This document shows, one piece after another, positions 1-64,000 of a stretch of DNA of 64,000 nucleotides. How positions within the stretch are numbered: the stretch's first letter is position 1; the number at the start of each line of letters is the position of its first letter. The stretch is taken from the IMG/VR virus record IMGVR_UViG_3300003878_000001, positions 1-64,000 of that record; one strand, given 5' to 3'. The position numbers and the translations under genes were made by a program. This DNA is from a virus. The notes beneath the pieces were generated by a model. That model searched no databases, was not told the DNA's origin, and saw only the letters and a list, made by a program, of their open reading frames with translations.

Positions 1-293
1 AAATTCTAAAATTAATTTACAACAGTTTTTCTACGAGTTTTCAATGGTTTCAGCCGATTAGAGTTTATTGCTTACTCCTTAGCTTATCGAGATAGTGTAT
101 ATATTTATAATAATTTATACATATACAAGAGTAGAGTATTTAGTAATAGGTGTGACAGTTGTACCAATCTGTTGTTCTCTTGATGCGTAGCATGTTCTTT
201 GTAATTGGTCTGCTGAGCTTTGCTCACATAAAAAATAGACCCTCACCAATAGGCAAGAGTCTAAGGAGTGTATATTCAAAAGTTGTTACATTT

Positions 294-331
294 ATGATAA
301 CCAGAAAAGAGTAATAAAGTCTACCCAGTAT
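294..331 (-). promoter_or_regulatory. promoter-like element: ATACTGGGTA box, 22-nt spacer, TATCAT -10, reading leftwards
   Basis: Minus-strand reading of 322-331 is ATACTGGGTA and of 294-299 is TATCAT. The same 10-mer with 21-nt spacing to TATAAT recurs at 23704-23740 and 33816-33852. Confidence 0.4.
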
Positions 332-363
332 GGTCATTCCTTTAGTTTGATCGTTAGATAGGT

Positions 364-576
364 TTAACCGACCTCGTAGAGAGGCATCCAGAAATCTTGT
401 TCAAACTCTCGTCCAGTTGAACGCAATGAGGGAATTTGGAAACCCTTCAGATTTTCCTCAAGAAGAACTTTTTCTAGTCCCTCTAAAAGAGGTAGATGTT
501 CAGCCGCTTTCTGTCCCATGATTTTTTCAATCATCGTTTGAGACAATACTTTATAGCCTAGCGAATTAGTGACCAT
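364..576 (-). CDS. hypothetical protein (70 aa)
   Basis: Minus-strand ORF in the dominant gene direction. No motif recognised. Confidence 0.45.
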   Translation of the reverse strand: MVTNSLGYKVLSQTMIEKIMGQKAAEHLPLLEGLEKVLLEENLKGFQIPSLRSTGREFEQDFWMPLYEVG

Positions 577-673
577 TGATCCCTTTTTGTTTGTGTTCTC
601 TTATTGTAGCAAATGAATCTGTAAAAACATATGGCATATGAGAAAAGATTTGACCTATTGTTGAACAAATCTT

Positions 674-724
674 CTCGCATTACTATAGTTTATACTATCG
701 TTTTTTTAATGAAATAGTTAAACT
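674..724. repeat. quasi-palindromic intergenic repeat, copy R1 (GCGAG box at left end)
   Basis: CTCGCATTAC-TATAGTTTAT...TTTTTTTAATGAA-ATAGTTAAACT, the same building blocks as the copies at 8354, 34553, 34797, 45967, 53257 and 63070. It overlaps the 3' end of ORF 695-1057. Confidence 0.6.
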
Positions 725-1057
725 TTGATTGGCTTCGATAGAGTTGTAATAATCGGTTTTCAGATGAATAGCACATCTATTTGTTCGCAAATTGTTATCA
801 ATAGGAACAACAAAGAGTCCAAAGTAACACTCATAGTACTGACGTACCATTGCAGCGTCTTGAGTTTCACCATCAACCAATACAAGCCATTCTTCAGCAT
901 CTAATTTCCAACCCTCAGGAAAACCATTTACAATGAATGGAGCATTCTCAAAGGGCAACAGCTTGACCTGTTTACCCCTTTGTTCGCCTACGATAGCTCC
1001 ACTCTCATCATATATATGATCAGTTTTTTCATCAATATATAAGTTGAGATGTGTCAT
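695..1057 (-). CDS. hypothetical protein (120 aa)
   Basis: ATG at 1057, 3 nt after the stop of the upstream gene. No motif recognised. Confidence 0.5.
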   Translation of the reverse strand: MTHLNLYIDEKTDHIYDESGAIVGEQRGKQVKLLPFENAPFIVNGFPEGWKLDAEEWLVLVDGETQDAAMVRQYYECYFGLFVVPIDNNLRTNRCAIHLKTDYYNSIEANQSLTISLKKR

Positions 1058-1060
1058 TAA

Positions 1061-1438
1061 TTAGTCTCCTGTAATAGAAATAGGATTACTATCGTTAGTA
1101 ACCTGTTCTGTTTCATATCCAAGTTGTGTTTTTACTTGAGAGGAAACTTTAGAATAGACACTTTTCAATTGGTCTGTGCTACGACCGGAACGAATTTGTT
1201 CCACGGCATAACCAAATAGACGTTTTCCAAAAAGAACGTAATTAAGTGTTTCAGAATACGAGCATTTTTCAGCGGGAAGAATGTATTCACCTTCAGCTTG
1301 AGCAAAATTGGCTGTGGTTTCATCTGTCAATCCATTAGCGTCTTCAATGGCTCGTACACCAGAAGTCTCTAACAAGTCACGAATGATGACAAATGCACCA
1401 ATATGAGCAAGGGTAAATACGGTTAAGTCAGTAATCAT
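1061..1438 (-). CDS. hypothetical protein (125 aa)
   Basis: Minus-strand ORF tightly packed with its neighbours. Confidence 0.5.
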   Translation of the reverse strand: MITDLTVFTLAHIGAFVIIRDLLETSGVRAIEDANGLTDETTANFAQAEGEYILPAEKCSYSETLNYVLFGKRLFGYAVEQIRSGRSTDQLKSVYSKVSSQVKTQLGYETEQVTNDSNPISITGD

Positions 1439-1450
1439 TGTTTTTCAGTT

Positions 1451-1927
1451 TTATTGTTTTAGGAGGAGTGTATCATACTCTAGTGCTGCAATCTCTTTCT
1501 CAATTTCTTTTATGTTGTTTTCAAGATTATGCTTAGTTTTACGAAGAACAGAAATTTGTTCTTGAGCCTCTTGAGATTTTTTAAGATTTCTTTGTTGTTC
1601 GTGAATTGGCTCACAAGTATGTGTGTACCAAATTGCCCCAAAAACATTATCCTTAAAGACTTTAATATCACGAACAAAATTGATGGCATCCTCCGCCATT
1701 TGTTCACATTCTTTAGTGGGATCTGTCATTTGAACAGGACAAATTGTAGAGATTACAACACCATGACCATCAATCACATCAAACCAACCAGAATACTCAC
1801 TAGATGGTTGAAAACGATACCCATAATCTTTTGATAGCATCATTGCTGCATCATAGATTTCACTAAGCTCAGTTTTAATCCGATTAGCAAGCTCTTGACG
1901 GGCAGCGAGTACTTTAGGGTTGGTCAT
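1451..1927 (-). CDS. hypothetical protein with C-terminal coiled-coil-like region (158 aa)
   Basis: Minus-strand ORF with a heptad-like C-terminus rich in Glu, Lys and Leu. The ORFs at 1510-1707 and 1529-1834 lie inside it and are treated as spurious. Confidence 0.5.
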   Translation of the reverse strand: MTNPKVLAARQELANRIKTELSEIYDAAMMLSKDYGYRFQPSSEYSGWFDVIDGHGVVISTICPVQMTDPTKECEQMAEDAINFVRDIKVFKDNVFGAIWYTHTCEPIHEQQRNLKKSQEAQEQISVLRKTKHNLENNIKEIEKEIAALEYDTLLLKQ

Positions 1928-2017
1928 GTCTTTTTCTTAACTCTACTCTTTTATAATGACATAATTTAATCCCAATTGTAACCGTATAATTACTTATTTA
2001 CAATTGGGATTGGTTAA

Positions 2018-3955
2018 TTAGCCGTCACATCCTGCACAATCAGGATCAGAGGTTGCCCAACCCTCATGGATAGGTTCAACAGAATTTGATACTTTTATCG
2101 TATCTTTATATAGGTCATATAGATCTGTAAATCCTCCAATTAGTTCGCCATTTTTGAAAATTTGTGGTACTCTTCCGGTTTCTTGTACTACCATAGTAGG
2201 ATTAAAACCAAATCTATTTAATAAATCTTTGGCTTTATGACACCAAGGACAATCAGCCCTATAATTTATTACCCAATCAGGTTTTTCTTCTTTCAAAGTA
2301 GTAGGTCTTCTATTGTTTAACTCATTGTTACTACGAACATAATAAAGAGATTTCAATCCTTTTTTCCATGCAACAATATGTAGTTTAGCAATTAGACTTG
2401 CATCAGCATCATGACCAATGAAAAGGTTAACAGATTGTCCTTGATCTATATACTTTTGACGGTCAGCAGCTTGTTGAATGATAGTGAATTGGTCAATCTC
2501 ATGAGCTGTCTTAAACACAGACAAATCTTTATCAGATAGATCAAGATGTTGAACAGAACCATTAGCTTTTTGAATGCTTTCCCAGATTTCCGGGGTATCC
2601 ATATTCAAATAAGATAGAACTCTTTTTAGATGCTTATTTTTGCGAACAAAAGTACCTTTGGAACCTGAATAAACATAGTAATTAGAGTGAATTGGTTCAA
2701 CACCAGCACTACCCGCATTACAAAGAACAGAATTAGTAAGTGTTGGAGCAATAGCCATTTTTACAACGTTTCTGTGCTTACTCTTTATACACCATTCAGG
2801 GAATCCTAGCTTTTCTGCCAACCATTTTGAAGCTCTTATTGTTCCTTTTTCGATAGATTGAACTATCTCAATATTTGCTTGCATTGATTCGGGAGAATTA
2901 AATGCCCAACCTTTTGACTGGTAATAAGAGTGTAACCCCATATATCCTAATCCTAAAGCTCTACCTTTGATGGCAGAACGAACAGAATTTTCAAATCCTG
3001 GCAATTGGAATGCCTTATCAATGAATTCTTGACAAACACCATCTAAGAAGATTGTTGCCAATTCTACAGCAGTAAATCCAGAATCCCCGATCCAACGTTG
3101 CCATTCATCAAATTTATCTGCATTCATAGAAGATAGAACACAAGTAAAAGAGTGCTTTGAATCGGAAGGCTGAAAAATCTCAGAACAAAGATTACTCGCA
3201 ACAATATCAAGAGCCAATGCCTTAAAGTCTTCTGGCTTGTACCTATTGGCTGTATCAATGAAGACAATATAGGGTGAACCCGTTTGAAGTCTTAGACGTA
3301 GAACTTTTGAAAAGAGTCTTCCTGCTTCGGCATCACCTGCCAAAATCTTTTCCATAAACTCATCTGTAATTGTAATACCAATATTACACTTTAACTTCTG
3401 AGTTTGATCTCCACGAGATTTATCACGAGCATCTAAAATAAGATCAATATCTCGATGTTCAATTGAAATATATAAGGCAATGGCTCCACGTCTGACACCA
3501 CCTTGATTTACTGTATCCGCCACCTTATCATAAACTTGTGCCCATGATGTAACAGGTGAAAGACCAATTAAATCATCTAACGATACAGATGTACCACCAC
3601 CCATTTTTGACAACATTGCCAATTCATGAGCTGTTGTAAAAATACCGTCAATAGAGTTTTCAGGAACAGAACCAAAACAGCTAACTGGCAAGCCTCGATC
3701 CGCCTCTTTAGGTGTATTGAAATTAGATGCAACTGGTGAAGCAGGGGATAGCCAACCATTTGATAGAATATAGAACAAATCATTTTCAATAGCATCAATG
3801 TTTAGTCCTGGTACAGGGTATAGTTGTCTTACACCACCGCTTGCAAGACGTTTATACATTTGATTAGGTGTTTCATTCTCTAAAAGATACCCACTTTTTA
3901 ATGTTGCATACCCTTCTTCTGAAATCCAATTAGGGGAATCGGGAAACTGTGTCAT
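2018..3955 (-). CDS. nrdA: class I ribonucleotide reductase alpha subunit fused to a C-terminal glutaredoxin/NrdH-like domain
   Basis: Start taken at ATG 3955. The ORF-track extension to 4042 begins at TTG and runs through a GGTTATAAT promoter-like box. Motifs present are LPVSCFG, ASNLCSEI (Asn-Cys-Glu site) and the LYYVRS tyrosine pair. There is no N-terminal ATP-cone. The last ~87 aa (2018-2281) contain CPWC in a thioredoxin-fold-like context and a terminal CAGC pair. Confidence 0.9.
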   Translation of the reverse strand: MTQFPDSPNWISEEGYATLKSGYLLENETPNQMYKRLASGGVRQLYPVPGLNIDAIENDLFYILSNGWLSPASPVASNFNTPKEADRGLPVSCFGSVPENSIDGIFTTAHELAMLSKMGGGTSVSLDDLIGLSPVTSWAQVYDKVADTVNQGGVRRGAIALYISIEHRDIDLILDARDKSRGDQTQKLKCNIGITITDEFMEKILAGDAEAGRLFSKVLRLRLQTGSPYIVFIDTANRYKPEDFKALALDIVASNLCSEIFQPSDSKHSFTCVLSSMNADKFDEWQRWIGDSGFTAVELATIFLDGVCQEFIDKAFQLPGFENSVRSAIKGRALGLGYMGLHSYYQSKGWAFNSPESMQANIEIVQSIEKGTIRASKWLAEKLGFPEWCIKSKHRNVVKMAIAPTLTNSVLCNAGSAGVEPIHSNYYVYSGSKGTFVRKNKHLKRVLSYLNMDTPEIWESIQKANGSVQHLDLSDKDLSVFKTAHEIDQFTIIQQAADRQKYIDQGQSVNLFIGHDADASLIAKLHIVAWKKGLKSLYYVRSNNELNNRRPTTLKEEKPDWVINYRADCPWCHKAKDLLNRFGFNPTMVVQETGRVPQIFKNGELIGGFTDLYDLYKDTIKVSNSVEPIHEGWATSDPDCAGCDG

Positions 3956-4013
3956 GTTTTTGTTTATTAATGTTCCTCTATTATAACCTAGTCCAATACT
4001 AAAAAGATACTGA

Positions 4014-4292
4014 CTATAAAATAGTCTTATATCGGGACTCAATCAGTCTATATTTTGTTGTCCCCCAACCGTCAAGATAATTCTCATCCAGTTGACGAAC
4101 ATAACGGAATAGTTCATGTGTACTATCTACTTTCTGGTCTAAACCTAATTCTGTTGCTTTATCCCAAGCATCTTTTATAGCTTTTTCCAGTTTTCTTTTT
4201 TCACGTATAGCAATCATCTTGTCACGAAAGTTTGCAACACCCCAGATTACCGATTCATCGTAAGTATCACATGTTCCAATTAATGTATACAT
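4014..4292 (-). CDS. hypothetical protein (92 aa)
   Basis: Minus-strand ORF. Its start overlaps the stop of the upstream gene. Confidence 0.5.
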   Translation of the reverse strand: MYTLIGTCDTYDESVIWGVANFRDKMIAIREKRKLEKAIKDAWDKATELGLDQKVDSTHELFRYVRQLDENYLDGWGTTKYRLIESRYKTIL

Positions 4293-4486
4293 TTTTCAAA
4301 CCTATTAACTAACTTATTGTTTACTATCACTTTTTGTATAAACATTGAATAAGGTCTAACCCAAGTATTACCTAATTCATCAGAATATATTGCAAGAAGC
4401 TCTTGAGTCTCAGTGTGTCTTCCAATGAAATGAACAAAATATTTTGTACCCTTATAATGCCGATATGTTGTACGATTTACAATCAT
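4280..4486 (-). CDS. DUF1653-like small protein
   Basis: YRHYKGTKY...HTETQELLAIY...WVRPYSMF pattern. ATG 4486 forms an ATGA overlap with the DHFR stop. An alternative ATG lies at 4498. Confidence 0.55.
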   Translation of the reverse strand: MIVNRTTYRHYKGTKYFVHFIGRHTETQELLAIYSDELGNTWVRPYSMFIQKVIVNNKLVNRFEKCIH

Positions 4487-4974
4487 CGCTTCACCCATTT
4501 ATAACATTCAAGTTTTCCATATTGAAATAGCTTGTCTTCCTTTTGAAATTGTTTTTCAGGGTTCCAAAAAGTATCACAAGGAGAATAGTTAAACGTAGGA
4601 TTATGCATAATGATTGCCTCATCTGCAAAATGTGCCCAATTTTCCAGCAAAGAAGCACCACCAATTAAAAATATGTCTCCAGGTAAATCTTGGTACATAT
4701 TAAGGAATTTCAATAACTCAGATCCACACATTGAAGACCATTGATCCCATTTTCCAATGTTATCTTTTCGAGAACTGGACAAGTAAATAAGTCTTCGTCC
4801 ATTCTCAGGTACATTACGCATTGATTCAGCCGTATGTCTGCCTGCAATTAGCGTAGATCCTTGTACAGATGTTAACAACTTAAAAAGTTGATAGTCCAAG
4901 GGATCTTTATAAATGGTTTTTCCTTCATACCCTAATTCACCATTAGGGCCAACGTTCAGAATTATTTTAATCAT
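4483..4974 (-). CDS. folA: dihydrofolate reductase
   Basis: MIKIILNV, LIAGRHTAESM, GRRLIYLSS, IFLIGGASLLENW and DTFWNP are collinear with E. coli FolA motifs (VIMGRHTWESI, GRKNIILSS, VIGGGRVYEQF). Confidence 0.75.
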   Translation of the reverse strand: MIKIILNVGPNGELGYEGKTIYKDPLDYQLFKLLTSVQGSTLIAGRHTAESMRNVPENGRRLIYLSSSRKDNIGKWDQWSSMCGSELLKFLNMYQDLPGDIFLIGGASLLENWAHFADEAIIMHNPTFNYSPCDTFWNPEKQFQKEDKLFQYGKLECYKWVKR

Positions 4975-5452
4975 AATTGTTTTGTATCTCTTGATATCTA
5001 ATTAGCGTGATTGCTTTCATGTAATCGGAATTTTCGTCATGATTGACAAGTGTATATCTATTGTCAAGTATTGTTCTTAGTTTAGTTGATGAATAGTTCA
5101 GACCAATATCTGATTCAAGCTTCTTAACAATGACTGCCTCATTAACTACATTTAATCTTATGGCGGTTTCCGCTAGACTCGCGTTATCGAGTGCAACAAA
5201 TAATGTAGATTCTGAAAAACCTTTTATGGTTGTGATATTAGACCAGCGTGTAAAGTCAACACGAAGTAGTTCATCCGCAGTCAATAGGCAAGTAAAAGCA
5301 TGAACTCTAAGATACCAATCAGCCGCTTTAGAATTTTTCTTTGACGTAGATAAGGCTACAGTCACCCGTTCACAACTTTTTAGAGCACGTTTAATTAATG
5401 AAACATGACCTTCATGAGGAATATTAAAACGACCAATTACTAAACCAAACAT
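4967..5452 (-). CDS. nucleotidyltransferase of the HxGH/cytidylyltransferase superfamily, NMN adenylyltransferase-like
   Basis: N-terminal GRFNIPHEGH (GRFxPxHxGH as in NadM/NadR NMNATs) and C-terminal SSTKLR (ISxTxxR-like). Confidence 0.6.
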   Translation of the reverse strand: MFGLVIGRFNIPHEGHVSLIKRALKSCERVTVALSTSKKNSKAADWYLRVHAFTCLLTADELLRVDFTRWSNITTIKGFSESTLFVALDNASLAETAIRLNVVNEAVIVKKLESDIGLNYSSTKLRTILDNRYTLVNHDENSDYMKAITLIRYQEIQNNYD

Positions 5453-5549
5453 TTAACATTACCGTTAACTGATTCTATTATACCAATTGACAATGATCAT
5501 GTCAATAGGTTATATATTAAATAATGAGTTTAAGGATGATCTAATCTAT

Positions 5550-6704
5550 ATGGCTACCAAACCTAAATGTGCTAAGGAGAACTACCCTTGCGAAGGCCCT
5601 AAAGGTACCGCTTGTATCAGTAGATCTAAAAAATGCAAAGGGAAACCTAGTGAGGAATCTCAAAAAAATGCTACCAAGTTAAAGGAAACCGTTGCTAAAG
5701 CCAAAGAACGGAAACCTAAAACAGATGAACCAGAACAGAAAAAAGAAGTTGAAAACGTCAGTCCAGAACAAGCAGGCGAAGAACTTAAACAAGTTGCTAA
5801 AGCTGGTCAAGCAAGTTTTCTTGGTGGAGAAACAAATGAATTAGCAATGGTTCAAGCAGTCAACAAAAAAATTGGTGTAGAAACTGATTCAGAAATCACA
5901 GACAAGATTGAAGCCAATCGTCAACTTCTTGGTGATAAGAATACAAATGAACGTATTCGACAAGCTGAGGACATGATTAATAAGTCTCTAGATTGGGCAA
6001 AGGCAAACGGTTTTGAAGGTAATGTAACTGGAGTTGTTTGGACGGCTAGACCGGGCTCTATGGCGGCTGCTGGTATCTCTGGACAAGACGGCAAAGCTAT
6101 CACCCAAGCAAAACACCCTGCTGATGTTGTTCTCCAATTTGATGACGGTAAAAATCTTGGTCTATCTGCTAAATCCACATTAGGGAAATCAGACATTACA
6201 TTTAAGAACAGAGGAGCGGGTACTCTTGGTAGTTCTTTAGGTGTAGATTTATCTGCTGCAAATAATAATGCTATGAACAGATTCACACAAGAAAATGGTT
6301 TAAGCTCATCTTCTAAAGAAAGAAAAGCACAAATTAGAGCTAATCCCGATCTAGTATCTAGTGCAAATGCTGCTAGAACTCAGGCATTAGGTGAAACTCG
6401 TGATACATTATTAAACAGCATCAAAGACCGTGGTGGAGATTTTCTAAGAAGTGAATTCCTTGATACAGATGATCAAGGTTTACGATACATTAAAGTAACG
6501 GGTACTTCTGGAGATTCAAGAATCAGTGACCCCAACGATAATAGGATTACACGAGCTATTGCAAGTGGTCAACCTATTTCTTATGAACCCAAAGGAAACG
6601 ACACTGTAAACGTTATTATTGGTGGAGAAAAAGTGTTTGGCATTAGAGCAAAAGCAGCCGGTCAAGCAATGGCATCATCAATTAAATTTGACGTTAAAGC
6701 ATAA
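5550..6704 (+). CDS. unknown protein, paralog 1: Cys4 plus Lys/Glu-rich N-terminus and a PD-(D/E)XK-like core
   Basis: Plus-strand ORF. The start is ambiguous (TTG 5487, ATG 5493/5499/5550). It shares blocks with 6767-7666: GGETNELAMV, VVWTARPG, KHPADVVLQFDDGKNLGLSAKS, FKNRGAG and LRYIKVTG. Confidence 0.6.
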   Translation: MATKPKCAKENYPCEGPKGTACISRSKKCKGKPSEESQKNATKLKETVAKAKERKPKTDEPEQKKEVENVSPEQAGEELKQVAKAGQASFLGGETNELAMVQAVNKKIGVETDSEITDKIEANRQLLGDKNTNERIRQAEDMINKSLDWAKANGFEGNVTGVVWTARPGSMAAAGISGQDGKAITQAKHPADVVLQFDDGKNLGLSAKSTLGKSDITFKNRGAGTLGSSLGVDLSAANNNAMNRFTQENGLSSSSKERKAQIRANPDLVSSANAARTQALGETRDTLLNSIKDRGGDFLRSEFLDTDDQGLRYIKVTGTSGDSRISDPNDNRITRAIASGQPISYEPKGNDTVNVIIGGEKVFGIRAKAAGQAMASSIKFDVKA

Positions 6705-6766
6705 AATATACCCCATAGGTTTTTCTCTATTATATTTGATATGATGGAGAAAATTATGGTAAAGTT

Positions 6767-7666
6767 ATGAAAGTTTCATCCGGTTCAAAGGGAGCATTAG
6801 GTGGAGTCGCCACAGAATTAGGTGTAGTAGCAGAAATGAACCGTATTCTTAAACTACCTGTTGACCCTGTTGTACATGAAAAGAGAATAAAAGTCTCAGA
6901 AAAGATTGGTGACGATTTTTGGTATCGTTCGGAACAATCTTTTTCTATTGCAATCGGTGTTATGTGTTGGATGCAAACCAATTACTACACAGAAAAAGTC
7001 AAACAAATAGTTTGGACTGGCCCTAAAGGAACATTTTCAAAATTTGGAATTTGTGAAAAACATCCGGCAGATTTGTTAATTCTTTTTGAATCAGGAAACA
7101 AAATTGGAGTTTCAATTAAAAGCTCCACGACAAATGGATCAAAATTAAATTTCAGGAACAGAGGAATCAGCAGCCTATGTAATGATATGGGTTGTAATTT
7201 TGTCTCAAAGAAAGCTCAATTGTCTGAGGAAAGATTTCTTCAAATCTACCACTGTTCAACCCGTAAAGAATTACTTATTAAACAGAAAAATGATATAAAT
7301 GTATTACGTTCTAGTAAGGAGTATGGAACAAAAATATTGCAACAAGTTAGATGGGATCTATTGAATTTCTTTTCATGTTGTTCTATAGAAGAAAACAAAC
7401 AAAAACTATTAGATTGTTTCCTGAAATTTACAAATGATGATTTAACTTATATCAAGGTGACTGGACTCAAAACTAAAGCTCCTATTATTGAAAACCCTCT
7501 TGATAATAGAGTCATCAATTTATTAAAGAATTGCAATAACTTAACCTTTGAATCAAGTGGTAAATATGTTATCAAAGTTAAAGCCGACAATGAAAACATT
7601 ATCGACCTGTCACCCAAATATTCTAATCAGAAAATTAGCACTGGAATAATTGTTATTGCCCGCTAG
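6767..7666 (+). CDS. unknown protein, paralog 2 of 5550-6704 (PD-(D/E)XK-like core)
   Basis: GGVATELGVV, IVWTGPKG, KHPADLLILFESGNKIGVSIKS, FRNRGIS and LTYIKVTG are collinear with paralog 1. Confidence 0.6.
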   Translation: MKVSSGSKGALGGVATELGVVAEMNRILKLPVDPVVHEKRIKVSEKIGDDFWYRSEQSFSIAIGVMCWMQTNYYTEKVKQIVWTGPKGTFSKFGICEKHPADLLILFESGNKIGVSIKSSTTNGSKLNFRNRGISSLCNDMGCNFVSKKAQLSEERFLQIYHCSTRKELLIKQKNDINVLRSSKEYGTKILQQVRWDLLNFFSCCSIEENKQKLLDCFLKFTNDDLTYIKVTGLKTKAPIIENPLDNRVINLLKNCNNLTFESSGKYVIKVKADNENIIDLSPKYSNQKISTGIIVIAR

Positions 7667-7925
7667 GAAAATCAAACACATCAATTTCATCAGCTATAAA
7701 TTGTGATGTTTGTTGTATGGAGAGGTGACCTCCGTATCGTTGACCCATCTCTCTAAACATTGAATTTCCATTTGCATTTCTACATCTAGCTTCCGGCTCT
7801 AAATTAGTAGCACATTCTTGACCGTAGGCTCTAGCCATTTGATCTAAAGTCATCTTCCCATCAAAATGTTGCAATGTTCTGCCTAGAACAATTTGCATTT
7901 CACCGTGAGTCATCTCATTCTTCAT
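7653..7925 (-). CDS. hypothetical protein (90 aa)
   Basis: ATGA overlap with the upstream kinase-like gene. Its 3' end converges on 6767-7666 with a 14-nt overlap. Confidence 0.45.
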   Translation of the reverse strand: MKNEMTHGEMQIVLGRTLQHFDGKMTLDQMARAYGQECATNLEPEARCRNANGNSMFREMGQRYGGHLSIQQTSQFIADEIDVFDFPSGQ

Positions 7926-8350
7926 CTTAAAAATCTCCGTTTGATTACCTTTAATGATTCATCATCGTTTCGTCTCTCAGGATCAGGGAAAATAGTTGTA
8001 CCTGCTCCCCAATCAATTATCTCAACACCCTCCTTTGTTAACATTACATTGGTTCCACCTGATAAATCATTATGATGTAAACCATTGTCATTTGCCAATT
8101 GAACTTTCTCTTCCAATTCGTTATATTGTTCTTCAGTTAAACCTTGATTTTGCCAAACGGTTTTACCCTTGACTTTTCTCATGGTCAAAGAATTATGGCT
8201 GTGATCTAGGACTTCAGGAGAAATTCCTAGTTCAGCGGCTTCAATCTGACATTGAACCTCATTCTCTCCTAATTGTCCTATTTTCGTTACTGTCCCATCA
8301 CCTTGATCATATACTCTTCCATGACCACCTTTACCAATTGATTTCCACAT
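7922..8350 (-). CDS. minimal protein-kinase-like protein (142 aa, Bud32/RIO-like)
   Basis: G-loop IGKGGHGRVY, Lys in TVTKIG, catalytic loop HHNDLSGGTN, DFG-like IIDWG. Confidence 0.6.
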   Translation of the reverse strand: MWKSIGKGGHGRVYDQGDGTVTKIGQLGENEVQCQIEAAELGISPEVLDHSHNSLTMRKVKGKTVWQNQGLTEEQYNELEEKVQLANDNGLHHNDLSGGTNVMLTKEGVEIIDWGAGTTIFPDPERRNDDESLKVIKRRFLR

Positions 8351-8353
8351 ATT

Positions 8354-8400
8354 CTCGCATTACTATAGTTTATTTAATGAAAAAAGTAATAATAAACTAT
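8354..8400. repeat. quasi-palindromic intergenic repeat, copy R2
   Basis: CTCGCATTAC-TATAGTTTAT-TTAATGAAAAAAG-TAATAATAAACTAT. On the minus strand it reads ...AAACTATAGTAATGCGAGAAT directly before ATG 8350. Confidence 0.7.
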
Positions 8401-8404
8401 TACT

Positions 8405-9013
8405 TTAGAGAGCAGACAAAGGAGTAAAAGTGAACTTGGAACGGCATCGAGCACAGCAATAAGTCTTTTTGATTCCTTTGTAACGTCCACGAGTCGAAAC
8501 ATACCCATTAACTTTTCTTTCTGCAACCATAGAGGTTAAAGTAATAGGGTTAAGATGGTTAGTGCATTTGGAATTGGAACAACGGATAGAAGTTGTAGAG
8601 ACAGAATCAGATGAATTAATTCTTTTCAGAGCAACCAGTTCTTCATAGTTATGACGAGTGTTTGACTTGATGTTAGGGTATAAACCAGCAGCATTAAGGG
8701 CAATAGTATTGTAGTTATGAAAATACCGTCCGTGACCTGTTTTACCACGAAGGTCAAATTCTACACCATGAGCCATCTCATGAAATAAGCAGCTAAGAAA
8801 ATTGTTTACTGTTTTGAAATTAGAATTCATTCTGATTTGATGCTTTGCGGGTCTCATTGTCCCACCAGTAGTCTTGAGACGAGAATTAAATTCAATTGTG
8901 TATACAGAAAAATCAACGCTTCTGAATGTAGGTTCAAAAACCTCTTTAATCAATCTCTTAAGTACTGCCTTAAGTTGACGATTAGTAGTAGGAACCTTAG
9001 CAATCTGAAACAT
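8405..9013 (-). CDS. SprT-like zinc metalloprotease with C-terminal zinc ribbon
   Basis: HEMAHG (HExxH) after a SprT-like N-terminal region (RLKTTGGTM...HQIRMN). Cys clusters CSNSKC and CCARC lie near the C-terminus. Confidence 0.7.
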   Translation of the reverse strand: MFQIAKVPTTNRQLKAVLKRLIKEVFEPTFRSVDFSVYTIEFNSRLKTTGGTMRPAKHQIRMNSNFKTVNNFLSCLFHEMAHGVEFDLRGKTGHGRYFHNYNTIALNAAGLYPNIKSNTRHNYEELVALKRINSSDSVSTTSIRCSNSKCTNHLNPITLTSMVAERKVNGYVSTRGRYKGIKKTYCCARCRSKFTFTPLSAL

Positions 9014-9030
9014 GGTTTAATCTCTTAGCT

Positions 9031-9046
9031 CTATGTTCTAATTATA
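9031..9046 (-). promoter_or_regulatory. promoter-like TATAATTAGAACATA box upstream of 8405-9013
   Basis: The minus strand reads TATAATTAGAACATAG about 20 nt before the ATG. A near-identical box lies at 9472-9486. Confidence 0.4.
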
Positions 9047-9054
9047 CTCAAGAA

Positions 9055-9089
9055 AAAGCTCAGCATCTTGAGTAAAAACACTGAGCTTT
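9055..9089 (-). terminator. Rho-independent terminator after 9124-9453
   Basis: Perfect 9-bp stem AAAGCTCAG/CTGAGCTTT, followed on the minus strand by TTTTTCTT. Confidence 0.65.
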
Positions 9090-9123
9090 ATTTAGAGTTA
9101 AGTCGAAAATTGTGAGTATTTAC

Positions 9124-9453
9124 TTAGTCGTAATGTGCCTCTTGTCGAGTAAGAATCGCCCCTTCGAAATCAAAACCAGAATCACCGAAGTTAATTTTGT
9201 TGATATCTGCCTGAGTGAGAGGCTTATATGTAGGGGGAATTGGGTGAAGTCTTTCATGCACACGTCCAGCCAGATCATAACGATCTTTACGAGAAAGACG
9301 AAAGGTAGCACCAATACGACGATATGTCAAGTACTTAGTGATATCTGCTTTGCTAATTTTCAACCAATCAGGCTCTTCAAAAACACCTGCTTCTCTGATT
9401 CTTTTTAACTCTTCAGCCCATTGTGCTTCTGTAAGTTTCAAATCAAGGTTCAA
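9124..9453 (-). CDS. hypothetical protein (109 aa, TTG start)
   Basis: TTG at 9453 is preceded by AGAGGAAAAACC. No motif recognised. Confidence 0.5.
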   Translation of the reverse strand: MNLDLKLTEAQWAEELKRIREAGVFEEPDWLKISKADITKYLTYRRIGATFRLSRKDRYDLAGRVHERLHPIPPTYKPLTQADINKINFGDSGFDFEGAILTRQEAHYD

Positions 9454-9471
9454 AGGTTTTTCCTCTTTGCT

Positions 9472-9486
9472 TATGTTCTAATTATA
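9472..9486 (-). promoter_or_regulatory. promoter-like TATAATTAGAACATA box upstream of 9124-9453
   Basis: The minus strand reads TATAATTAGAACATAAGC followed by an SD sequence. It duplicates the box at 9031-9046. Confidence 0.4.
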
Positions 9487-9517
9487 GTTTAAGTTTTAAG
9501 GAAAAACCTGAGTAATT

Positions 9518-10492
9518 TTACTTATATCCTCCTGCATCAAATAATTCTGCTCTAATACTTTTTTGAGGGTGATAGTTAGCCAATTGAAAATCAGCCGGTT
9601 CAAAATCTTTTAGACTTTTTTGATTTCTATCTTCTATCAACAGTCGAGTAGAGTTAAATTCTTGAATTTGTTCAGCTTGTTCAAACTGTTGATTAATAGC
9701 AGCAAAATGCTTGGAATAAAGGTGAGCATCATGAACCATAACAACAAGCTCATCTGAAGTCCAAACCGTTCCTGTTCTGTTTGTTAGACACAGACAATAC
9801 ATTTCTAAAAGAGCTGCATACTGAGCCACATTAAACGGATTCCCAAGAAACAAATCATTTGAACGAATATCAACCACAAGAGAAAGACAATTGTTGTGAT
9901 TGCTTACCAATTGGTGAGCGAAATGACACGCAGGCAAAACAACAGATGTCCTATTACATTCTTCTGCTTGATGGTAAACTGTGGCAGGATTCCATAGTGA
10001 AACTAGATATGATTTCCTGTGTGGTGCTTGTGGAAGTTGTTCTAGAATCCAATCAGTTTGATTATGACCTGTTTCATCCCAATTGGTAATATTTCCGTAA
10101 TGGAGAGGAACTTCAAACGGCATAGCTTCAGAATCAGGATTCTCTCTAACGACTTGAAAGAAACGATCTTTGCTCATAGACGATTGAGGGTAACAAAGTT
10201 TGTGAGCTTTATAGATCCAGTCATCCCAGATACGTACATTATTTTCAATAAGCCATTTTGGATCACCATCACCACGAATAAACCAAAGCATTTCTTTGAT
10301 GGCAGTACGCCACATTACTTTCTTGGAGCTATAAACAGGGAAACCTAGATCGAAATCATGTTTCAACATGGCACCAAGAATAGTCTTGATATATTGACCA
10401 TCGCCTTGATATAGATCTTTTCTTGAACCTTTTGTCATGATGTCTTTACATAGACTCAAGTATTGTTCTTCTATTGGTAATAGGTTAGTCAT
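9518..10492 (-). CDS. thyA: thymidylate synthase (ThyA family)
   Basis: Start taken at ATG 10492 (SD GAGGAAG). Motifs KEMLWFIRGD, LPACHFAHQ and RSNDLFLGNPFNVAQYAALL are present. Asn in PFN indicates a dUMP substrate. There is a long internal insertion as in the large ThyA forms. Confidence 0.85.
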   Translation of the reverse strand: MTNLLPIEEQYLSLCKDIMTKGSRKDLYQGDGQYIKTILGAMLKHDFDLGFPVYSSKKVMWRTAIKEMLWFIRGDGDPKWLIENNVRIWDDWIYKAHKLCYPQSSMSKDRFFQVVRENPDSEAMPFEVPLHYGNITNWDETGHNQTDWILEQLPQAPHRKSYLVSLWNPATVYHQAEECNRTSVVLPACHFAHQLVSNHNNCLSLVVDIRSNDLFLGNPFNVAQYAALLEMYCLCLTNRTGTVWTSDELVVMVHDAHLYSKHFAAINQQFEQAEQIQEFNSTRLLIEDRNQKSLKDFEPADFQLANYHPQKSIRAELFDAGGYK

Positions 10493-10907
10493 AAATCTCT
10501 TCCTCGTCTGTTCCTTCACATGTTACTAAATAAGTTTGTTCTATACAAGGTGAACTAATGAAATCATTAAATTCTTCACCAAAATAAAACCTGTCAATAT
10601 GACATTCTGATGCTTGTTCAATCTCATACCTGTCAATTAGTCCGATTATATCTTTTTCATCTATATTATGAATATAAGTATAATCATTAAATAATATACA
10701 CTTACCTTCTCGATTGGCGACAAAAAGAACACAATCAACAAGTATGAAATTTTCTTCAATGATTAGAGGCAAGTTTTCAGGTATGCTTACCTTAATCATG
10801 TCATACCGTTGTTTTCCCAATTGACAAAAACCCTCAAGAGTTAATTGTACTTTCAAGTCTTCAACGGCATTGTCCATAAGTTTTGTAATAATCATAGAAT
10901 ACTCCAA
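10485..10907 (-). CDS. hypothetical acidic protein (140 aa)
   Basis: Minus-strand ORF overlapping both neighbours by a few codons. Confidence 0.5.
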   Translation of the reverse strand: MEYSMIITKLMDNAVEDLKVQLTLEGFCQLGKQRYDMIKVSIPENLPLIIEENFILVDCVLFVANREGKCILFNDYTYIHNIDEKDIIGLIDRYEIEQASECHIDRFYFGEEFNDFISSPCIEQTYLVTCEGTDEEEIYD

Positions 10908-11467
10908 TTGATGTATTCAGGTTTTCCAGCTAAGAAAGAGCTATAAAATGACTCGTCACCAGCAACAATTTTATAAGCTTTATCCATGAGTTCGGTAGGA
11001 ATAACGGCTAAGCCCATTTCAGAAGCTTCAGCAATAAGTTGATCTACATTCATGTTGCTTGTTGCTTCCAATTCAACAATCCGACCAAAACCAGAGTTAA
11101 GAGCTGGTTCAATTAGAAAGTCTCCAGCATCATAGCTATCTCTATTGCGAAACCATTGAGATTCGATCTTAAATCCTTGACCTTCCAGTTCAACACCAAG
11201 ATCCCATTGTGTGAGTCCTGTCTCTATTTCAATCTCTATCCTGTCTTGCCCATTTACAGCGTTCTTTCCGTATTTCTGCACCAATAGGCATTCACGATCA
11301 TTATCAGGACTGTATGAGCGTGTACGATAGCTTACACCCGTTAATTGAGGGTGTGAATAGTACCAATTGTGTTGAATGATACTATCCCCAACTTTGATGG
11401 CTCGTTCTAGCCCCTTAATATACTTCCACTCGTCAACCACTTGACACTTGATTTCAATCTCTCGCAT
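10892..11467 (-). CDS. CYTH-domain protein (CyaB/thiamine-triphosphatase-like triphosphate tunnel enzyme)
   Basis: Start at ATG 11467 with SD AAGGAA. N-terminal EIEIK signature plus later acidic strands IEIEIE and IVELEA. Confidence 0.6.
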   Translation of the reverse strand: MREIEIKCQVVDEWKYIKGLERAIKVGDSIIQHNWYYSHPQLTGVSYRTRSYSPDNDRECLLVQKYGKNAVNGQDRIEIEIETGLTQWDLGVELEGQGFKIESQWFRNRDSYDAGDFLIEPALNSGFGRIVELEATSNMNVDQLIAEASEMGLAVIPTELMDKAYKIVAGDESFYSSFLAGKPEYINWSIL

Positions 11468-11520
11468 TTTTATTCCTTGTATATTAGTGTTTCTATTGTA
11501 ATGTATTTGCGACAATAAAC

Positions 11521-12111
11521 CTATTCAGTATAAAAATATTCACTGTGTTTAGGGTTTCTAACTTTTCTGCTCATGTAGGATTTGTCTATCCCATGAGCAC
11601 TAGCAGCTTCTTTACAAGAATTAAAGGTACCAAGAGGAGTTGTTACTTTTTTCATCCTTGATTTACTCATTTGGTCTTTTGTTCCTTGGGAATGTGTTGC
11701 ACCATATCTAACACTGTTAGAACCAGTTTTACCAAAATGATAAGAATTTTCTCCTGAGTTAGCTTTACTAATTTTCTCCTTGGTCTGTTCTGTTCTAGGT
11801 ATGCCTTTGTTCCAGGCTATTAGTCCTGTTGTTCCTTCTCCACCATTTGTCATATTGGTTAAACAGCCTGTCTCCAGATCCAATCTACCATACAAATCAA
11901 TCAGCTCAATTTCTTTTTGGCAAGCTTCTTCTAATGTGAGATTACTGAATAGTATACGAATTTCAAATGTGTTGTTCCTTTCTGCTTTGACTCTCTTATT
12001 CGTACAATAAGGGTTTCTTCTGCATCTAAGGTTGGCTCGGTTTCTAGTGCCTAGCCCTACATAGAAAATCTTGTTATTATCAAACCATCCATATACTACT
12101 TTATCTCTCAT
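11521..12111 (-). CDS. GIY-YIG homing endonuclease (Seg/I-TevI-like) with NUMOD3 repeats and C-terminal HTH
   Basis: VVYGW...IFYVGLG, EIELI and NMTNGGEG. NUMOD3-like WNKGIPRTEQTKEKIS and HFGKTGSNS repeats. Paralogous to 22444-23031, 26741-27274 and 63425-64000. Confidence 0.85.
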   Translation of the reverse strand: MRDKVVYGWFDNNKIFYVGLGTRNRANLRCRRNPYCTNKRVKAERNNTFEIRILFSNLTLEEACQKEIELIDLYGRLDLETGCLTNMTNGGEGTTGLIAWNKGIPRTEQTKEKISKANSGENSYHFGKTGSNSVRYGATHSQGTKDQMSKSRMKKVTTPLGTFNSCKEAASAHGIDKSYMSRKVRNPKHSEYFYTE

Positions 12112-12136
12112 AGTTTAACTATTTAATGAAAAAACC
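12111..12136. repeat. half copy (R9) of the quasi-palindromic repeat abutting the GIY-YIG start codon
   Basis: The minus strand reads TTTTTTCATTAAATAGTTAAACT followed directly by ATG 12111, at the position where other copies carry the GTAATGCGA box. Confidence 0.5.
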
Positions 12137-12205
12137 AAAGAAACATATAAACGTTTCAATGGTCTTATTATAACTGATGACTGCCCTCAATGTGTAGGAG
12201 GTATG

Positions 12206-13174
12206 TTATAGACTACTAAAATCAAATCCCTCTAGGTCTGATCCAGCAGTGGCAGAATAGGCTCCGCCATTGTGAGCTTCAGCGAAGAAATCAATTTTAA
12301 CTGTTCCTAATGTCATCGGATAAAACCATTCGCTGATATTGTTCTTGGTGAATGTATCAGTAAACATAGGATCATAACCCAAGGCATCCAATCGGTCATT
12401 ACATCTATGACGTAGAAAACTCATTACATTTTCATAGTCTACATTTAGTAATGTACTTCCATTGTTAAATGCATTAGCAATAAAGTCTTGTTCAATGTTG
12501 TATGATTGAAAGAAAGCAGCCTCAATTTTATCTTGTGAAGGACGATATTGAGGATATTCTGTAATCAATTCTTTGAATAATTGAGCAGCCGTATCACTAT
12601 GGAGATTTTCATCTCTTACCGACCAAGAAAGAATTTGTCCGAGACCTTTTAAGTATCCCGCTTTTCGATAACTTAAAAGAACAGCAAATGATGCGAATAG
12701 GCTTACACCTTCTCCACAACCACTCATCAAAGCTATTTGATAAGGTAAATCTTGAATTGGTGTCAATGAGGGAAGTTGAAAATGACTCAATTTGGATTGT
12801 GCATACACATTGGTATTCATTTTTTCCCAAGTGTTTAGTCCTAGAGTATCTTCAAGATGTTTATATCCATATCCGTGAATAGTTTCAGAATAGGAGAAAG
12901 CGGTGAAAGCTGCAATTAGTTCAGGATAAGAGAATCTAATTGCTAAATCTCGCCAATACTCTCCGATCCCTTGTTCAAGTTCTGTGAACGCTAGTAGAAT
13001 GCCAGCAATGGCTTCTTTATCTGCATCAGGAATATTGTCTTTCCAATCAGAAATATCACTTGTCATATTAGGTTCACGATATGACCAAGGATTTTTCATA
13101 ACAGCTTCGAAAGCGGTTTGAGCCCATTGATATGTTGCAGGTGTCAAGGGGCCAGTGTATGTGTCAAATAGCAT
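12206..13174 (-). CDS. nrdB: class I ribonucleotide reductase beta subunit
   Basis: Ferritin-like di-metal motifs: SYSETIHGYGY (ExxH plus Tyr), GCGEGVSLFASF and VRDENLHS (ExxH). Confidence 0.9.
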   Translation of the reverse strand: MLFDTYTGPLTPATYQWAQTAFEAVMKNPWSYREPNMTSDISDWKDNIPDADKEAIAGILLAFTELEQGIGEYWRDLAIRFSYPELIAAFTAFSYSETIHGYGYKHLEDTLGLNTWEKMNTNVYAQSKLSHFQLPSLTPIQDLPYQIALMSGCGEGVSLFASFAVLLSYRKAGYLKGLGQILSWSVRDENLHSDTAAQLFKELITEYPQYRPSQDKIEAAFFQSYNIEQDFIANAFNNGSTLLNVDYENVMSFLRHRCNDRLDALGYDPMFTDTFTKNNISEWFYPMTLGTVKIDFFAEAHNGGAYSATAGSDLEGFDFSSL

Positions 13175-13208
13175 GTATTTTCTTTTGTTATGGGTTTAGA
13201 TAAATAAC

Positions 13209-13565
13209 CTAAGTAAATTGTGACTGATTAAATGCAACACATTCATCAAAGGACTCTGAAGTCATATTCCATGTACCAATTTCCATAAATTGAGAAGAAG
13301 TAATGGCACGGTCTGTAACAAGAAATTGAGAGTCATTTGTAACAACTTCGATTCCTTCAAACCAACATTCAATATTGTTTTCATCCAAAAACGAATTCAA
13401 TTGAGAAAAACTAAAGTTGGTTAGACATACACGCAGAACAAGTTCATGTTCATCTTTGAGTTTTCCTAATAATTCAATTAGTTCATGATTTAATACACCT
13501 GAATCTAGATCATCTGGTGTTGAAAGATTGTGAATTAGTGTGTGAAAGTCAATGGCAATTTTCAT
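13209..13565 (-). CDS. hypothetical protein (118 aa)
   Basis: Minus-strand ORF. No motif recognised. Confidence 0.5.
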   Translation of the reverse strand: MKIAIDFHTLIHNLSTPDDLDSGVLNHELIELLGKLKDEHELVLRVCLTNFSFSQLNSFLDENNIECWFEGIEVVTNDSQFLVTDRAITSSQFMEIGTWNMTSESFDECVAFNQSQFT

Positions 13566-13583
13566 AAGGTCTTAAATAGAATA

Positions 13584-13618
13584 AGGGAACAATTCAGTTA
13601 TAACCTGAATCGATCCCT
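13584..13618 (-). terminator. hairpin, possible terminator after 13642-13854
   Basis: AGGGA-ATTCAG...CTGAAT-TCCCT two-part stem with a symmetric internal loop. The downstream tract is only moderately T-rich. Confidence 0.35.
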
Positions 13619-13641
13619 CTTGTCAAGTGGTAGTTTACCAA

Positions 13642-13854
13642 TCAGATGCAATAAGCGGAAGGCAATTCTGAAATACGACAATTGCGGGCTCCAGTCATGA
13701 CGAGAGTAGAACCTTCCACATAAGCTGTGATATTCATACTTCTTAAATCGGAGATATATCTTTTCACTCCTTCAGCATATGCAGGATTGATAAAATCACT
13801 AATGGAACGCACTGTGCTCCGGGTTCTTAGATATGTAGCGGTAGATTTTGCCAT
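13642..13854 (-). CDS. hypothetical protein (70 aa)
   Basis: Minus-strand ORF. Confidence 0.45.
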   Translation of the reverse strand: MAKSTATYLRTRSTVRSISDFINPAYAEGVKRYISDLRSMNITAYVEGSTLVMTGARNCRISELPSAYCI

Positions 13855-13867
13855 GAGTTATTACTCC

Positions 13868-13993
13868 TTAGTATCCTTTCTTCTGATCAAGTTCTGAACG
13901 TTTGAAATCTGCCATGTAATAGGAATATAGTACCCATTGTGTATCAGAGGCAGGTGTACCATCAAGCCAATCTTCGTATGATAACATAGTCAT
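13868..13993 (-). CDS. possible small protein (41 aa), below the ORF-track cutoff
   Basis: ATG 13993 to TAA 13868, translating as MTMLSYEDWLDGTPASDTQWVLYSYYMADFKRSELDQKKGY. It fills an otherwise empty gap. Confidence 0.3.
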   Translation of the reverse strand: MTMLSYEDWLDGTPASDTQWVLYSYYMADFKRSELDQKKGY

Positions 13994-14137
13994 GTCCTTT
14001 ACGTCTGTATATCTATACTACACAAATAAACAAAATAAACAATCAGTACATTCACTGAATTTATATTTGTATCAACATTATTTATAGTATTTTCACGGTT
14101 ATTTATTGTATACGAAACAAATCATGGAGTCAAAATC

Positions 14138-14551
14138 ATGCCTAGTCCTGCACAGTTAGAAAATGTAGCAAGAGTAGAACGATTAGCGTTTTACCCTATT
14201 TTAGAAGAAACAATTTTAATGGATGCTGCTACTCCGCGTGATTGTTGGAAAGGTATCAAAGCAGATGGTACATATCCAGCGGCAACAACTGAAGTTGTTC
14301 GTGGAATCATTCACTACTTTTCTGAGGATCAAGCACCTGATGTATATGCTTCTGCTATGTCAGAAGGGATTGCAATTGTGATGATTGAACCGGGTCAAAC
14401 TATTACATTAGATGAGCCAATTGCTATTAATGCAAATGGTAACGCTGTTGTTGGTGTTCCTGGTACAGATTACATTGTTGGTTATGCTCGTAACCCATCA
14501 ACAGGTTCAACCGCTGCATTGCCTCATTACACAGAAATCAAGTTAGCGTAA
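14138..14551 (+). CDS. hypothetical protein, first gene of the plus-strand virion/tail-fibre module
   Basis: SD GGAG lies 8 nt upstream of the ATG. The gene is followed by a strong terminator. Confidence 0.5.
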   Translation: MPSPAQLENVARVERLAFYPILEETILMDAATPRDCWKGIKADGTYPAATTEVVRGIIHYFSEDQAPDVYASAMSEGIAIVMIEPGQTITLDEPIAINANGNAVVGVPGTDYIVGYARNPSTGSTAALPHYTEIKLA

Positions 14552-14576
14552 TTCTTACCCTTTGATTTCAACAGAA

Positions 14577-14612
14577 AGACCGCTAGAGTTATATACTTTA
14601 GTGGTCTTTTTG
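14577..14612 (+). terminator. Rho-independent terminator (plus strand)
   Basis: 12-bp stem AGACCGCTAGAG/CTTTAGTGGTCT. Its two G-T pairs are wobbles only on the plus strand. Loop TTATATA, then a TTTTT tract. Confidence 0.65.
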
Positions 14613-14642
14613 GTTATTAACATATACTGAAGGAGATGAAAA

Positions 14643-15521
14643 ATGGGTACTAGACTTCCAAGAAACTTTGCTGAAGACCCTGTTAACGGGGCATATGGGG
14701 ACGAAGAGGATCGTTTAGCCCAAGCCATCGGTGATGCTGTGAATGGCCCTGGTGGCCCTTCTAGCGGTACTTCAGCAGCCACAATATCAAGTGGTATCGA
14801 TCAATCTGCCAACTCTACAGCGACTAGAACAGCAGCAGAAAATCTTTCAACTAAAATTGATTCAATTGATACTAATGTAAATGACATTGAAGATTCTGTT
14901 GGTAAATTAGGTGATGCTCCTACAGCCAATACAATTGTAGGAATCTTAAAATCACTTAGAGCATCGTTTAGTTCTCTTTTAACTTCTCTTGGTACAGAGG
15001 TTGGTGACCTATTAGAGGAAATCCGTGATGGAACTGGTGGAATTGAAACATCAGGAATTAACCTTAATACCGCTGTTGGTGAGATAACAGATAGTCCAAC
15101 GGTAAATCCAACAACAGATGGCAGTCTAATTGGTACATTAAAAGGTTTTTGGACAGATACCGCTAATAAGTTAGACCAGTTAATAAACAGTTCTAACGGT
15201 AAAGTAGAAATTACACCAATCTCTCATGATGTGTCAATAGCACCCAACACAACAACAACTTTACTAGCTGCAACAAGTGAACAGTTTAATATCTTGAGAG
15301 TAGAAATCTCTGTTGATACACCTTGTTTTGTTGAAGTATCACTTGGTACTCTTTCAGTTGTAAAATTCTTTAATGCTGATTTAATTACTTTACCATTTGA
15401 AGAGTTTGGGTTTTTATCTAATGGTTCTGCAAGTGATTTGACTGTTACGGTTAGAGAGACAGCAAGTAACGTGAGACTGACAGGAACAACTTGGTATGAA
15501 GCAACAGGAGCCTTTATCTAA
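14643..15521 (+). CDS. virion structural protein, fibre-associated (292 aa)
   Basis: SD AAGGAG. Ser/Thr/Asn/Gly-rich with heptad-like segments. TAATG coupling to the next gene. Confidence 0.5.
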   Translation: MGTRLPRNFAEDPVNGAYGDEEDRLAQAIGDAVNGPGGPSSGTSAATISSGIDQSANSTATRTAAENLSTKIDSIDTNVNDIEDSVGKLGDAPTANTIVGILKSLRASFSSLLTSLGTEVGDLLEEIRDGTGGIETSGINLNTAVGEITDSPTVNPTTDGSLIGTLKGFWTDTANKLDQLINSSNGKVEITPISHDVSIAPNTTTTLLAATSEQFNILRVEISVDTPCFVEVSLGTLSVVKFFNADLITLPFEEFGFLSNGSASDLTVTVRETASNVRLTGTTWYEATGAFI

Positions 15522-17668
15522 TGACTAGCATATTTCAACCTGCCCCAATTGGCGGGTCAGTTTCAGATGTTCTTGTTGGAAAACTATTTTGGGCAACAAA
15601 TGATACACCAAAAGATGGTCTTTGTTTCTCTGGAAGAACATATTCATGGGTAGAAAACCCAAAGCTTAAACAACAATTTGACGATCAAGGTCACGCTTTT
15701 ATTGAAGATAATCTTGATGGTACTTTTAATGTTGTAGTTGTACAAGAATTAATTAGAGGAACACAATCTAATTCCTCAATTGGTGTGAAACCTATTCGAG
15801 GTGATAACTTGACCAGTACTCCTTCACCCGGTTCTGGTGAAGAGAGATTAGCTATTTTTGGTATTTATGGTGATCAAGCTGTTGTTGCCGTTGATACAAC
15901 TTTGGCTTCACAAGGTTCATTAAGTACACCAAATTCTAATGAATGGTTAAGTTCACAAGATGCAATTTCACTAATAAGTGATGTAAATTTAGATCAACCT
16001 GGAACGACAAATACTGACAGAGCACCAACACAAAGAGTAGTTAAAGGATTTGTTAATCAACAACTCTTTCCATACACTCAAGATTCAATAATTGACATTG
16101 GCCCTGGTTTAGCACCTGCTATCAATATTAATAATTTCACTACGAAAGAGGATTTTCCTATTCGTATCCGAAATATTTTTACCTCGGGAGTCATAACACT
16201 ATCTAGATCATCAGGCAGCTATAGTACATATGCACTAGATGTGGATGGATTTAATTTTGCGTCAAATACTATTGTACCTAATTCTGTTGTTGAAGTACCT
16301 TTTGGTGAAATTGCTGAGGTTTTTGTTTCTAGTCGTGAACAAACCGTTTATATTAGACCTTCATCATTAGGGTCAGCAATTCCCGAGGTAACACAGGCAG
16401 AATTAGATCAAGTAGTTACTGATTATCAAACAGCCGATTCAAATATAGCAACAGCACTTGTTACAGAAACAACAAACCGTATCGATGCTGACAACTTGTT
16501 ACAGACAGACATTAATACAAGAGCATTGCAAGCTAATTTACTTCAAGAGGTTTCAGACAGAATTCAAGATGATAACCTAATCCTTAACGATGTAGGGACA
16601 AGAGCAACACAAACGGCTTTAGCACAAGAGATTGCAGACAGACAACAAGCGGATCAAGATTTGGCTGATGATATTCCTGTTGTTTGGGAAGATTTAGACA
16701 ATGTTGATTTTACAAATGCACCTGTAACAGGTGGTCTATTTGTTTTTAATGGGACTGATGTTGTCCCTAACTCAACTGTCTTAATTGATGTTGACGGTTG
16801 TTCATTAGAAACAAAAGATGAGACAGGTAAAGATTGGTGTAATTGGCAATTTGGAACAAATGGTTCTGCCTTTCTTGTTCTTAAAAAATCTTTGGGTTCC
16901 ATTGATACACCAGCAGCCATCACATCAAATACTAAGATTGGTGGTTTTGCCTTTATTGGTGAAGATTTAGTTAATAGTGAACCTGGATATGTTGGTGCTG
17001 AAGTTTCTGCTTTTGCAACAGAGAATCATAGTGGCACAACTGGAGGAACTCGATTAGAATTATCTGCCACTCCTACGGGAACAAAAACAAGAGTAAATCT
17101 TCTTGAAACTAACTCTCTTTCTGAACCTATTTTTCCACAATATCCTAACACAAGAGATGATGGAGAAACTGATTCAGCATTATACACTGATGCAAATGGA
17201 GAACTTAAGAGAGGCAAAATTCAAAACATTCCTGAAAATGTCAAAATCTTTGGTGGAAACATTAATGGTTCTCTATCTCAAGTATTCTATGATGACGATT
17301 TTGTTTCTTTCTCATGGGATACAGGTTTTAATCAACCTCAATTTTTATTGAAATCCACAGCTCCTACAGCATGGTCTAGACCTTGTATAACATTTGATAA
17401 GCTTGATGGAAATGGATCTACCACAGCAACGGGTGAATCAGCCGATAGACGCCTTACAGGTCGTCCTCAGCTAGTTCTTGATACTCTAAGATACTTTAGC
17501 CGTTCTGGCAATAGAATCGGTGCATGGGATCTTGAAAGTTTCGGCTCATCTGCCAATTTACATCTAATGAGACAGAATTTTGTTTCTGGTTTTCCTGCTT
17601 ATCAGATTACTCTGTTTGCAGGGGATGTAAATAATATCTCATATATCGTCAATATTATCAATCTATAA
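15521..17668 (+). CDS. tail fibre / receptor-binding-type protein (715 aa)
   Basis: Large Ser/Thr/Asn/Gly-rich protein with tandem coiled-coil-like repeats (NRIDADNLLQTDINTRALQANLLQEVSDRIQDDNLILNDVGTRATQTALAQEIADRQ). Confidence 0.6.
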   Translation: MTSIFQPAPIGGSVSDVLVGKLFWATNDTPKDGLCFSGRTYSWVENPKLKQQFDDQGHAFIEDNLDGTFNVVVVQELIRGTQSNSSIGVKPIRGDNLTSTPSPGSGEERLAIFGIYGDQAVVAVDTTLASQGSLSTPNSNEWLSSQDAISLISDVNLDQPGTTNTDRAPTQRVVKGFVNQQLFPYTQDSIIDIGPGLAPAININNFTTKEDFPIRIRNIFTSGVITLSRSSGSYSTYALDVDGFNFASNTIVPNSVVEVPFGEIAEVFVSSREQTVYIRPSSLGSAIPEVTQAELDQVVTDYQTADSNIATALVTETTNRIDADNLLQTDINTRALQANLLQEVSDRIQDDNLILNDVGTRATQTALAQEIADRQQADQDLADDIPVVWEDLDNVDFTNAPVTGGLFVFNGTDVVPNSTVLIDVDGCSLETKDETGKDWCNWQFGTNGSAFLVLKKSLGSIDTPAAITSNTKIGGFAFIGEDLVNSEPGYVGAEVSAFATENHSGTTGGTRLELSATPTGTKTRVNLLETNSLSEPIFPQYPNTRDDGETDSALYTDANGELKRGKIQNIPENVKIFGGNINGSLSQVFYDDDFVSFSWDTGFNQPQFLLKSTAPTAWSRPCITFDKLDGNGSTTATGESADRRLTGRPQLVLDTLRYFSRSGNRIGAWDLESFGSSANLHLMRQNFVSGFPAYQITLFAGDVNNISYIVNIINL

Positions 17669-17678
17669 GGAGTGAAAA

Positions 17679-18719
17679 ATGGTTTACGGAAGATTCGATA
17701 ATGATGGAAACCCAATTGAAATATCTTTTGATGTGGAATACATTAATTTATCAGGATATGATGATTGGCTTGAAATAACAATTGATTTTGATCCTCAATA
17801 TCAAGAAGTATATATTTCAGGTGGTCAGCAACTGGTCAGAGAATTAGTAATTGACGAACAAGAAGATGATCCAATTGTTGAATGTTGTTCATATGTTCCA
17901 GTTGTCATCAATCCTAAAACAATTAAATATCCTATTGATAAAAATATCAGTAGAGAGATAGTAGGTGCATTCTTCACACCTGAAATGACTATTGAATGTT
18001 CAGGTTTAACTAATATTAGTTATCAGTTTATTGATGATAATAACATAGTTATATCTGGTAAAACAATAAGTACTTTAGGTTTTTATGACTTGACTATCTC
18101 AAATGGTTCAACTTATGTCTATACTGACTTTATAGAGGTTGCAATAATTAATTGGATTGATTTACGTAATGGTGGAGACACCGTAAGTCCCCGTGCTCGC
18201 AATCAGGGAAACATTGTTCGTGATGCAAATGGTCTAGGAATCTCAGGTCAAACGGGTTGGGATGAATGGGTTGTTTTTGAAGAATACGAATGGGAAAGAA
18301 CAATTAAAAATACTTATTCTGTTGTTGTTGATGTAGGTGGAGCCTTTATGGTTGGACTGATGGCTGAAGGATGGAATGAAACATCAACAGCTCAGTATTC
18401 ACAACAACAGGTTTCTTGTTACTTTAATTCAGATACAAATCTCTGGGGTCTATATCAGGCGAGCAATACTCAAAATTTGAATGTAAATATTTCTGGAGTA
18501 AATCTTGTTAAATGTGTATTCACCTTTAATGGTAGACAATCTGAGGGAGGTCAATTTTCTGCATATAATGTTTCTTCAGGTGATTGGGATGATAATTCTT
18601 TGCCACTGATTGAAAATGTTAACATTAATGCAGATAATGGGGGTACACCTATTTTTCCTTGTCTAGTCCCTAACACTGGTACAGTACGTATGCAAGCATT
18701 TCTCATTGAGGCATCATAA
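17679..18719 (+). CDS. hypothetical virion/tail-fibre module protein (346 aa)
   Basis: SD AAGGAG. Position in the module. TAATG coupling to 18719. Confidence 0.45.
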   Translation: MVYGRFDNDGNPIEISFDVEYINLSGYDDWLEITIDFDPQYQEVYISGGQQLVRELVIDEQEDDPIVECCSYVPVVINPKTIKYPIDKNISREIVGAFFTPEMTIECSGLTNISYQFIDDNNIVISGKTISTLGFYDLTISNGSTYVYTDFIEVAIINWIDLRNGGDTVSPRARNQGNIVRDANGLGISGQTGWDEWVVFEEYEWERTIKNTYSVVVDVGGAFMVGLMAEGWNETSTAQYSQQQVSCYFNSDTNLWGLYQASNTQNLNVNISGVNLVKCVFTFNGRQSEGGQFSAYNVSSGDWDDNSLPLIENVNINADNGGTPIFPCLVPNTGTVRMQAFLIEAS

Positions 18720-19321
18720 TGGACTACAAAATTTACAGATACGTTTCGCCTGAATTAGCTCAGTTTCCAACAAAATTTCCACGCCATATTATCTTCCCTG
18801 ATATGCTTGATGTGTATTTACCAAGAAAAAAGTACATGGCGTTAGGAGAAAGAGTCAAGAGACTTTATTTTGATCCCGGTTCTGACTATGGTGAACCAAT
18901 CATTAGAACTACTCACCGTTTTGATCGAGATGGTGATGGGATTTATTTAGAGAATCACAACAAGAAAATTTTCTTTACTTTGGAAGATGGTTCATGGTCT
19001 AAAGATTTTATCGAATTCAATATTCCTGTCACTTCTTTTGATGACAAAGAAGAAGAAATTGAAAGACGACGAAAGAACATAGTTTCAGAACTTAAAACTT
19101 TAGCGTCATCAATGGATATTCGTCCATATATGGTAGAACTATTTGATGAATATGCCAATGAAACTTATTCTTATGTATCAAGTGGGAGTGATAAGCTTGT
19201 TAAAGCAATTGAAAGCTCGCCCATTAGTTTTCTTAATGGAAGCCTCCCTAACGGGGCACCAGCTAGAGAGGCAATTTTGAACTATCTACGAATCGGTGTA
19301 ATCAAGAATCAACAAGCATAA
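18719..19321 (+). CDS. hypothetical protein (200 aa), last gene of the plus-strand module
   Basis: Start is coupled to the upstream stop. The position would fit a fibre assembly factor, but this rests on position only. Confidence 0.4.
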   Translation: MDYKIYRYVSPELAQFPTKFPRHIIFPDMLDVYLPRKKYMALGERVKRLYFDPGSDYGEPIIRTTHRFDRDGDGIYLENHNKKIFFTLEDGSWSKDFIEFNIPVTSFDDKEEEIERRRKNIVSELKTLASSMDIRPYMVELFDEYANETYSYVSSGSDKLVKAIESSPISFLNGSLPNGAPAREAILNYLRIGVIKNQQA

Positions 19322-19497
19322 GGGTTAACAGAGGTGAAACCGAGTGACTGTCCACCTTGAGTCATTTCCCATTCACCTTTGTGTAGACCACTTTTTACAT
19401 AGGTATATTCTACAGACATTGCAGTAGAATAGGGAGAACCTGATTGAGTAGAACCATTTACTACAGCCGCAGACCAATCAGCAGTACTTTTTGACAT
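19309..19497 (-). CDS. hypothetical protein (62 aa)
   Basis: Minus-strand ORF converging on 18719-19321. Confidence 0.35.
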   Translation of the reverse strand: MSKSTADWSAAVVNGSTQSGSPYSTAMSVEYTYVKSGLHKGEWEMTQGGQSLGFTSVNPYAC

Positions 19498-19572
19498 AAT
19501 CTTTTCCTCGAACTCATTACAACTATTATACTAAATTGTCCTATAGGACACCTCAGTAATTATACTGAATAA

Positions 19573-20448
19573 CTATATATCTTCTCTGAGATGTTTAACT
19601 CCCCATTTAATCCCGTTATCGATGGTTTTTTCAATATCCTTGTCCCAATCATCCCAAACATCGGGAAACTTATTAGTTTCATTGATCAATGATTCAACTA
19701 TTTGATTATACGAAAAGTGATCTAATTGTGCCATCTTGCGGGCAGAATTCCAAAGGGCTTGATATCTGCTATCAGGTGGTTCAGCAATCAGTTTTTTGCA
19801 ATCAGAAATTACTAATTTCAGAATAGCTAGATCACTGGAGAAAATTCTGTTTCGAGGTTCTTGACGTACATCACCTGAAATTGCTTTCTTTTTTGATTTT
19901 ATTTTTAATGTTTCCTTATCAACAAACCATGAAAGAGATAAACATTTTGCATTAGGTTCTATTATATGTATTTTGTTTGTTGTTGTTCCATATAAGAATC
20001 TTGCAGGCTCAACACAAGAAGGATCTGCCTTAAATATTGCAGCTAAAACACCAATTGCATGATATGCTTCATCAATATCTGTTATCATATCGGATAGTTG
20101 AAATATTACTCTCCACTTTCTTTGTGAAACGGTACTACTGAAACTCTCGTGAATTATACACGGTTCAATATCAAATTTCACACATTCTTGAATAATATCT
20201 TCAAGCTCAATATTCCATTTATCAATATCAACGGCAATGATTGACATTTGCTTAAACGTCTCTAGTGTACGTTTCTTATTACTAAATGTTGATGGTGTCC
20301 AAGATTTCCCACAACCTAAAGCACTAGCCAATTGTTCAACTGTTACTTCGGTTGCATGGCTGGCTATTTGTGCTGAGATATATCCAGCAAACTGTTTAGG
20401 TTTACTTGTATAGGTTTCGGGATGAATACAAACGTTATGACTTTTCAT
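19573..20448 (-). CDS. archaeo-eukaryotic primase (AEP)-like domain protein
   Basis: IIAVDIDKW (DxD), IIHESFS and ADPSCVEPARFLYGT resemble AEP motifs I-III. It lies immediately downstream of the SF3 helicase gene. Confidence 0.45.
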   Translation of the reverse strand: MKSHNVCIHPETYTSKPKQFAGYISAQIASHATEVTVEQLASALGCGKSWTPSTFSNKKRTLETFKQMSIIAVDIDKWNIELEDIIQECVKFDIEPCIIHESFSSTVSQRKWRVIFQLSDMITDIDEAYHAIGVLAAIFKADPSCVEPARFLYGTTTNKIHIIEPNAKCLSLSWFVDKETLKIKSKKKAISGDVRQEPRNRIFSSDLAILKLVISDCKKLIAEPPDSRYQALWNSARKMAQLDHFSYNQIVESLINETNKFPDVWDDWDKDIEKTIDNGIKWGVKHLREDI

Positions 20449-20459
20449 TATTTTATTAT

Positions 20460-20496
20460 GTTCTTGACTAATTATAACATTGAATTAGTCAAGAAC
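20460..20496. repeat. perfect 12-bp inverted repeat enclosing a TATAAT box
   Basis: GTTCTTGACTAA (20460-20471) and TTAGTCAAGAAC (20485-20496). The loop carries the minus-strand TATAAT (20471-20476) upstream of ATG 20448. Confidence 0.55.
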
Positions 20497-20503
20497 ACAT
20501 CTC

Positions 20504-22441
20504 CTATAGATTTTCGTACTTTTGGTCAAGTTGTTTCACATGGTATTTAGGATCGTAATGAGCCTGTTTAGTGTAGTCTAAATTCAAGACTTCACTAGAA
20601 AATATTTTCACAATATCTCCCAATTTTTTCAGTTTGACATCTTCAATTAGTTGTTCACGGATCTTATTAGATAGTCTTACTATTCTCTTTCCTTTTAATC
20701 CCGTACAAGCAGCACTGTATCCTGTATTCAAATACTTTGGAGCAGAACCGATCTTTGTTCCATCTGTGTCTTTCAATTGGTCAAACACAAGCTTTTGCAG
20801 TTCACCAATTGGCATCTGACCATTACTAGACAGATGAGAAAAGGCAGCAATTAAACTATATTTGTTAATTAGTCTAATTCCTTTCCAAGGGTGTTTTGAA
20901 GGTTTTCCATTATCAATCCAATCTTGTTTAATTAGATTTCTCGCCTGATTAGCACCCAATGAATCGGAACCAACAAGCCAAAAATAATCAACCATGACTT
21001 GTTGAAACCCTTTGACGTTGAAAAACTTGTTTGTACGTTCTTGAGGACTTCTCTTCTCCTTTAATAAGTGAGCTAAACGGGCAGCTTCCATCATGTTCGG
21101 AACAACTTCAGTCACATAAGGAAATCTTAAATTGGCAGAGATTTTTGTTGTGTATGATTCCAAATTATCAGAATATTTTGAACAGAAGAAATCAATACAA
21201 TGACGCATAAAACGACCCATTAACATATGTTCATTGCAACCGTGTTGTTCTTTTAATCGAGCAATTTGATCATATGGTTTTACACTATAGCCAAGTTCTT
21301 CTTCAAGAGAGGCAAATTCATCGTGTGTATGCGTGTACAAGACGCTTAGACGGCTGATTGCTCCAGTATCTAAGGTGTAAATCGAATTTTGGTCAAATGT
21401 ATTAGTGATGGCCATTAAAGCACAAGTAGGAACAACATCAATTCTGTCCTTACCTTTTGACTCTGTTCCTAAAGTTGATGTTCCTGTAATCAATGACTTA
21501 AATGCTTGACCATTGATGAATTTTCCCATGCTCTCTTGTGTTAAGTCATCAGTAACAGATAAATCCGAAGTATAATTGTTGTACTGATTGAACCGGCTAT
21601 TCAAGTCAAGAGGTTGAGCAATAGAATATCCATACTTTGCCATTGTTGAGATCAACAAATTTTTGAAATATGATTTTCCTGTTCCACCGTCTTCACCATA
21701 GATGATCGCCATTTTTCGGAACATATGATTTATGACGCCACCATTCAATAATTTAGAACCAGATCTACCGATCATAGCTCTACCCATTACAAGCATGAAC
21801 AATTTCAATTCTGCTTCTGGAAATAAAGTACAAATCTGTTCAGCAGTCAGCTTTTGAATTTCTTCAGGAAACCAATCTAATTGAGGGACTATAGCACGAG
21901 GGATCTCATCCATTTCTGTTACAGGATTTATACAAATTCCTTGGCTATATGGTCTATCATCTTTCAAGGAAGTGATAGCTTGTGCATTACTGTTTTCTTC
22001 TGTTGCAATGAATTTAGCTAAAGCGGTATCAGGGTTGTCTTGAAAGAAGAAAGGTGCCCAAAACTTTTGAAGTTTCTCACCGTACTCTTGTTGTCCTAAG
22101 TCAGCAAAGATTTGGTTGATTTGCCGGTTCCATCTTGTTCTTTGCCCATTGAAAACAGGATACTTTAGTTTAATGTTTTCAGGACAAACAATACCTTTAG
22201 GTGGACTGTCTACTGTATACACACCAAGGTATGCATTATATGATTTGCTTGCATCTGGTTCAACAATATAACCATAATTCTCATAAATGAAATCTCTTCC
22301 CCATTCATACAAATCAATATAATTAGGTTCTAACTCGTCTAATTTTTTTGCCTTTTTTGCGTGACTGACAGGTGTATTATTAGCCTGATTCATCAATTCG
22401 TCTAAATCTGTTTCTGTTGATGCGTTGACAGAGATTACCAT
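20504..22441 (-). CDS. D5/P4-type SF3 primase-helicase
   Basis: Walker A GEDGGTGKSYF, downstream acidic Walker-B-like segment and a LMAITN-type motif C. Large N-terminal region. Confidence 0.75.
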   Translation of the reverse strand: MVISVNASTETDLDELMNQANNTPVSHAKKAKKLDELEPNYIDLYEWGRDFIYENYGYIVEPDASKSYNAYLGVYTVDSPPKGIVCPENIKLKYPVFNGQRTRWNRQINQIFADLGQQEYGEKLQKFWAPFFFQDNPDTALAKFIATEENSNAQAITSLKDDRPYSQGICINPVTEMDEIPRAIVPQLDWFPEEIQKLTAEQICTLFPEAELKLFMLVMGRAMIGRSGSKLLNGGVINHMFRKMAIIYGEDGGTGKSYFKNLLISTMAKYGYSIAQPLDLNSRFNQYNNYTSDLSVTDDLTQESMGKFINGQAFKSLITGTSTLGTESKGKDRIDVVPTCALMAITNTFDQNSIYTLDTGAISRLSVLYTHTHDEFASLEEELGYSVKPYDQIARLKEQHGCNEHMLMGRFMRHCIDFFCSKYSDNLESYTTKISANLRFPYVTEVVPNMMEAARLAHLLKEKRSPQERTNKFFNVKGFQQVMVDYFWLVGSDSLGANQARNLIKQDWIDNGKPSKHPWKGIRLINKYSLIAAFSHLSSNGQMPIGELQKLVFDQLKDTDGTKIGSAPKYLNTGYSAACTGLKGKRIVRLSNKIREQLIEDVKLKKLGDIVKIFSSEVLNLDYTKQAHYDPKYHVKQLDQKYENL

Positions 22442-22443
22442 AA

Positions 22444-23031
22444 TTAGTCAATGTAGTAGAATTCTAGGTTATTTTCATTTTGTACATATCGTTGCAAAGT
22501 AGAGTAGGAAAATGGCAAATTTTCAGATGCCTCTTTCATTGTTTCAAATTTTCCTAAAGGTGTCATCACTGCTTGCGTATGTAACTTCCCGCCTAAACCT
22601 CTTTCTTTTGCTCTTTGGCTCATCTTTGTTTTTGTCTCTGCTGTTTTTCTCTTTCCCTTTTTACCCTTAGATATTTGTTCTTTATGATGTTGACTCAAGG
22701 GGTTCCCCGATCTGAAATCAGAGATTTTTTGCTTTGCGGTGGATGTGTGTCTATATCCTGAGCAGCCATCTCCACCGTTTGTCATATTGGTTAAACATCC
22801 AGTACCTAAATCTAGTCTACCAAATTCAGAGATTAATTTACACTCCATATAACAGGCTTGATCCCAAGAAAGATTTGTGTATATTATTTTTACAGAGAAA
22901 GAGTTATTCTTTTCTGCCTTTCTCTTTTTGTTTAGACAATATCTATCTCTGTTTGAATAGGCTCTACTGGGTTTTCCTATTCCGACATAGAAAGGTGTAT
23001 CTCCATCTAACCATATGTATACAACATTCAT
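22444..23031 (-). CDS. GIY-YIG homing endonuclease
   Basis: VVYIWLDGDTPFYVGIG, CKLISEFGRLDLGTGCLTNMTNGGDG, NUMOD3-like repeats and a C-terminal HTH-like tail. Confidence 0.85.
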   Translation of the reverse strand: MNVVYIWLDGDTPFYVGIGKPSRAYSNRDRYCLNKKRKAEKNNSFSVKIIYTNLSWDQACYMECKLISEFGRLDLGTGCLTNMTNGGDGCSGYRHTSTAKQKISDFRSGNPLSQHHKEQISKGKKGKRKTAETKTKMSQRAKERGLGGKLHTQAVMTPLGKFETMKEASENLPFSYSTLQRYVQNENNLEFYYID

Positions 23032-23681
23032 CAGGGTCTCAACTTTTTGATGTATACAATTTGTTCCAAGGTCTCTTCACTAATCTCTGTTCCTTTCTCT
23101 TCTGTTCTTTGTTTAATATATTGATCAAATAACTCACTATTAAACTTAAGACTGAACCAGAAAGACAACCAAGTTGCCTCACTGATTCTTAGATCTCTTA
23201 GTACTAAATCATGAGGAATTTCACAAACAAATAAGTTCTCTTTGAACATCCATTGTTTTAGAACTGGCATCCAATCAGCATTAAATGTATGAATAATCCA
23301 ATACATTAAACACTTTGATTTAAGACTAGACTCTTTAATGTTTTGTTCGATATTGTCAATATACTTACTATCTCTTGAAGAGAAGGTGGAGTCATCAACC
23401 GAAAACATTTGACCAAAGAAAGACAACCAGTAAGCCTCATCGAGTTTTTTACGATTTTGACCAATTCTAAATTCTTGTTTAGGTCGAGCCAATTCTATTA
23501 CCTCTGTCATAAAGGTATTAGCTCTTCTCTTATATGCAAGAAGTTTTGTTGTCTCTTTTTTGGCTCGTTCTAAATTCAAAAGCCGTTCATATAGGTCACA
23601 TACATGATCTGCTATTTGTTCTGGAGAATCACAATATTGATCAATATGCTCAACATATGTTGAAAGCGTAGCATCTAGCAT
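23031..23681 (-). CDS. hypothetical protein (216 aa)
   Basis: Its stop overlaps the start of the GIY-YIG gene by 1 nt. Confidence 0.5.
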   Translation of the reverse strand: MLDATLSTYVEHIDQYCDSPEQIADHVCDLYERLLNLERAKKETTKLLAYKRRANTFMTEVIELARPKQEFRIGQNRKKLDEAYWLSFFGQMFSVDDSTFSSRDSKYIDNIEQNIKESSLKSKCLMYWIIHTFNADWMPVLKQWMFKENLFVCEIPHDLVLRDLRISEATWLSFWFSLKFNSELFDQYIKQRTEEKGTEISEETLEQIVYIKKLRP

Positions 23682-23703
23682 CTTTTTCCTTATTTGTATT
23701 ACA

Positions 23704-23740
23704 ATTATACTTGATCATCATGGCAAAGCCTACCCAGTAT
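23704..23740 (-). promoter_or_regulatory. promoter-like element: ATACTGGGTA box, 21-nt spacer, TATAAT
   Basis: Minus-strand ATACTGGGTA (23731-23740) and TATAAT (23704-23709), about 22 nt upstream of ATG 23681. Confidence 0.5.
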
Positions 23741-23844
23741 ATTTTATCCATAGATAGAGCAAACTTATAGTTTCTTGCCATTGCATAAGAAAACCTTTGC
23801 GGTTACTTATAGTAGAAGAATAAACAAATACAAGGACTAGAGTA

Positions 23845-24708
23845 ATGAAATATCTTTTTGAGAATGTATGGAATCCTGATTCGAAGGATTTACCAATTGT
23901 AGTATATGATTATAGAGTTTTCTTGTATTCAATAATCAATTGTGTTACACAAGCGAATAAGACTCGTGTAAAAGAACTGGAAGGTGAGGAACTTGAGAAA
24001 TATATTTCTGCCTGTTGGATGATGTTATTTAATAACCCGGTTCCTCAAACTCGCAATAGGTCAAAGATTGGGTATCAAGTATGTGTTGTAGATGATCAAA
24101 GATATAAAACAAAAAACACATACTGGAGAAACAATCTCTTTCCAGAATATAAGGGCAATCGAAACACGGAACGATCTAGTCTTTATAAGTTAATCTACGA
24201 TAGAGGAATGGAGTACATAGAGAAAGTAAATCTGACGGTATTTCGTCAGAACGGTTTTGAAGCAGATGATCAGGCTGCTATGTTTGCCCGCTTGAAGCGT
24301 CAAGGTGTTGCCGAAGGACGTACATTATTCCTTTGTACAAGTGATTTCGATTGGGCACAATTAGTTAATAATGAACATAAAACCTATTGGTCAAATGCTC
24401 TACGATATCTACCAAGATTGAGAGATGAGAAAGCTTTCATGGAGGTATTTACAGAAAGAAACTATGGACTTGAAAAATTAACCGATCTGGCAGAATGGAA
24501 GCGTGTAAATGGTGATGCAGGGGATAACCTTTTGCCTGAACTTAATCCACCTGTTGAAGTCATTGACTTATTAGATCCACCAAAAAAACCCAAATCAAAA
24601 CAGATTCAGGCTTTCATGGAAAAAAGATTTAATAATGTAAATGAGGTACATTTCAAATCCGCTAGACATTGGATGTTAGAATCAAGACTTCCTGTTCCTC
24701 AGTTTTAA
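23845..24708 (+). CDS. 5'-3' exonuclease / flap endonuclease (T4 RNase H / T5 D15 class)
   Basis: PEYKGNR, GFEADDQAA, LCTSDFDWAQL and GDAGDNL motifs. Confidence 0.75.
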   Translation: MKYLFENVWNPDSKDLPIVVYDYRVFLYSIINCVTQANKTRVKELEGEELEKYISACWMMLFNNPVPQTRNRSKIGYQVCVVDDQRYKTKNTYWRNNLFPEYKGNRNTERSSLYKLIYDRGMEYIEKVNLTVFRQNGFEADDQAAMFARLKRQGVAEGRTLFLCTSDFDWAQLVNNEHKTYWSNALRYLPRLRDEKAFMEVFTERNYGLEKLTDLAEWKRVNGDAGDNLLPELNPPVEVIDLLDPPKKPKSKQIQAFMEKRFNNVNEVHFKSARHWMLESRLPVPQF

Positions 24709-25256
24709 TCTGAACGGCATTCATTATAAATATAGGACTTTAGAGCCTCTAGACTCGTCAGAAAGTCATCTTGAGTCCTATATCTATCGATAGCATTATT
24801 AACCAAACGTCTCTTTAATCGGTGTCTGGTGCCCTTATAGAGGTCTCTAGACCATACTAACCAGTCATGCTCAGGTAAATTAGGAGAAAATAAACTTGTA
24901 TCTCCTTGAACATGATCTAATGTATCTAAATCAGGAAACACTAAACAATAGTTTCTTGAAAGTTTAATGATATAATCATAGATAGCATCAGCGGTAAAAG
25001 GTATTGAATGCTTCTCTAGCATTTGATCAGAAAATTCTGTTTTAACAATCAGATTCTCACCCAATTTATACCAATTGACCCTTACACGAATTTTACCCGG
25101 ACTCATTCTAAATGGTCGAGCATCTTGTAAGCCAAACCGATCAATCCAATAGGCAATATGCCGATATTTTTCCGCATCCCAATCTTCGGGTTCTGGTTTA
25201 TCGTAAGGAATTGGATATAATCGGGAAGCTTCTAATTCGTATTGAGATAGTTTCAT
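24705..25256 (-). CDS. hypothetical protein (183 aa)
   Basis: 4-nt overlap with the upstream gene. Converges on 23845-24708. Confidence 0.5.
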   Translation of the reverse strand: MKLSQYELEASRLYPIPYDKPEPEDWDAEKYRHIAYWIDRFGLQDARPFRMSPGKIRVRVNWYKLGENLIVKTEFSDQMLEKHSIPFTADAIYDYIIKLSRNYCLVFPDLDTLDHVQGDTSLFSPNLPEHDWLVWSRDLYKGTRHRLKRRLVNNAIDRYRTQDDFLTSLEALKSYIYNECRSD

Positions 25257-25777
25257 ACTGTGATTTTTCTGTTTAATTGGGAATAATCAACAAAGTATAA
25301 ACCATTGAAAGATCCTTGAAATCGGCTATAGTGAGAAAGAATACGTTTATCTACATCATCAACAAATGGTTCTGCCAATTGTTTGATACGTTTCTTATAT
25401 TCATCATATTTTGCATTCAAGTTAATCTCTATAGTCCACACCGCTCTAAATCGTGGGTGCTCTGGCTTGTGATTCTGAGTAGTATAGATAAAATAGGGTT
25501 TACCAAATTCTGTATCATTACACACTTCAAGTAGTGTATCAGGTGATAAACCCGTATCAAAATCTAAACTAAACATACTGCTAAACAAAAAGTTAGCAGA
25601 CACATTTTCATTTCCTTTATACCAAGATCCTCTATAAGCATGTCCAAGATTACCAATTAGAATGGGTAATTGCTCAGGACTTATCAGCTTTTTTCTCATG
25701 TCCATCTCTTGTACTGTGTATAGTTCACGTTGAACAGGTTTAGACCAAGGAGATTGAGTCAGAGTTAACGGGATCAT
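25253..25777 (-). CDS. second AEP-like domain protein
   Basis: FSLDFDTG (DxD), YTTQNH...PRFRAVW and VDDVDKRILSHYSRFQGS are collinear with the motifs in 19573-20448. Confidence 0.4.
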   Translation of the reverse strand: MIPLTLTQSPWSKPVQRELYTVQEMDMRKKLISPEQLPILIGNLGHAYRGSWYKGNENVSANFLFSSMFSLDFDTGLSPDTLLEVCNDTEFGKPYFIYTTQNHKPEHPRFRAVWTIEINLNAKYDEYKKRIKQLAEPFVDDVDKRILSHYSRFQGSFNGLYFVDYSQLNRKITV

Positions 25778-25838
25778 AGTTCTCTTTATACTTCACTTTA
25801 TACTTTATTATATCATATTTCCATTGAAAATACAATAC

Positions 25839-26360
25839 TTAGAAACCTTTGATAGTTTTAATGAGGTCATCAAGACGGATATATTGGGAAGTATTAGCAG
25901 GCAATAGGATATCTGCATCTTCATACAATTGAGGCAAATCTGCAAAGCTAGGCTCAAGTTTTTGCTCGTCCGTAAGATTGGCATCTCCTACAAAAAGTGT
26001 GATCACATTGTGATTAGTATTCATCAATGTGGAACGCTCAAGAGCATATCTCATATCATGAATAATTGTTGTAGGAATATTATTAGGAACTCGTTCAACT
26101 AAAGCAGAAGCCCAAATATTATGTCCAAAACGATCTTTGTATGCCTGAGATCGCTGTCTCAAGATTCTCCTTGTTCCTGCTGTTGTTGGTTTAGCATAAG
26201 CTTTCTCTCGGGTCAAATGACCGTCAAGAATGCACCTCTCACGTAACTCTGTTGCAAAAGCCAAAAATGAGCAATTGCCAAAGTAGGGAGCCAATTCGCC
26301 TGCAAGTGTTGATTTTCCTGTGCCATCTTTGCCACAGATAGCAATGATTGTATTTTCCAT
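25839..26360 (-). CDS. P-loop nucleotide kinase-like protein (possible dNMP kinase)
   Basis: Start taken at ATG 26360, 1 nt after the upstream stop. Walker A CGKDGTGKST near the N-terminus. Small single-domain size. Confidence 0.45.
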   Translation of the reverse strand: MENTIIAICGKDGTGKSTLAGELAPYFGNCSFLAFATELRERCILDGHLTREKAYAKPTTAGTRRILRQRSQAYKDRFGHNIWASALVERVPNNIPTTIIHDMRYALERSTLMNTNHNVITLFVGDANLTDEQKLEPSFADLPQLYEDADILLPANTSQYIRLDDLIKTIKGF

Positions 26361-26361
26361 G

Positions 26362-26577
26362 TTATGTTTCAATTTGTTCAATATGTCCACTCTCAATCAG
26401 CTTCTCTCTTAGATCTTCAGCTCTATTGGACATTCTTCTTTGTGCTGTTTCTTTTGGAGCCTCTAATTTGGATAACCTATAATCTGTTGCCCAAAGCTCG
26501 ACAGCCAATTGTGAATTTGTTAGTCTATGTGCTGGTGTTTTTTGTCTCATCCAATTAGGTAAACCTCCTCTACTCAT
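26362..26577 (-). CDS. hypothetical protein (71 aa)
   Basis: ATGA overlap with the small ORF upstream. Confidence 0.5.
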   Translation of the reverse strand: MSRGGLPNWMRQKTPAHRLTNSQLAVELWATDYRLSKLEAPKETAQRRMSNRAEDLREKLIESGHIEQIET

Positions 26578-26744
26578 TCTGTGTCAATCCTCAAGTCATT
26601 AACCAATGCTTCTAGAAAAGTCACGTCAGGCCCGCTGTTGAGCTTATTGAATGTGTTCATTTCTATCATTGTGTTGAAAGAGTGAACAAGGACAGATGCA
26701 ACAATAAACCCAATAATGTATTTCTTTTGAAAGTAGTTTCTCAT
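26574..26744 (-). CDS. small membrane-like protein (56 aa), below the ORF-track cutoff
   Basis: ATGA overlaps at both ends (26741-26744 and 26574-26577). Hydrophobic segment YIIGFIVASVLVHSF. Confidence 0.45.
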   Translation of the reverse strand: MRNYFQKKYIIGFIVASVLVHSFNTMIEMNTFNKLNSGPDVTFLEALVNDLRIDTE

Positions 26745-27274
26745 TTCATATCTCCTGTTTTATGCCAAAATGGATAGTTTTTTGAAGTCACCCTATTGTT
26801 TACACAGTTTCGACTGAGTTTCAATATTCTTGATGCTTCACTTATGCTATTAAATATACCATGAGGTGTTTGAATTTTTCCTTTACTCATCGATAAGGAG
26901 ATTTTGTCTTTGGTTTTTTGGTCTCTTGTTGTTCCTTGTTTGGCTTTTCTCATTTTTTCTTTAGAAAGTTCAGAATGAGTTCTACCATACATAGGGTGTA
27001 GATCTCCAGGCATACTGTTACCACCAAGGCAGTAATTGGTAAGTGTTGAATAATTATCCTTGATATATGCTTTCTCTCGCTTTATAGCTTGTTCTTTAGA
27101 CAATCCATCTTCAAGGATTTTTACTGAAAAAGTGTTCTTAAGTTGAGCATTGCGATACCTTTCCATGCACTCTTGATTGTTTCTAGACAGGTGATAGGCT
27201 CTTTCAGTTGTTCCCATTCCTATATAAAATGGGACATAAAGATCACACCATGCATATACCACATATTCACCCAT
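26741..27274 (-). CDS. GIY-YIG homing endonuclease
   Basis: YVVYAWCDLYVPFYIGMG and NUMOD3-like MYGRTHSELSKEKM. C-terminal HTH-like FNSISEASRILKLSRNCV. Confidence 0.8.
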   Translation of the reverse strand: MGEYVVYAWCDLYVPFYIGMGTTERAYHLSRNNQECMERYRNAQLKNTFSVKILEDGLSKEQAIKREKAYIKDNYSTLTNYCLGGNSMPGDLHPMYGRTHSELSKEKMRKAKQGTTRDQKTKDKISLSMSKGKIQTPHGIFNSISEASRILKLSRNCVNNRVTSKNYPFWHKTGDMK

Positions 27275-27449
27275 TTCTCAAAAGCTCCTTCACCAAATTG
27301 TCTTTTACCATCATTTGTCGCATGACTTCAACAACCATTTCTTGAGCCTGTTTTAATGATAAATTTCCTGCTTGATTTTTGATCTGTTGGAGCTTAAACT
27401 GTTGCTCCATAGAAAGAGAACCGGGTAGATTGTTATCTTGCGTACTCAT
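27267..27449 (-). CDS. hypothetical protein (60 aa)
   Basis: Overlaps both neighbours by 4-8 nt. Confidence 0.45.
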   Translation of the reverse strand: MSTQDNNLPGSLSMEQQFKLQQIKNQAGNLSLKQAQEMVVEVMRQMMVKDNLVKELLRNG

Positions 27450-28285
27450 TGATTATCCTCAATATATTGATTAGCAATTCCGATAAGTGTATCGTAATGT
27501 TTTCCATGACTAGCGATCCATTTTTCAATTGTTGTCACTCTCGGAATTTTTTTCTTCAAAGATTTTTTAATGTGATTTCTCACTTTTTCCGCTAAAGTAG
27601 GAGGCTTGGGCTCTTTCTTTTTACGTTTTTTCTTGAAGGATTCGGCTAATTCATAGGTGTCTGCATTGTCTGATTCATTGATCAATCTGTATAGGTCAAC
27701 TTGATCAATTTCCTCGAAGTATGCTTTGTTCAATCTGCAAAATGCCATACCAGCTACAAATTGATTGTATATCCACCAATCAGGGATATCAAGGAAAGCC
27801 CATGAAGCAAAATGCGTTTTGTGTTCAATATAGTATTTCCGGTATAGTGTAACAATATCACTGTCACTCACTATTCTATCATGAGGGTAAATTGAATCAG
27901 GAAGAGCCGTTGCCCAACCAAGAAATTCATCAGTATCCCAATCATCGGCAGCATAAGCCAATTCTTGAATTTTTGAGAATTCAGCCAATGATCCATGATC
28001 ATGATTGTGATTGTAACGAATCTGCCATTCATCATTGAGTGCTATAACAAGATCACATAGCCATCTAAAGTGTGCTTTAGACTCAAAAATCCAAGTTGTA
28101 CAAGGATGATTTCTATAACCTTTAACAGGTTTACCCTTTTTTGTCATGAAATAAGGTTTATCGATTACAGAGTTAACATAGACTTTCATCATATGTATAG
28201 ATTCCATAATCATTTTTGAAACGTGAAGATCACAATGGTATTGAGCAGCAACACTAGGATCAGTGTCAAGGACGAAAATATTCAT
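27446..28285 (-). CDS. conserved-looking hypothetical protein (279 aa)
   Basis: N-terminus MNIFVLDTDPSVAAQYHCDLHVSKM and a Lys-rich C-terminal segment. I could not assign a function. Confidence 0.55.
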   Translation of the reverse strand: MNIFVLDTDPSVAAQYHCDLHVSKMIMESIHMMKVYVNSVIDKPYFMTKKGKPVKGYRNHPCTTWIFESKAHFRWLCDLVIALNDEWQIRYNHNHDHGSLAEFSKIQELAYAADDWDTDEFLGWATALPDSIYPHDRIVSDSDIVTLYRKYYIEHKTHFASWAFLDIPDWWIYNQFVAGMAFCRLNKAYFEEIDQVDLYRLINESDNADTYELAESFKKKRKKKEPKPPTLAEKVRNHIKKSLKKKIPRVTTIEKWIASHGKHYDTLIGIANQYIEDNQ

Positions 28286-28590
28286 TAAACATCACCTTTT
28301 GTAGTGAACTTTTCCCGAGCAAATTCTAAATCTTCGACATAAGCAATATCAACAACAATCATAACTTTTGTTCCCCAAAAATTAGGAGTCCAAACCCAAG
28401 CCCAACATCCTCCATCGTATCCTTCAATCTCAATAGGGTGAATGCCTTCTTCTGGCATACCAGTCGGAACATTTAACAAATCATACCCTAAAACAGATTC
28501 TAGTTCACCATGAGCATAACAAAAACTTGTTGCCTGATTAGCACCTGTACGAAAATCACCTTGGTTAACTGGAATTGCTTTGAGATTCAT
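28285..28590 (-). CDS. hypothetical protein (101 aa)
   Basis: 1-nt stop/start overlap with the downstream gene. Confidence 0.5.
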   Translation of the reverse strand: MNLKAIPVNQGDFRTGANQATSFCYAHGELESVLGYDLLNVPTGMPEEGIHPIEIEGYDGGCWAWVWTPNFWGTKVMIVVDIAYVEDLEFAREKFTTKGDV

Positions 28591-28663
28591 AATCCTTTAT
28601 CGCTATTGTTACTACATTATACTGAGAACTTCTATGTTAAGCCCTCAGTATAATTACTCGAAT

Positions 28664-29008
28664 TTAAGAGAATGATAAATACAGACCAGTGAAGTCTTCG
28701 AACAACCCTTTCAATTGGTCACAGTAGACTCCGGTCTTTGTCTCTCTTTCGGTAAAATTCATGCCATGAATATAACCAAATGTAACATCATACTCATCAG
28801 AAGAATTCAATTCGATTTTCAGATGATTAGCTTGTTTACCATCTACACATTTTGTACGAGGAAACTTAAAAGTCAAGTTTTGAAAATCTGCTTTGCCATC
28901 ATAGCTAAAGTTTTTCGCACCAACAAAACTACTTAAGACACCGAAACCACGCTTTGATTGAGTCAACTGGTTAGCAATCTCGGTAACTTGTTCACGAGTG
29001 AATTTCAT
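28664..29008 (-). CDS. hypothetical protein (114 aa)
   Basis: Minus-strand ORF with its own upstream TATAAT-like box. Confidence 0.5.
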   Translation of the reverse strand: MKFTREQVTEIANQLTQSKRGFGVLSSFVGAKNFSYDGKADFQNLTFKFPRTKCVDGKQANHLKIELNSSDEYDVTFGYIHGMNFTERETKTGVYCDQLKGLFEDFTGLYLSFS

Positions 29009-29070
29009 CTTTTTCCTTTTGCTCTATGTACCTATTATACATAACTACCAGAGCAAAAGGATCAGTGATT

Positions 29071-30870
29071 TTACTTATTTTCTTTGGCTATAGCTCGCCT
29101 AATTGCTGATTCACTACCATGATCTTTCCATAGTTCTGTAAATCGTTTTTTGCGTATACCTTTGTATGTTTGACGTTTACACCATGTATTAATCCTTTTG
29201 ATCATTGCATCGCGTTCAATAGGTGCAGGCATTGCAACAGCTTCAAATTTAATGAATTTAAGACCTTTTTTAGAGCAATAGTCTTTTACATATTGATTCC
29301 AAGCAGTTGACAAAGGAACTCCATCATGATCTTCTTTGATGAATTTGTTTCGTAGATGATTACTAATACCTATTTCAGCGGCATGTTCTCTTATACGAGC
29401 TTTTAAGGACTTGGGACGAGCTTTTTTGACTGCAACCGATTTTTCAGTCCATTTTGAAGAAGTTACTACTTCTGTTGTTTCACTATTTGAGAAAGCAATT
29501 AAAGATCGCAATTGGAGACTCATTAAAGATTCAGGTGTCTTGATGACAGCATTAACTCCTCTTAAATCATTCGTAAGTTTCTTTTTTTCTTCTTTGAATT
29601 CTTTACCAGTTGAATTGTTGATCTTATATAACTGCATTTCAACAATAAATTGAGCCTGATCCTCATCAATGTTAAGTATCTTAATTAAACGATCTTGAGC
29701 ATTTTTCTTGTCTGAGGAAAGTCTAATTTGTCTAATTGTCTCGTCCAAACGTTTTACAGCCAAAAGGAACCCGTCAATGAATCGAATTCTTTTTTGAAGT
29801 AATAGTTTTTTATGAGTATATTCATTAATTACATACTGTTTACGAGCAGTAATCCAATGTTCAATAATTTCTATTGAATTCAATACTTTAGGTACACCAT
29901 TAACTAATACCGTATTGTTTCCGCCAAAAGTATCTTCAAGAGGTGTGGTGGCTAATAGGTTTGCAACAGTTTCTTTTGTTGAAATTCCTTTTGCAGGCGT
30001 AATATGTACATCAACACTATTTTTTGAATAGTCTTTAACGTCTTTGATAATTAGTTTGCCAGCAGAGACAGCTCCACGAATCTTTTCACAAAAAGTTTCC
30101 GCATCAACAAAAGGTAATTCTGTGACAATTATAGTTCCATCACGTTTACAAGTCCATTTGCCTTGTACTGAAATAGTACCACGACCTTCAAGAAGATAAT
30201 CTTTATATCCTTGATCTTTAAGAATACGACAACCAGACGGAAAAGAGATTCTAGGAATATCAATTTGTTCTGATTGCTCTAACAATTGTATTGAAGTATT
30301 GATGACTTGTTCCAATTTATAGGGAGCCATTTTGGTAGCGTACCCTACGGATATACCCATATTCCCCAATAGAAGAGCTAAAGGGATCATAGGAACAAAT
30401 TCAACTATTTCACGAGTTTGCTCATCATAGCTTGGACGGGTTATCAAATGTTTGGAGTCATTATCGAAGACCTTATCAGCAAAAGATGATAGCTTAGTTT
30501 CCAGATATCGAGCAGCAGCCGGATTATCTGCACTAATTCTCCTTCCTGTTTCTACTGCCCAACCACCAACATTACCATGAATATGAGTCAATGCATAAGG
30601 TGTTACAGATCTATCACCCATTGTAATAATTGTTCCTTCTGCTCCCGCATGAGGATGAAGCAAACCTGTCACAAGTCCACTTACTTTCATTACCTTAGAT
30701 AATTTGTCTGTATGTCTATACCCTTTCAGCATAATTTGCATGATACGACGTTGACTAATTTTTAGCCCGTCAATCACTGAAGGTAAAGAGCGATTCAAAG
30801 TTTCCATTGCATAAGACAAATAATCTTGCTGCAATTGGTCACTCAAATTTACAGATTCAATTTGTTTCAT
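29071..30870 (-). CDS. type II DNA topoisomerase, GyrA/ParC-like cleavage subunit (T4 gp52-like)
   Basis: LPSVIDGLKISQRRIM, LLHPHAGAEG and AAARYLETKL (active-site Tyr region). No ATPase subunit is present in this window. Confidence 0.85.
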   Translation of the reverse strand: MKQIESVNLSDQLQQDYLSYAMETLNRSLPSVIDGLKISQRRIMQIMLKGYRHTDKLSKVMKVSGLVTGLLHPHAGAEGTIITMGDRSVTPYALTHIHGNVGGWAVETGRRISADNPAAARYLETKLSSFADKVFDNDSKHLITRPSYDEQTREIVEFVPMIPLALLLGNMGISVGYATKMAPYKLEQVINTSIQLLEQSEQIDIPRISFPSGCRILKDQGYKDYLLEGRGTISVQGKWTCKRDGTIIVTELPFVDAETFCEKIRGAVSAGKLIIKDVKDYSKNSVDVHITPAKGISTKETVANLLATTPLEDTFGGNNTVLVNGVPKVLNSIEIIEHWITARKQYVINEYTHKKLLLQKRIRFIDGFLLAVKRLDETIRQIRLSSDKKNAQDRLIKILNIDEDQAQFIVEMQLYKINNSTGKEFKEEKKKLTNDLRGVNAVIKTPESLMSLQLRSLIAFSNSETTEVVTSSKWTEKSVAVKKARPKSLKARIREHAAEIGISNHLRNKFIKEDHDGVPLSTAWNQYVKDYCSKKGLKFIKFEAVAMPAPIERDAMIKRINTWCKRQTYKGIRKKRFTELWKDHGSESAIRRAIAKENK

Positions 30871-30871
30871 A

Positions 30872-31159
30872 CTAGGATACCAATTCTAAGTTCAATTCTC
30901 TAGGAGTCATATTTTTGACTCTTTCTCTTTCAGCAGCATATTTTTCACGAGCTACTTCAAAGACTGTTTTGGCGGGAGTCTCACCTCTAGCGGGAACTGA
31001 CCACACCCAATCATAACGGGGCATAGTCTTTGTGTGAGTACGGATCAAAATAAGACCATTAAAGACAAAGAATTTCAGGTGACCAATTGCAAATACGCCT
31101 TCGCCTTCTGTTTCAGACTCAGTTGCATTGCTCATGTGACGTACTTGTTCAATGGTCAT
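30872..31159 (-). CDS. hypothetical protein (95 aa)
   Basis: Preceded by the conserved TATAAT-AGGGTATCAGAGTTAAGGAA leader. Confidence 0.5.
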   Translation of the reverse strand: MTIEQVRHMSNATESETEGEGVFAIGHLKFFVFNGLILIRTHTKTMPRYDWVWSVPARGETPAKTVFEVAREKYAAERERVKNMTPRELNLELVS

Positions 31160-31165
31160 GACTGG

Positions 31166-31192
31166 TTCCTTAACTCTGATACCCTCATTATA
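31166..31192 (-). promoter_or_regulatory. conserved promoter plus leader: TATAATGAGGGTATCAGAGTTAAGGAA
   Basis: Near-identical to 37740-37766 (TATAATTAGGGTATCAGAGTTAAGGAA). It ends in a strong SD just before ATG 31159. Confidence 0.55.
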
Positions 31193-31227
31193 TTTGATCC
31201 TTACCGTAATGTACTCCGAAAATATAC

Positions 31228-31686
31228 TTAAATCATATATTCAGGTTCAGGTTTAATCAGATGTATACTTCTTACACCTGCATGACTCATATAGTATTCT
31301 GCTTCTCTTTGATTTTCAGACCAGTTACCATCAGGATTAATAGGTGGACAAACAACCGTAGAAATACCTGATTGTATGATAGCTAATGAACAGGCTAAAC
31401 AAGGAGCATAAGTACAATATATTGTTGCATTTTCGGGTTTTACAGGACAGTTATATATTGCGTTTGCTTCAGCATGTACAACATGTTGATTTTTGAATTC
31501 CCTATTAGCATATAAATCTAGTGAATCAGATAAACCTCTTGGAAATCCGTTGTATCCACAAGATAACACCAATCGATCCTTAACTATGACTGCCCCAACT
31601 TTTCGTCTAGGATCTTTAGACCAATTGGCAACTAGATGAGCCATTTCTAAGAATCTATGATCCCATTTTTCATCTGTTTTTTGCAT
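31228..31686 (-). CDS. dCMP deaminase
   Basis: HAEANAI and PCLACSLAI zinc-binding motifs, with typical size. Confidence 0.9.
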   Translation of the reverse strand: MQKTDEKWDHRFLEMAHLVANWSKDPRRKVGAVIVKDRLVLSCGYNGFPRGLSDSLDLYANREFKNQHVVHAEANAIYNCPVKPENATIYCTYAPCLACSLAIIQSGISTVVCPPINPDGNWSENQREAEYYMSHAGVRSIHLIKPEPEYMI

Positions 31687-31900
31687 AATCTTTCACTATT
31701 CTCAATAAATCTTTTTTACGTCTATTATTTAACAAGGTCTTCCATCTGTCATCATCCCAATCAGCGGCAAAGACAATTCCTTCCATCTTAGAGAAGATAA
31801 TTGAACACTTTTCCACATGATTTGAGAATATTTCAAACGAGTTAGTTCCAATATTTATCTGTCCAATTGGATGATATACTCCATTCCATGTTACAATCAT
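31670..31900 (-). CDS. hypothetical protein (76 aa)
   Basis: Overlaps both neighbours. Confidence 0.45.
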   Translation of the reverse strand: MIVTWNGVYHPIGQINIGTNSFEIFSNHVEKCSIIFSKMEGIVFAADWDDDRWKTLLNNRRKKDLLRIVKDYAKNR

Positions 31901-32757
31901 TTTATCCCTCTTAGAATACTGGTAATAATGTCAATTGTCCATCCGTTGCCTATACATTTTACTGATTGACTTTTAGAAATCACTCCATTAAAATAGTCAT
32001 CAGGAAGATTTTGAAGCCTGCACATCTCTGCAATTGTCAAATATCTATAGCTTTTCCTATTGGGTAGAACGTAATTTCCAACAGGCTTGTTTGTTAGAAC
32101 ATTGTTTTTTTGTACTGTTGTAATACAATTAGTTTTTAGCTTATTAACCACTTCCATCACCTGTAAAGTTTTGGAGCCTGCTGGGAGCCTTTGACCAGAC
32201 TCATTAACATAACGTCCTCTAACTGATCCGATGTTTCTATAGTTTAGATCATCAAGAATGTCATGATAATGAATATGTTTATTAATAGGAATATTGAAAG
32301 GTATATTAGTCCAATATAGTCTTAAACGAGTTTGACCCGAGACAAGAGATGAATTCATTGGAACAGGTTTTACACCTAGTTCATCAGATATGATATCAAT
32401 ATATTCTTGTTTCATCTTGACGTTTTCTAAAAGAAAAAACCTTGGTTTTAATTCTCTCAAAAGACGAACAAATTCAAAGAATAATTTAGAACGAGGGTCT
32501 TCAAAATTCAGGTTTTTGCCAGCATATGAGAATCCTTGACAAGGGGAACCACCCATTAATAAATCAATAGGTGGCAACGTTTTAGAATCAATTTGTTGTA
32601 CATCACCTAGTTGAATTGTTTTCGGAAAATGGTGTTGTGTAACCTTTATAGCAAACTTATCAATCTCAGAGGAAAAATAGTTATCATATTGAATACCAAG
32701 CCGGTTCAATGCCACTTGACCACAACTTACACCATCAAAAAGAGATAAAACATTCAT
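31897..32757 (-). CDS. DNA (cytosine-5)-methyltransferase
   Basis: LSLFDGVSCG (motif I), GGSPCQGFS (motif IV), LLENV (motif VI), QNLPDDY and GNGWTIDI (motif X). Confidence 0.9.
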   Translation of the reverse strand: MNVLSLFDGVSCGQVALNRLGIQYDNYFSSEIDKFAIKVTQHHFPKTIQLGDVQQIDSKTLPPIDLLMGGSPCQGFSYAGKNLNFEDPRSKLFFEFVRLLRELKPRFFLLENVKMKQEYIDIISDELGVKPVPMNSSLVSGQTRLRLYWTNIPFNIPINKHIHYHDILDDLNYRNIGSVRGRYVNESGQRLPAGSKTLQVMEVVNKLKTNCITTVQKNNVLTNKPVGNYVLPNRKSYRYLTIAEMCRLQNLPDDYFNGVISKSQSVKCIGNGWTIDIITSILRGIK

Positions 32758-32770
32758 ATCATACTATGGT

Positions 32771-32811
32771 AAAATACTTAAGAACGGGCAAAGACAACTC
32801 CTTACCCGTTC
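32771..32811 (-). terminator. Rho-independent terminator after 32829-33749
   Basis: 10-bp stem GAACGGGTAA/TTGCCCGTTC on the minus strand. The single G-U is a wobble only on that strand. A T-rich tail follows. Confidence 0.6.
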
Positions 32812-32828
32812 AATTTAATCAACAGATT

Positions 32829-33749
32829 CTAGCCAAGAATTGTATCAAGAGAAACAACTTGAGCATCAGCCGCGTATGTTTCATCAATCAAAGCAAATCG
32901 AGCAGTCATCTTTGTTTCGTCCTTTTTGTTGGGTGTGTGATCCAACTCGAATTTAACGGGCAATTGAACACCAGCATCAAGATAAGAGTTAATCCCGTTA
33001 TGACCCCACATATCCCATTCTTCACCCCGTTCAGCAATTTGAGGATCACCAACTTGAGGAACAACAGTAATAATATAGGAACCACCGTGCTTAGTTTTGA
33101 TTGAACGTACTTTAGTGATGGTAAAGACGCCACCAGTTGTCATATCACGAGGATCAACAGGATCGCCATTTGAAGAACCACCATTGCCGGGTTCTGCTAC
33201 CATTTCAAGAATCTTTTCAATCTTACCTTTTTCAAGGTGACGCTTAATCTGAGAGATACCTTCTTCACCAATTGGGTTGTTCCAATCAACGTCTTTAACA
33301 ACAACAGGAAGAACAATCATATCCTCATCTACATCAAGCTTAACAAGCAAAGTAGGTTCGTCATATTGAATTTTTTCCCATGAGAATTCGAAGGATAGAT
33401 CTTCATTTTCAACAGGGCCAGCAATTGAATTTTTCCCAAGTGTCAGAGGAATATACTCATTACCCCAGCGAATAGTTAGAGTGTTAGGTTCTGTACCACG
33501 ATACAGAGCAGGGCCATACAATTTGGTGATCCCTTTACCTTCCTGGTTTCGTGCTTGAATAAAGGTGTCAGACGGCATAGTCTCACCTGTCAAAGCTGTA
33601 TAGATTGCCTCATAGCGTTCTAGCATTTGAGAGGGAAGAGCAGCAGGAGGCAAACCAATATATTCAGGCTGACCAGCAAACAACTTAGGATTTTTTAGAG
33701 AGATGAATTCAGGTGCTTGTAGGCTCAGAAGAATCTTGAAAGTTTCCAT
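32829..33749 (-). CDS. hypothetical protein (306 aa) in a self-contained promoter-to-terminator unit; possible ssDNA-binding protein
   Basis: It has its own promoter (33816-33852), a leader inverted repeat and a terminator. The Gly/Ser/Asp linker followed by the beta-rich C-terminal part (FTITKVRSIKTKHGGSYIITV) is only suggestive of an OB fold. Confidence 0.55.
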   Translation of the reverse strand: METFKILLSLQAPEFISLKNPKLFAGQPEYIGLPPAALPSQMLERYEAIYTALTGETMPSDTFIQARNQEGKGITKLYGPALYRGTEPNTLTIRWGNEYIPLTLGKNSIAGPVENEDLSFEFSWEKIQYDEPTLLVKLDVDEDMIVLPVVVKDVDWNNPIGEEGISQIKRHLEKGKIEKILEMVAEPGNGGSSNGDPVDPRDMTTGGVFTITKVRSIKTKHGGSYIITVVPQVGDPQIAERGEEWDMWGHNGINSYLDAGVQLPVKFELDHTPNKKDETKMTARFALIDETYAADAQVVSLDTILG

Positions 33750-33780
33750 TTTGTGTTTCCTTTTGTTTTAGTTTTTAGTT

Positions 33781-33813
33781 TTGTACAAGAGCTTTTCTTT
33801 TTCTCTTGTACAA
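33781..33813. repeat. perfect 11-bp inverted repeat in the leader of 32829-33749
   Basis: TTGTACAAGAG (33781-33791), an 11-nt spacer, then CTCTTGTACAA (33803-33813), immediately downstream of the -10 box. Confidence 0.6.
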
Positions 33814-33815
33814 CT

Positions 33816-33852
33816 ATTATAACCAAACCATTTTTCAAAAGGTACCCAGTAT
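33816..33852 (-). promoter_or_regulatory. promoter-like element: ATACTGGGTA box, 21-nt spacer, TATAAT
   Basis: Minus-strand ATACTGGGTA (33843-33852) and TATAAT (33816-33821). Confidence 0.5.
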
Positions 33853-33868
33853 AAGAAGAAAGTTTCGA

Positions 33869-34543
33869 TTATGTGTAACTAATATTGTGGTTTTCTTCAA
33901 ACCCATGAGGTAATAAGGGGAAATGCACCCGAGGATTTACACCAGTTTTCCACATTTTTTGAATTAGTTCCACAAACGAGATTTGAGAATCAGGATGGAT
34001 GCCAATTAGCCACCCGTACTCTAAAGGAAGTTTTGCTTCTAATCGATAAATGCCAGATTCTAAAGTTGTTACTGTTCCAAATCTTTCATAAGTTATTTGA
34101 GTATCAATAAACTGATTAATTAGTTTATCTTCCAAAGGTTTCAAACTGTTCTGAGCATAGCGTTTGGCTCCAAACCCTTGACTAGAAAATGCACAAGTAG
34201 AACATGTATCAATAACAACCCATTCATCACATTTCTGTTCCTCTATTCTATAATCCGTTAAAGAGATAGAGCAAATGTCATTATAAATCTGTTCTTTGAC
34301 TCTCTCAATTCTTTCATTATAATCAGTAGCTATCAAACTGTATTTTTCAAAAGTTTTCTGACGAAATTCAACACTAACATGTTTTGATATTTTGTTTGAA
34401 TCCCATTTTTTGTTCTTTGGTTTAAGCCTCTTACCCTCTGCCAATAGTTCAGCATCAAATTTAGCTTGAAGTTGTTCCAACTTATAGTAACTATTGATTT
34501 TTGTATATCTTGTGTACAGCCGCTTGAGTTTTCTCGGTGTCAT
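33869..34543 (-). CDS. hypothetical protein (224 aa)
   Basis: The ATG is preceded by repeat copy R3. Confidence 0.5.
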   Translation of the reverse strand: MTPRKLKRLYTRYTKINSYYKLEQLQAKFDAELLAEGKRLKPKNKKWDSNKISKHVSVEFRQKTFEKYSLIATDYNERIERVKEQIYNDICSISLTDYRIEEQKCDEWVVIDTCSTCAFSSQGFGAKRYAQNSLKPLEDKLINQFIDTQITYERFGTVTTLESGIYRLEAKLPLEYGWLIGIHPDSQISFVELIQKMWKTGVNPRVHFPLLPHGFEENHNISYT

Positions 34544-34552
34544 TCTAACTTT

Positions 34553-34601
34553 CTCGCATTACTATAGTTTATATAATCACTTTTTTAATAAAATAAAGTA
34601 T
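34553..34601. repeat. quasi-palindromic intergenic repeat, copy R3 (GCGAG box at left end)
   Basis: CTCGCATTAC-TATAGTTTATATAATCA-CTTTTTTAATAAA-ATAAAGTAT. Confidence 0.65.
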
Positions 34602-34780
34602 CAATTGAGAGAAGACAAGTAAATCCTCTCAAATAGAATAGACTCTTTGAAATTCACTAACCAATATAAACCCTGTTGATCTCTATGTCTCCAAACCACT
34701 CCTAAATCTTCCTCATGCCTAACTAATAATCCTTGCTTTAAGGCATATCGTATGGATCGCATTTGATCTGTTGTTATCAT
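34601..34780 (-). CDS. hypothetical protein (59 aa) flanked by inverted repeat copies R3 and R4
   Basis: ATG 34780 with a GAGAGAAA upstream. The track start at 34795 is TTG. Confidence 0.45.
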   Translation of the reverse strand: MITTDQMRSIRYALKQGLLVRHEEDLGVVWRHRDQQGLYWLVNFKESILFERIYLSSLN

Positions 34781-34796
34781 TTTCGTTTCTCTCAAG

Positions 34797-34845
34797 TATA
34801 TAGTTTATTACTTTTTTGATTAAATAGTTAAACTGTAATGCGATG
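34797..34845. repeat. quasi-palindromic intergenic repeat, copy R4 (GCGA box at right end)
   Basis: TATATAGTTTATTA-CTTTTTTGATTAA-ATAGTTAAACT-GTAATGCGATG, the near-exact reverse complement of copy R5. Confidence 0.7.
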
Positions 34846-34853
34846 ATTTTGAA

Positions 34854-35072
34854 TCAGTTCATGGTATCAGGTAGTCTAATTGGTTTCATTTGCAAATGTC
34901 TAGGCACACCAGATAAATCAAATTTCTCATCAATTGGAAGTTCAGACTTATCTGAGGGAATAGCGAAAACACATTGATTTCCATACATGTCTATAAACTG
35001 ATACTGTGACCAGCCGAAAACTTTATTGAAATAGTCTTTTGTTCTTTGTATTTTTCGTTGTCTATAGTTCAT
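34854..35072 (-). CDS. hypothetical protein (72 aa)
   Basis: 4-nt overlap with the upstream gene. Confidence 0.45.
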   Translation of the reverse strand: MNYRQRKIQRTKDYFNKVFGWSQYQFIDMYGNQCVFAIPSDKSELPIDEKFDLSGVPRHLQMKPIRLPDTMN

Positions 35073-35461
35073 AATCTTTCAGGAAATAATGATTCAATGA
35101 GTATTATTGTATCATCTAATAATCGATGATCAGTAATTGATTGATAGCATACAGGTATTTTAACAGGTCTATAAGCAGAAAGATAGCATCGAGTACATTC
35201 AATCTGAGGAGTGATACCATGTGTGTCAAAAGAAACTATAATATCCAACTTTCTAGAGTAGTACTGGATGCAAACATCTTTATATTGATAGTTCAATCTA
35301 TCGAATCTTAAGACAAATCCCGCTTTCTTTAGTCTATCGATCAATAGACAAGTGAATCGGTGTATATCTTCATGACTTGGATCATAAGTCCCTGTAAACA
35401 GGTTTTCTCCTTTTTGAAGTTGAGTTTGAAGATCGGCTTGGTCTGCACGAATACAAGTCAT
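35069..35461 (-). CDS. hypothetical protein (130 aa)
   Basis: Minus-strand ORF downstream of a terminator region. Confidence 0.5.
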   Translation of the reverse strand: MTCIRADQADLQTQLQKGENLFTGTYDPSHEDIHRFTCLLIDRLKKAGFVLRFDRLNYQYKDVCIQYYSRKLDIIVSFDTHGITPQIECTRCYLSAYRPVKIPVCYQSITDHRLLDDTIILIESLFPERL

Positions 35462-35475
35462 GATAATATCCTATT

Positions 35476-35532
35476 AAAAACAAAAAAGACCTCTTACAGT
35501 TACCAATTGCAAGAGGTGAAACCCGAAGGTTT
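35476..35532 (-). terminator. tandem hairpins plus T-tract (terminator)
   Basis: On the minus strand AAACC-UUCG-GGUUU (35519-35532), then ACCTCTT...AAGAGGT (35489-35517), followed by CTTTTTTGTTTTT. Confidence 0.6.
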
Positions 35533-35583
35533 TGTGTCTGGGTTTTTAATCCTCATAAATTACATAATGGTAAGCTCCGTTCA

Positions 35584-35715
35584 TTACTTATTTTTCATTC
35601 TATGAAAAACTGCCATGATTTGAGGATCAGACTCAAACATCTTAAACAAATTAGCGGCATGTGCTGCCAAAAATTCATCATATGTATAAGGCTGATTACA
35701 AGTGACATTTTTCAT
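35584..35715 (-). CDS. possible small protein (43 aa), below the ORF-track cutoff
   Basis: ATG 35715 to TAA 35584 (MKNVTCNQPYTYDEFLAAHAANLFKMFESDPQIMAVFHRMKNK), just upstream of the terminator. Confidence 0.35.
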   Translation of the reverse strand: MKNVTCNQPYTYDEFLAAHAANLFKMFESDPQIMAVFHRMKNK

Positions 35716-35794
35716 TTTTCAGATGTATCCTTTTCGCTAAACCTATTATAACATGGTCAACTATATTAATTTCTCAGTATAATTGACCAAATAT

Positions 35795-36100
35795 TTAGAT
35801 TACAGAGTCGAGACCAGCAATCATATCACCAGCGGAAATATCAGAACTATAGTCCCAATCAGCATCCATCAGGTCAAAACGATTGTCAATAGCAACATAC
35901 GAGACATAACCATCACGAACTCCATTTAATGAAGAATCTCCGTTGAAGATATCTACATCACAAGAGGAACCAACAGCAGCACGGATTGCAGCAATATTAT
36001 CAGCATCAACAATAATGTCTCTCCAGGAGAGATCATCGTGAGAGATACGAACACTGTCACCATCTACAACACTGAAATCAAAACCGTTTATGTTTGTCAT
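35795..36100 (-). CDS. strongly acidic hypothetical protein (101 aa)
   Basis: Asp-rich throughout. Has its own upstream TATAAT-like box. Confidence 0.5.
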   Translation of the reverse strand: MTNINGFDFSVVDGDSVRISHDDLSWRDIIVDADNIAAIRAAVGSSCDVDIFNGDSSLNGVRDGYVSYVAIDNRFDLMDADWDYSSDISAGDMIAGLDSVI

Positions 36101-36180
36101 CTTTCTTTCCCTCTCTATATACTTATTATAACATTTATATTCACCAGAACATTAGTACAAATACATAGATAGAGATACTT

Positions 36181-36921
36181 CTAGTCGGTCATTCCACCCA
36201 TGACAAGAGGTTTGAAATCATATTTTATGTCGGAGGGATAGCCAACAGGACTAGAAACATATCGGGTTATCCCCTTGATTAGATTTATTTCGTGATGTGT
36301 ATGACCCGAAACAGCGATAGAAGGAGCAATACGATCTACTAATTCACCACAATTATGATGATAATACTTGTTGAGATATGGATTGTTTGCAGCTAGGATC
36401 GGGTTCATTCCTTCCTCAATTAGAGGAACATGTGTAATCAATACGTCAATACCCTTACCAATCAGACCTTTTAGAAAAGTCTTATCAAGATGTGATTCAG
36501 TTTTAGTAAAGTTTACTGCATCATGAATACGTCTTAAATCATTCATAGCACAAACTTGATCCAATTCATACCAAGCAGTACAACCAGCAAATTTGTATCC
36601 GTCTAATTCAATGATGTTTCTGTTAAGTAGATGGAATTTATTGTAAAGTTCAGATATTTCCACAAGGCAGGATCTTTGCTCGGGTAGATACGGAGCACGC
36701 CACCAATCATGATTACCAGATACAGCAAGGATATAATCAAAACGGTCATATACAGAACGAATGAAGTGTTCAAGCTTTTCCGATGAATCTTCCTCACACA
36801 AGTCTCCAGCAAGGATCAGAAATTTTCCTCCAGTAAAGAGGTTTGCCAAAGGGTCAATATCTATGAAACCATCATAGAAGTTCAGGTGTAAATCAGAAGA
36901 AATCGTGATAAGGGGCTTCAT
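36181..36921 (-). CDS. calcineurin-like metallophosphoesterase
   Basis: SDLHLN, LAGDL, SGNHDWW, ITHVP and SGHTHH motifs in canonical order. Confidence 0.8.
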   Translation of the reverse strand: MKPLITISSDLHLNFYDGFIDIDPLANLFTGGKFLILAGDLCEEDSSEKLEHFIRSVYDRFDYILAVSGNHDWWRAPYLPEQRSCLVEISELYNKFHLLNRNIIELDGYKFAGCTAWYELDQVCAMNDLRRIHDAVNFTKTESHLDKTFLKGLIGKGIDVLITHVPLIEEGMNPILAANNPYLNKYYHHNCGELVDRIAPSIAVSGHTHHEINLIKGITRYVSSPVGYPSDIKYDFKPLVMGGMTD

Positions 36922-37111
36922 AAGATTGCAATAGGTTAGATTTTTCGAGTTTGGATAGTAGAGTGCTTTCTAAAAGGAGAACAGCGTCATCATACTGTAA
37001 TTCACGCATGAAACGTAATAACCGTGGATATTCTAGTTCACATCGAACTTTTGAACCGGGAGCACCAACCGCTGTGATGCACTCCCCATAATCATTATAA
37101 GTTGTTTTCAT
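36893..37111 (-). CDS. hypothetical protein (72 aa)
   Basis: Overlaps its neighbours. Confidence 0.45.
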   Translation of the reverse strand: MKTTYNDYGECITAVGAPGSKVRCELEYPRLLRFMRELQYDDAVLLLESTLLSKLEKSNLLQSYEAPYHDFF

Positions 37112-37419
37112 AGTCCTGTAGAATCAATCCAACCAATTAGAGCGAGATACTGTAGAAATTCAAAATATGAAAGCGTTACACTTTCCTCATCATCATAATC
37201 AATGAATTCAATTAAATCTTTCTCAGGATTACAATAGATAGTCCCATCTTCTGTATTATCAATTGTTTCTGTACCTTCTGCCTTCATTAGACGTAAGACA
37301 TCATCCGGGCTTAAAGAAACTGGACTACACATACATACAAATTCTACTTTGAATGCATTTGAATCGATCATTGAAAATTTAAGATCTTGCTTTGGTCTAG
37401 GATTGGTGACAGCCATCAA
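37108..37419 (-). CDS. hypothetical acidic protein (103 aa)
   Basis: Preceded by a GAGTTAAGGAG leader. Confidence 0.5.
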   Translation of the reverse strand: MMAVTNPRPKQDLKFSMIDSNAFKVEFVCMCSPVSLSPDDVLRLMKAEGTETIDNTEDGTIYCNPEKDLIEFIDYDDEESVTLSYFEFLQYLALIGWIDSTGL

Positions 37420-37482
37420 TTAACTCCTTAACTCTTATACAAATAGTATAACCCAATTAAGGACTATACTATATCCGAAATA

Positions 37483-37731
37483 TTACGCAACTGGCAAAGC
37501 ATTTAATTCAGAAAGAGAGTTCCCGTTTGCTTTCAATGAGTCAGTGAACACCTCATAAGCTTCTCCTGTTGCAACCCAAGTCATTGAGTCATCATCAGTC
37601 ATAGCGACAACACGAACCTTTGATGTAAAATCATTTCCAGACACCACTACAACGAAACACTCACCCAAATGAGCAGGATTTACGATGTCGGAAGGAGTGT
37701 GAAAGAAAAAGACGGAATCGTTGAAGACCAT
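37483..37731 (-). CDS. hypothetical protein (82 aa)
   Basis: Preceded by the conserved TATAAT-AGGGTATCAGAGTTAAGGAA leader. Confidence 0.5.
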   Translation of the reverse strand: MVFNDSVFFFHTPSDIVNPAHLGECFVVVVSGNDFTSKVRVVAMTDDDSMTWVATGEAYEVFTDSLKANGNSLSELNALPVA

Positions 37732-37739
37732 AGGTTGTA

Positions 37740-37766
37740 TTCCTTAACTCTGATACCCTAATTATA
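37740..37766 (-). promoter_or_regulatory. conserved promoter plus leader: TATAATTAGGGTATCAGAGTTAAGGAA
   Basis: Near-identical to 31166-31192. Confidence 0.55.
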
Positions 37767-37788
37767 ACTAGGATAGACTTATAAAGTC

Positions 37789-38193
37789 TCAGTGATAATC
37801 CTCAAGACTTAGGAAAATGCCATCATCAGGATCAGTGTTTTCCATATTGTCAACATCAATCACATTCAGAAGATTTGAACGGGATACTCTGTAGAACTTA
37901 GACCGATCTTCAGAGTAAATCCTGTATAGGTTTTCACCTATTACAAAGTCTATTGATCCTTTCAATAGTTTAATTGTTTGACTAATAAAATGATGATTAT
38001 ATATGTCTAACAGGTTTTCATCTGAAAATTGAACCTCAAATTCTGCACTAGGATGTGATAGAGTCAAGATTTGTTTTCCATCGTAATCCAGGTTATGACC
38101 ACATAATGTAATCAATTTTCCTTGTCCTTTAGGATCTTGGTTGTCATAGAATACTCCACGAGGAAAAATATATTCAAAAAGTTTGAAAATCAT
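37789..38193 (-). CDS. hypothetical protein (134 aa)
   Basis: Minus-strand ORF, divergent from the plus-strand HNH gene. Confidence 0.5.
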   Translation of the reverse strand: MIFKLFEYIFPRGVFYDNQDPKGQGKLITLCGHNLDYDGKQILTLSHPSAEFEVQFSDENLLDIYNHHFISQTIKLLKGSIDFVIGENLYRIYSEDRSKFYRVSRSNLLNVIDVDNMENTDPDDGIFLSLEDYH

Positions 38194-38241
38194 GGTTTTT
38201 CGGTTATTTACTTATGAGTAATTAATTAGTGAACAAATACA

Positions 38242-38907
38242 ATGAAAAAGAAAACAGTTCTACAATTGGCAAAACTTCAACGGTCAGGGACAATACTTCA
38301 AGAACCGCTAGCAAGCCAATTAAAAAAGGAATTACTTGAGTGTAGTTCATATCAAAAGGCAGCAGGAAAAGAGAATATGGTTCTTAAGGTTTTGACTCGA
38401 AAAATCTATAGACGATCTATGAAAACTGTGTTCATAACTTATGGTAACACATGTATTCCTATTGTGGCAACTAAATTATATGCATCTAAAAATAAAAGAG
38501 GTTGCAGAACATGTGGAAATGTGAAATGCCATAAAACGACAAATAACTCTTTATTGAGACGTTCAATCGAATCACAAATCAAATCTTTTAGATATAAGAT
38601 TGCTCGAAAGGTGGCAAAGCTTAGAGGTGTAGGCAGTAAAAGAACAGCAGAGGAGGGGGCAGAATTGAAACGATTAGCTAGTTGTGCTCTAACTGGTAAA
38701 CCTCTTGTAGGAAATATACATGTAGATCATATCGTTCCTTTTTCTGTGATTGTTAATGACTGGTGTAAAGAACAAAAAATATCTTTATGCGATAAGAAAC
38801 TTGGAATCCAACAATTGAAACAATTTGAAAAATATCACAACGAGGTAGCTCAATTGCAACTTACTTTGGCTAAAGCAAACATGAAAGCCGGAGCCAAAGG
38901 TTATTAG
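38242..38907 (+). CDS. HNH endonuclease (free-standing, plus strand)
   Basis: NIHVDHIVPFSVI...KYHNEV...LAKANMKAG (H-N-H arrangement). N-terminal Cys cluster CRTCGNVKCH. Confidence 0.6.
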   Translation: MKKKTVLQLAKLQRSGTILQEPLASQLKKELLECSSYQKAAGKENMVLKVLTRKIYRRSMKTVFITYGNTCIPIVATKLYASKNKRGCRTCGNVKCHKTTNNSLLRRSIESQIKSFRYKIARKVAKLRGVGSKRTAEEGAELKRLASCALTGKPLVGNIHVDHIVPFSVIVNDWCKEQKISLCDKKLGIQQLKQFEKYHNEVAQLQLTLAKANMKAGAKGY

Positions 38908-39163
38908 GATGGTTTTCAAATTCATACGCATCATCGCAACGTGGGCAAGGTTCATTATTGATTGTTCCTTTCCCACCATTACACCCGTTGTTACCACATC
39001 CTCCACAAATGACGGTGTTACACTGACACAGACTACAAAACACCCATTTGTGTTCATCAACCCCTACTGTTTGATACTTAGACCAATTGGCAGGAACAGT
39101 AGAGAGTGAAACATTTTTCTCTCCAAATATTCTTTTTAATAAATCTTGTTCTAACCGTTCCAT
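38870..39163 (-). CDS. Cys-rich zinc-finger protein (97 aa)
   Basis: CSLCQC...CGGCGNNGCNGGKG...CPRC (DnaJ-like CxxCxGxG pattern). Confidence 0.5.
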   Translation of the reverse strand: MERLEQDLLKRIFGEKNVSLSTVPANWSKYQTVGVDEHKWVFCSLCQCNTVICGGCGNNGCNGGKGTINNEPCPRCDDAYEFENHPNNLWLRLSCLL

Positions 39164-39519
39164 ACGGGTAAAGTCTCGTCTTCGGGTTGATAAATGGATG
39201 ATAGATGATTGATTAAACCGTCTACTTTTCTTGTTCCTCTTTTTCGAGCATTAATTTTTGCTTGAATTGGATTGTTTTCAAAGAAAATTACTTCAAGTTC
39301 TGCATCAGGAAAAGATTCAGCTAAAACTTGAAGAGCTAATTCTCTGATATGAGTCTCACAGAAAAAGGGATCAGCAATCACAATGTTGCCATCACTTTTC
39401 TCTAAGAAATCCATATCAGTAGGATCATCAATTAATTGTCTTCCGGTTGATTGTGCAATTTGTTTTGCTAATTCTGTTTTTCCTGAACCCGGAAGACCAA
39501 CCACCATTGTTATTTTCAC
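39151..39519 (-). CDS. P-loop kinase-like protein (122 aa)
   Basis: Walker A GLPGSGKT near the N-terminus. Confidence 0.55.
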   Translation of the reverse strand: MKITMVVGLPGSGKTELAKQIAQSTGRQLIDDPTDMDFLEKSDGNIVIADPFFCETHIRELALQVLAESFPDAELEVIFFENNPIQAKINARKRGTRKVDGLINHLSSIYQPEDETLPVWNG

Positions 39520-39932
39520 GTCAGAAGATTTTCCTTCTCTAGAAAGTCTAAAAGTTTACTGAGATCAATCCTTTTGATTGCATAGTCCGTATGATTCCCA
39601 TAGTACTCATATTCAGTATCAAAATCTTCTTGAACGAGACCAATAATAGATTGATATTTACTAAGAGGAAAATCAGGAACTAATTCAATTATCAATTGGT
39701 CAAGTGAACTAAAACCTTGTGGATTATGATCTGAACTATATGAATAATGAGGATCATCTTCTCCAGTATCCCAACAAGATCCGCCACTAACTCCACCTGT
39801 CTGCCATTTCATTTGAAGAACACCAGATTCTATACTATGGTCTTCATCATAATGGTGTTCTTGTTCATTGATGACAAATTGAGCTATAGAGATTATACTG
39901 TTCAATTTGTCATTAGGGTTATACGATGGCAT
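39516..39932 (-). CDS. hypothetical protein (138 aa)
   Basis: 4-nt overlap with the downstream gene. Confidence 0.5.
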   Translation of the reverse strand: MPSYNPNDKLNSIISIAQFVINEQEHHYDEDHSIESGVLQMKWQTGGVSGGSCWDTGEDDPHYSYSSDHNPQGFSSLDQLIIELVPDFPLSKYQSIIGLVQEDFDTEYEYYGNHTDYAIKRIDLSKLLDFLEKENLLT

Positions 39933-40221
39933 GAATGATTGCTCCGATTGCTAGCATGAATATAGGGTGAATAACAAACCGGGAAGCTACTTCTGTATTT
40001 GTTTTCATTGTGTTTTCTGTTTTTGCCGTCATAAAACCATGAACCATAGAAAGACCAATGGCAGAACCTGTCTTAAGAACTGGAGCGGCAACAAATACAG
40101 AAGGAATGAACCAGTTCCAAAGAATCGATAAAACCCAACCATTTAGAGGAATTGCAATCACAACACAAACAAGAACAAACCAAGGGTTAGGAGTGGTTTC
40201 AGAGTCAGAATTAAAGGTCAT
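39919..40221 (-). CDS. membrane protein (100 aa, about 3 hydrophobic segments)
   Basis: Long hydrophobic stretches (WFVLVCVVIAIPLNGWVLSILWNWFIP, IFMLAIGAIIHAIV). Confidence 0.5.
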   Translation of the reverse strand: MTFNSDSETTPNPWFVLVCVVIAIPLNGWVLSILWNWFIPSVFVAAPVLKTGSAIGLSMVHGFMTAKTENTMKTNTEVASRFVIHPIFMLAIGAIIHAIV

Positions 40222-40799
40222 TTTAGTACAGTTTTAAGGGTCATGAGAATTTGAGAATAATCGGCTACACCTAATTCAACAACATTTAATTTCCCTGTAT
40301 CAGGGTTACATGCAAGAATAATTGCTTTATCAGCAAGTACACCAGTCATATTATAAATGTGTTGAACATATGAGACTAATTGTTGAAACCAACGTGTTTT
40401 TGTCTCATGTAGTTTTTCAGGCAATTGAGTGATCTTATTATCAATAATAACTAATTCGCCTGCTTTATTGTATCCGATAGTATCAATATAACCGATTAAA
40501 TCACGATTGTATACCGTAGATCCAACGAATACTTCAGATTTCCATTCAGTAAGATTACTATTGTACCAATCTAGAATTGCATTAGAGGCAATATGAGATC
40601 TATCTCCTTTTTCAATCAATTCATGTACATTGATACCTCTTTTCATTGCCTTGGTCTTCGTCTTGCGTGGTTCATAAAGATATGTTGAGATACCTCTTCC
40701 TGAATAGGTTTCACCATTTGGCAACAAGTAACTGTAATTCCCAGTATACGTGACTTTATCTTTTGAGCAGAGTAATTTTAACATTTCTTTAGATTTCAT
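40218..40799 (-). CDS. PD-(D/E)XK nuclease, RecB/Cas4-like
   Basis: GYIDTIG...LVIIDNK (D...DxK) plus QQLVSY (QxxxY). Confidence 0.6.
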   Translation of the reverse strand: MKSKEMLKLLCSKDKVTYTGNYSYLLPNGETYSGRGISTYLYEPRKTKTKAMKRGINVHELIEKGDRSHIASNAILDWYNSNLTEWKSEVFVGSTVYNRDLIGYIDTIGYNKAGELVIIDNKITQLPEKLHETKTRWFQQLVSYVQHIYNMTGVLADKAIILACNPDTGKLNVVELGVADYSQILMTLKTVLK

Positions 40800-40837
40800 T
40801 AGGTTATTTATATATGTCCAATAGATAAGGAGTGGTC

Positions 40838-41185
40838 ATGGATGAGAATCGATTAATTGAAACAGTCTCCGATTTGGTAAGAGAAATGGCTGTTGTTGCA
40901 AATAAGATGGAAAATCTTACTGAAGCTGTTGTTGCCAGTAATATTGAATCCAAGGATCAAAATAAAAGAATTGATCTTTTAGAGAAAAGTCGTACCCAAT
41001 TGTTGACTTTATTTGGTGCTTCAGTTGCCGTTGTTGGTGTTGTGTCATCAATTGGTTTATGGGGTCTTAGCCGTTATGTTGATGAAAGATTTGATAGTAA
41101 GATCGGACAAGTTGATTTTCAATATCGACTGTGTTTAGAGTATAAAGGAATCGATATTGAAAATAGACCATCTATTTGTCAATAA
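40838..41185 (+). CDS. small single-pass membrane protein (115 aa), plus strand
   Basis: AGGAG lies 5 nt before ATG 40838. Coiled-coil-like N-terminus, then a TM segment LFGASVAVVGVVSSIGLWGL. Confidence 0.5.
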   Translation: MDENRLIETVSDLVREMAVVANKMENLTEAVVASNIESKDQNKRIDLLEKSRTQLLTLFGASVAVVGVVSSIGLWGLSRYVDERFDSKIGQVDFQYRLCLEYKGIDIENRPSICQ

Positions 41186-41642
41186 GTCTCAAGAAATAAG
41201 CATCAGGAAATACATCAGAAATAATCTCACGGACAAAAGACCAATTCCCTCCACCAAGTCCGCAACCCATACCGTAAGGAAAAATAATGCGTGACTTTGG
41301 TTTTTCAATAAGGTCACGCATTGTTATTAATGCTTTACCCAATTGAGCATAATTGGTATACCTTTTGTCTGTACCATATCGATCTTGACCAAATAGATTT
41401 ACAACAAACTTGCCAGGGTATTCTTCAAGATAACACATTTGAGATACACCTAAAAGCTCACCTTCAACTCTAGCTGTACAACGATGCCGATATAGATCAT
41501 TCACAATAGGAAACTCTTGAGCAATCTGTCTTGCTATACCTGCTCCCATTATACCTTGACAATTGACTTGATGTCCAATTAAAATGTCTCCTTTATAATT
41601 TCTAAAATATTCAATGGCATCACCATTAATAATCTGAGTCAT
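41172..41642 (-). CDS. macro-domain protein (Macro_2/Poa1-like ADP-ribose-binding or hydrolase)
   Basis: HQVNCQGIMGAGIARQI, NLFGQ and GMGCGLGGGNW. Start at ATG 41642 (TAATG coupling). Confidence 0.8.
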   Translation of the reverse strand: MTQIINGDAIEYFRNYKGDILIGHQVNCQGIMGAGIARQIAQEFPIVNDLYRHRCTARVEGELLGVSQMCYLEEYPGKFVVNLFGQDRYGTDKRYTNYAQLGKALITMRDLIEKPKSRIIFPYGMGCGLGGGNWSFVREIISDVFPDAYFLRLIDK

Positions 41643-41881
41643 TACATTAAGCCCCAATTCTCATAAATATCATCAATTGTTGGAACAGGACTATGGACAC
41701 TCTCAAATGTTGGATCAACAGTCGGATACATAAGAGAATGCCAAGCCCGTACCACATAGAAAAACTCTGAGAAAGGGTGAAACATTACAACAATCTTCCA
41801 CAGATTCAATTGCCAAAGAGCTTTAGACAGAATCAGATTTACCCCTGAACTTCTTTTATTCCACATTATAACAAATGTCAT
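41642..41881 (-). CDS. hypothetical protein (79 aa)
   Basis: Coupled to the macro-domain gene. Confidence 0.45.
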   Translation of the reverse strand: MTFVIMWNKRSSGVNLILSKALWQLNLWKIVVMFHPFSEFFYVVRAWHSLMYPTVDPTFESVHSPVPTIDDIYENWGLM

Positions 41882-41936
41882 TACGAATCTCCTATATAGT
41901 ACTTTTTCTCAAAATCCAGAAGCCTGGAGTATTGTT

Positions 41937-42305
41937 CTACTTCGATGTAAGTTTCTCCTTCTGGGTGCTGCTTTGTTGATCTGTAAATGTGTTGTGCAAT
42001 CGACATAAGCTCATCCCCCAATTCTCAGCATACTGTTTTTCCCAAAGGTCGAAATCCATACGACCATAGAAATCAAAGTCTTCTAATTGGAAGTTTATCA
42101 CGTCATCAACAGAATAGGATTTCTTTTCCGCACCAATCCACCAGCGTTTGAGTCTAGACATCCTGTTCAATTTATTAACAAGGTCGTTTGCCCACTCTCT
42201 TACTTTCTCTATTCTTTTTAGACTTATAGTTTTTATGACTTTTTCACTTAAAACTATAAGTTCAGTATTAGAGATTTGTTGTAGTCCAATTAGTTTCTGT
42301 TTCAT
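41937..42305 (-). CDS. hypothetical basic protein (122 aa)
   Basis: Start taken at ATG 42305, forming an ATGA overlap with the stop of 42302-42784. Confidence 0.45.
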   Translation of the reverse strand: MKQKLIGLQQISNTELIVLSEKVIKTISLKRIEKVREWANDLVNKLNRMSRLKRWWIGAEKKSYSVDDVINFQLEDFDFYGRMDFDLWEKQYAENWGMSLCRLHNTFTDQQSSTQKEKLTSK

Positions 42306-42784
42306 AGCTTGAAGAATGATTTGATAGGAAAACCGTCTGCCATCCAGTGTAAAAAATCGTTGATACATAGTCCACCAAAGAACCATACAACAATCTCTCT
42401 ATTGCTCCAAAGGAATTCACTAGCCTGTTCATGATATTGATGGTCATATCCGGTATAGACGAAATGAACCCAACACAATAAGCTAGGCAACAGGAACCAA
42501 GCATAAATATAGACACATCTCCAAAATGTTGACCAAATTGGAATGTGTGTATGAAAACTACGGTGTGTTGTAAAATCCTGATATGGTTTCCAAATAAATT
42601 CAAGAAGAAGCCAATGATTTGTAATATGTGAATTCAAATCGTTATCAGGATTTAGCAACCAAGTAGAGAATAGACAACCACTTGCCAAAGCGATAGAATC
42701 ACCCGATTGATCTGCTATTGCTAGAACACCTAATAAGGTGGAAGCAAACAAACCTTGACCAATATGTATTTTACCGCTTGCCAT
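42302..42784 (-). CDS. membrane protein with a metal-binding-like HRSFHTH motif (DUF2227/YdjM-like)
   Basis: Several hydrophobic segments and a His-rich motif. The competing frames 42268-42603 and 42730-43020 are judged spurious. Confidence 0.45.
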   Translation of the reverse strand: MASGKIHIGQGLFASTLLGVLAIADQSGDSIALASGCLFSTWLLNPDNDLNSHITNHWLLLEFIWKPYQDFTTHRSFHTHIPIWSTFWRCVYIYAWFLLPSLLCWVHFVYTGYDHQYHEQASEFLWSNREIVVWFFGGLCINDFLHWMADGFPIKSFFKL

Positions 42785-42787
42785 ATC

Positions 42788-43351
42788 TTAATAGTTATCT
42801 CCAATATGAATATCATTACCACAGAAATCGCCGCCATTGGTTCGGATATTGATACTATTACCAAAATGTTGATTAACTTGTCCAACAACATTTCCATTTC
42901 CACCAATGATAGTGCCACCATTGACAGAACCAATTGTAATATTATTGTTTCCTCGGACGGTCTGTTTAATTCTGTTTCCTCTAAATTGTGTTCGACCTGT
43001 GTTAACAAAGAACAATTCAAAGGGAATCAGCTTAAGAATACCACAAGCCTCATTAAAGTATGTGTTCAATTCGTGGTGTTCTACATCTCCAAATGTCATT
43101 GGAAAGCCAAAAGATTTTACAATCTCGTCTAAATGGCTTTGGACATTATTTTGAAGGAATTGATTCAATCGTTGGTTTTTCTCTGCCTTACGTCCCATTG
43201 TTGCTATGCCTTTGAATAATGGAACAAAGGTATTAACTGTAATCCCGTCAACTTCTAGCTCATCTACAAACTTCATTAAAGCAGCCAGATAAGCGGTAAT
43301 ATAAGGAGTCAGTTTAATTTCTGTGGTTTGAATTGTTTGAATTTGAAGCAT
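42788..43351 (-). CDS. hypothetical protein with C-terminal Gly/Asn-rich beta-helix-like repeats
   Basis: C-terminus GNNNITIGSVNGGTIIGGNGNVVGQVNQHFGNSINIRTNGGDFCGNDIHIGDN. Confidence 0.5.
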   Translation of the reverse strand: MLQIQTIQTTEIKLTPYITAYLAALMKFVDELEVDGITVNTFVPLFKGIATMGRKAEKNQRLNQFLQNNVQSHLDEIVKSFGFPMTFGDVEHHELNTYFNEACGILKLIPFELFFVNTGRTQFRGNRIKQTVRGNNNITIGSVNGGTIIGGNGNVVGQVNQHFGNSINIRTNGGDFCGNDIHIGDNY

Positions 43352-43412
43352 AGTATTGTTTAATTGGATACTCTCATTATATTGCTCTATAGTTTATATA
43401 GTGAGAGTAAAT

Positions 43413-44081
43413 TTACTGAACTAGAGAACGAAGTTGAAGCTTATCTTGCAACAAAGCAGAAGCCAAACGGTCATGTTGAGCAAAGAATTGAAACACATGT
43501 ACTACATTCCCTCGCTTAAACATTCTGTCTGCCTGTTGAGCCAATCTATCACGGTTTGCAGATTGCACGACAGAAAGCAAATCGGGATCATCAGCCAATT
43601 GATGTAGAACCGGGCTCAAAGAAAATCCCTTTGCTTGAAATCTTACGGCTCTAAATACTCTTTCTGGAGACTGCAAAAAACAATCCATATGGCAAGGTCT
43701 GAGAACTTTATCGTTCAAATCGGCTTGTCCAAAAAGAGGGTCTACCAATTGTTGAGTCTTACAGTTCAACGCCATAGCATTAACTGTGAAATCACGAGAA
43801 GCAAGATCAGCATCTAGACTGTCTACTACTTTGAAATCCAATACCCCTAGATCGTGCTTTGCTTTTGCAGTTTTGGCATCAGCATTAAGAACGAAACTAG
43901 ATCCAGATTTTTGAGGCAATGGGGAACATCCAAGCTGTACAAGCAGTGCAGGAAGTTGGTCAAAACTATCAAGCCCTACTACCACAAAATCTAGATCATT
44001 AGGTGCTACGTTCATCAATTGGTCACGTACTCCTCCTCCAACTAGAAAGACATCAACGTTATCAGGTATAAATTTGAACAT
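43413..44081 (-). CDS. short CCA-adding / poly(A) polymerase-family nucleotidyltransferase (head-neck only)
   Basis: Start at ATG 44081 (SD GAGG). Motifs LVGGGVRDQL, DLDFVV, RDFTVNAMA and SPERVFRAVRF. At ~222 aa it lacks the usual body/tail half. By eye the gene looks richer in G+C than its neighbours. Confidence 0.8.
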   Translation of the reverse strand: MFKFIPDNVDVFLVGGGVRDQLMNVAPNDLDFVVVGLDSFDQLPALLVQLGCSPLPQKSGSSFVLNADAKTAKAKHDLGVLDFKVVDSLDADLASRDFTVNAMALNCKTQQLVDPLFGQADLNDKVLRPCHMDCFLQSPERVFRAVRFQAKGFSLSPVLHQLADDPDLLSVVQSANRDRLAQQADRMFKRGNVVHVFQFFAQHDRLASALLQDKLQLRSLVQ

Positions 44082-44099
44082 TTGATGCCTCACTTTTGT

Positions 44100-44294
44100 T
44101 TAGAGCTTTACGGTACGGGTTAAATCAAAACCAATGGTTCTTTTCGCCCCTGTCTTCTTAATTATAGCCTGAATTTGTTTGTCTGTCAAGGATGAATTTT
44201 TGCCTTGAACGATTGTATTATCCGATCTGCGTAGCATGTTATTAATGATTGATCCACCTGATCTTAATTCTTTGATTGCATCCAATTGATTCAT
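44100..44294 (-). CDS. hypothetical protein (64 aa)
   Basis: Minus-strand ORF. Confidence 0.45.
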   Translation of the reverse strand: MNQLDAIKELRSGGSIINNMLRRSDNTIVQGKNSSLTDKQIQAIIKKTGAKRTIGFDLTRTVKL

Positions 44295-44329
44295 GGTAAT
44301 TTTTGTCTTAAAGGTATGATTATCCGTAT

Positions 44330-45712
44330 TTATACTACAGATTCAGGGAGAACAAAATCCTTTTCAGCAGCATATGCACGGTTTAACATGATCCATTGAT
44401 CCTTATTCTTAAATCTAAAGTGACCAGTTCCTTTTTTATAGAACTTCGCCTCCCAGAAATTAAAATCATACCATTCTCCAGGGTAAATAGTGCCTTCACG
44501 TTCCTTTAACTTTCGTAAAGTAATCATGTTGTCATAATTGGAGCCTGTCAAGTTGCACATTACTTTTAACAGGTCATCAATATAATCTTGTTTCCCTCTG
44601 TAACAGAAATCTAAGGAGGTGCCATTCCAATTAACTTCAACGAGATAATCTACAATAAATTTTTGATTTAACATGTGACCGCTATTAGTTTTCCAACCAG
44701 CAACGCCCCAACGATTTTTATCTGTATATCGTGTAAAATGATCAACAGATTCAACTAAAGCCTGTTTTAATGTTTCCTGTCGAGTCATCATGATCATTTC
44801 AATCATGACATAGACATTTTTCATTGTAAAAGGTACATTTGTTTGAGTTTCAACAAACTTGTTAATCTTGTCAATCATACCTCTTGTGACATATTTTCTC
44901 ATATTTAGCATATCAATCGCTTTTGACCAAGCAACCTTTTGCATATGTTTGGAAAATTGTTGACGAGTAGTCACTTCGTTGTTATGACCATATGATACAG
45001 AGAATCGGATACCCGAAAAATCAAGACTTGAAGTCGTATATTTCATCTCTTTTTGAAGAACTAGCAGCTTATCAAAAACTTTCATCGCTCCAACATGAGA
45101 TTGAACAAGACGCCTAACACTGTTATTCTCTGCCAAGCCTATTCTAGTTTCTTCTTCATCAGGTTCCATAAAGAACATACTTTCATAGTCGAAGTCTTCT
45201 GAGACAACAGGAACATACAACTTAATGAGTCCAACAGTTACATTTGTTTTACGTTCTGCATCTGTAAACACTTCACCAAGATTTACTGTTAACCCATAAT
45301 TACGAATCAATGAACTAAGTTTACTATAGTGATAGTCTTTTGAAATAGTTTCCCAATTACAAAGACTAATGATTTCACAACCTTCCGGAGCAATATCAAA
45401 AGCATGTTGAATATGTTCGTGAGCATTGGCAAAAGGTGGATTCATGACAATCATATCCACATGAGAAATGTCTGAGGATTGGACATCAAGAAAATCTTGA
45501 CCAACAAATTCACAATCTTTGGTCTGAAGAATAGCTCGTAAATCCTCTTCAATCTCACAAACAAGAATACGACTTGCTCCAATATCTTTAAGATAGTCAA
45601 CTAGATCGCCTTTACCTGCTGAAGGTTCTAAAACAATTTTACCCGTGACATCTAAACCCATTAGTTCTGATACAGATCTTGGAGTAGGGTAAAAACCAGC
45701 ATTAAACATCAA
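44330..45712 (-). CDS. N6-adenine DNA methyltransferase with a large C-terminal extension
   Basis: LEPSAGKGDL (motif I) and IVMNPPF (motif IV). About 270 aa of extra C-terminal domain. Confidence 0.85.
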   Translation of the reverse strand: MMFNAGFYPTPRSVSELMGLDVTGKIVLEPSAGKGDLVDYLKDIGASRILVCEIEEDLRAILQTKDCEFVGQDFLDVQSSDISHVDMIVMNPPFANAHEHIQHAFDIAPEGCEIISLCNWETISKDYHYSKLSSLIRNYGLTVNLGEVFTDAERKTNVTVGLIKLYVPVVSEDFDYESMFFMEPDEEETRIGLAENNSVRRLVQSHVGAMKVFDKLLVLQKEMKYTTSSLDFSGIRFSVSYGHNNEVTTRQQFSKHMQKVAWSKAIDMLNMRKYVTRGMIDKINKFVETQTNVPFTMKNVYVMIEMIMMTRQETLKQALVESVDHFTRYTDKNRWGVAGWKTNSGHMLNQKFIVDYLVEVNWNGTSLDFCYRGKQDYIDDLLKVMCNLTGSNYDNMITLRKLKEREGTIYPGEWYDFNFWEAKFYKKGTGHFRFKNKDQWIMLNRAYAAEKDFVLPESVV

Positions 45713-45963
45713 TTCATCCTCATATATTCAAATACAATATCGTCAAACATAGAACTTTGACAATCCATCATTTTCCTTAGAAATCCAAGTTTAACTTCTG
45801 TAGAAATCTCGGGATCAGTATCCATCTGGTTTAATGCCAATTGCATCAATTCCATTTTACCTGATCCTCCTGCTCTAAAACATAGGTGAGGATATTTAGG
45901 GGTGATTATGTCTTCAGGATAATCTGAAACCTCATCCCATTTGTAATAGATTTTATCTTTCAT
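45709..45963 (-). CDS. hypothetical protein (84 aa)
   Basis: The ATG is directly preceded by repeat copy R5 (...GTAATGCGAGAAT-ATG). Confidence 0.5.
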   Translation of the reverse strand: MKDKIYYKWDEVSDYPEDIITPKYPHLCFRAGGSGKMELMQLALNQMDTDPEISTEVKLGFLRKMMDCQSSMFDDIVFEYMRMN

Positions 45964-45966
45964 ATT

Positions 45967-46013
45967 CTCGCATTACAGTTTAACTATTTAATCAAAAAAG
46001 TAATAAACTATAG
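45967..46013. repeat. quasi-palindromic intergenic repeat, copy R5
   Basis: CTCGCATTAC-AGTTTAACTAT-TTAATCAAAAAAG-TAATAAACTATAG. Confidence 0.7.
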
Positions 46014-46017
46014 TTAG

Positions 46018-46194
46018 TTACCCTGCATAGATAGTAAGCTGACTATTTCGCTTCAATTGGCGAAGATGCATAGCATAAGTTGCTTGTGAAGCATCTCGTT
46101 GAATGGCGTCATAATCAGATTGTTTCATTCTTGTATTCTTGACTGCTTGAACGTTTGCACCAATTTTAGTTAATCGGTTTGAGGATTTTGCCAT
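46018..46194 (-). CDS. possible small protein (58 aa), below the ORF-track cutoff
   Basis: ATG 46194 shares one base with the upstream TAA (TAATG). Translates as MAKSSNRLTKIGANVQAVKNTRMKQSDYDAIQRDASQATYAMHLRQLKRNSQLTIYAG. Confidence 0.4.
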   Translation of the reverse strand: MAKSSNRLTKIGANVQAVKNTRMKQSDYDAIQRDASQATYAMHLRQLKRNSQLTIYAG

Positions 46195-46346
46195 TAGATT
46201 ACACCTTGTAAAGACTCTATGATAGAATCAGGAAAACGTTTTAATATGTCTTGAATCACCGATTCAGCATCAGGGTATTTTTCTTGATCTTTTGGTATAC
46301 TCAGTTCTTTGACTGTACCATTCCACTTGAATTTTACTGTCACCAT
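46194..46346 (-). CDS. possible small protein (50 aa), below the ORF-track cutoff
   Basis: ATG 46346 follows directly after the stop of 46347-46562. Tight packing supports coding. Confidence 0.4.
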   Translation of the reverse strand: MVTVKFKWNGTVKELSIPKDQEKYPDAESVIQDILKRFPDSIIESLQGVI

Positions 46347-46562
46347 TTAATAGTCACCAATATGTAGAGTTCTTTCCTCAGATATGTTGTCAGGAATATT
46401 TGACATTTGATTATCAAAGTCGCTGGTTTTCTCTACGTTAACGTGGTTTTGAGTCATAGGGACAGACTGATCATAGCCATATTCACCACAACAGGAACAC
46501 ACTAAATCACCCTCCAATACTTTGATTTCTTGAAGTTTAGCGATTAGTTCACTGATTCTCAT
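46347..46562 (-). CDS. hypothetical protein (71 aa)
   Basis: Start taken at ATG 46562 with SD AAGGAA. The track start at 46598 lacks an SD. Confidence 0.5.
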   Translation of the reverse strand: MRISELIAKLQEIKVLEGDLVCSCCGEYGYDQSVPMTQNHVNVEKTSDFDNQMSNIPDNISEERTLHIGDY

Positions 46563-46650
46563 TATCTTGGTTTCCTTTATTGTACTAACATTATACAATA
46601 AGTCCCAAGAAATACATCTCAGGACTTACACGGATCTTTTTGAATTGTGC

Positions 46651-47100
46651 TTAGAATTGGTATCCGTATCCTACGGTAGTAAACGCTCTATCGAAATTAT
46701 AAAACGTATCGACCCGTAAAACATGGCTAGGAGCCAATTCTAGAGCTGTATTGATGTTAAGTGAAGGATCTAGCTCGTCATCAATCCAAGCCACTCCAGC
46801 ACCCGCAGAAACGTCAATCAGAGCCGTATCTATGATATCATAGGTTAGTGCAGCGGAGGCATCTACACCATGATCAAACATAAACACAGAGTAGAGGTTG
46901 ATATTCTCTGTCAATGGTAAATTTGTACCAACGGTAAGATCACCGTTTTGTAATGTGTATCCGACAAAAAGCTCCGGTTGGTTTTCGGGTTGTTCAACGA
47001 TTTCAACAGGGATAGAATAACCAGACAGTTGAATTGGTGGTGTGTAATCCATAGTTTTTGTTAGTTTACTTGTGAATAAAATCTGTGGTTGGCATATCAT
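46651..47100 (-). CDS. hypothetical protein with a beta-barrel-like C-terminal signature
   Basis: Ends in TTVGYGYQF (terminal aromatic residue as in outer-membrane barrels), but I see no clear signal peptide. The start is uncertain (47100 or 47052). Confidence 0.4.
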   Translation of the reverse strand: MICQPQILFTSKLTKTMDYTPPIQLSGYSIPVEIVEQPENQPELFVGYTLQNGDLTVGTNLPLTENINLYSVFMFDHGVDASAALTYDIIDTALIDVSAGAGVAWIDDELDPSLNINTALELAPSHVLRVDTFYNFDRAFTTVGYGYQF

Positions 47101-47260
47101 ATTTCTGATGCCAAAGTAAAGTATCTATGACATTTGTTGTCACTTTTTCTGTGATCCATTTCTCTTTACCAAACCACTTTTCTCGTTTGGATTCTGGAAC
47201 ATATCTCATTAATGAATAAACCATTCGACCAAACGAGAGTTTCACTTTGATTCTATACAT
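47066..47260 (-). CDS. hypothetical basic protein (64 aa)
   Basis: Starts right after the Pnkp stop. Confidence 0.45.
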   Translation of the reverse strand: MYRIKVKLSFGRMVYSLMRYVPESKREKWFGKEKWITEKVTTNVIDTLLWHQKYDMPTTDFIHK

Positions 47261-48136
47261 TTAGAAATTTCCCTCAGCTACTTGGAAACATTGTAACCCA
47301 ATTGATCGCCACATGTCAACCACTTGTTGACGATCATCAAAGACAGCAATCACATTAAAATCAGGTTCAACATGTTTTCTAAACAACTCTTCCTTGACAA
47401 TATTGTCTTTTCGAGTGTCTCCCTCCATACGCATGAATAGGGATAGCTCACCCTTTAGCAAACCATGCCGTAATAACCATTCTGTTGTCTGTCGGTAACA
47501 CTCAAGAGTACCTTCACGACCGCTCATAAAGATGATTTTATGAGTTTTTGCCCAACGTTGAATAGTTTCGATAACAGGCGTATTAGGCAAGTCTTCACCT
47601 ACTCTATCCCACTCATAAGGGGAGCGTTCATCCATTAGAGCAACAGTACCATCAATATCGCAAAGAATTACATCCACCTTATCAGGATCATGAATAACAG
47701 GAGTGATAGGCTTTCTGATGAATTGGTTATACATCCGTTTGATGACTTTTTCACCAACAGAAACAGGACGCTTAAGATCTCTGGCAATACACTCTTCCAA
47801 TGAAACATTAAGAAAAGAACGATTAACAGTGACTTTAACAGTTGCTCCAAAATTTTCACGAACAATTTGACGAATTCTCGCTTCGTGGGATGGAGCCAAA
47901 TTGGTATCACTGACAACAACATGTTTACCTGCTTTTAGACAAGAAATAATCAATTGGTCTCTCATCTCAAGAATGAATTTCTCGTTATTCTTTGACCAGT
48001 GAGAATCATGAAGCATCGCCCTAAGACAATCTTTTTCAACTCTAAACCATGAACGGTTTTTAGAATTGACCAATTCTTTTGCATAGGTTGATTTACCACT
48101 TGCAGGTAAACCCATTAAAATTTGTACTTGTAACAT
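47261..48136 (-). CDS. polynucleotide 5'-kinase / 3'-phosphatase (T4 PseT-like Pnkp)
   Basis: N-terminal P-loop GLPASGKST. C-terminal HAD phosphatase CDIDGTVA...IFMSGRE...FDDRQQVVDMW. Confidence 0.85.
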   Translation of the reverse strand: MLQVQILMGLPASGKSTYAKELVNSKNRSWFRVEKDCLRAMLHDSHWSKNNEKFILEMRDQLIISCLKAGKHVVVSDTNLAPSHEARIRQIVRENFGATVKVTVNRSFLNVSLEECIARDLKRPVSVGEKVIKRMYNQFIRKPITPVIHDPDKVDVILCDIDGTVALMDERSPYEWDRVGEDLPNTPVIETIQRWAKTHKIIFMSGREGTLECYRQTTEWLLRHGLLKGELSLFMRMEGDTRKDNIVKEELFRKHVEPDFNVIAVFDDRQQVVDMWRSIGLQCFQVAEGNF

Positions 48137-48154
48137 TACATAACTCCGTTTTGT

Positions 48155-48466
48155 TTATTTGCCTACATTACACATTTTTCCAATTGTCCATATTCCAGCA
48201 GTTAGAAAGATGCTGCCAACATATGTAATGGGTGTGAGACTAGGTATCATAACTACAATAGCAAAATTCCAAGCACCCCATAAAAAGAATGATGAGATCA
48301 ACCAAGGAGATAAAATCAATAGCAAATACATTGCAACTGCTGATCCTGAAAGAACCAAAGCAAATAATACCAATGAGATATCACCTACAATATCCATTCT
48401 ATCATGGTAGTAGGCTGCTGCAATTAGACTTGCAATCAGAGAAATAGCGGCAATAGTAATAAGCAT
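48155..48466 (-). CDS. membrane protein (103 aa)
   Basis: Almost entirely hydrophobic, with about 3 TM segments. Confidence 0.5.
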   Translation of the reverse strand: MLITIAAISLIASLIAAAYYHDRMDIVGDISLVLFALVLSGSAVAMYLLLILSPWLISSFFLWGAWNFAIVVMIPSLTPITYVGSIFLTAGIWTIGKMCNVGK

Positions 48467-48469
48467 GAT

Positions 48470-48625
48470 TTATCCTAGATTATAATCAGACATTTCAACA
48501 CCATTAAAGAAGATGGTGACAGCACACGAGGATGAATTGTACTCAGAAACGGCTTCATTAAATAATCCCTTCCAAGCGTGGAGCACTTGTCCTCTAATGT
48601 CCACAATCTCAATTAGTGCTTCCAT
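48470..48625 (-). CDS. possible small protein (51 aa), below the ORF-track cutoff
   Basis: ATG 48625 to TAA 48470, ending 3 nt before ATG 48466. Confidence 0.35.
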   Translation of the reverse strand: MEALIEIVDIRGQVLHAWKGLFNEAVSEYNSSSCAVTIFFNGVEMSDYNLG

Positions 48626-48677
48626 TGTTTTCTCCCTTCATTACACTCATTATATCAATTAGTACAACAAATGAACA

Positions 48678-49103
48678 TCAGCATATACACTGATTAATCC
48701 ATATGGCTTGCTCTTGTGGTACACTCAAATCTAATGTCCATATTTGTGAAGGACGTGATAAGTAGTGTAAAGTTAAGGTAATACAGTTTTCAGGATCTAC
48801 TTCTTGATCATAGCCATTGCAATAGAGCATATGTACTATCATTTCTGTACTTGTTTTAGGTGATAAACTGTCAGGAGTATGTACAATTAACATTAATTTA
48901 TGTAAGTCCAATCGTGAGGAGTGTTCATGCGATATTTTTCTAAAACACATTTCACCTGTATATTGTTTATTATCATATTCTTGAATAAGAACTATATCAT
49001 TGGGTTTGAATTTTTGTGATTCGTCAACAATGATATAGTTCTTATTTCTTTTGAGAATAAGATTATATTCAATAGAATCCATCGTTCTGTATTTAAGAAC
49101 CAT
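48678..49103 (-). CDS. ASCH/DUF3850-like (PUA-fold) protein
   Basis: FKPNDIVLIQEYDNKQYTGE matches the DUF3850-type pattern (ND..VGD.L.L.E....YTG). Confidence 0.45.
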   Translation of the reverse strand: MVLKYRTMDSIEYNLILKRNKNYIIVDESQKFKPNDIVLIQEYDNKQYTGEMCFRKISHEHSSRLDLHKLMLIVHTPDSLSPKTSTEMIVHMLYCNGYDQEVDPENCITLTLHYLSRPSQIWTLDLSVPQEQAIWINQCIC

Positions 49104-49384
49104 TAGTGATCTCTCATTGGTCTGATGTTATTGGTTCCGAGATGGGTAGGGATGTCAGCAGAAAAATCACTAGGGGCATCAAAAACAGTTCCTTCAGAGT
49201 CTACGATTCTAGTCATTTCCGCACCTAAAAACTTAGACAATTTACAAGAATTAGTTTTTGTTTTAACAAAAAGCTCTTCACTGTCATCATGACCACGAGA
49301 AAGATAGAAAGCAGTGTAATCTGGTAAACTGCCAATTGGCATATGTGCATCAGTCGGGTGAACTCTAGGCATAATATTTTTCAA
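49103..49384 (-). CDS. hypothetical protein (93 aa)
   Basis: 1-nt overlap with the downstream gene. Confidence 0.45.
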   Translation of the reverse strand: MKNIMPRVHPTDAHMPIGSLPDYTAFYLSRGHDDSEELFVKTKTNSCKLSKFLGAEMTRIVDSEGTVFDAPSDFSADIPTHLGTNNIRPMRDH

Positions 49385-50441
49385 TCATCTCCATAACAGA
49401 TTTTACATTAATCTTTGCAAAATACTCTTGAACAGTTTGTATTTTGCCTGCCCTCAATTGGAATAAAGCTCCTGAAAATTCAGCATCTTTTACAGTAAGA
49501 GCAAATTCTTTTTGTTCTTTGATATCTTGCGTGTTGAACCACACATGTTCTACCATTTGTACTAATTTTTGATACTTTGTTTCTAACTCAGTATAAATAT
49601 CAGCATATTCTTTGAAATAGGATAGCAATTCGCTGCCCTCATTAGCAATAGCAATAGCTAAAAGTTTGTTTCGTGTCATTCCATCTCTGAAATGTGAAAG
49701 TCTAACATATTGTTCTGTTTTGATTTTAATTCTATTGAAATTACTATCTCTAACAATATATCCCTCTTGAATCATAGGATCAAGAGTTTTAGACTGAATT
49801 AGCAAATATTGAAGATTTCCAATTGTTACACCTGAAAGAAAGTTAAACGGCATAGTACCTGTTAATTCAACTTCCTTCAATGTACGAAGATTACGAACTC
49901 CATGTAAAGTTAATAAGTTTGTCTCTTGTTTGACTACCACTCGATTAAGAGGTGTTTCTAATTCAAACATATAACAATAAGTACAATCTAAACCTTCGGT
50001 AGTGTATCCTTCTTCTTTGAATACTTGCCAGAATAGTTCTGCAAAAGTAATGTTGAAATCTCCAACTTGTCCACCACCATCCGCTGTACCACTTGATTGA
50101 ACTAACCATTCACCTTGATAGAAGTATAATGTCATCAAAGATCCATCAAGTTTGGGTACAAATGTTGCTGTTGTCCAATCAATTTCAGCAGCTAATTGTT
50201 CACCATGATTAAAGAACTTGTTGTAAGGATAACTGACTACAGCCCAATCGTTAGACTCATCAAGAATAATACCACGACATTCACAAACAATTTCCTCAGA
50301 GAAAGGTGATTCAATCTGAGAATATTTCAAACATACCAAGTTGTTAAAAGAATTATGTCTTTTAGATTTAATAGCATAGTCTCTTTTAAGAGTTTCTAAT
50401 GTGTTTTCTGATTGTCTTAAGTATGTCTGAATAGCTAACAT
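49365..50441 (-). CDS. RNA ligase, T4 RnlA (Rnl1)-like
   Basis: Start at ATG 50441 (SD AGAAGGAAA). ECRGIIL, YPYNKFFNHGE and motif I PKLDGSL are collinear with T4 Rnl1 (ECRGIMF, MEKFFNLNE, KEDGSL). Confidence 0.8.
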   Translation of the reverse strand: MLAIQTYLRQSENTLETLKRDYAIKSKRHNSFNNLVCLKYSQIESPFSEEIVCECRGIILDESNDWAVVSYPYNKFFNHGEQLAAEIDWTTATFVPKLDGSLMTLYFYQGEWLVQSSGTADGGGQVGDFNITFAELFWQVFKEEGYTTEGLDCTYCYMFELETPLNRVVVKQETNLLTLHGVRNLRTLKEVELTGTMPFNFLSGVTIGNLQYLLIQSKTLDPMIQEGYIVRDSNFNRIKIKTEQYVRLSHFRDGMTRNKLLAIAIANEGSELLSYFKEYADIYTELETKYQKLVQMVEHVWFNTQDIKEQKEFALTVKDAEFSGALFQLRAGKIQTVQEYFAKINVKSVMEMIEKYYA

Positions 50442-50485
50442 AATATATTTCCTTCTCTTGAACTTATTATAACTAATGAAAAACA

Positions 50486-50797
50486 CTATGTCAAATACTT
50501 TGTGGGGATGTAATCAGTATACAATAGGTAAGGAAGAACCATAAGAACTTCAATTTTTGTATCAAAACACCATTCCTTTAAGGTATCTGTTCTAGTTAGA
50601 ATGTATGTACATCCTCTTATGGAATAGGTAATGATCAACTTGTTACCAAAATTTAATCTTACTTGTTTTCCTGATAACTGTCTAACATGTTCCGGGCCAT
50701 CCATGTTACGAATTAGATCAGATAAAGGGCTTAAATAGTTCTTTGCTGCTACGTAAGCCCGAGGATGTAAACCATTAGGCAATTTCTGACTCATCAA
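50486..50797 (-). CDS. hypothetical protein (103 aa)
   Basis: Minus-strand ORF. Confidence 0.45.
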   Translation of the reverse strand: MMSQKLPNGLHPRAYVAAKNYLSPLSDLIRNMDGPEHVRQLSGKQVRLNFGNKLIITYSIRGCTYILTRTDTLKEWCFDTKIEVLMVLPYLLYTDYIPTKYLT

Positions 50798-51101
50798 AAT
50801 CCACCGATTCTATACAATAATCATATCTTGAATCAATACCTTCTTTATATTCTGGTAAAAGAGATTCCAATTTGTTTATGATCTCTAATTCACGAGAATC
50901 ATGTAAAAGAGTTTCCCAAGAATCGATATCTGATCGTTTTGAGCGAACATTATAATCAATACCACACCAAACATTATGTAAATGATTGACTAATTCCATG
51001 AATAAAACAGCCGATGTTTCATCAAGAAAAGCTTTTATATTTTCTTTAGAATACTCATCCCAATCAGTGTATTCACGATATACAATCCAAATCTTTTTCA
51101 T
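50775..51101 (-). CDS. hypothetical acidic protein (108 aa)
   Basis: Start taken at ATG 51101, just downstream of the stop of 51109-51411. Confidence 0.45.
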   Translation of the reverse strand: MKKIWIVYREYTDWDEYSKENIKAFLDETSAVLFMELVNHLHNVWCGIDYNVRSKRSDIDSWETLLHDSRELEIINKLESLLPEYKEGIDSRYDYCIESVDFDESEIA

Positions 51102-51108
51102 TATTCTT

Positions 51109-51411
51109 TTAGTTATTGTATTGTAACTGGTGTGACCAAAGAGCAGTTTTTTCTTCTTGTGACTCTGGCAGTTGAACCAGTTCAGTAAACCCTTTGTCAG
51201 TGTACTCAATGCGTGAATAGGAAGCCATACGACTTAAAGAGGGTTTGAAACCTTTCATAGTCATAGATAACATCTTATCAATAAACTCCGTATTCTCTGC
51301 TTTTTCATACTCTGATTGTAATACTGATTCCCAATCATAATCAAGAGCCTCTGACCCTTGAGAGTAGAGAAATGTAACACGAACTTCAATCATATGTTTC
51401 TTCTTTTTCAA
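51109..51411 (-). CDS. hypothetical protein (100 aa)
   Basis: Minus-strand ORF, the first gene after the tRNA-like RNA. Confidence 0.45.
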   Translation of the reverse strand: MKKKKHMIEVRVTFLYSQGSEALDYDWESVLQSEYEKAENTEFIDKMLSMTMKGFKPSLSRMASYSRIEYTDKGFTELVQLPESQEEKTALWSHQLQYNN

Positions 51412-51472
51412 TCTTTATACTAACCAGTATAATACCAAAAACATTAAAAGTCATTAGTAGAACTACTTAAAA

Positions 51473-51698
51473 TCAGGCTAACCGGACTCGAACCGGCAGA
51501 CATTAACTATAAGAGATGAAACGTGCTTCCCCTTGATTTGCCTTTTGAGCAAGATCCGACAAGTTAATGCCGTTAGGTGCCTCCGCAAAGCTCACTTATA
51601 GAAACTCCTTACGATACAAATGTACTCATGGGGAGTTTGACCAGCATAGCTGTTTCCTTTCCGTTTCAAAGGTGTTTTACCACTTAAACTATAGCCCG
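51473..51698 (-). ncRNA. 226-nt tRNA-like RNA with a ~150-nt insertion at the variable-arm position
   Basis: Hand fold: acceptor CGGGCTA/TAGCCTG (7 bp, one G-U), D arm GTTT-AAGTGGTA-AAAC, anticodon-like arm CCTTT-GAAACGG-AAAGG (A at position 33), ~150-nt branched insert closed by AGCTAT/ATAGTT, T arm GCCGG-TTCGAGT-CCGGT, discriminator A, no CCA. It lies 12 nt downstream of tRNA-Lys. Confidence 0.55.
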
Positions 51699-51710
51699 GT
51701 ATCTTGTGAG

Positions 51711-51784
51711 TGGGATACGTGGGACTCGAACCCACAACCTTGAGATTAAGAATCTCCTGCACTAACCAATTGTGCTAGTATCCC
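51711..51784 (-). tRNA. tRNA-Lys (anticodon CUU)
   Basis: Hand fold: GGGATAC/GTATCCC acceptor, GCAC-AATTGGTTA-GTGC D arm, anticodon loop TTCTTAA, GTGGG-TTCGAGT-CCCAC T arm. No encoded CCA. Confidence 0.8.
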
Positions 51785-51790
51785 GATTTT

Positions 51791-52099
51791 TTAGCTCATA
51801 TATTTCTCGAATGCGGACAAAAGTGAGCTTGGATTTTCGATTATTTTATTAACTTCTTGTTCTAATAGTTTAGGAGTGTTAATAATTCTATCCATTTCAG
51901 CAATTTGCTTCATCATGCGATTATTGTCATCTTCCATACGTTCACGACTTGTGTATGTAATATGACCATTATAACAGATAATAACGTGTTCATCAGTTAC
52001 AATACGAGGAATTCTCTCATCTAGTAATTTTACAAAATCACCAATAGGAATAGCTTCAGGTTCATGGTAATTCTTATGCAGATTATTCATTATAGGCAT
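51791..52099 (-). CDS. hypothetical protein (102 aa)
   Basis: Minus-strand ORF directly upstream of tRNA-Lys. Confidence 0.45.
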   Translation of the reverse strand: MPIMNNLHKNYHEPEAIPIGDFVKLLDERIPRIVTDEHVIICYNGHITYTSRERMEDDNNRMMKQIAEMDRIINTPKLLEQEVNKIIENPSSLLSAFEKYMS

Positions 52100-52293
52100 T
52101 CACTTTTGATGATGGAGTAGTAAGAAACGTCTTTTATGGGAAAATCAGGAAATCTACCTTTAGTTAATTGGTTAAAAATAGTAGAATTTCCATATTTGAG
52201 TTTATTATATACCTCATTAGCTTTGTGGTTAGAATCGGTATGACCTAGAACGGTACAGCCACCAGAAATGAAATTAGCAACAAGAATATACAT
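52090..52293 (-). CDS. hypothetical protein (67 aa)
   Basis: 10-nt overlap with the downstream gene. Confidence 0.45.
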   Translation of the reverse strand: MYILVANFISGGCTVLGHTDSNHKANEVYNKLKYGNSTIFNQLTKGRFPDFPIKDVSYYSIIKSECL

Positions 52294-52303
52294 GGTTTAT
52301 TTT

Positions 52304-52597
52304 TTAGGTTTTAGGTTTTACAAGTGGTAGACCAGCAGCTTTACGAAACCCTTCAGCCGCTTCAAAGCGGGAGGTAAAACCCTCACCATTAGTTCCAAAA
52401 TAGTTGTTTTGACCGACAAATCTCCAAACGCCATACGATTCAAATAAGCAAACTTTACCAAACAAACTGATTCGCTTTTTCAACTGGTTTTCCTCTTTCG
52501 TATTTCTATTATAATCAATAACATGAAAAGAATCATCAGTAGATTTACTTATCTTCGGTACAAACCTCATAAGATTGATGTTGAAGACATATTTCAA
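52304..52597 (-). CDS. hypothetical protein (97 aa; TTG start, or ATG at 52570)
   Basis: Minus-strand ORF. The start is uncertain. Confidence 0.4.
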   Translation of the reverse strand: MKYVFNINLMRFVPKISKSTDDSFHVIDYNRNTKEENQLKKRISLFGKVCLFESYGVWRFVGQNNYFGTNGEGFTSRFEAAEGFRKAAGLPLVKPKT

Positions 52598-52763
52598 GTT
52601 TTTTCAGTTCATAGGCATTATCTTGAGCCGTATCAATCAGAAGCATAGCTACTACACCTCCACCAATAAGAGTAACAAAAATTATACCAAGAATAGTAGA
52701 CATCCATTCATCAAAAGAGGTGTTTACATTTGCTACTGGTTCTGCTGTTTCGTTTGTTTCCAT
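52545..52763 (-). CDS. small membrane protein (72 aa)
   Basis: TM segment ILGIIFVTLIGGGVVAMLLI. Confidence 0.45.
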   Translation of the reverse strand: METNETAEPVANVNTSFDEWMSTILGIIFVTLIGGGVVAMLLIDTAQDNAYELKKLEICLQHQSYEVCTEDK

Positions 52764-52810
52764 TTTATTTGTACCACGATATGTGGTAAATTGACCACAA
52801 TGTGTGGTAA

Positions 52811-52883
52811 TGCGGGATGGCAGGATCGAACTGCCCTATGACGACTTATGAGGTCGTTGCTTTCACCAGAAAGCTAATCCCGC
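52811..52883 (-). tRNA. tRNA with CAU anticodon (elongator Met or Ile2-type)
   Basis: Hand fold: GCGGGAT/ATCCCGC, GCTT-TCTGGTGA-AAGC, ACGAC-CTCATAA-GTCGT, GGCAG-TTCGATC-CTGCC. No initiator features and no encoded CCA. Confidence 0.8.
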
Positions 52884-52886
52884 AAA

Positions 52887-52909
52887 TTACGAGTGTAACA
52901 GACTCGTAA
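52887..52909 (-). terminator. 8-bp hairpin between gene 52918-53226 and the tRNA (terminator or processing site)
   Basis: TTACGAGT / ACTCGTAA stem with a 7-nt loop. Only a short T run follows on the minus strand. Confidence 0.35.
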
Positions 52910-52917
52910 CTTTTGTT

Positions 52918-53226
52918 CTATTCTTCTACGGCTTCTACATCGATTATCTCTTCATTTGGATCATAGTCATCCCAACCTTTTGCAATAGTACCAGCGATTA
53001 GAACCGGATGTTTTACTGTTGCCAATTCGACAAGAGAAACAACATAACCTATCCGTTTGATGGCTCCTGTTTCATAGTCCATTTGTTGTAGAGCAAATTG
53101 AGCACCATCTTCAACACGAAAACAGTTCACACCAACATCTAGAGCAACACGTCTAGTAAGTTCTGCTTTGATCTCAATTAGTTTCTTTTGAGCAGCTTGA
53201 TTGAATTTTGGGGTTAATGCGGTCAT
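52918..53226 (-). CDS. hypothetical protein (102 aa)
   Basis: Preceded by repeat copy R6 and an SD AAGGAA. Confidence 0.5.
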   Translation of the reverse strand: MTALTPKFNQAAQKKLIEIKAELTRRVALDVGVNCFRVEDGAQFALQQMDYETGAIKRIGYVVSLVELATVKHPVLIAGTIAKGWDDYDPNEEIIDVEAVEE

Positions 53227-53256
53227 AGTATTCCTTGAATTTTGTTTATTACTACT

Positions 53257-53305
53257 TATAGTTTATTATCACTTTTTTCATTAAATAAACTATAAGTATG
53301 CGATG
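53257..53305. repeat. quasi-palindromic intergenic repeat, copy R6 (GCGA box at right end)
   Basis: TTATAGTTTATTATCA-CTTTTTTCATTAA-ATAAACTATAA-GTATGCGATGA. It equals copy R2 read on the opposite strand. Confidence 0.7.
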
Positions 53306-53320
53306 ATATTTACAATAGGT

Positions 53321-53803
53321 CTAGAAGAGGTCTAAACCTGTAATCGATATTACTGTTTCACCAATTAGATCACAAACCAGTTCAGCTTTAGTTGCAAAAG
53401 TCTTCTCAGGAAGAACTCCATATTCACTAAGATATTTGAATCCTGTATTATATGCGTTAGTATCTGTTGAAACTCTGTAGTCAATAGTCTTCACTTTGGA
53501 TGTGATAATCTGATTATCTGCCAAGTAGTAAACCGTTTGATCAAGAGCAAACTTCGCAACAGGAACTTCGAGACCATTTAGAGTAGGAATAATCTCGTTT
53601 TCAATTCGATATTGATTAGCCAAAATCTTGGCCATAGCATGTTCATTGCAATTTCCTGAAGCTCCATCAGGATTCATACCAAGTTCACTCATTAAAAGCA
53701 AAGTGATTGTCCCTAACGATGCATTCATAGTTTTTAACTCATGTTCATACATGCAATTAAGTTTACTTTCTACATATGCTTTGAACTGTTCAATTGTTGT
53801 CAT
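53321..53803 (-). CDS. hypothetical protein (160 aa)
   Basis: Start taken at ATG 53803. Confidence 0.45.
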   Translation of the reverse strand: MTTIEQFKAYVESKLNCMYEHELKTMNASLGTITLLLMSELGMNPDGASGNCNEHAMAKILANQYRIENEIIPTLNGLEVPVAKFALDQTVYYLADNQIITSKVKTIDYRVSTDTNAYNTGFKYLSEYGVLPEKTFATKAELVCDLIGETVISITGLDLF

Positions 53804-54080
53804 TATTCTTCTGTCCTTCAAGTATTGATTGTAACTTTTCAATGAGATTTCTAATTGTCTGTTCAAGCACCAAATATTGTGCAAGGCTTGACATAGAGTG
53901 ACCTATTGCTATGTCCTCTCTACCTTCAACTTCGTAACCATTACGCTGCATACCTCTACAAACAATAGTACCAAGATCTTTGTCTTGATATCTTACTGTT
54001 CTTTTGGTGATGGCAGACTCATTTGTTTTAATTAGTTCGTATTGAACTGTCTCTCCTAACAGGAGCATTGTTTTTTTCAT
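53790..54080 (-). CDS. hypothetical protein (96 aa)
   Basis: The ATG is adjacent to the upstream stop. Confidence 0.45.
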   Translation of the reverse strand: MKKTMLLLGETVQYELIKTNESAITKRTVRYQDKDLGTIVCRGMQRNGYEVEGREDIAIGHSMSSLAQYLVLEQTIRNLIEKLQSILEGQKNNDNN

Positions 54081-54386
54081 CTAGAATTTTGCCGTCCTAA
54101 ATCTCAGGGTTTGAACTTGCTCGTACAAATCATAAATTAAACTTTGTTGTTCCCGAAATATTCGTTCAGCAATCAACGGTTTTAACTCATTGTGAGCAAC
54201 AGAGTATACATCAATAAGATTAATTGTGTCACCTGTCTCAAGAAAAACAATATTCAGTCCATCAAGTTTTGTAGTAGAAAAAATTTTCCCACGAAACAGA
54301 CTTTCTAGCTCATGAGCTAAGAAAACATTTAGAATTTTTTCATCTTGAGTGAATTTGTATCCTATTCCTGTGTATTTAACAATCAT
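54081..54386 (-). CDS. hypothetical protein (101 aa)
   Basis: Start taken at ATG 54386. The longer track ORF overlaps 54376-54744. Confidence 0.45.
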   Translation of the reverse strand: MIVKYTGIGYKFTQDEKILNVFLAHELESLFRGKIFSTTKLDGLNIVFLETGDTINLIDVYSVAHNELKPLIAERIFREQQSLIYDLYEQVQTLRFRTAKF

Positions 54387-54744
54387 ATTCTCTACACTCT
54401 CTACTACTAGGAAAAGAAAGACAATATGCATCCATATGAGCACCTGAATAAGGAATACTAGGTTCGACAACAGGAAATGACTCTGCAAGCAAACGCTTAC
54501 ACAGTTCTTGTTGAGCAGAAAGTGCAATAGAGGTCATTCCCATTACAGTTTCGTCACTAATTTGTTGAGCCCATTGACGAAGAAGAGCATTATCTTGTAC
54601 TACACAAGTATTACACCACTCGTTATATTCTTCGTGAATTTGAATAAGTTGCTCCGTGGTTGGAGTCTCGCCATTATTTAGCATAGAAATTTGGTTTCTC
54701 TTCTTAGACTCTTTTATTATACTGTATATGTTTGGGACATACAT
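54376..54744 (-). CDS. hypothetical protein (122 aa)
   Basis: Minus-strand ORF downstream of the HNH gene. Confidence 0.45.
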   Translation of the reverse strand: MYVPNIYSIIKESKKRNQISMLNNGETPTTEQLIQIHEEYNEWCNTCVVQDNALLRQWAQQISDETVMGMTSIALSAQQELCKRLLAESFPVVEPSIPYSGAHMDAYCLSFPSSRECREYDC

Positions 54745-54783
54745 CAGTAATATTGCGGTTATATTAATGCCGGATGAGAGATT

Positions 54784-55215
54784 TTATCGTTTTCTATTTC
54801 TAAAGTTATCTGTTGTATAGTGACAATTTGGGCATAGTAACTGTAGATTTTCTCTAACATTATTTCTGTTGTTCCCGTCTATATGGTGTAACTCTAATCC
54901 AATTTTTTGACTAAGCCATTTTGATAATCCACAGTGTTCACACTTATGTTTTCTTTCTTTTATTAGTCTTGCTTTTATAGAAGAGGGTTTTAGTAAATCA
55001 TCAAATTTCTTAAACTCTTTTCCTGCATTATGAGCTTGATGTACCATGTGACTCGTATCCAATTGAAACTTATCTATGTTCCTTTGTAAATTGGAAAAAT
55101 TACCGCCTGCTGTTACAAGACCCATTTTTCTTAAACATTCTGCATAAGTATCAGAACTTGAAACAATAGGCTCAAGTTGTTCTTTAGTCCATCTTGTGTA
55201 TTTCTTGGAAGACAT
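54784..55215 (-). CDS. HNH homing endonuclease
   Basis: CEHCGLSKW...LELHHIDGNNRNNVRENLQLLCPNCH. Paralog of 60902-61423. Confidence 0.85.
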   Translation of the reverse strand: MSSKKYTRWTKEQLEPIVSSSDTYAECLRKMGLVTAGGNFSNLQRNIDKFQLDTSHMVHQAHNAGKEFKKFDDLLKPSSIKARLIKERKHKCEHCGLSKWLSQKIGLELHHIDGNNRNNVRENLQLLCPNCHYTTDNFRNRKR

Positions 55216-55287
55216 GGTGATAAATGATAACGTCTATACCATAAGTAACCGGTAATATAGTCTTATATATGTTATAAGTTTGGTTTA

Positions 55288-55361
55288 TGCCAGTAACAGG
55301 AGTCGAACCTGCACTTGACCGTGCTTAAAACGGTTGCCTCTTCCAATTGGGCTATACTGGC
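55288..55361 (-). tRNA. tRNA-Leu-type (anticodon UAA) with a short variable loop
   Basis: Hand fold: GCCAGTA/TACTGGC, ACCGT-TTTAAGC-ACGGT, 5-nt variable loop CAAGT, GCAGG-TTCGACT-CCTGT, A73. No encoded CCA. Confidence 0.7.
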
Positions 55362-55703
55362 AGATGTCTGTATCTCATTGGCTAGAGCAGACAGACGGCT
55401 GAGGTTTATATATCGGCATCCAGTCCGCTCAATAAGAACTAAACCTAGAGGCTATGCCATCGTTGGTTATCGTGGTTCATACGTTTAATGCTTACCCGAT
55501 TAAATTAGGCACGAGAGAGATTATTCATACATCGTGTTAACTCTTTGAACGATTCAAAGTCACCCTCCGATATTTTGACCTCGGGAACGGGAAACCGGAA
55601 AAGTCACCGGATATAATCTGATTGTTCCTTTCACAGATCATATTTAGCCTCCGATTGGTTGAGGCACCCCTTAGAACAGGTATGGAACAAACCTATTCAA
55701 AGC
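55362..55703 (-). ncRNA. ORF-free, hairpin-dense ~340-nt segment (candidate stable RNA; strand uncertain)
   Basis: No ORF of 60 aa or more in any frame. Visibly richer in G+C than its surroundings. Many local stems (CTTTGAA-CGA-TTCAAAG, GCCTC...GAGGC, CGG-GAAA-CCG, ATATAATCTG...CAGATCATAT). It shares AACCGGAAAAnTCnCCGG with 62345-62595. Confidence 0.3.
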
Positions 55704-55886
55704 TTAGGAGATTAAAGGAACTGTAACGTACCAGTAATCAGGAAACCATGTTTTAGGTCTACGTTGACCCTCGAATTGAGATTCAACCAATTCATCTACA
55801 CGAGTTTTACACTTTTCTTCATCTGTATAAGACTCAAATGGTGCTGAGCCTTCAGAATAGCTCTTTTTCATTATGATATAGATCAT
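55704..55886 (-). CDS. hypothetical protein (60 aa)
   Basis: ATG 55886 with SD AAGGA. Confidence 0.45.
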   Translation of the reverse strand: MIYIIMKKSYSEGSAPFESYTDEEKCKTRVDELVESQFEGQRRPKTWFPDYWYVTVPLIS

Positions 55887-55908
55887 CAATTCCTTTAATT
55901 AGTTGAAG

Positions 55909-55980
55909 AGCCTCCACTCGGAACCGAACCGAGATCTTGGCTTTACAAGAGCCGTATTCTTCCAGTTAAACTATAGAGGC
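55909..55980 (-). tRNA. tRNA-Thr (anticodon UGU)
   Basis: Hand fold: GCCTCTA/TGGAGGC, anticodon loop CTTGTAA, CTCGG-TTCGGTT-CCGAG. No encoded CCA. Confidence 0.7.
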
Positions 55981-55985
55981 AAAAA

Positions 55986-56213
55986 TTAAGCAGCTAAAAC
56001 GGCTTCTTTTAATTGGTCAGGTGTAATTGTTACGGTATCAAATACGGCAATTAAACCGGATTCTGTTGTTTTAATGGTAACATCTTGAGAATGTTCTGAT
56101 CCAGCTTCAAAAACCCCTTGAATCTCTGTGCTGGTGCCGTCAAGAAGATCTACTATGTCTAGTGGACCTGCTGTAATAGAACCAGCATATGTAGCAAAAG
56201 GTAAAGAAATCAT
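55986..56213 (-). CDS. hypothetical protein (75 aa)
   Basis: ATGA overlap with the basic-peptide ORF upstream. Confidence 0.45.
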   Translation of the reverse strand: MISLPFATYAGSITAGPLDIVDLLDGTSTEIQGVFEAGSEHSQDVTIKTTESGLIAVFDTVTITPDQLKEAVLAA

Positions 56214-56338
56214 GTTTTTAACTTTTTCGATAGTGTTTTCATTCTCTTTTTGTACTGACGTAACTTTGCAGATCCGCCACGACCTTTACGATTACGTCCT
56301 TTCTTACGAGGAGATTCATGGCTTTTTAATCGGTTCAT
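56210..56338 (-). CDS. 42-aa highly basic peptide, paralog A (below the ORF-track cutoff)
   Basis: MNRLKSHESPRKKGRNRKGRGGSAKLRQYKKRMKTLSKKLKT. SD GAGGG upstream and an ATGA overlap downstream. About three quarters of residues match 63182-63310 although the DNA has diverged. Confidence 0.6.
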   Translation of the reverse strand: MNRLKSHESPRKKGRNRKGRGGSAKLRQYKKRMKTLSKKLKT

Positions 56339-56388
56339 TGACTTGCCCTCGTTCGATTACTTATATTATAACCAAACTCAAACAAACC

Positions 56389-56598
56389 TCAATCAGTGAA
56401 ATTACTTAATAATGATTTTACAGTGGAGGTTATATGACTTGCCAATTGTTGAGGGTTTCTAGTACCTGATGAACGAGATAGATCAAGATTAGAGTAAGCA
56501 CCTTCTAAAGCTTTACCCAAAAGATAACGCTCTAAATATTGTCTTCGTGTCTCTGTTACTTGAATTAGATTAGTAGTTTCGGGTTGATTGGTTGGCAT
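56389..56598 (-). CDS. hypothetical protein (69 aa)
   Basis: Overlaps the 3' end of the NTase gene by 29 nt. Confidence 0.4.
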   Translation of the reverse strand: MPTNQPETTNLIQVTETRRQYLERYLLGKALEGAYSNLDLSRSSGTRNPQQLASHITSTVKSLLSNFTD

Positions 56599-57376
56599 AG
56601 TATGTCTCTATCATTTCAATGAAAAAATCACTTAATTGTTGCTCTGGTAAAGGCTTAGGAAATACATCAAAATCTAATTCATCCAGAATATTCATCATTC
56701 TTGAACATTCCTCTTGAACATAATCTAATCTAATTTGACCTGCTTTGATTTTTCTAAGAAGTAACTCTTGTTTATACGAAAAACCATTAATGTTAATAAC
56801 TAGATCACGCTTTAAGTAAATGTAGTGCAATTGGTAAAGTAATCGAAGACAATGCATAGCATGTTTAACAGGATAACCGGCATTCTCATCAGCTACTTTA
56901 CGAATTGACGTTTTCACAGGAGAAGGTAAGTCAATTTCAGAACATAGGTTTTGAGTCTTATTGCTTAATCGCTTTAATTGTGCATAAGCATAACCTTTAT
57001 ATGTTTTTATAACATTTCTGTTCAAAAACATAAACCTATTATCAATGAGTTTTTGACCTGTAGGTGTAATGATCTTGTGGTTAGGATTAAAAATAACTTC
57101 AAGAATATTTGGATTAGCTTTGTTCGCTAATTTCAAATATTTTTTCAAATCCCAAACAACAGTATCTTCAGATAGAAATTTAAGTTTTCCATCTTCCTCT
57201 AACCAACCACTATCTTTCTGTTCAAAACCTTCATAACGAACATAATCAGAAAAATATGGACGGATCATAATTCCACGCCAATCATAATCGCTGGAATCGG
57301 TCTCCATGCCATATGAACGACTACCCGCCAAAGCCATCAGAATGATGTTATTTTCAATGGTTTTTCTGTTATACAT
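56570..57376 (-). CDS. Pol-beta-superfamily nucleotidyltransferase, RlaP-like
   Basis: N-terminal LAGSRSYGMETDSSDYDWRG (G-S...D-x-D signature) and a helical C-terminal half. Confidence 0.55.
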   Translation of the reverse strand: MYNRKTIENNIILMALAGSRSYGMETDSSDYDWRGIMIRPYFSDYVRYEGFEQKDSGWLEEDGKLKFLSEDTVVWDLKKYLKLANKANPNILEVIFNPNHKIITPTGQKLIDNRFMFLNRNVIKTYKGYAYAQLKRLSNKTQNLCSEIDLPSPVKTSIRKVADENAGYPVKHAMHCLRLLYQLHYIYLKRDLVININGFSYKQELLLRKIKAGQIRLDYVQEECSRMMNILDELDFDVFPKPLPEQQLSDFFIEMIETYYANQSTRNY

Positions 57377-57379
57377 ATT

Positions 57380-57559
57380 TTATCTGCTTTTCCTGTCTAC
57401 CATTTCTACTACATTAACAGTTCCTGTGCAAAATGTCAAGAGAAAAAGCCCAAATCTAATGGAACCACCACTTTTATCAATATTAGGATCAAGGTGAGGT
57501 AAGAATATGAAACTAATTAGAGATAATACACAAATCAAGTTGTTAAACCAAATCAGCAT
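57380..57559 (-). CDS. small membrane protein (59 aa)
   Basis: ATG 57559 in a TAATG overlap. Hydrophobic N-terminus. Confidence 0.4.
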   Translation of the reverse strand: MLIWFNNLICVLSLISFIFLPHLDPNIDKSGGSIRFGLFLLTFCTGTVNVVEMVDRKSR

Positions 57560-57891
57560 TACCACATTACCTCGATTACATAGCTGCCAGGATGAAGCAT
57601 TTGAAGATTAACCAAATCTTGAATCAATGTGGAAAAATCCCATTGTCCAATATCCATTCTAACTCTCTCACCTGAAGAAGGTTTAACAAGAATCAGATCA
57701 TTGTTGATCGTGTTTAATGTTTCTGTTCTTTCTTCGGGCTTAATCTGATAGTTGACGTTATTGATGTAATAGGAAGTATCATTTGATACAGCATCCAATT
57801 CAACAGGTACATCATAAACCTGTTCTGCAAGGTTAAACAGTTCCCTGTAGGAGATAATGTAAACCAATTCACGTTTCAAGTTGTTTTTCAT
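57559..57891 (-). CDS. hypothetical protein (110 aa)
   Basis: Minus-strand ORF. Confidence 0.45.
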   Translation of the reverse strand: MKNNLKRELVYIISYRELFNLAEQVYDVPVELDAVSNDTSYYINNVNYQIKPEERTETLNTINNDLILVKPSSGERVRMDIGQWDFSTLIQDLVNLQMLHPGSYVIEVMW

Positions 57892-57892
57892 A

Positions 57893-58195
57893 TCAGATAT
57901 CCATGTAGTCCCAACAGTCGGGAGAATGATTGTTCAAAAAGTGTTCAAAAGCTTCAACAGAAGATGCGTAGATCTCTTGTTCAAAATCTCCCATTACAAA
58001 ACCAAAGTCTTCGTGAAAAGCTGCGAATTGGTTTACCCATTCGTAATAATCTTCAACAACTTCACCTTCAATATACCATCCAGAATCATTATGATCTAAA
58101 TAACAAGGTGAAACTGTTGTTGCTCCACCATAAATATTAATCAGTTCGTCATACCCTTGTAAGTCTATTTCAATGAGATTCTTTTGTCGATACAT
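57893..58195 (-). CDS. hypothetical acidic protein (100 aa)
   Basis: Minus-strand ORF just downstream of tRNA-Arg. Confidence 0.45.
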   Translation of the reverse strand: MYRQKNLIEIDLQGYDELINIYGGATTVSPCYLDHNDSGWYIEGEVVEDYYEWVNQFAAFHEDFGFVMGDFEQEIYASSVEAFEHFLNNHSPDCWDYMDI

Positions 58196-58217
58196 TTTCT
58201 GTTTTCTCTTTAGTAAA

Positions 58218-58289
58218 CCGATCTGGTAGGAATCGAACCCACGTATCCAGGGGTAGAAACCCTGAGCTAATCCCCTCAGCTACAGACCG
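58218..58289 (-). tRNA. tRNA-Arg (anticodon UCU)
   Basis: Hand fold: CGGTCTG/CAGATCG, CAGGG-TTTCTAC-CCCTG, GTGGG-TTCGATT-CCTAC. No encoded CCA. Its 5' end overlaps the last 10 nt of ORF 58280-58555. Confidence 0.75.
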
Positions 58290-58555
58290 TAATTTTTATA
58301 GCCGATTTTATCAATGTGTGTATCAAGAATACGGCAAAGCCCTGATATTTGAAAAGGAGACAGTATTGCAACATGTCTTATGTAATTTGGCTGAAGAATA
58401 TGTTTATTCGCCTGTTCAAGTATATCTTGTTCAAACTGTTTCGCATTTTTCAACCAATTACACATGATTTCATCAACTTTTTCTTCTCTTTCACCAAGAA
58501 AGAATCTAGCTAATGTCAGTATTTGTCTTCGGTTTAGCTCTAAACTTATCTGCAT
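58280..58555 (-). CDS. hypothetical protein (91 aa)
   Basis: Minus-strand ORF. Its 3' end runs into tRNA-Arg. Confidence 0.4.
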   Translation of the reverse strand: MQISLELNRRQILTLARFFLGEREEKVDEIMCNWLKNAKQFEQDILEQANKHILQPNYIRHVAILSPFQISGLCRILDTHIDKIGYKNYGL

Positions 58556-58706
58556 CTTTCTTTGAGATTTTAACTGTTTCTCTATTTACCAAAGAGATTA
58601 CCCATTGATCAGCATTAGGGATCTCTGTAATAGTCGTCACATTATCAAAATTGATAAGAGTAGTAATTAGTTTACCACCACCGTGAATTTGTTGAACTTC
58701 GATCAT
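58506..58706 (-). CDS. hypothetical protein (66 aa)
   Basis: ATGA overlap with the upstream ORF. Confidence 0.4.
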   Translation of the reverse strand: MIEVQQIHGGGKLITTLINFDNVTTITEIPNADQWVISLVNRETVKISKKDADKFRAKPKTNTDIS

Positions 58707-58876
58707 GATTCAGAAATTTGTTTTTCAAGTTGTACAACTCTATCTTCTAAACTCTGAATTTTGTTCGCTTGTCTAATGTTGACATCACAAATTGTACTAA
58801 AACTACTTAACAAAAGTCTTACATCTCGTATGTTAGAATTTAGCTTATTAGTTACGTCCGTCATCCATTGATACAT
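58703..58876 (-). CDS. hypothetical coiled-coil protein (57 aa)
   Basis: Start moved to ATG 58876, because the track start at 58960 lies inside tRNA-Trp. Confidence 0.4.
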   Translation of the reverse strand: MYQWMTDVTNKLNSNIRDVRLLLSSFSTICDVNIRQANKIQSLEDRVVQLEKQISES

Positions 58877-58907
58877 AATATCACAAATTCTATTGTTATC
58901 CTGATAT

Positions 58908-58982
58908 TGGCTCGCCTTGTAGGATTTGAACCCACATCGCACGGTTTTGGAGACCGGCATGTTACCATTACACCAAAGACGA
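58908..58982 (-). tRNA. tRNA-Trp (anticodon CCA), CCA end encoded
   Basis: Hand fold: TCGTCTT/AAGGCGA, loop CTCCAAA, GTGGG-TTCAAAT-CCTAC, G73 followed by CCA. Confidence 0.75.
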
Positions 58983-58992
58983 TTAAGAATGT

Positions 58993-59069
58993 TGGTGATG
59001 AGAACAGGATTTGAACCTGTGACCTCTGGCTTATGAGACCAGCGAACTACCAGACTGTTCTATCTCATC
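58993..59069 (-). tRNA. tRNA with CAU anticodon (second copy), CCA end encoded
   Basis: Hand fold: GATGAGA/TCTCATC, GAAC-AGTCTGGTA-GTTC, CTGGT-CTCATAA-GCCAG, ACAGG-TTCAAAT-CCTGT, A73-CCA. Confidence 0.8.
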
Positions 59070-59094
59070 ATAAAAGAGAATACATTTTAACAAT

Positions 59095-59173
59095 TGGTAG
59101 CGAGAGGCAGGAGTCGAACCTGCAATCTCCAGCTTATGAGACTGGCATGGTATATCCGTTCCACTACTCCGCT
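59095..59173 (-). tRNA. tRNA with CAU anticodon (third copy), bulged acceptor stem, CCA end encoded
   Basis: Hand fold: AGCGGAG pairs with CTC(T)CGCT only if one T is bulged. CCAGT-CTCATAA-GCTGG, GCAGG-TTCGACT-CCTGC, A-CCA. Confidence 0.6.
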
Positions 59174-59236
59174 ATGTGATGTATTCTCTTTATGCTCTTA
59201 TTATAACCTCAATCTTATGAGCTTACTACCGTATAT

Positions 59237-59461
59237 TTACAGATATTCGTCTTTAATTAGAAAATAAGATAACTTATTTGCTCGACCAACAAAGATTAAA
59301 CGGCTGTCTTCCTTGACAATTTGATCATGGACACCACCACGAACCACAATAGAACCACCACAACGGCAAACAGAATTATATCCTAGTTGAATGTTTTCCC
59401 AGATACATCCCTTATTGTCAATGAGTTTGTCTAGTGCTGTTTGTGTTTTATTCTTTTTCAT
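59237..59461 (-). CDS. hypothetical protein (74 aa)
   Basis: Overlaps the HNH 3' end by 14 nt. Confidence 0.45.
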   Translation of the reverse strand: MKKNKTQTALDKLIDNKGCIWENIQLGYNSVCRCGGSIVVRGGVHDQIVKEDSRLIFVGRANKLSYFLIKDEYL

Positions 59462-59738
59462 TATCTACATACCTTTGTTTGTAATTGTTTTCTTGAGAAC
59501 AAGTATATTTTCTGTGACAATTAGAACAGAGTATTTCACATTTAGATATCTCTCTAAGAATCATATCTATAGGTTGTTTACCCATCATATGAGAAACATT
59601 CTCTTTCTTATTTCCTAAATGGTTGAACTCTAAACAGCGAACATCAGATTCACCACAATGAGCACACGGATTATTTGCCAAATGATCAAGAATAACTTGT
59701 CTATGAAAATTCTTGGTATTTCTGTCATACCTAATCAT
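59448..59738 (-). CDS. HNH endonuclease (small)
   Basis: CAHCGESD...LEFNHLGNKKENV...ILCSNCH. ATG 59738 forms an ATGA overlap with the small ORF upstream. Confidence 0.75.
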   Translation of the reverse strand: MIRYDRNTKNFHRQVILDHLANNPCAHCGESDVRCLEFNHLGNKKENVSHMMGKQPIDMILREISKCEILCSNCHRKYTCSQENNYKQRYVDNEKE

Positions 59739-59851
59739 CGAATTATCACAAGAGCTAAAGCAAACAAGAGAAACCAATCAAACTTAGTCCATCCTCCTGC
59801 TAAACCACGGCAAACCCATTGATAGGCACCATTGACCACTTCCATATTCAT
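59735..59851 (-). CDS. possible small membrane peptide (38 aa), below the ORF-track cutoff
   Basis: ATG 59851 to TGA 59735 with an ATGA overlap to the HNH start. C-terminal WFLLFALALVII. Confidence 0.35.
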   Translation of the reverse strand: MNMEVVNGAYQWVCRGLAGGWTKFDWFLLFALALVIIR

Positions 59852-59877
59852 CACTGTAAACTACAGTAGTAAATAAC

Positions 59878-60588
59878 CTAACTTCTTTGCTTTGAATTGG
59901 AAAGTAAGTTTAAGTTATGACCTTTTTCACTAAATAGTATCTTAGAAAGATCTGTGAAGTAAGAAAGAGCATCCATAGTTCTAATTACATCATATTGTAA
60001 ACACTTGTTAAGCTCTTTGACAATATAATTACGGTAACGAGGGTGATTTAGATAATCTAAGACATTATCATCAAACAGTGAAAGAGTTAATTCACGATCT
60101 GCACTTAAATCACATTGAACAATAAATCTTAATGCTCTCATGATTCTACGTGGGTCTTCAATTAGTCGTTCTGTAGCATTACCAATACATCTTAATCTTC
60201 GATACTTACAATCAGCTAAACCGCCAAAGTAATCTACAACAACTTGATCAAGAATATTGCGAGCAATAGCGTTAATAGTGAAGTCTCGACGTTCTAAATC
60301 TTGAAATAGTGACCCGGGTTCAGAGTAAACTAGAGTGCCATTGATATATTTTTCACCAGTTCGACAAAGAACAAAGTCATCCACTTGACCATCAATAGGA
60401 TTCTTACATTTTAATGTATGACGTTCAGGAATTTCATGTTTAATCTCATACCCTAGTGCATTCAACGTATATCTCATCACGTCAAAACTAGATGCCACAA
60501 CACAATGATCCCTGTCACCAGATCTTTCTCCTTTAATATGTAAATCTCGAAGTGAACCACCTACTTCATAAATTTCGATGCTTTCCAT
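59878..60588 (-). CDS. second short CCA-adding / poly(A) polymerase-family nucleotidyltransferase
   Basis: EVGGSLRD, GDRDHCVV, RRDFTINAIA and DPRRIMRALRF. At ~236 aa it also lacks the tRNA-binding body/tail. ATG 60588 is preferred over TTG 60606. Confidence 0.8.
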   Translation of the reverse strand: MESIEIYEVGGSLRDLHIKGERSGDRDHCVVASSFDVMRYTLNALGYEIKHEIPERHTLKCKNPIDGQVDDFVLCRTGEKYINGTLVYSEPGSLFQDLERRDFTINAIARNILDQVVVDYFGGLADCKYRRLRCIGNATERLIEDPRRIMRALRFIVQCDLSADRELTLSLFDDNVLDYLNHPRYRNYIVKELNKCLQYDVIRTMDALSYFTDLSKILFSEKGHNLNLLSNSKQRS

Positions 60589-60627
60589 ATTTAAGTCTTT
60601 AACCAATTCAATAATTCTATTATAGCA

Positions 60628-60709
60628 CGGAAGAAGGAGGAATTGAACCCCAACCTAAAGATCGATCTGTTTAGCAAACAGCCCTTGAAACCATTCAAGA
60701 TCATCTTCC
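60628..60709 (-). tRNA. tRNA-Ser (anticodon GCU), long variable arm
   Basis: Hand fold: GGAAGAT/TTCTTCC (6 bp plus a mismatch), loop TTGCTAA, ~14-nt variable arm, T loop TTCAATT, G73. No encoded CCA. Confidence 0.65.
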
Positions 60710-60710
60710 A

Positions 60711-60748
60711 ATAGTTTAATTTATTGAAAAACAGTGAACAAACTATAT
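60711..60748. repeat. divergent copy (R8) of the quasi-palindromic repeat, lacking the GCGA box
   Basis: ATAGTTTAAT-TTATTGAAAAACAG-TGAACAAACTATA, immediately upstream of tRNA-Ser(GCU). Confidence 0.45.
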
Positions 60749-60852
60749 CATAACTGGTTCAACAAACAGACACCTAAGACAAAAACAGAACCTGTTAGGA
60801 CAATTAGTGTTGCAATCTCAAAAAAGTATTTCATGTTCTTATGTAAATAGAA

Positions 60853-60935
60853 CGGAAGATAAAAGAATCGAACTCTTAGGGTTTCACTCCTAGCCACGGG
60901 TTCAAACCGTGTTTACCGCCTTGGTGCTATCTTCC
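60853..60935 (-). tRNA. tRNA-Ser (anticodon UGA), long variable arm
   Basis: Hand fold: GGAAGAT/ATCTTCC, CACGG-TTTGAAC-CCGTG, variable arm with TAGG/CCTA stem, AAGAG-TTCGATT-CTTTT, G73. No encoded CCA. The D arm is poorly resolved by hand. Confidence 0.65.
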
Positions 60936-61423
60936 AAATGTATTCTGTTTTTGTTCTTGTATGTTGGAGTTTGAGAATGACAATTAGGACAGATTACTCG
61001 TAAGTTCTCTAGTCTGTTGTCGTTTCTTACTCCATTGATGTGATCTAACTCTAGAGAGATAGGTTGCTCATTCCAAACAGAAAGATTGCAAATTTCACAC
61101 TGATGTTGTTTTATCCCTTCTCTAATGAGTTTCAATCTAAGCTTATGTGTTGAGATAAAATCACCGTTCAACTCTAGATATTCTTTTGCAGGTCTGTATT
61201 TACTTGTTCTTCTTGGTTTACTCTTGTACCAATCAGATTCTATCTCGTAACTTTTCTCTATTTTAGCACAAGCTCTGAAGTATTGACCATTCATTCTTTT
61301 AATCTCTATTCCTAGAAAGCTTTCAAGAAATTTTTGTTTGGTTGAACAGTTGTTCATTAATACCAAAACTTGTCCTTTAGTCCACTCTCTAATAGATTGA
61401 TTTACTAAATCAGATAGTCTCAT
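60902..61423 (-). CDS. HNH homing endonuclease whose last 11 codons lie inside tRNA-Ser(UGA)
   Basis: CEICNLSVW...LELDHINGVRNDNRLENLRVICPNCH. The ORF reads through tRNA positions 1-36 and stops at TGA, which is the anticodon triplet. Confidence 0.85.
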   Translation of the reverse strand: MRLSDLVNQSIREWTKGQVLVLMNNCSTKQKFLESFLGIEIKRMNGQYFRACAKIEKSYEIESDWYKSKPRRTSKYRPAKEYLELNGDFISTHKLRLKLIREGIKQHQCEICNLSVWNEQPISLELDHINGVRNDNRLENLRVICPNCHSQTPTYKNKNRIHLEDSTKAVNTV

Positions 61424-61463
61424 TGTTATATTTATGTGCTACAAAGGTAAGTAACCGATTAGT

Positions 61464-61494
61464 TAACCTGTTTGACACCTTGCCGCTATCTTCC
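61464..61494 (-). pseudogene. duplicated 5' half of a tRNA-Ser-like gene (no T arm follows)
   Basis: The minus strand GGAAGATAGCGGCAAGGTGTCAAACAGGTTA matches GGAAGATAGCACCAAGGCGGTAAACACGGTT of tRNA-Ser(UGA) at about 24 of 30 positions. Confidence 0.5.
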
Positions 61495-61740
61495 AAATTT
61501 ATCAACAATATCCTCTTTCATGTCAACAAAAGTCAGCCAAATATAGCTAAGACTTTTAACAACAGGTTTGAAAGTCTCTCCATCGTGGTTCACATTAGCA
61601 GAAGTGTAATAATCAAGACAATCCCAAAAATATCTAGGATCGGGATCTGCATCCATTTTGTTTAATGGGTATCGAGCTTGATTGTACCAATCTTCAAAAC
61701 AGATTGCCCAGCTTTCAGCTAATTGTTGTACTTTAGTCAT
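61486..61740 (-). CDS. hypothetical protein (84 aa)
   Basis: ATG 61740 with SD GGTGGA. The stop lies in the tRNA-like fragment. Confidence 0.45.
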   Translation of the reverse strand: MTKVQQLAESWAICFEDWYNQARYPLNKMDADPDPRYFWDCLDYYTSANVNHDGETFKPVVKSLSYIWLTFVDMKEDIVDKFGR

Positions 61741-61900
61741 CGAAAATCCACCATAAAAGAGCAATATCTAAAAACGCATCGAGAACATCAATAACCCAAC
61801 TATTATTTCCAGAAGAGTTTTCTTTTCGAGAATTGGCGATCGCCTTATTCCGATTATCAACCTCTTGTTGTGTTTCTCCCGGCCATCTGTCGTTAGTCAT
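61733..61900 (-). CDS. hypothetical protein (55 aa)
   Basis: ATG 61900. The track start at 61918 is TTG. Confidence 0.4.
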   Translation of the reverse strand: MTNDRWPGETQQEVDNRNKAIANSRKENSSGNNSWVIDVLDAFLDIALLWWIFDD

Positions 61901-62053
61901 TGTATACCCACTTGTCAATATTTAACCAATAAGTCCAACTCTCTGATCTGCCTGCATAGGAAACTGTTGCTGTAGATCTTCCGTTTGAATCCATTCCGGG
62001 AACAACACTTTTATCAGCCGTGTATTGTTCCCACTCTTGTAAAGTCTTATCCA

Positions 62054-62344
62054 TTATACTATTGCATACTCCTTTGTTGTTGTGTCTATATCTTCAACAG
62101 AGAATGTTTCTTTAACCCACTCTTCAAGTCTTTCTGCAATTGCAGCTACGTCTTTTGTCGTTTCTGCCCAAACTTCAATAACGAAGTTTTTTGCTTCTGT
62201 TGCTTGAGTAGTAACAAAGGCATCCCAATCATCAGACAAATCGTATCCTTCAAGATCAAGCTTTCGATTAGCTAGACGTTCCAGATAATCAAGATTAACA
62301 GAATCCTCTAGTGTAACAGTTGCTTTGACTTCAACAGATTGCAT
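62054..62344 (-). CDS. hypothetical acidic protein (96 aa)
   Basis: SD AAGGAA upstream of ATG 62344. Confidence 0.5.
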   Translation of the reverse strand: MQSVEVKATVTLEDSVNLDYLERLANRKLDLEGYDLSDDWDAFVTTQATEAKNFVIEVWAETTKDVAAIAERLEEWVKETFSVEDIDTTTKEYAIV

Positions 62345-62595
62345 ATCTTTATTCCTTGACTCTATACCGAGTATACTTTAATAAGAGTGTAATAGGTTCA
62401 GTGATATTGCTGAAATCCGGTTTGTTGGGTAACAAGGATAACCGGAAAATTCCCCGGCTCATCTAGGCAGCAACTAGGCTACGCTTACGAGCGAAAGGCA
62501 CAATGTTATTAGCAGTTGTGTTTAGTCGATTGATCAACAGTTAAGTCTCATCTTCTACCAGTCGAAACCAAGTAATACCCCGTGAGAGAAGAGAT
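62345..62595 (-). ncRNA. ORF-free, hairpin-dense ~250-nt segment downstream of the HNH gene (candidate stable RNA; strand uncertain)
   Basis: No long ORF. Visibly G+C-richer than its surroundings. Stems include TCCGGTT...AACCGGA enclosing TTGTT-ACCC-AACAA. It shares AACCGGAAAAnTCnCCGG with 55362-55703. Confidence 0.3.
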
Positions 62596-62916
62596 TTATT
62601 TATTCCAGGGAGTATGACCGTTCTGAAATCTTTTACCATGAGGAACAGAAATTCTGCCCTTTTGATAAGCGTCTTTCATATTGTCTGAATTAGTCCCTAG
62701 AAAGAGATGTTCAGGATTGACACATTTAGGATTGTCGCAATGATGGCATACCATTAAAGATTCGTCAAATTCGCCATTGGCTAGCCTGTAAGCTACTCTA
62801 TGAGCGGATTGGACTTTTCCGTTTACTTTGAAGGCACCATAAGATCCCCTGAAAGATGCTTGCCATTCGTGACAGCCTGTTGATGTTTCTTGAACTTTGT
62901 CGTAAAATCTCTTCAT
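62596..62916 (-). CDS. HNH endonuclease (HNH_3 type)
   Basis: AHRVAYRLANGEFDESLMVCHHCDNPKCVNPEHLFLGTNSDNMKD. Confidence 0.85.
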   Translation of the reverse strand: MKRFYDKVQETSTGCHEWQASFRGSYGAFKVNGKVQSAHRVAYRLANGEFDESLMVCHHCDNPKCVNPEHLFLGTNSDNMKDAYQKGRISVPHGKRFQNGHTPWNK

Positions 62917-62922
62917 AGTGTA

Positions 62923-62960
62923 TGGAGTATAGGGGAGTCGAACCCCTGTCCTGTTAGTTA
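62923..62960 (-). pseudogene. isolated tRNA 3' half (T arm plus acceptor strand) without a matching 5' half
   Basis: AGGGG-TTCGACT-CCCCT followed by ATACTCC-A. No GGAGTAT-type 5' strand was found within 250 nt upstream. Confidence 0.45.
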
Positions 62961-63069
62961 AGTATTCAACCTCTCAACCTATGACTATAATAACCAACCA
63001 ATTCATAAGATGTATCCGTATAATCAACCAATTGACTTCTTGCCACCTATTCAAATATCATCATGGTTA

Positions 63070-63120
63070 CATAGTTTATTTAATGAAAAAAGTGATAAAT
63101 AAAAGTATAAGTGTATGATG
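63070..63120. repeat. quasi-palindromic intergenic repeat, copy R7
   Basis: ACATAGTTTAT-TTAATGAAAAAAG-TGATAAATAAAAGTATAA-GTGTATGATG. Confidence 0.6.
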
Positions 63121-63131
63121 ATATTTAATGA

Positions 63132-63159
63132 GAAAAACCGCCTGAAAAGGTTCAAGCGG
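63132..63159 (-). terminator. Rho-independent terminator after the basic-peptide gene
   Basis: Minus strand CCGCTTGAA-CCTT-TTCAGGCGG (9 bp; the single G-U is a wobble only on this strand), followed by TTTTTCTC. Confidence 0.7.
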
Positions 63160-63181
63160 CTTCTTAAAGCGGATATTCATA

Positions 63182-63310
63182 TTAATGGGCCTTGAGCTTA
63201 CTGGATAGGCGTTTTTGACGCTTACGGTACTGTCTAGCCTTAGCAGAACCGCCCTTACCTTTACGATTTCGACCTGTCTTGCGTGGGCTTTCATGAGACT
63301 TTAGACGCAT
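63182..63310 (-). CDS. 42-aa highly basic peptide, paralog B
   Basis: MRLKSHESPRKTGRNRKGKGGSAKARQYRKRQKRLSSKLKAH. ATG 63310 with SD AAGGTGA. The track start at 63403 lies inside tRNA-Cys and is rejected. Confidence 0.6.
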   Translation of the reverse strand: MRLKSHESPRKTGRNRKGKGGSAKARQYRKRQKRLSSKLKAH

Positions 63311-63332
63311 GAGAATCACCTTTAGATTGAAT

Positions 63333-63409
63333 TGGAGTCTCTGACAGGATTTGAACCTGTGTCTGAAGATTTGCAGTCTTCCGCATGAACCGGACTCTAC
63401 CACAGAGAC
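63333..63409 (-). tRNA. tRNA-Cys (anticodon GCA), CCA end encoded
   Basis: Hand fold: GTCTCTG/CAGAGAC, GAAGA-CTGCAAA-TCTTC, ACAGG-TTCAAAT-CCTGT, U73 (Cys identity) followed by CCA. Confidence 0.75.
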
Positions 63410-63424
63410 GTATTTACATACTAT

Positions 63425-64000
63425 CTACTCATCCATAAAATACCAATCAGTGAAATTACTGCTTTTACATCTATAAGAAATAGTTGGTCTATTAATGCCT
63501 GTTTGTCTTTCTGCTTCTCCACAACTGAAAAATATTCCAAAGGGTGTTGATATTCTTTTACAATCAGGCTGAGACTTTGCGTTTTTCTTTTTCGTTTTAT
63601 TAGTATGCTTCTTGCCAAACCAAAAACCTTTCTCTCCTTTTTGTCTGTTGGAGTTTGCCGCTCTTTGTTCATCATTGAGCTTATTTCCTGGTTTACCTAA
63701 CTTGGCTTTTCGGAGTTTGTTTCTTGTTTCTGGTGAAGGATTTAGACTACCCTCACCTCCATCTGTCATATTTGTTAGACAGCCACCATTTGAGAATCTT
63801 CCAAATAAAGCAATTGTTTCTTGTTCTTTGGCGTAGGCTTGTTCTGTTGTTAATCCTTCGTATAAGATAATGATTTCAAACGTTCCTTCTCTTTCTGCCT
63901 TAGCTCGTTTACGTCTGCAATATTGATTCCTGCCATGCTTACTATATGCACGGTTTATATCTCCCATTCCAATATAGAATGGATCTCCATTATGCTTCCA
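63425..64000 (-). CDS. GIY-YIG homing endonuclease (5' end beyond the window)
   Basis: The reading frame is open to the window edge (..WKHNGDPFYIGMG..). Contains GGCLTNMTDGGEG, NUMOD3-like repeats and an HTH-like tail. Confidence 0.8.
   Translation of the reverse strand, partial: WKHNGDPFYIGMGDINRAYSKHGRNQYCRRKRAKAEREGTFEIIILYEGLTTEQAYAKEQETIALFGRFSNGGCLTNMTDGGEGSLNPSPETRNKLRKAKLGKPGNKLNDEQRAANSNRQKGEKGFWFGKKHTNKTKKKNAKSQPDCKRISTPFGIFFSCGEAERQTGINRPTISYRCKSSNFTDWYFMDE

Follow-up and report, generated by a model that had tools for sequence, protein, structure and literature searches.

The stretch of DNA analysed here, referred to as the window, comprises positions 1 to 64,000 of the IMG/VR virus record IMGVR_UViG_3300003878_000001. 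Directly after a lysine tRNA gene it carries a sequence of 226 nt that has the parts of a tRNA and also a large insertion in the variable region. The question raised by this locus is whether it is a tRNA gene, the relic of one, or the gene of an RNA that uses the tRNA shape for something else.

The tRNA-shaped element

The element is located on the minus strand, nucleotide i of the element being window coordinate 51699-i. The following parts were recognized:

51473..51698, minus strand: whole tRNA-shaped element, 226 nt, 5′ end at 51698 and A73 at 51473 (sequence, ARAGORN after deletion of the insertion, and control constructs)
51692..51698, minus strand: 5′ strand of the acceptor stem, CGGGCUA, nt 1-7, forming 7 bp with 51474-51480
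51674..51689, minus strand: D arm GUUU-AAGUGGUA-AAAC, nt 10-25, with A14, A15, G18, G19 and A21 (read from the sequence)
51656..51672, minus strand: anticodon-like arm CCUUU-GAAACGG-AAAGG, nt 27-43, in which ARAGORN takes AAC as the anticodon
51503..51655, minus strand: insertion in the variable region, 153 nt, nt 44-196 (folding, shuffles and GC content; no Rfam match and no homologue in the searches given below)
51498..51502, minus strand: variable-loop remnant UGUCU, nt 197-201, with U48 as its last base (read from the sequence)
51481..51497, minus strand: T arm GCCGG-UUCGAGU-CCGGU, nt 202-218, with G53-C61 and a canonical T loop
51473..51480, minus strand: 3′ strand of the acceptor stem, UAGCCUG, nt 219-225, and discriminator A73, nt 226

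Every part listed in an earlier note on this DNA (acceptor stem, D arm with GG, T arm and A73) was present. The acceptor pairs read from the sequence were C1-G72, G2.U71, G3-C70, G4-C69, C5-G68, U6-A67 and A7-U66; U8 and A9 precede the D arm, A26 follows it, and CCA is not encoded at the 3′ end. All of the stem pairs (21/21) were intact, and the tertiary bases U8, A14, A15:U48, G18, G19, A21, G53-C61 and UUCGAGU were all kept. Since U48 lies directly 5′ of the T arm, an A15:U48 Levitt pair is possible. The anticodon-like arm has 5 bp and a 7-nt loop, two of the seven loop positions (G32 and A33) being non-consensus, and its 3′ strand is also a Shine-Dalgarno-like AAAGGA motif. As noted earlier, this hairpin lacks U33, A33 being in its place, and the insertion, previously put at about 150 nt, was found to be 153 nt between the anticodon-like arm and the variable-loop remnant.

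When the insertion was deleted in silico, ARAGORN called a tRNA, named tRNA-Val(AAC) for essentially any deletion starting at nt 42-47 and ending at nt 175-199. Control constructs (n = 42,516) were made by joining the equivalents of nt 1-43 and nt 197-226 at every third position on both strands of the window. Three of these were called by ARAGORN, namely the element itself and 2 in a real tRNA-Met/Trp gene cluster at about 59 kb. Because the calls were limited to the element and two sites within real tRNA genes, the tRNA shape is clearly real and not a chance arrangement.

A pyrimidine at position 32 and U33 are near-universal in tRNA anticodon loops, with U33 belonging to the U-turn. Instead of the Y32, U33, R37 and U-turn pattern, the loop of the element reads G32 A33 A34 A35 C36 G37 G38, and a normal anticodon U-turn is ruled out because of A33 and G32. 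The variable region, which is 4-5 nt in class I tRNAs and one arm of up to about 25 nt in class II tRNAs, spans 158 nt here; variable arms reach, to our knowledge, about 25 nt at most. The cloverleaf of the Rfam tRNA family (RF00005), with 7-bp acceptor, D, anticodon and T stems and the tertiary bases, was found, and yet RF00005 gave no match at the element even at E ≤ 10 in a 600-nt search and default ARAGORN did not call it as a tRNA. The element thus resembles canonical and class II tRNAs in its 7/4/5/5-bp stems, its tertiary-contact bases, the exit of extra sequence from the variable pocket and its position in a tRNA cluster, but differs from them in A33 and G32, in the 153-nt branched extra region and in the failure of both the Rfam tRNA model and default ARAGORN. 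Judged by its sequence, the element is not a decoding tRNA, in agreement with the earlier note: A33 and G32 replace U33 and Y32, and neither program recognized it.

Insertion, neighbouring genes and relatives

Folding of the insertion revealed the following features:

51602..51638, minus strand: hairpin nt 61-97 (AAACUCC...GGAGUUU), pair probabilities 0.74-0.98, z -4.4 versus shuffles for a region chosen after the fold was seen
51507..51601, minus strand: long arm nt 98-192, weakly predicted, with sub-hairpins nt 127-142 and nt 143-164, pair probabilities 0.4-0.96, z -1.5
51518..51523, minus strand: CGUUUC, nt 176-181, a 6-nt complement to GAAACG (nt 32-37) of the anticodon-like loop

In the thermodynamically preferred fold the variable region gives rise to three helices, at nt 47-57, at nt 61-97 and at nt 98-192, the last being closed by CUAUAAG/CUUAUAG. 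Of the stems proposed earlier, AAACUCC/GGAGUUU and GAU(C)UUGC/GCAAAUC were both in the predicted fold, while closure of the insertion by AGCUAU/AUAGUU (nt 48-53/189-194) can form and is disfavored by thermodynamic folding. The nt 61-97 hairpin was the sole helix of the insertion to beat shuffles, and it hides the second of two Shine-Dalgarno-like motifs (see below); the insertion as a whole was no more stable than shuffles (z -0.7 to -1.5). Pairing of CGUUUC with the GAAACG loop is possible and is a hint only, a complement of at least 6 nt to the loop being seen in 3.7% of 5,000 dinucleotide shuffles. The GC content of the insertion, 42.5% versus 35.8% for the genome, falls in the top 6% of windows; it was counted for a structured RNA because structured RNA genes tend to be GC-richer, and a departure from the genome average is compatible with foreign origin too. 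No Rfam family, including tRNA, tmRNA, YrlA and group I intron, matched the element.

Two features adjoin the element on its 5′ side:

51711..51784, minus strand: tRNA-Lys(CUU), the likely co-transcribed upstream neighbour (ARAGORN; Rfam tRNA, 67.6 bits)
51699..51710, minus strand: spacer CUCACAAGAUAC, 12 nt, between tRNA-Lys and the element

The element had been likened to a member of the tRNA precursor, and its position fits this description, as it begins 12 nt after tRNA-Lys and a search for a terminator-like site between the two found none. CCA is not encoded in tRNA-Lys and at least four other tRNAs of the island. The presence of RNA-repair genes near the element was also confirmed; the tRNA island encodes Rnl1, PNKP, RlaP and two CCA-adding-type (PolyA_pol-family) enzymes at 43413-44093 and 59878-60606, with Rnl1 and PNKP 1-4 kb from the element and the RNA ligase, PNKP and the two CCA-adding-type enzymes all within 1-8 kb. 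Among the homing endonuclease genes of the island, at least three are of the HNH type and one is I-TevI-like, and a permuted tmRNA is encoded by the same phage. The phage host is probably a cyanobacterium, as suggested by ligase homologues (about 50% identical) that include named cyanobacterial proteins, the one contig inspected being a cellular locus; the tag of the phage tmRNA also bears on a cyanobacterial host.

One other copy of the element, from another sample, was found and was 100% identical. The nearest syntenic relative, L003, was reached via the ligase (69% identical; upstream ORF, 46% identical) and has tRNA-Lys without the element. In the comparison with L002, identity shifts abruptly just upstream of tRNA-Lys, being approximately 78% to one side of this mosaic boundary and 100% to the other. 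No homologue was detected when the locus and the in-silico spliced tRNA were searched by megablast and blastn against 50,697 phage genomes (INPHARED), or when IMG/VR was searched with the exact T-arm/acceptor pattern, with a structure-aware pattern that specified the D loop and the GAAACGG loop and left the stems free or, starting from tRNA-Lys, with a conserved 24-mer of the phage tRNA-Lys. The structure-aware pattern gave 10 matches in JGI metagenomes, all of them chance matches without a D stem or T arm. Searching the element as a pseudo-protein (six degenerate 24-nt patterns) against IMG/VR, metagenomes and GTDB genomes yielded no homologue, and the 20-nt D arm matched, in GTDB genomes, only chance sites and a tRNA-Glu locus of Paraclostridium that is unrelated. 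The flanking 94-aa and 102-aa ORFs had no relatives among 5.8 billion proteins.

Some minor candidates were set aside. No paralogue of the element was found elsewhere in the window, matches to a possible antisense target in the window were at chance level (11-15 nt), and an 11-nt match to the orthologous L003 slot was on the opposite strand and was treated as chance.

A possible stable RNA or broken tRNA gene

The closest known architecture is found in phage T4, where the record lists tRNA-Arg, rnaD (species 2) 1 nt downstream and rnaC (species 1) 6 nt further, with segB, a GIY-YIG homing endonuclease gene, adjoining the pair. The T arm of T4 rnaC, CCGGG-UUCGAAU-CCCGG, is canonical; the 3′ strand after it forms an acceptor-like stem with a strand further upstream, and long extra hairpins lie between these two strands. 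Neither rnaC nor rnaD has an Rfam family, and we know of no function for them after 50 years. Like the element, the T4 species belong to a phage tRNA cluster, within it or at its end, follow a tRNA by a few nt and have a tRNA-like T arm and paired ends. Unlike the element, which has both, rnaC shows no recognizable D or anticodon arm; in addition, the extra sequence of the element sits in the variable region, and T4 infects enterobacteria whereas the present phage probably infects cyanobacteria. A distant BLAST against the phage collection, T4 included, showed no sequence similarity to rnaC or rnaD. The T4 parallel drawn in the earlier note can therefore be kept for species 1 RNA as a fair architectural analogue, on account of the cluster end, the canonical T arm and the acceptor-like end pairing.

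We tentatively favor the reading that the element is the gene of a non-decoding, tRNA-derived stable RNA with tRNA-like processing, whose architecture is nearest to that of T4 species 1 RNA. The element would be co-transcribed with tRNA-Lys, cut by RNase P before C1 and given its 3′ end after A73 by RNase Z or exonucleases, and the host enzyme, or one of the two phage nucleotidyltransferases of the PolyA_pol family, would add CCA. The acceptor/T minihelix and the D/T elbow, which make up the L-shaped core, are intact, with the insertion leaving the tRNA body at the variable pocket as two or three helices. Long extra arms are tolerated in tRNA at the variable pocket and the anticodon loop. On this view the tRNA body would serve for processing, stability and recognition, and the insertion would be the payload. 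Phage tRNA clusters are now viewed as counter-measures against host tRNA-attacking enzymes, and we would guess that the element is a tRNA mimic in the phage-host contest of tRNA damage and repair, serving as decoy or partner of a tRNA-binding enzyme.

The intact stem pairs and tertiary bases, the ARAGORN calls on the body once the insertion was deleted, the nt 61-97 hairpin, the proximity of tRNA-Lys, the RNA-repair island and the likeness to T4 rnaC were counted for the stable-RNA reading; counted against it were the lack of a homologue, the full identity of the only other copy, the L003 locus without the element and the folding of the whole insertion no better than shuffles. Compared with T4 species 1 and 2, the element is a cleaner case, with an undamaged tRNA core, decoding lost and a large payload at a permissive site. 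If functional, it would provide a defined construct for studying the role of tRNA-shaped non-decoding phage RNAs, be it as decoy, enzyme partner or frame of a small message.

A second reading, somewhat unlikely in our estimate, is that foreign or rearranged DNA entered the variable loop of a tRNA gene and left a recent, functionless relic that is transcribed and perhaps processed. The element is an orphan and is missing from L003, it lies in an island rich in homing endonucleases, which would keep recombining it, and the L002 mosaic boundary is just upstream of tRNA-Lys. The lack of significant overall structure in the insertion and its deviating GC content agree with such an origin, and the two Shine-Dalgarno-led ORFs described below could be a captured gene junction. 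The distribution of changes argues otherwise, as G32 and A33 are altered while every stem pair and tertiary base is intact. A relic is disfavored because the anticodon loop should still be normal after a recent insertion, and the stems should be damaged after an old one; similarly, neutral decay would not have spared 42 stem bases and about 15 conserved ones while altering the two most conserved loop positions. The insertion also sits at one of only two tolerant sites, the variable loop making up about 5 of the 76 tRNA positions. If the element is merely a tRNA broken by insertion, it would be an ordinary case that shows the turnover of tRNA islands rich in homing endonucleases.

Reading frames, introns and tmRNA

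Two putative coding regions are present inside the insertion:

51609..51647, minus strand: mini-ORF a, AUG at nt 52, 12 codons (MLVKLPMSTFVS), UAA at nt 88-90, AAAGGAAACAGCU upstream
51503..51595, minus strand: mini-ORF b, GUG at nt 104, 30 codons (MSFAEAPNGINLSDLAQKANQGEARFISYS), UAA at nt 194-196, UAAGGAG 9 nt upstream

Together they fill 132 of the 153 inserted bases, with Shine-Dalgarno-like motifs at 4-10 nt spacing; the stop codon of ORF-a overlaps the second motif, and ORF-b ends at the final base of the insertion. Under criteria set post hoc, a Shine-Dalgarno-led ORF pair was seen in none of 5,000 dinucleotide shuffles and none of 3,207 antisense background windows, and a single Shine-Dalgarno-led ORF of at least 30 codons in about 1% of shuffles or background windows. 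The AAGGAG motif is also used by two phage genes, with starts at 14643 and 17679.

This arrangement raises an unlikely but specific alternative, namely a mini-mRNA framed by a tRNA, in which RNase P and RNase Z excise a bicistronic message that is protected by its paired ends. ORF-a would be translated first, opening the nt 61-97 hairpin and freeing UAAGGAG, so that translation of ORF-b is coupled to it. The packing of the two frames into the insertion, the absence of such a pair from the shuffles and background windows, the overlap of stop codon and motif, the common end of ORF-b and insertion and the AAGGAG of the two phage genes all speak for it. Against it, the third-position GC content (GC3) of the two ORFs combined was 0.48 versus 0.26 in six long genes of the same phage, that of ORF-b being atypical for this phage, and a strong Shine-Dalgarno motif was present in only 7 of 42 phage genes. 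The motifs are also purine-rich stem strands, explicable without translation. No homologue of ORF-b was found in phage genomes, IMG/VR (reading-frame search) or Pfam, nor among 1.84 billion protein representatives apart from repeat artefacts, these being three tandem-repeat matches, plant-derived in appearance. ORF-b was also considered as the helix-turn-helix of a homing endonuclease and rejected (no Pfam match; E = 32 versus the I-TevI-like ORF). The full form of the proposal, which we regard as improbable, is a natural tRNA-scaffolded mini-mRNA whose body would be a cassette for excision, end protection and possibly CCA tagging, carrying coupled cistrons of 12 and 30 codons with ribosome-binding sites masked by the anticodon-like stem and the nt 61-97 hairpin. 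If true, the element would represent a cis-translated equivalent of tmRNA and a precedent in nature for engineered tRNA scaffolds.

An intron-containing tRNA gene, from which self-splicing, or cleavage with subsequent PNKP/Rnl1 healing and sealing, would yield a tRNA of about 75 nt, is very improbable. The flanks of the insertion are able to pair (AGCUAU/AUAGUU), the genes for Rnl1 and PNKP lie at a distance of 1-4 kb, and the host is probably a cyanobacterium, a group whose tRNA genes carry group I introns. The element shares with those genes an interrupted tRNA gene in a cyanobacterial setting, but differs in the variable-region site, the 153-nt length, the lack of core helices and the lack of an Rfam match. 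No Rfam intron family, Intron_gpI included, matched at E ≤ 10 in the 600-nt search, and 153 nt is below the size of any group I core known to us. Group I introns are characterized by a P3-P8 catalytic core, a U.G pair in P1 at the 5′ splice site and a terminal G, and in tRNA genes they occupy the anticodon loop. Here an intact anticodon-like arm precedes the insertion, and there is no U.G pair in CCUUU/AAAGG or at a plausible 5′ splice site. An archaeal-type intron is marked at its borders with the exons by a bulge-helix-bulge, in which a 4-bp helix lies between two bulges of 3 nt; here the borders form a 6-bp helix (nt 48-53/189-194) with flanks of 4 nt and 2 nt. The intron mode of ARAGORN gave poor alternatives only. 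The unconventional intron once suggested for this locus was thus not borne out, as removal of the insertion leaves a non-functional anticodon loop, GAAACGG with A33. The Rfam check that had been proposed assigned the region to no known intron or tmRNA class.

A second tmRNA-like molecule for trans-translation is suggested by the tRNA-like domain with internal ORFs in a phage that already has a permuted tmRNA, but this reading is already largely refuted and has a negligible chance of being correct. The element is like tmRNA in its acceptor/T module and its large internal insertion with an open reading frame, and unlike it in lacking G3.U70, a pseudoknot and a tag architecture. Its wobble pair is G2.U71, followed by G3-C70, in place of the G3.U70 alanine identity pair of tmRNA (RF00023; permuted form, RF04321), and its D stem and full anticodon-like arm fill the SmpB binding position; tmRNA has no D stem, and P2 and pseudoknots stand in for its anticodon arm. 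The tag ORF of tmRNA lacks a start codon, whereas both ORFs of the element begin with one behind a Shine-Dalgarno-like motif and have no tag end of the ...LAA type, and neither the tmRNA mode of ARAGORN nor the Rfam tmRNA models gave a match.

Bacterial Y RNAs such as YrlA, to which the earlier note also pointed, resemble the element in having a tRNA-like module and being encoded near RNA-repair genes. The ends of YrlA RNA lie in the Ro-binding stem and not in the acceptor stem, whereas those of the element form an acceptor stem, and no TROVE/Ro protein was found among 39 window ORFs scanned with Pfam. The likeness did not hold in Rfam, where YrlA (RF02553) scored 18.5 bits versus a gathering score of 69, and the match was an artefact in which the T arm of tRNA-Lys was joined to the D arm of the element. 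Elsewhere in the window, the tRNA at 60629-60709 was considered as an amber suppressor and rejected, since the Rfam alignment gives it the anticodon GCU with U33.

The tRNA body of the element

The element is a tRNA-shaped sequence of 226 nt, 12 nt from the 3′ end of the upstream tRNA-Lys(CUU). The earlier note had described it as such from the sequence by eye, and the description was accurate: the feature is real, all tRNA arms being readable as follows (minus strand, RNA sense).

51698 (5′ end) to 51473, minus strand: whole element
Acceptor stem, 5′ strand: CGGGCUA
Between acceptor 5′ strand and D arm: U8 and A9
D arm: GUUU-AAGUGGUA-AAAC, with A14, A15, G18, G19 and A21
Between D arm and anticodon-like arm: A26
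Anticodon-like arm, nt 27–43: CCUUU-GAAACGG-AAAGG, 5-bp stem and 7-nt loop
Insertion, nt 44–196: 153 nt
Variable loop, 3′ of the insertion: UGUCU, normal-looking, last base U48
T arm: GCCGG-UUCGAGU-CCGGU, G53-C61 present
Acceptor stem, 3′ strand: UAGCCUG, 7 bp including G2·U71
3′ end: A73, no encoded CCA

The stem pairs were intact (21/21), and all standard tertiary-contact bases were present. The anticodon-like loop had G32 and A33 in place of the expected Y32 and U33, which are among the most conserved loop positions. A partner strand for CCUUU was sought near the T arm and none was found there; therefore, the hairpin at nt 27–43 is the true anticodon-arm counterpart, which places the insertion in the variable region rather than the anticodon loop.

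The tRNA arrangement of the element is more than chance. ARAGORN called no tRNA on the native sequence; following nearly any in silico deletion from nt 42–47 to nt 175–199, a 'Val(AAC)' tRNA was called. As the control, split constructs (43 nt and 30 nt, 153 nt apart) were taken from both strands across the whole window in steps of three positions. Only 3 of 42,516 were called, one being the element itself and the other two lying within a real tRNA-Met/Trp cluster near 59 kb. Motif search with GGTTCRANTCC, allowing zero mismatches, found only tRNA-type genes of the tRNA island.

Folding with the tRNA arms constrained showed three helices emanating from the variable region (nt 47–57, 61–97, and 98–192), the last with sub-hairpins at 127–142 and 143–164. 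The closing helix AGCUAU/AUAGUU proposed in the earlier note can be drawn as an alternative to these three and was not part of the constrained fold. The hairpin at nt 61–97 was the only part clearly better than shuffles, with z -4.4 versus -1.5 for both the 95-nt arm and the whole element and -0.7 for the insertion. CGUUUC at nt 176–181 is complementary to the loop bases GAAACG, and this possible pairing is only a hint, with so long a complement occurring in 3.7% of shuffles. The insertion had a GC content of 42.5%, versus 35.8% ± 4 for the window, within the top 6% of windows.

The tRNA island and its relatives

The window is a phage-type genome with 35% GC, encoding ribonucleotide reductase, thymidylate synthase, and topoisomerase. 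A minus-strand tRNA island spans 51 to 64 kb, and RNA-repair and tRNA-maintenance genes were observed to flank the tRNA genes densely (43413–60606).

41172–41657: Macro-domain protein
43413–44093: first PolyA_pol head-domain (CCA-adding-type) protein
44330–45712: DUF4942
47261–48136: PNKP, RNA repair
49365–50486: Rnl1-type RNA ligase, RNA repair
56570–57376: RlaP, RNA repair
59878–60606: second PolyA_pol head-domain (CCA-adding-type) protein
54784–55215, 60902–61423, 63425–63967, minus strand: homing endonuclease genes among the tRNA genes, two HNH and one I-TevI-like
62463–62971, minus strand: permuted (two-piece) tmRNA, Rfam 57 bits versus a gathering score of 47

The island had three HNH and one I-TevI-like homing endonucleases. 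The I-TevI-like ORF contained NUMOD3 and the I-TevI DNA-binding domain. Its N terminus seems to be without the GIY-YIG part, and the ORF may be either disrupted or cut by the window end. Between the acceptor and coding pieces of the tmRNA, a segment of approximately 430 nt carried a 106-aa ORF (62596–62916, minus strand), which by its motifs looks like a putative HNH homing endonuclease. The tmRNA tag was ANNIVPFARKRSLVAA followed by a stop, which we take to be of cyanobacterial type. Ligase homologues of approximately 50% identity included named cyanobacterial proteins, and the one such contig examined was a cellular locus. Based on these homologues and the tag, the host is probably a cyanobacterium.

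An odd class II tRNA was observed at 60629–60709 (minus strand), scoring 41.1 bits as tRNA-Sec (gathering score 47) and 29.9 bits as tRNA in Rfam, with no call by ARAGORN. As in 'allo' or selenocysteine tRNAs, its acceptor stem appears to have 8–9 bp and its T stem 4 bp. The Rfam alignment gave the loop UUGCUAA with anticodon GCU (Ser), which ruled out reading it as an amber suppressor.

The region had no match in the phage genome collection. Searches with exact, structure-aware, and degenerate pseudo-protein patterns detected neither the element nor its parts in IMG/VR, JGI metagenome contigs, or GTDB genomes, and both flanking ORFs had no homologues but themselves. In the closest syntenic relative (L003; ligase 69% and upstream ORF 46% identical), the tRNA order was the same, tRNA-Lys(CUU) included, and this tRNA was followed by approximately 100 nt unrelated to the element. 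With no match in these collections and an unrelated slot in L003, the element is, as judged from the sequences searched, restricted to one lineage.

A 1.3-kb contig from another sample (Logan SRR17148702) was 100% identical over the tRNA-Lys, the element, and the downstream ORF; compared with window 51050–52400, its genes upstream of tRNA-Lys were approximately 78% identical. The boundary was sharp, a few bases before tRNA-Lys, and the 100% identity extended to the contig end. Such an identical block beside diverged genes suggests that it was recently exchanged between related phages, and it offers no covariation.

Other unusual tRNA-like sequences were also observed. In L003, approximately 76 nt in the slot after tRNA-Lys (5481–5560) could be folded manually into a cloverleaf like that of tRNA-His(GUG), with encoded CCA; its D and T loops were non-canonical and Rfam gave no call at E ≤ 5. 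A second L003 segment (710–772) was a tRNA-Trp(CCA)-like gene, short and with its D arm reduced; it scored 37.9 bits as Rfam tRNA and was not called by ARAGORN. In Paraclostridium dentum (NZ_WIPK01000001.1, locus positions 2376–2507), a 132-nt tRNA-shaped gene had approximately 75 nt replacing the anticodon arm and scored 42.5 bits as Rfam tRNA with a 75-nt local insertion; the same locus in P. tenue had a normal tRNA-Glu(UUC). The P. dentum gene shared a 20-nt D-arm string with the element and was otherwise unrelated.

Possible explanations for the element

We tentatively regard the element as a functional, non-decoding tRNA-derived stable RNA, a reading that stands somewhat short of probable. 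An intact tRNA body together with loss of Y32 and U33 favours selection for the tRNA shape without decoding, and the raised GC and tRNA-like genomic placement point in the same direction. By established tRNA biology, such an RNA would be processed by RNase P and RNase Z and then receive CCA, and it could act as a decoy or partner. Counted against function were the orphan status, the absence from L003, an insertion that is weakly structured overall, and the turnover that endonucleases drive in the island. These points leave some room for an insertion-broken relic, which we consider rather unlikely; neutral decay after insertion fits poorly with, and can hardly explain, an intact body in which Y32 and U33 are lost.

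It is more doubtful that the insertion serves as a two-ORF message framed by the tRNA body. Two small ORFs, each preceded by a Shine-Dalgarno-like motif, nearly fill the insertion (minus strand):

ORF-a: AAAGGAAACAGCU-AUG, AUG at nt 52, 12 codons
ORF-b: UAAGGAG-9 nt-GUG, GUG at nt 104, 30 codons

The first motif lies within the 3′ strand of the anticodon-like stem and the second within that of the hairpin at nt 61–97; the ORF-a stop codon overlaps the second motif, and the ORF-b stop ends at the final base of the insertion. By a criterion set after data inspection, neither the dinucleotide shuffles (5,000) nor the antisense background windows (3,207) contained a comparable tandem pair. However, pooled GC3 of the two ORFs was 0.48 versus 0.26 in six long genes of the phage, and just 7 of 42 phage genes had a strong Shine-Dalgarno motif. 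ORF-b matched nothing in Pfam, phage genomes, or IMG/VR, and among 1.84 billion protein representatives it found only three tandem-repeat artefacts, plant-derived in look. The 14 nt comprising the first motif and its start codon, AGGAAACAGCUAUG (51645–51658, minus strand; nt 41–54), are presumably identical to the E. coli lacZ ribosome-binding site/M13 reverse-primer region. Vector contamination is unlikely since the element was present in two independent assemblies, and the match was treated as coincidence.

An unconventional intron is highly improbable. At gathering thresholds the element was unmatched in Rfam 15, and at E ≤ 10 a 600-nt slice around it gave no tRNA, tmRNA, group I/II intron, or ribozyme match; ARAGORN in intron mode gave poor alternatives only, with mismatched acceptor stems. 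A tmRNA-like molecule can practically be dismissed, with no match in ARAGORN tmRNA mode or Rfam. The single YrlA match in Rfam scored 18.5 bits versus a gathering score of 69 and spanned the tRNA-Lys T arm and the element D arm; it is an artefact of two neighbouring tRNA shapes, and the Y RNA candidate was rejected. The element is outside every catalogued RNA family.

Comparison with T4 rnaC and rnaD

The element fits best, as a variant of its own, with the tRNA-like stable RNAs encoded in phage tRNA clusters, a poorly understood group. In the T4 cluster, tRNA-Arg is followed by rnaD 1 nt on and rnaC 6 nt on, with segB alongside, and neither RNA has an Rfam family. T4 rnaC has a canonical T arm, then a 3′ strand pairing with an upstream strand, with long hairpins between. 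The element resembles these RNAs in position within the tRNA cluster and in general plan, and shares no sequence similarity with them. Unlike them, it retains the full cloverleaf and carries its extra RNA in the variable pocket.
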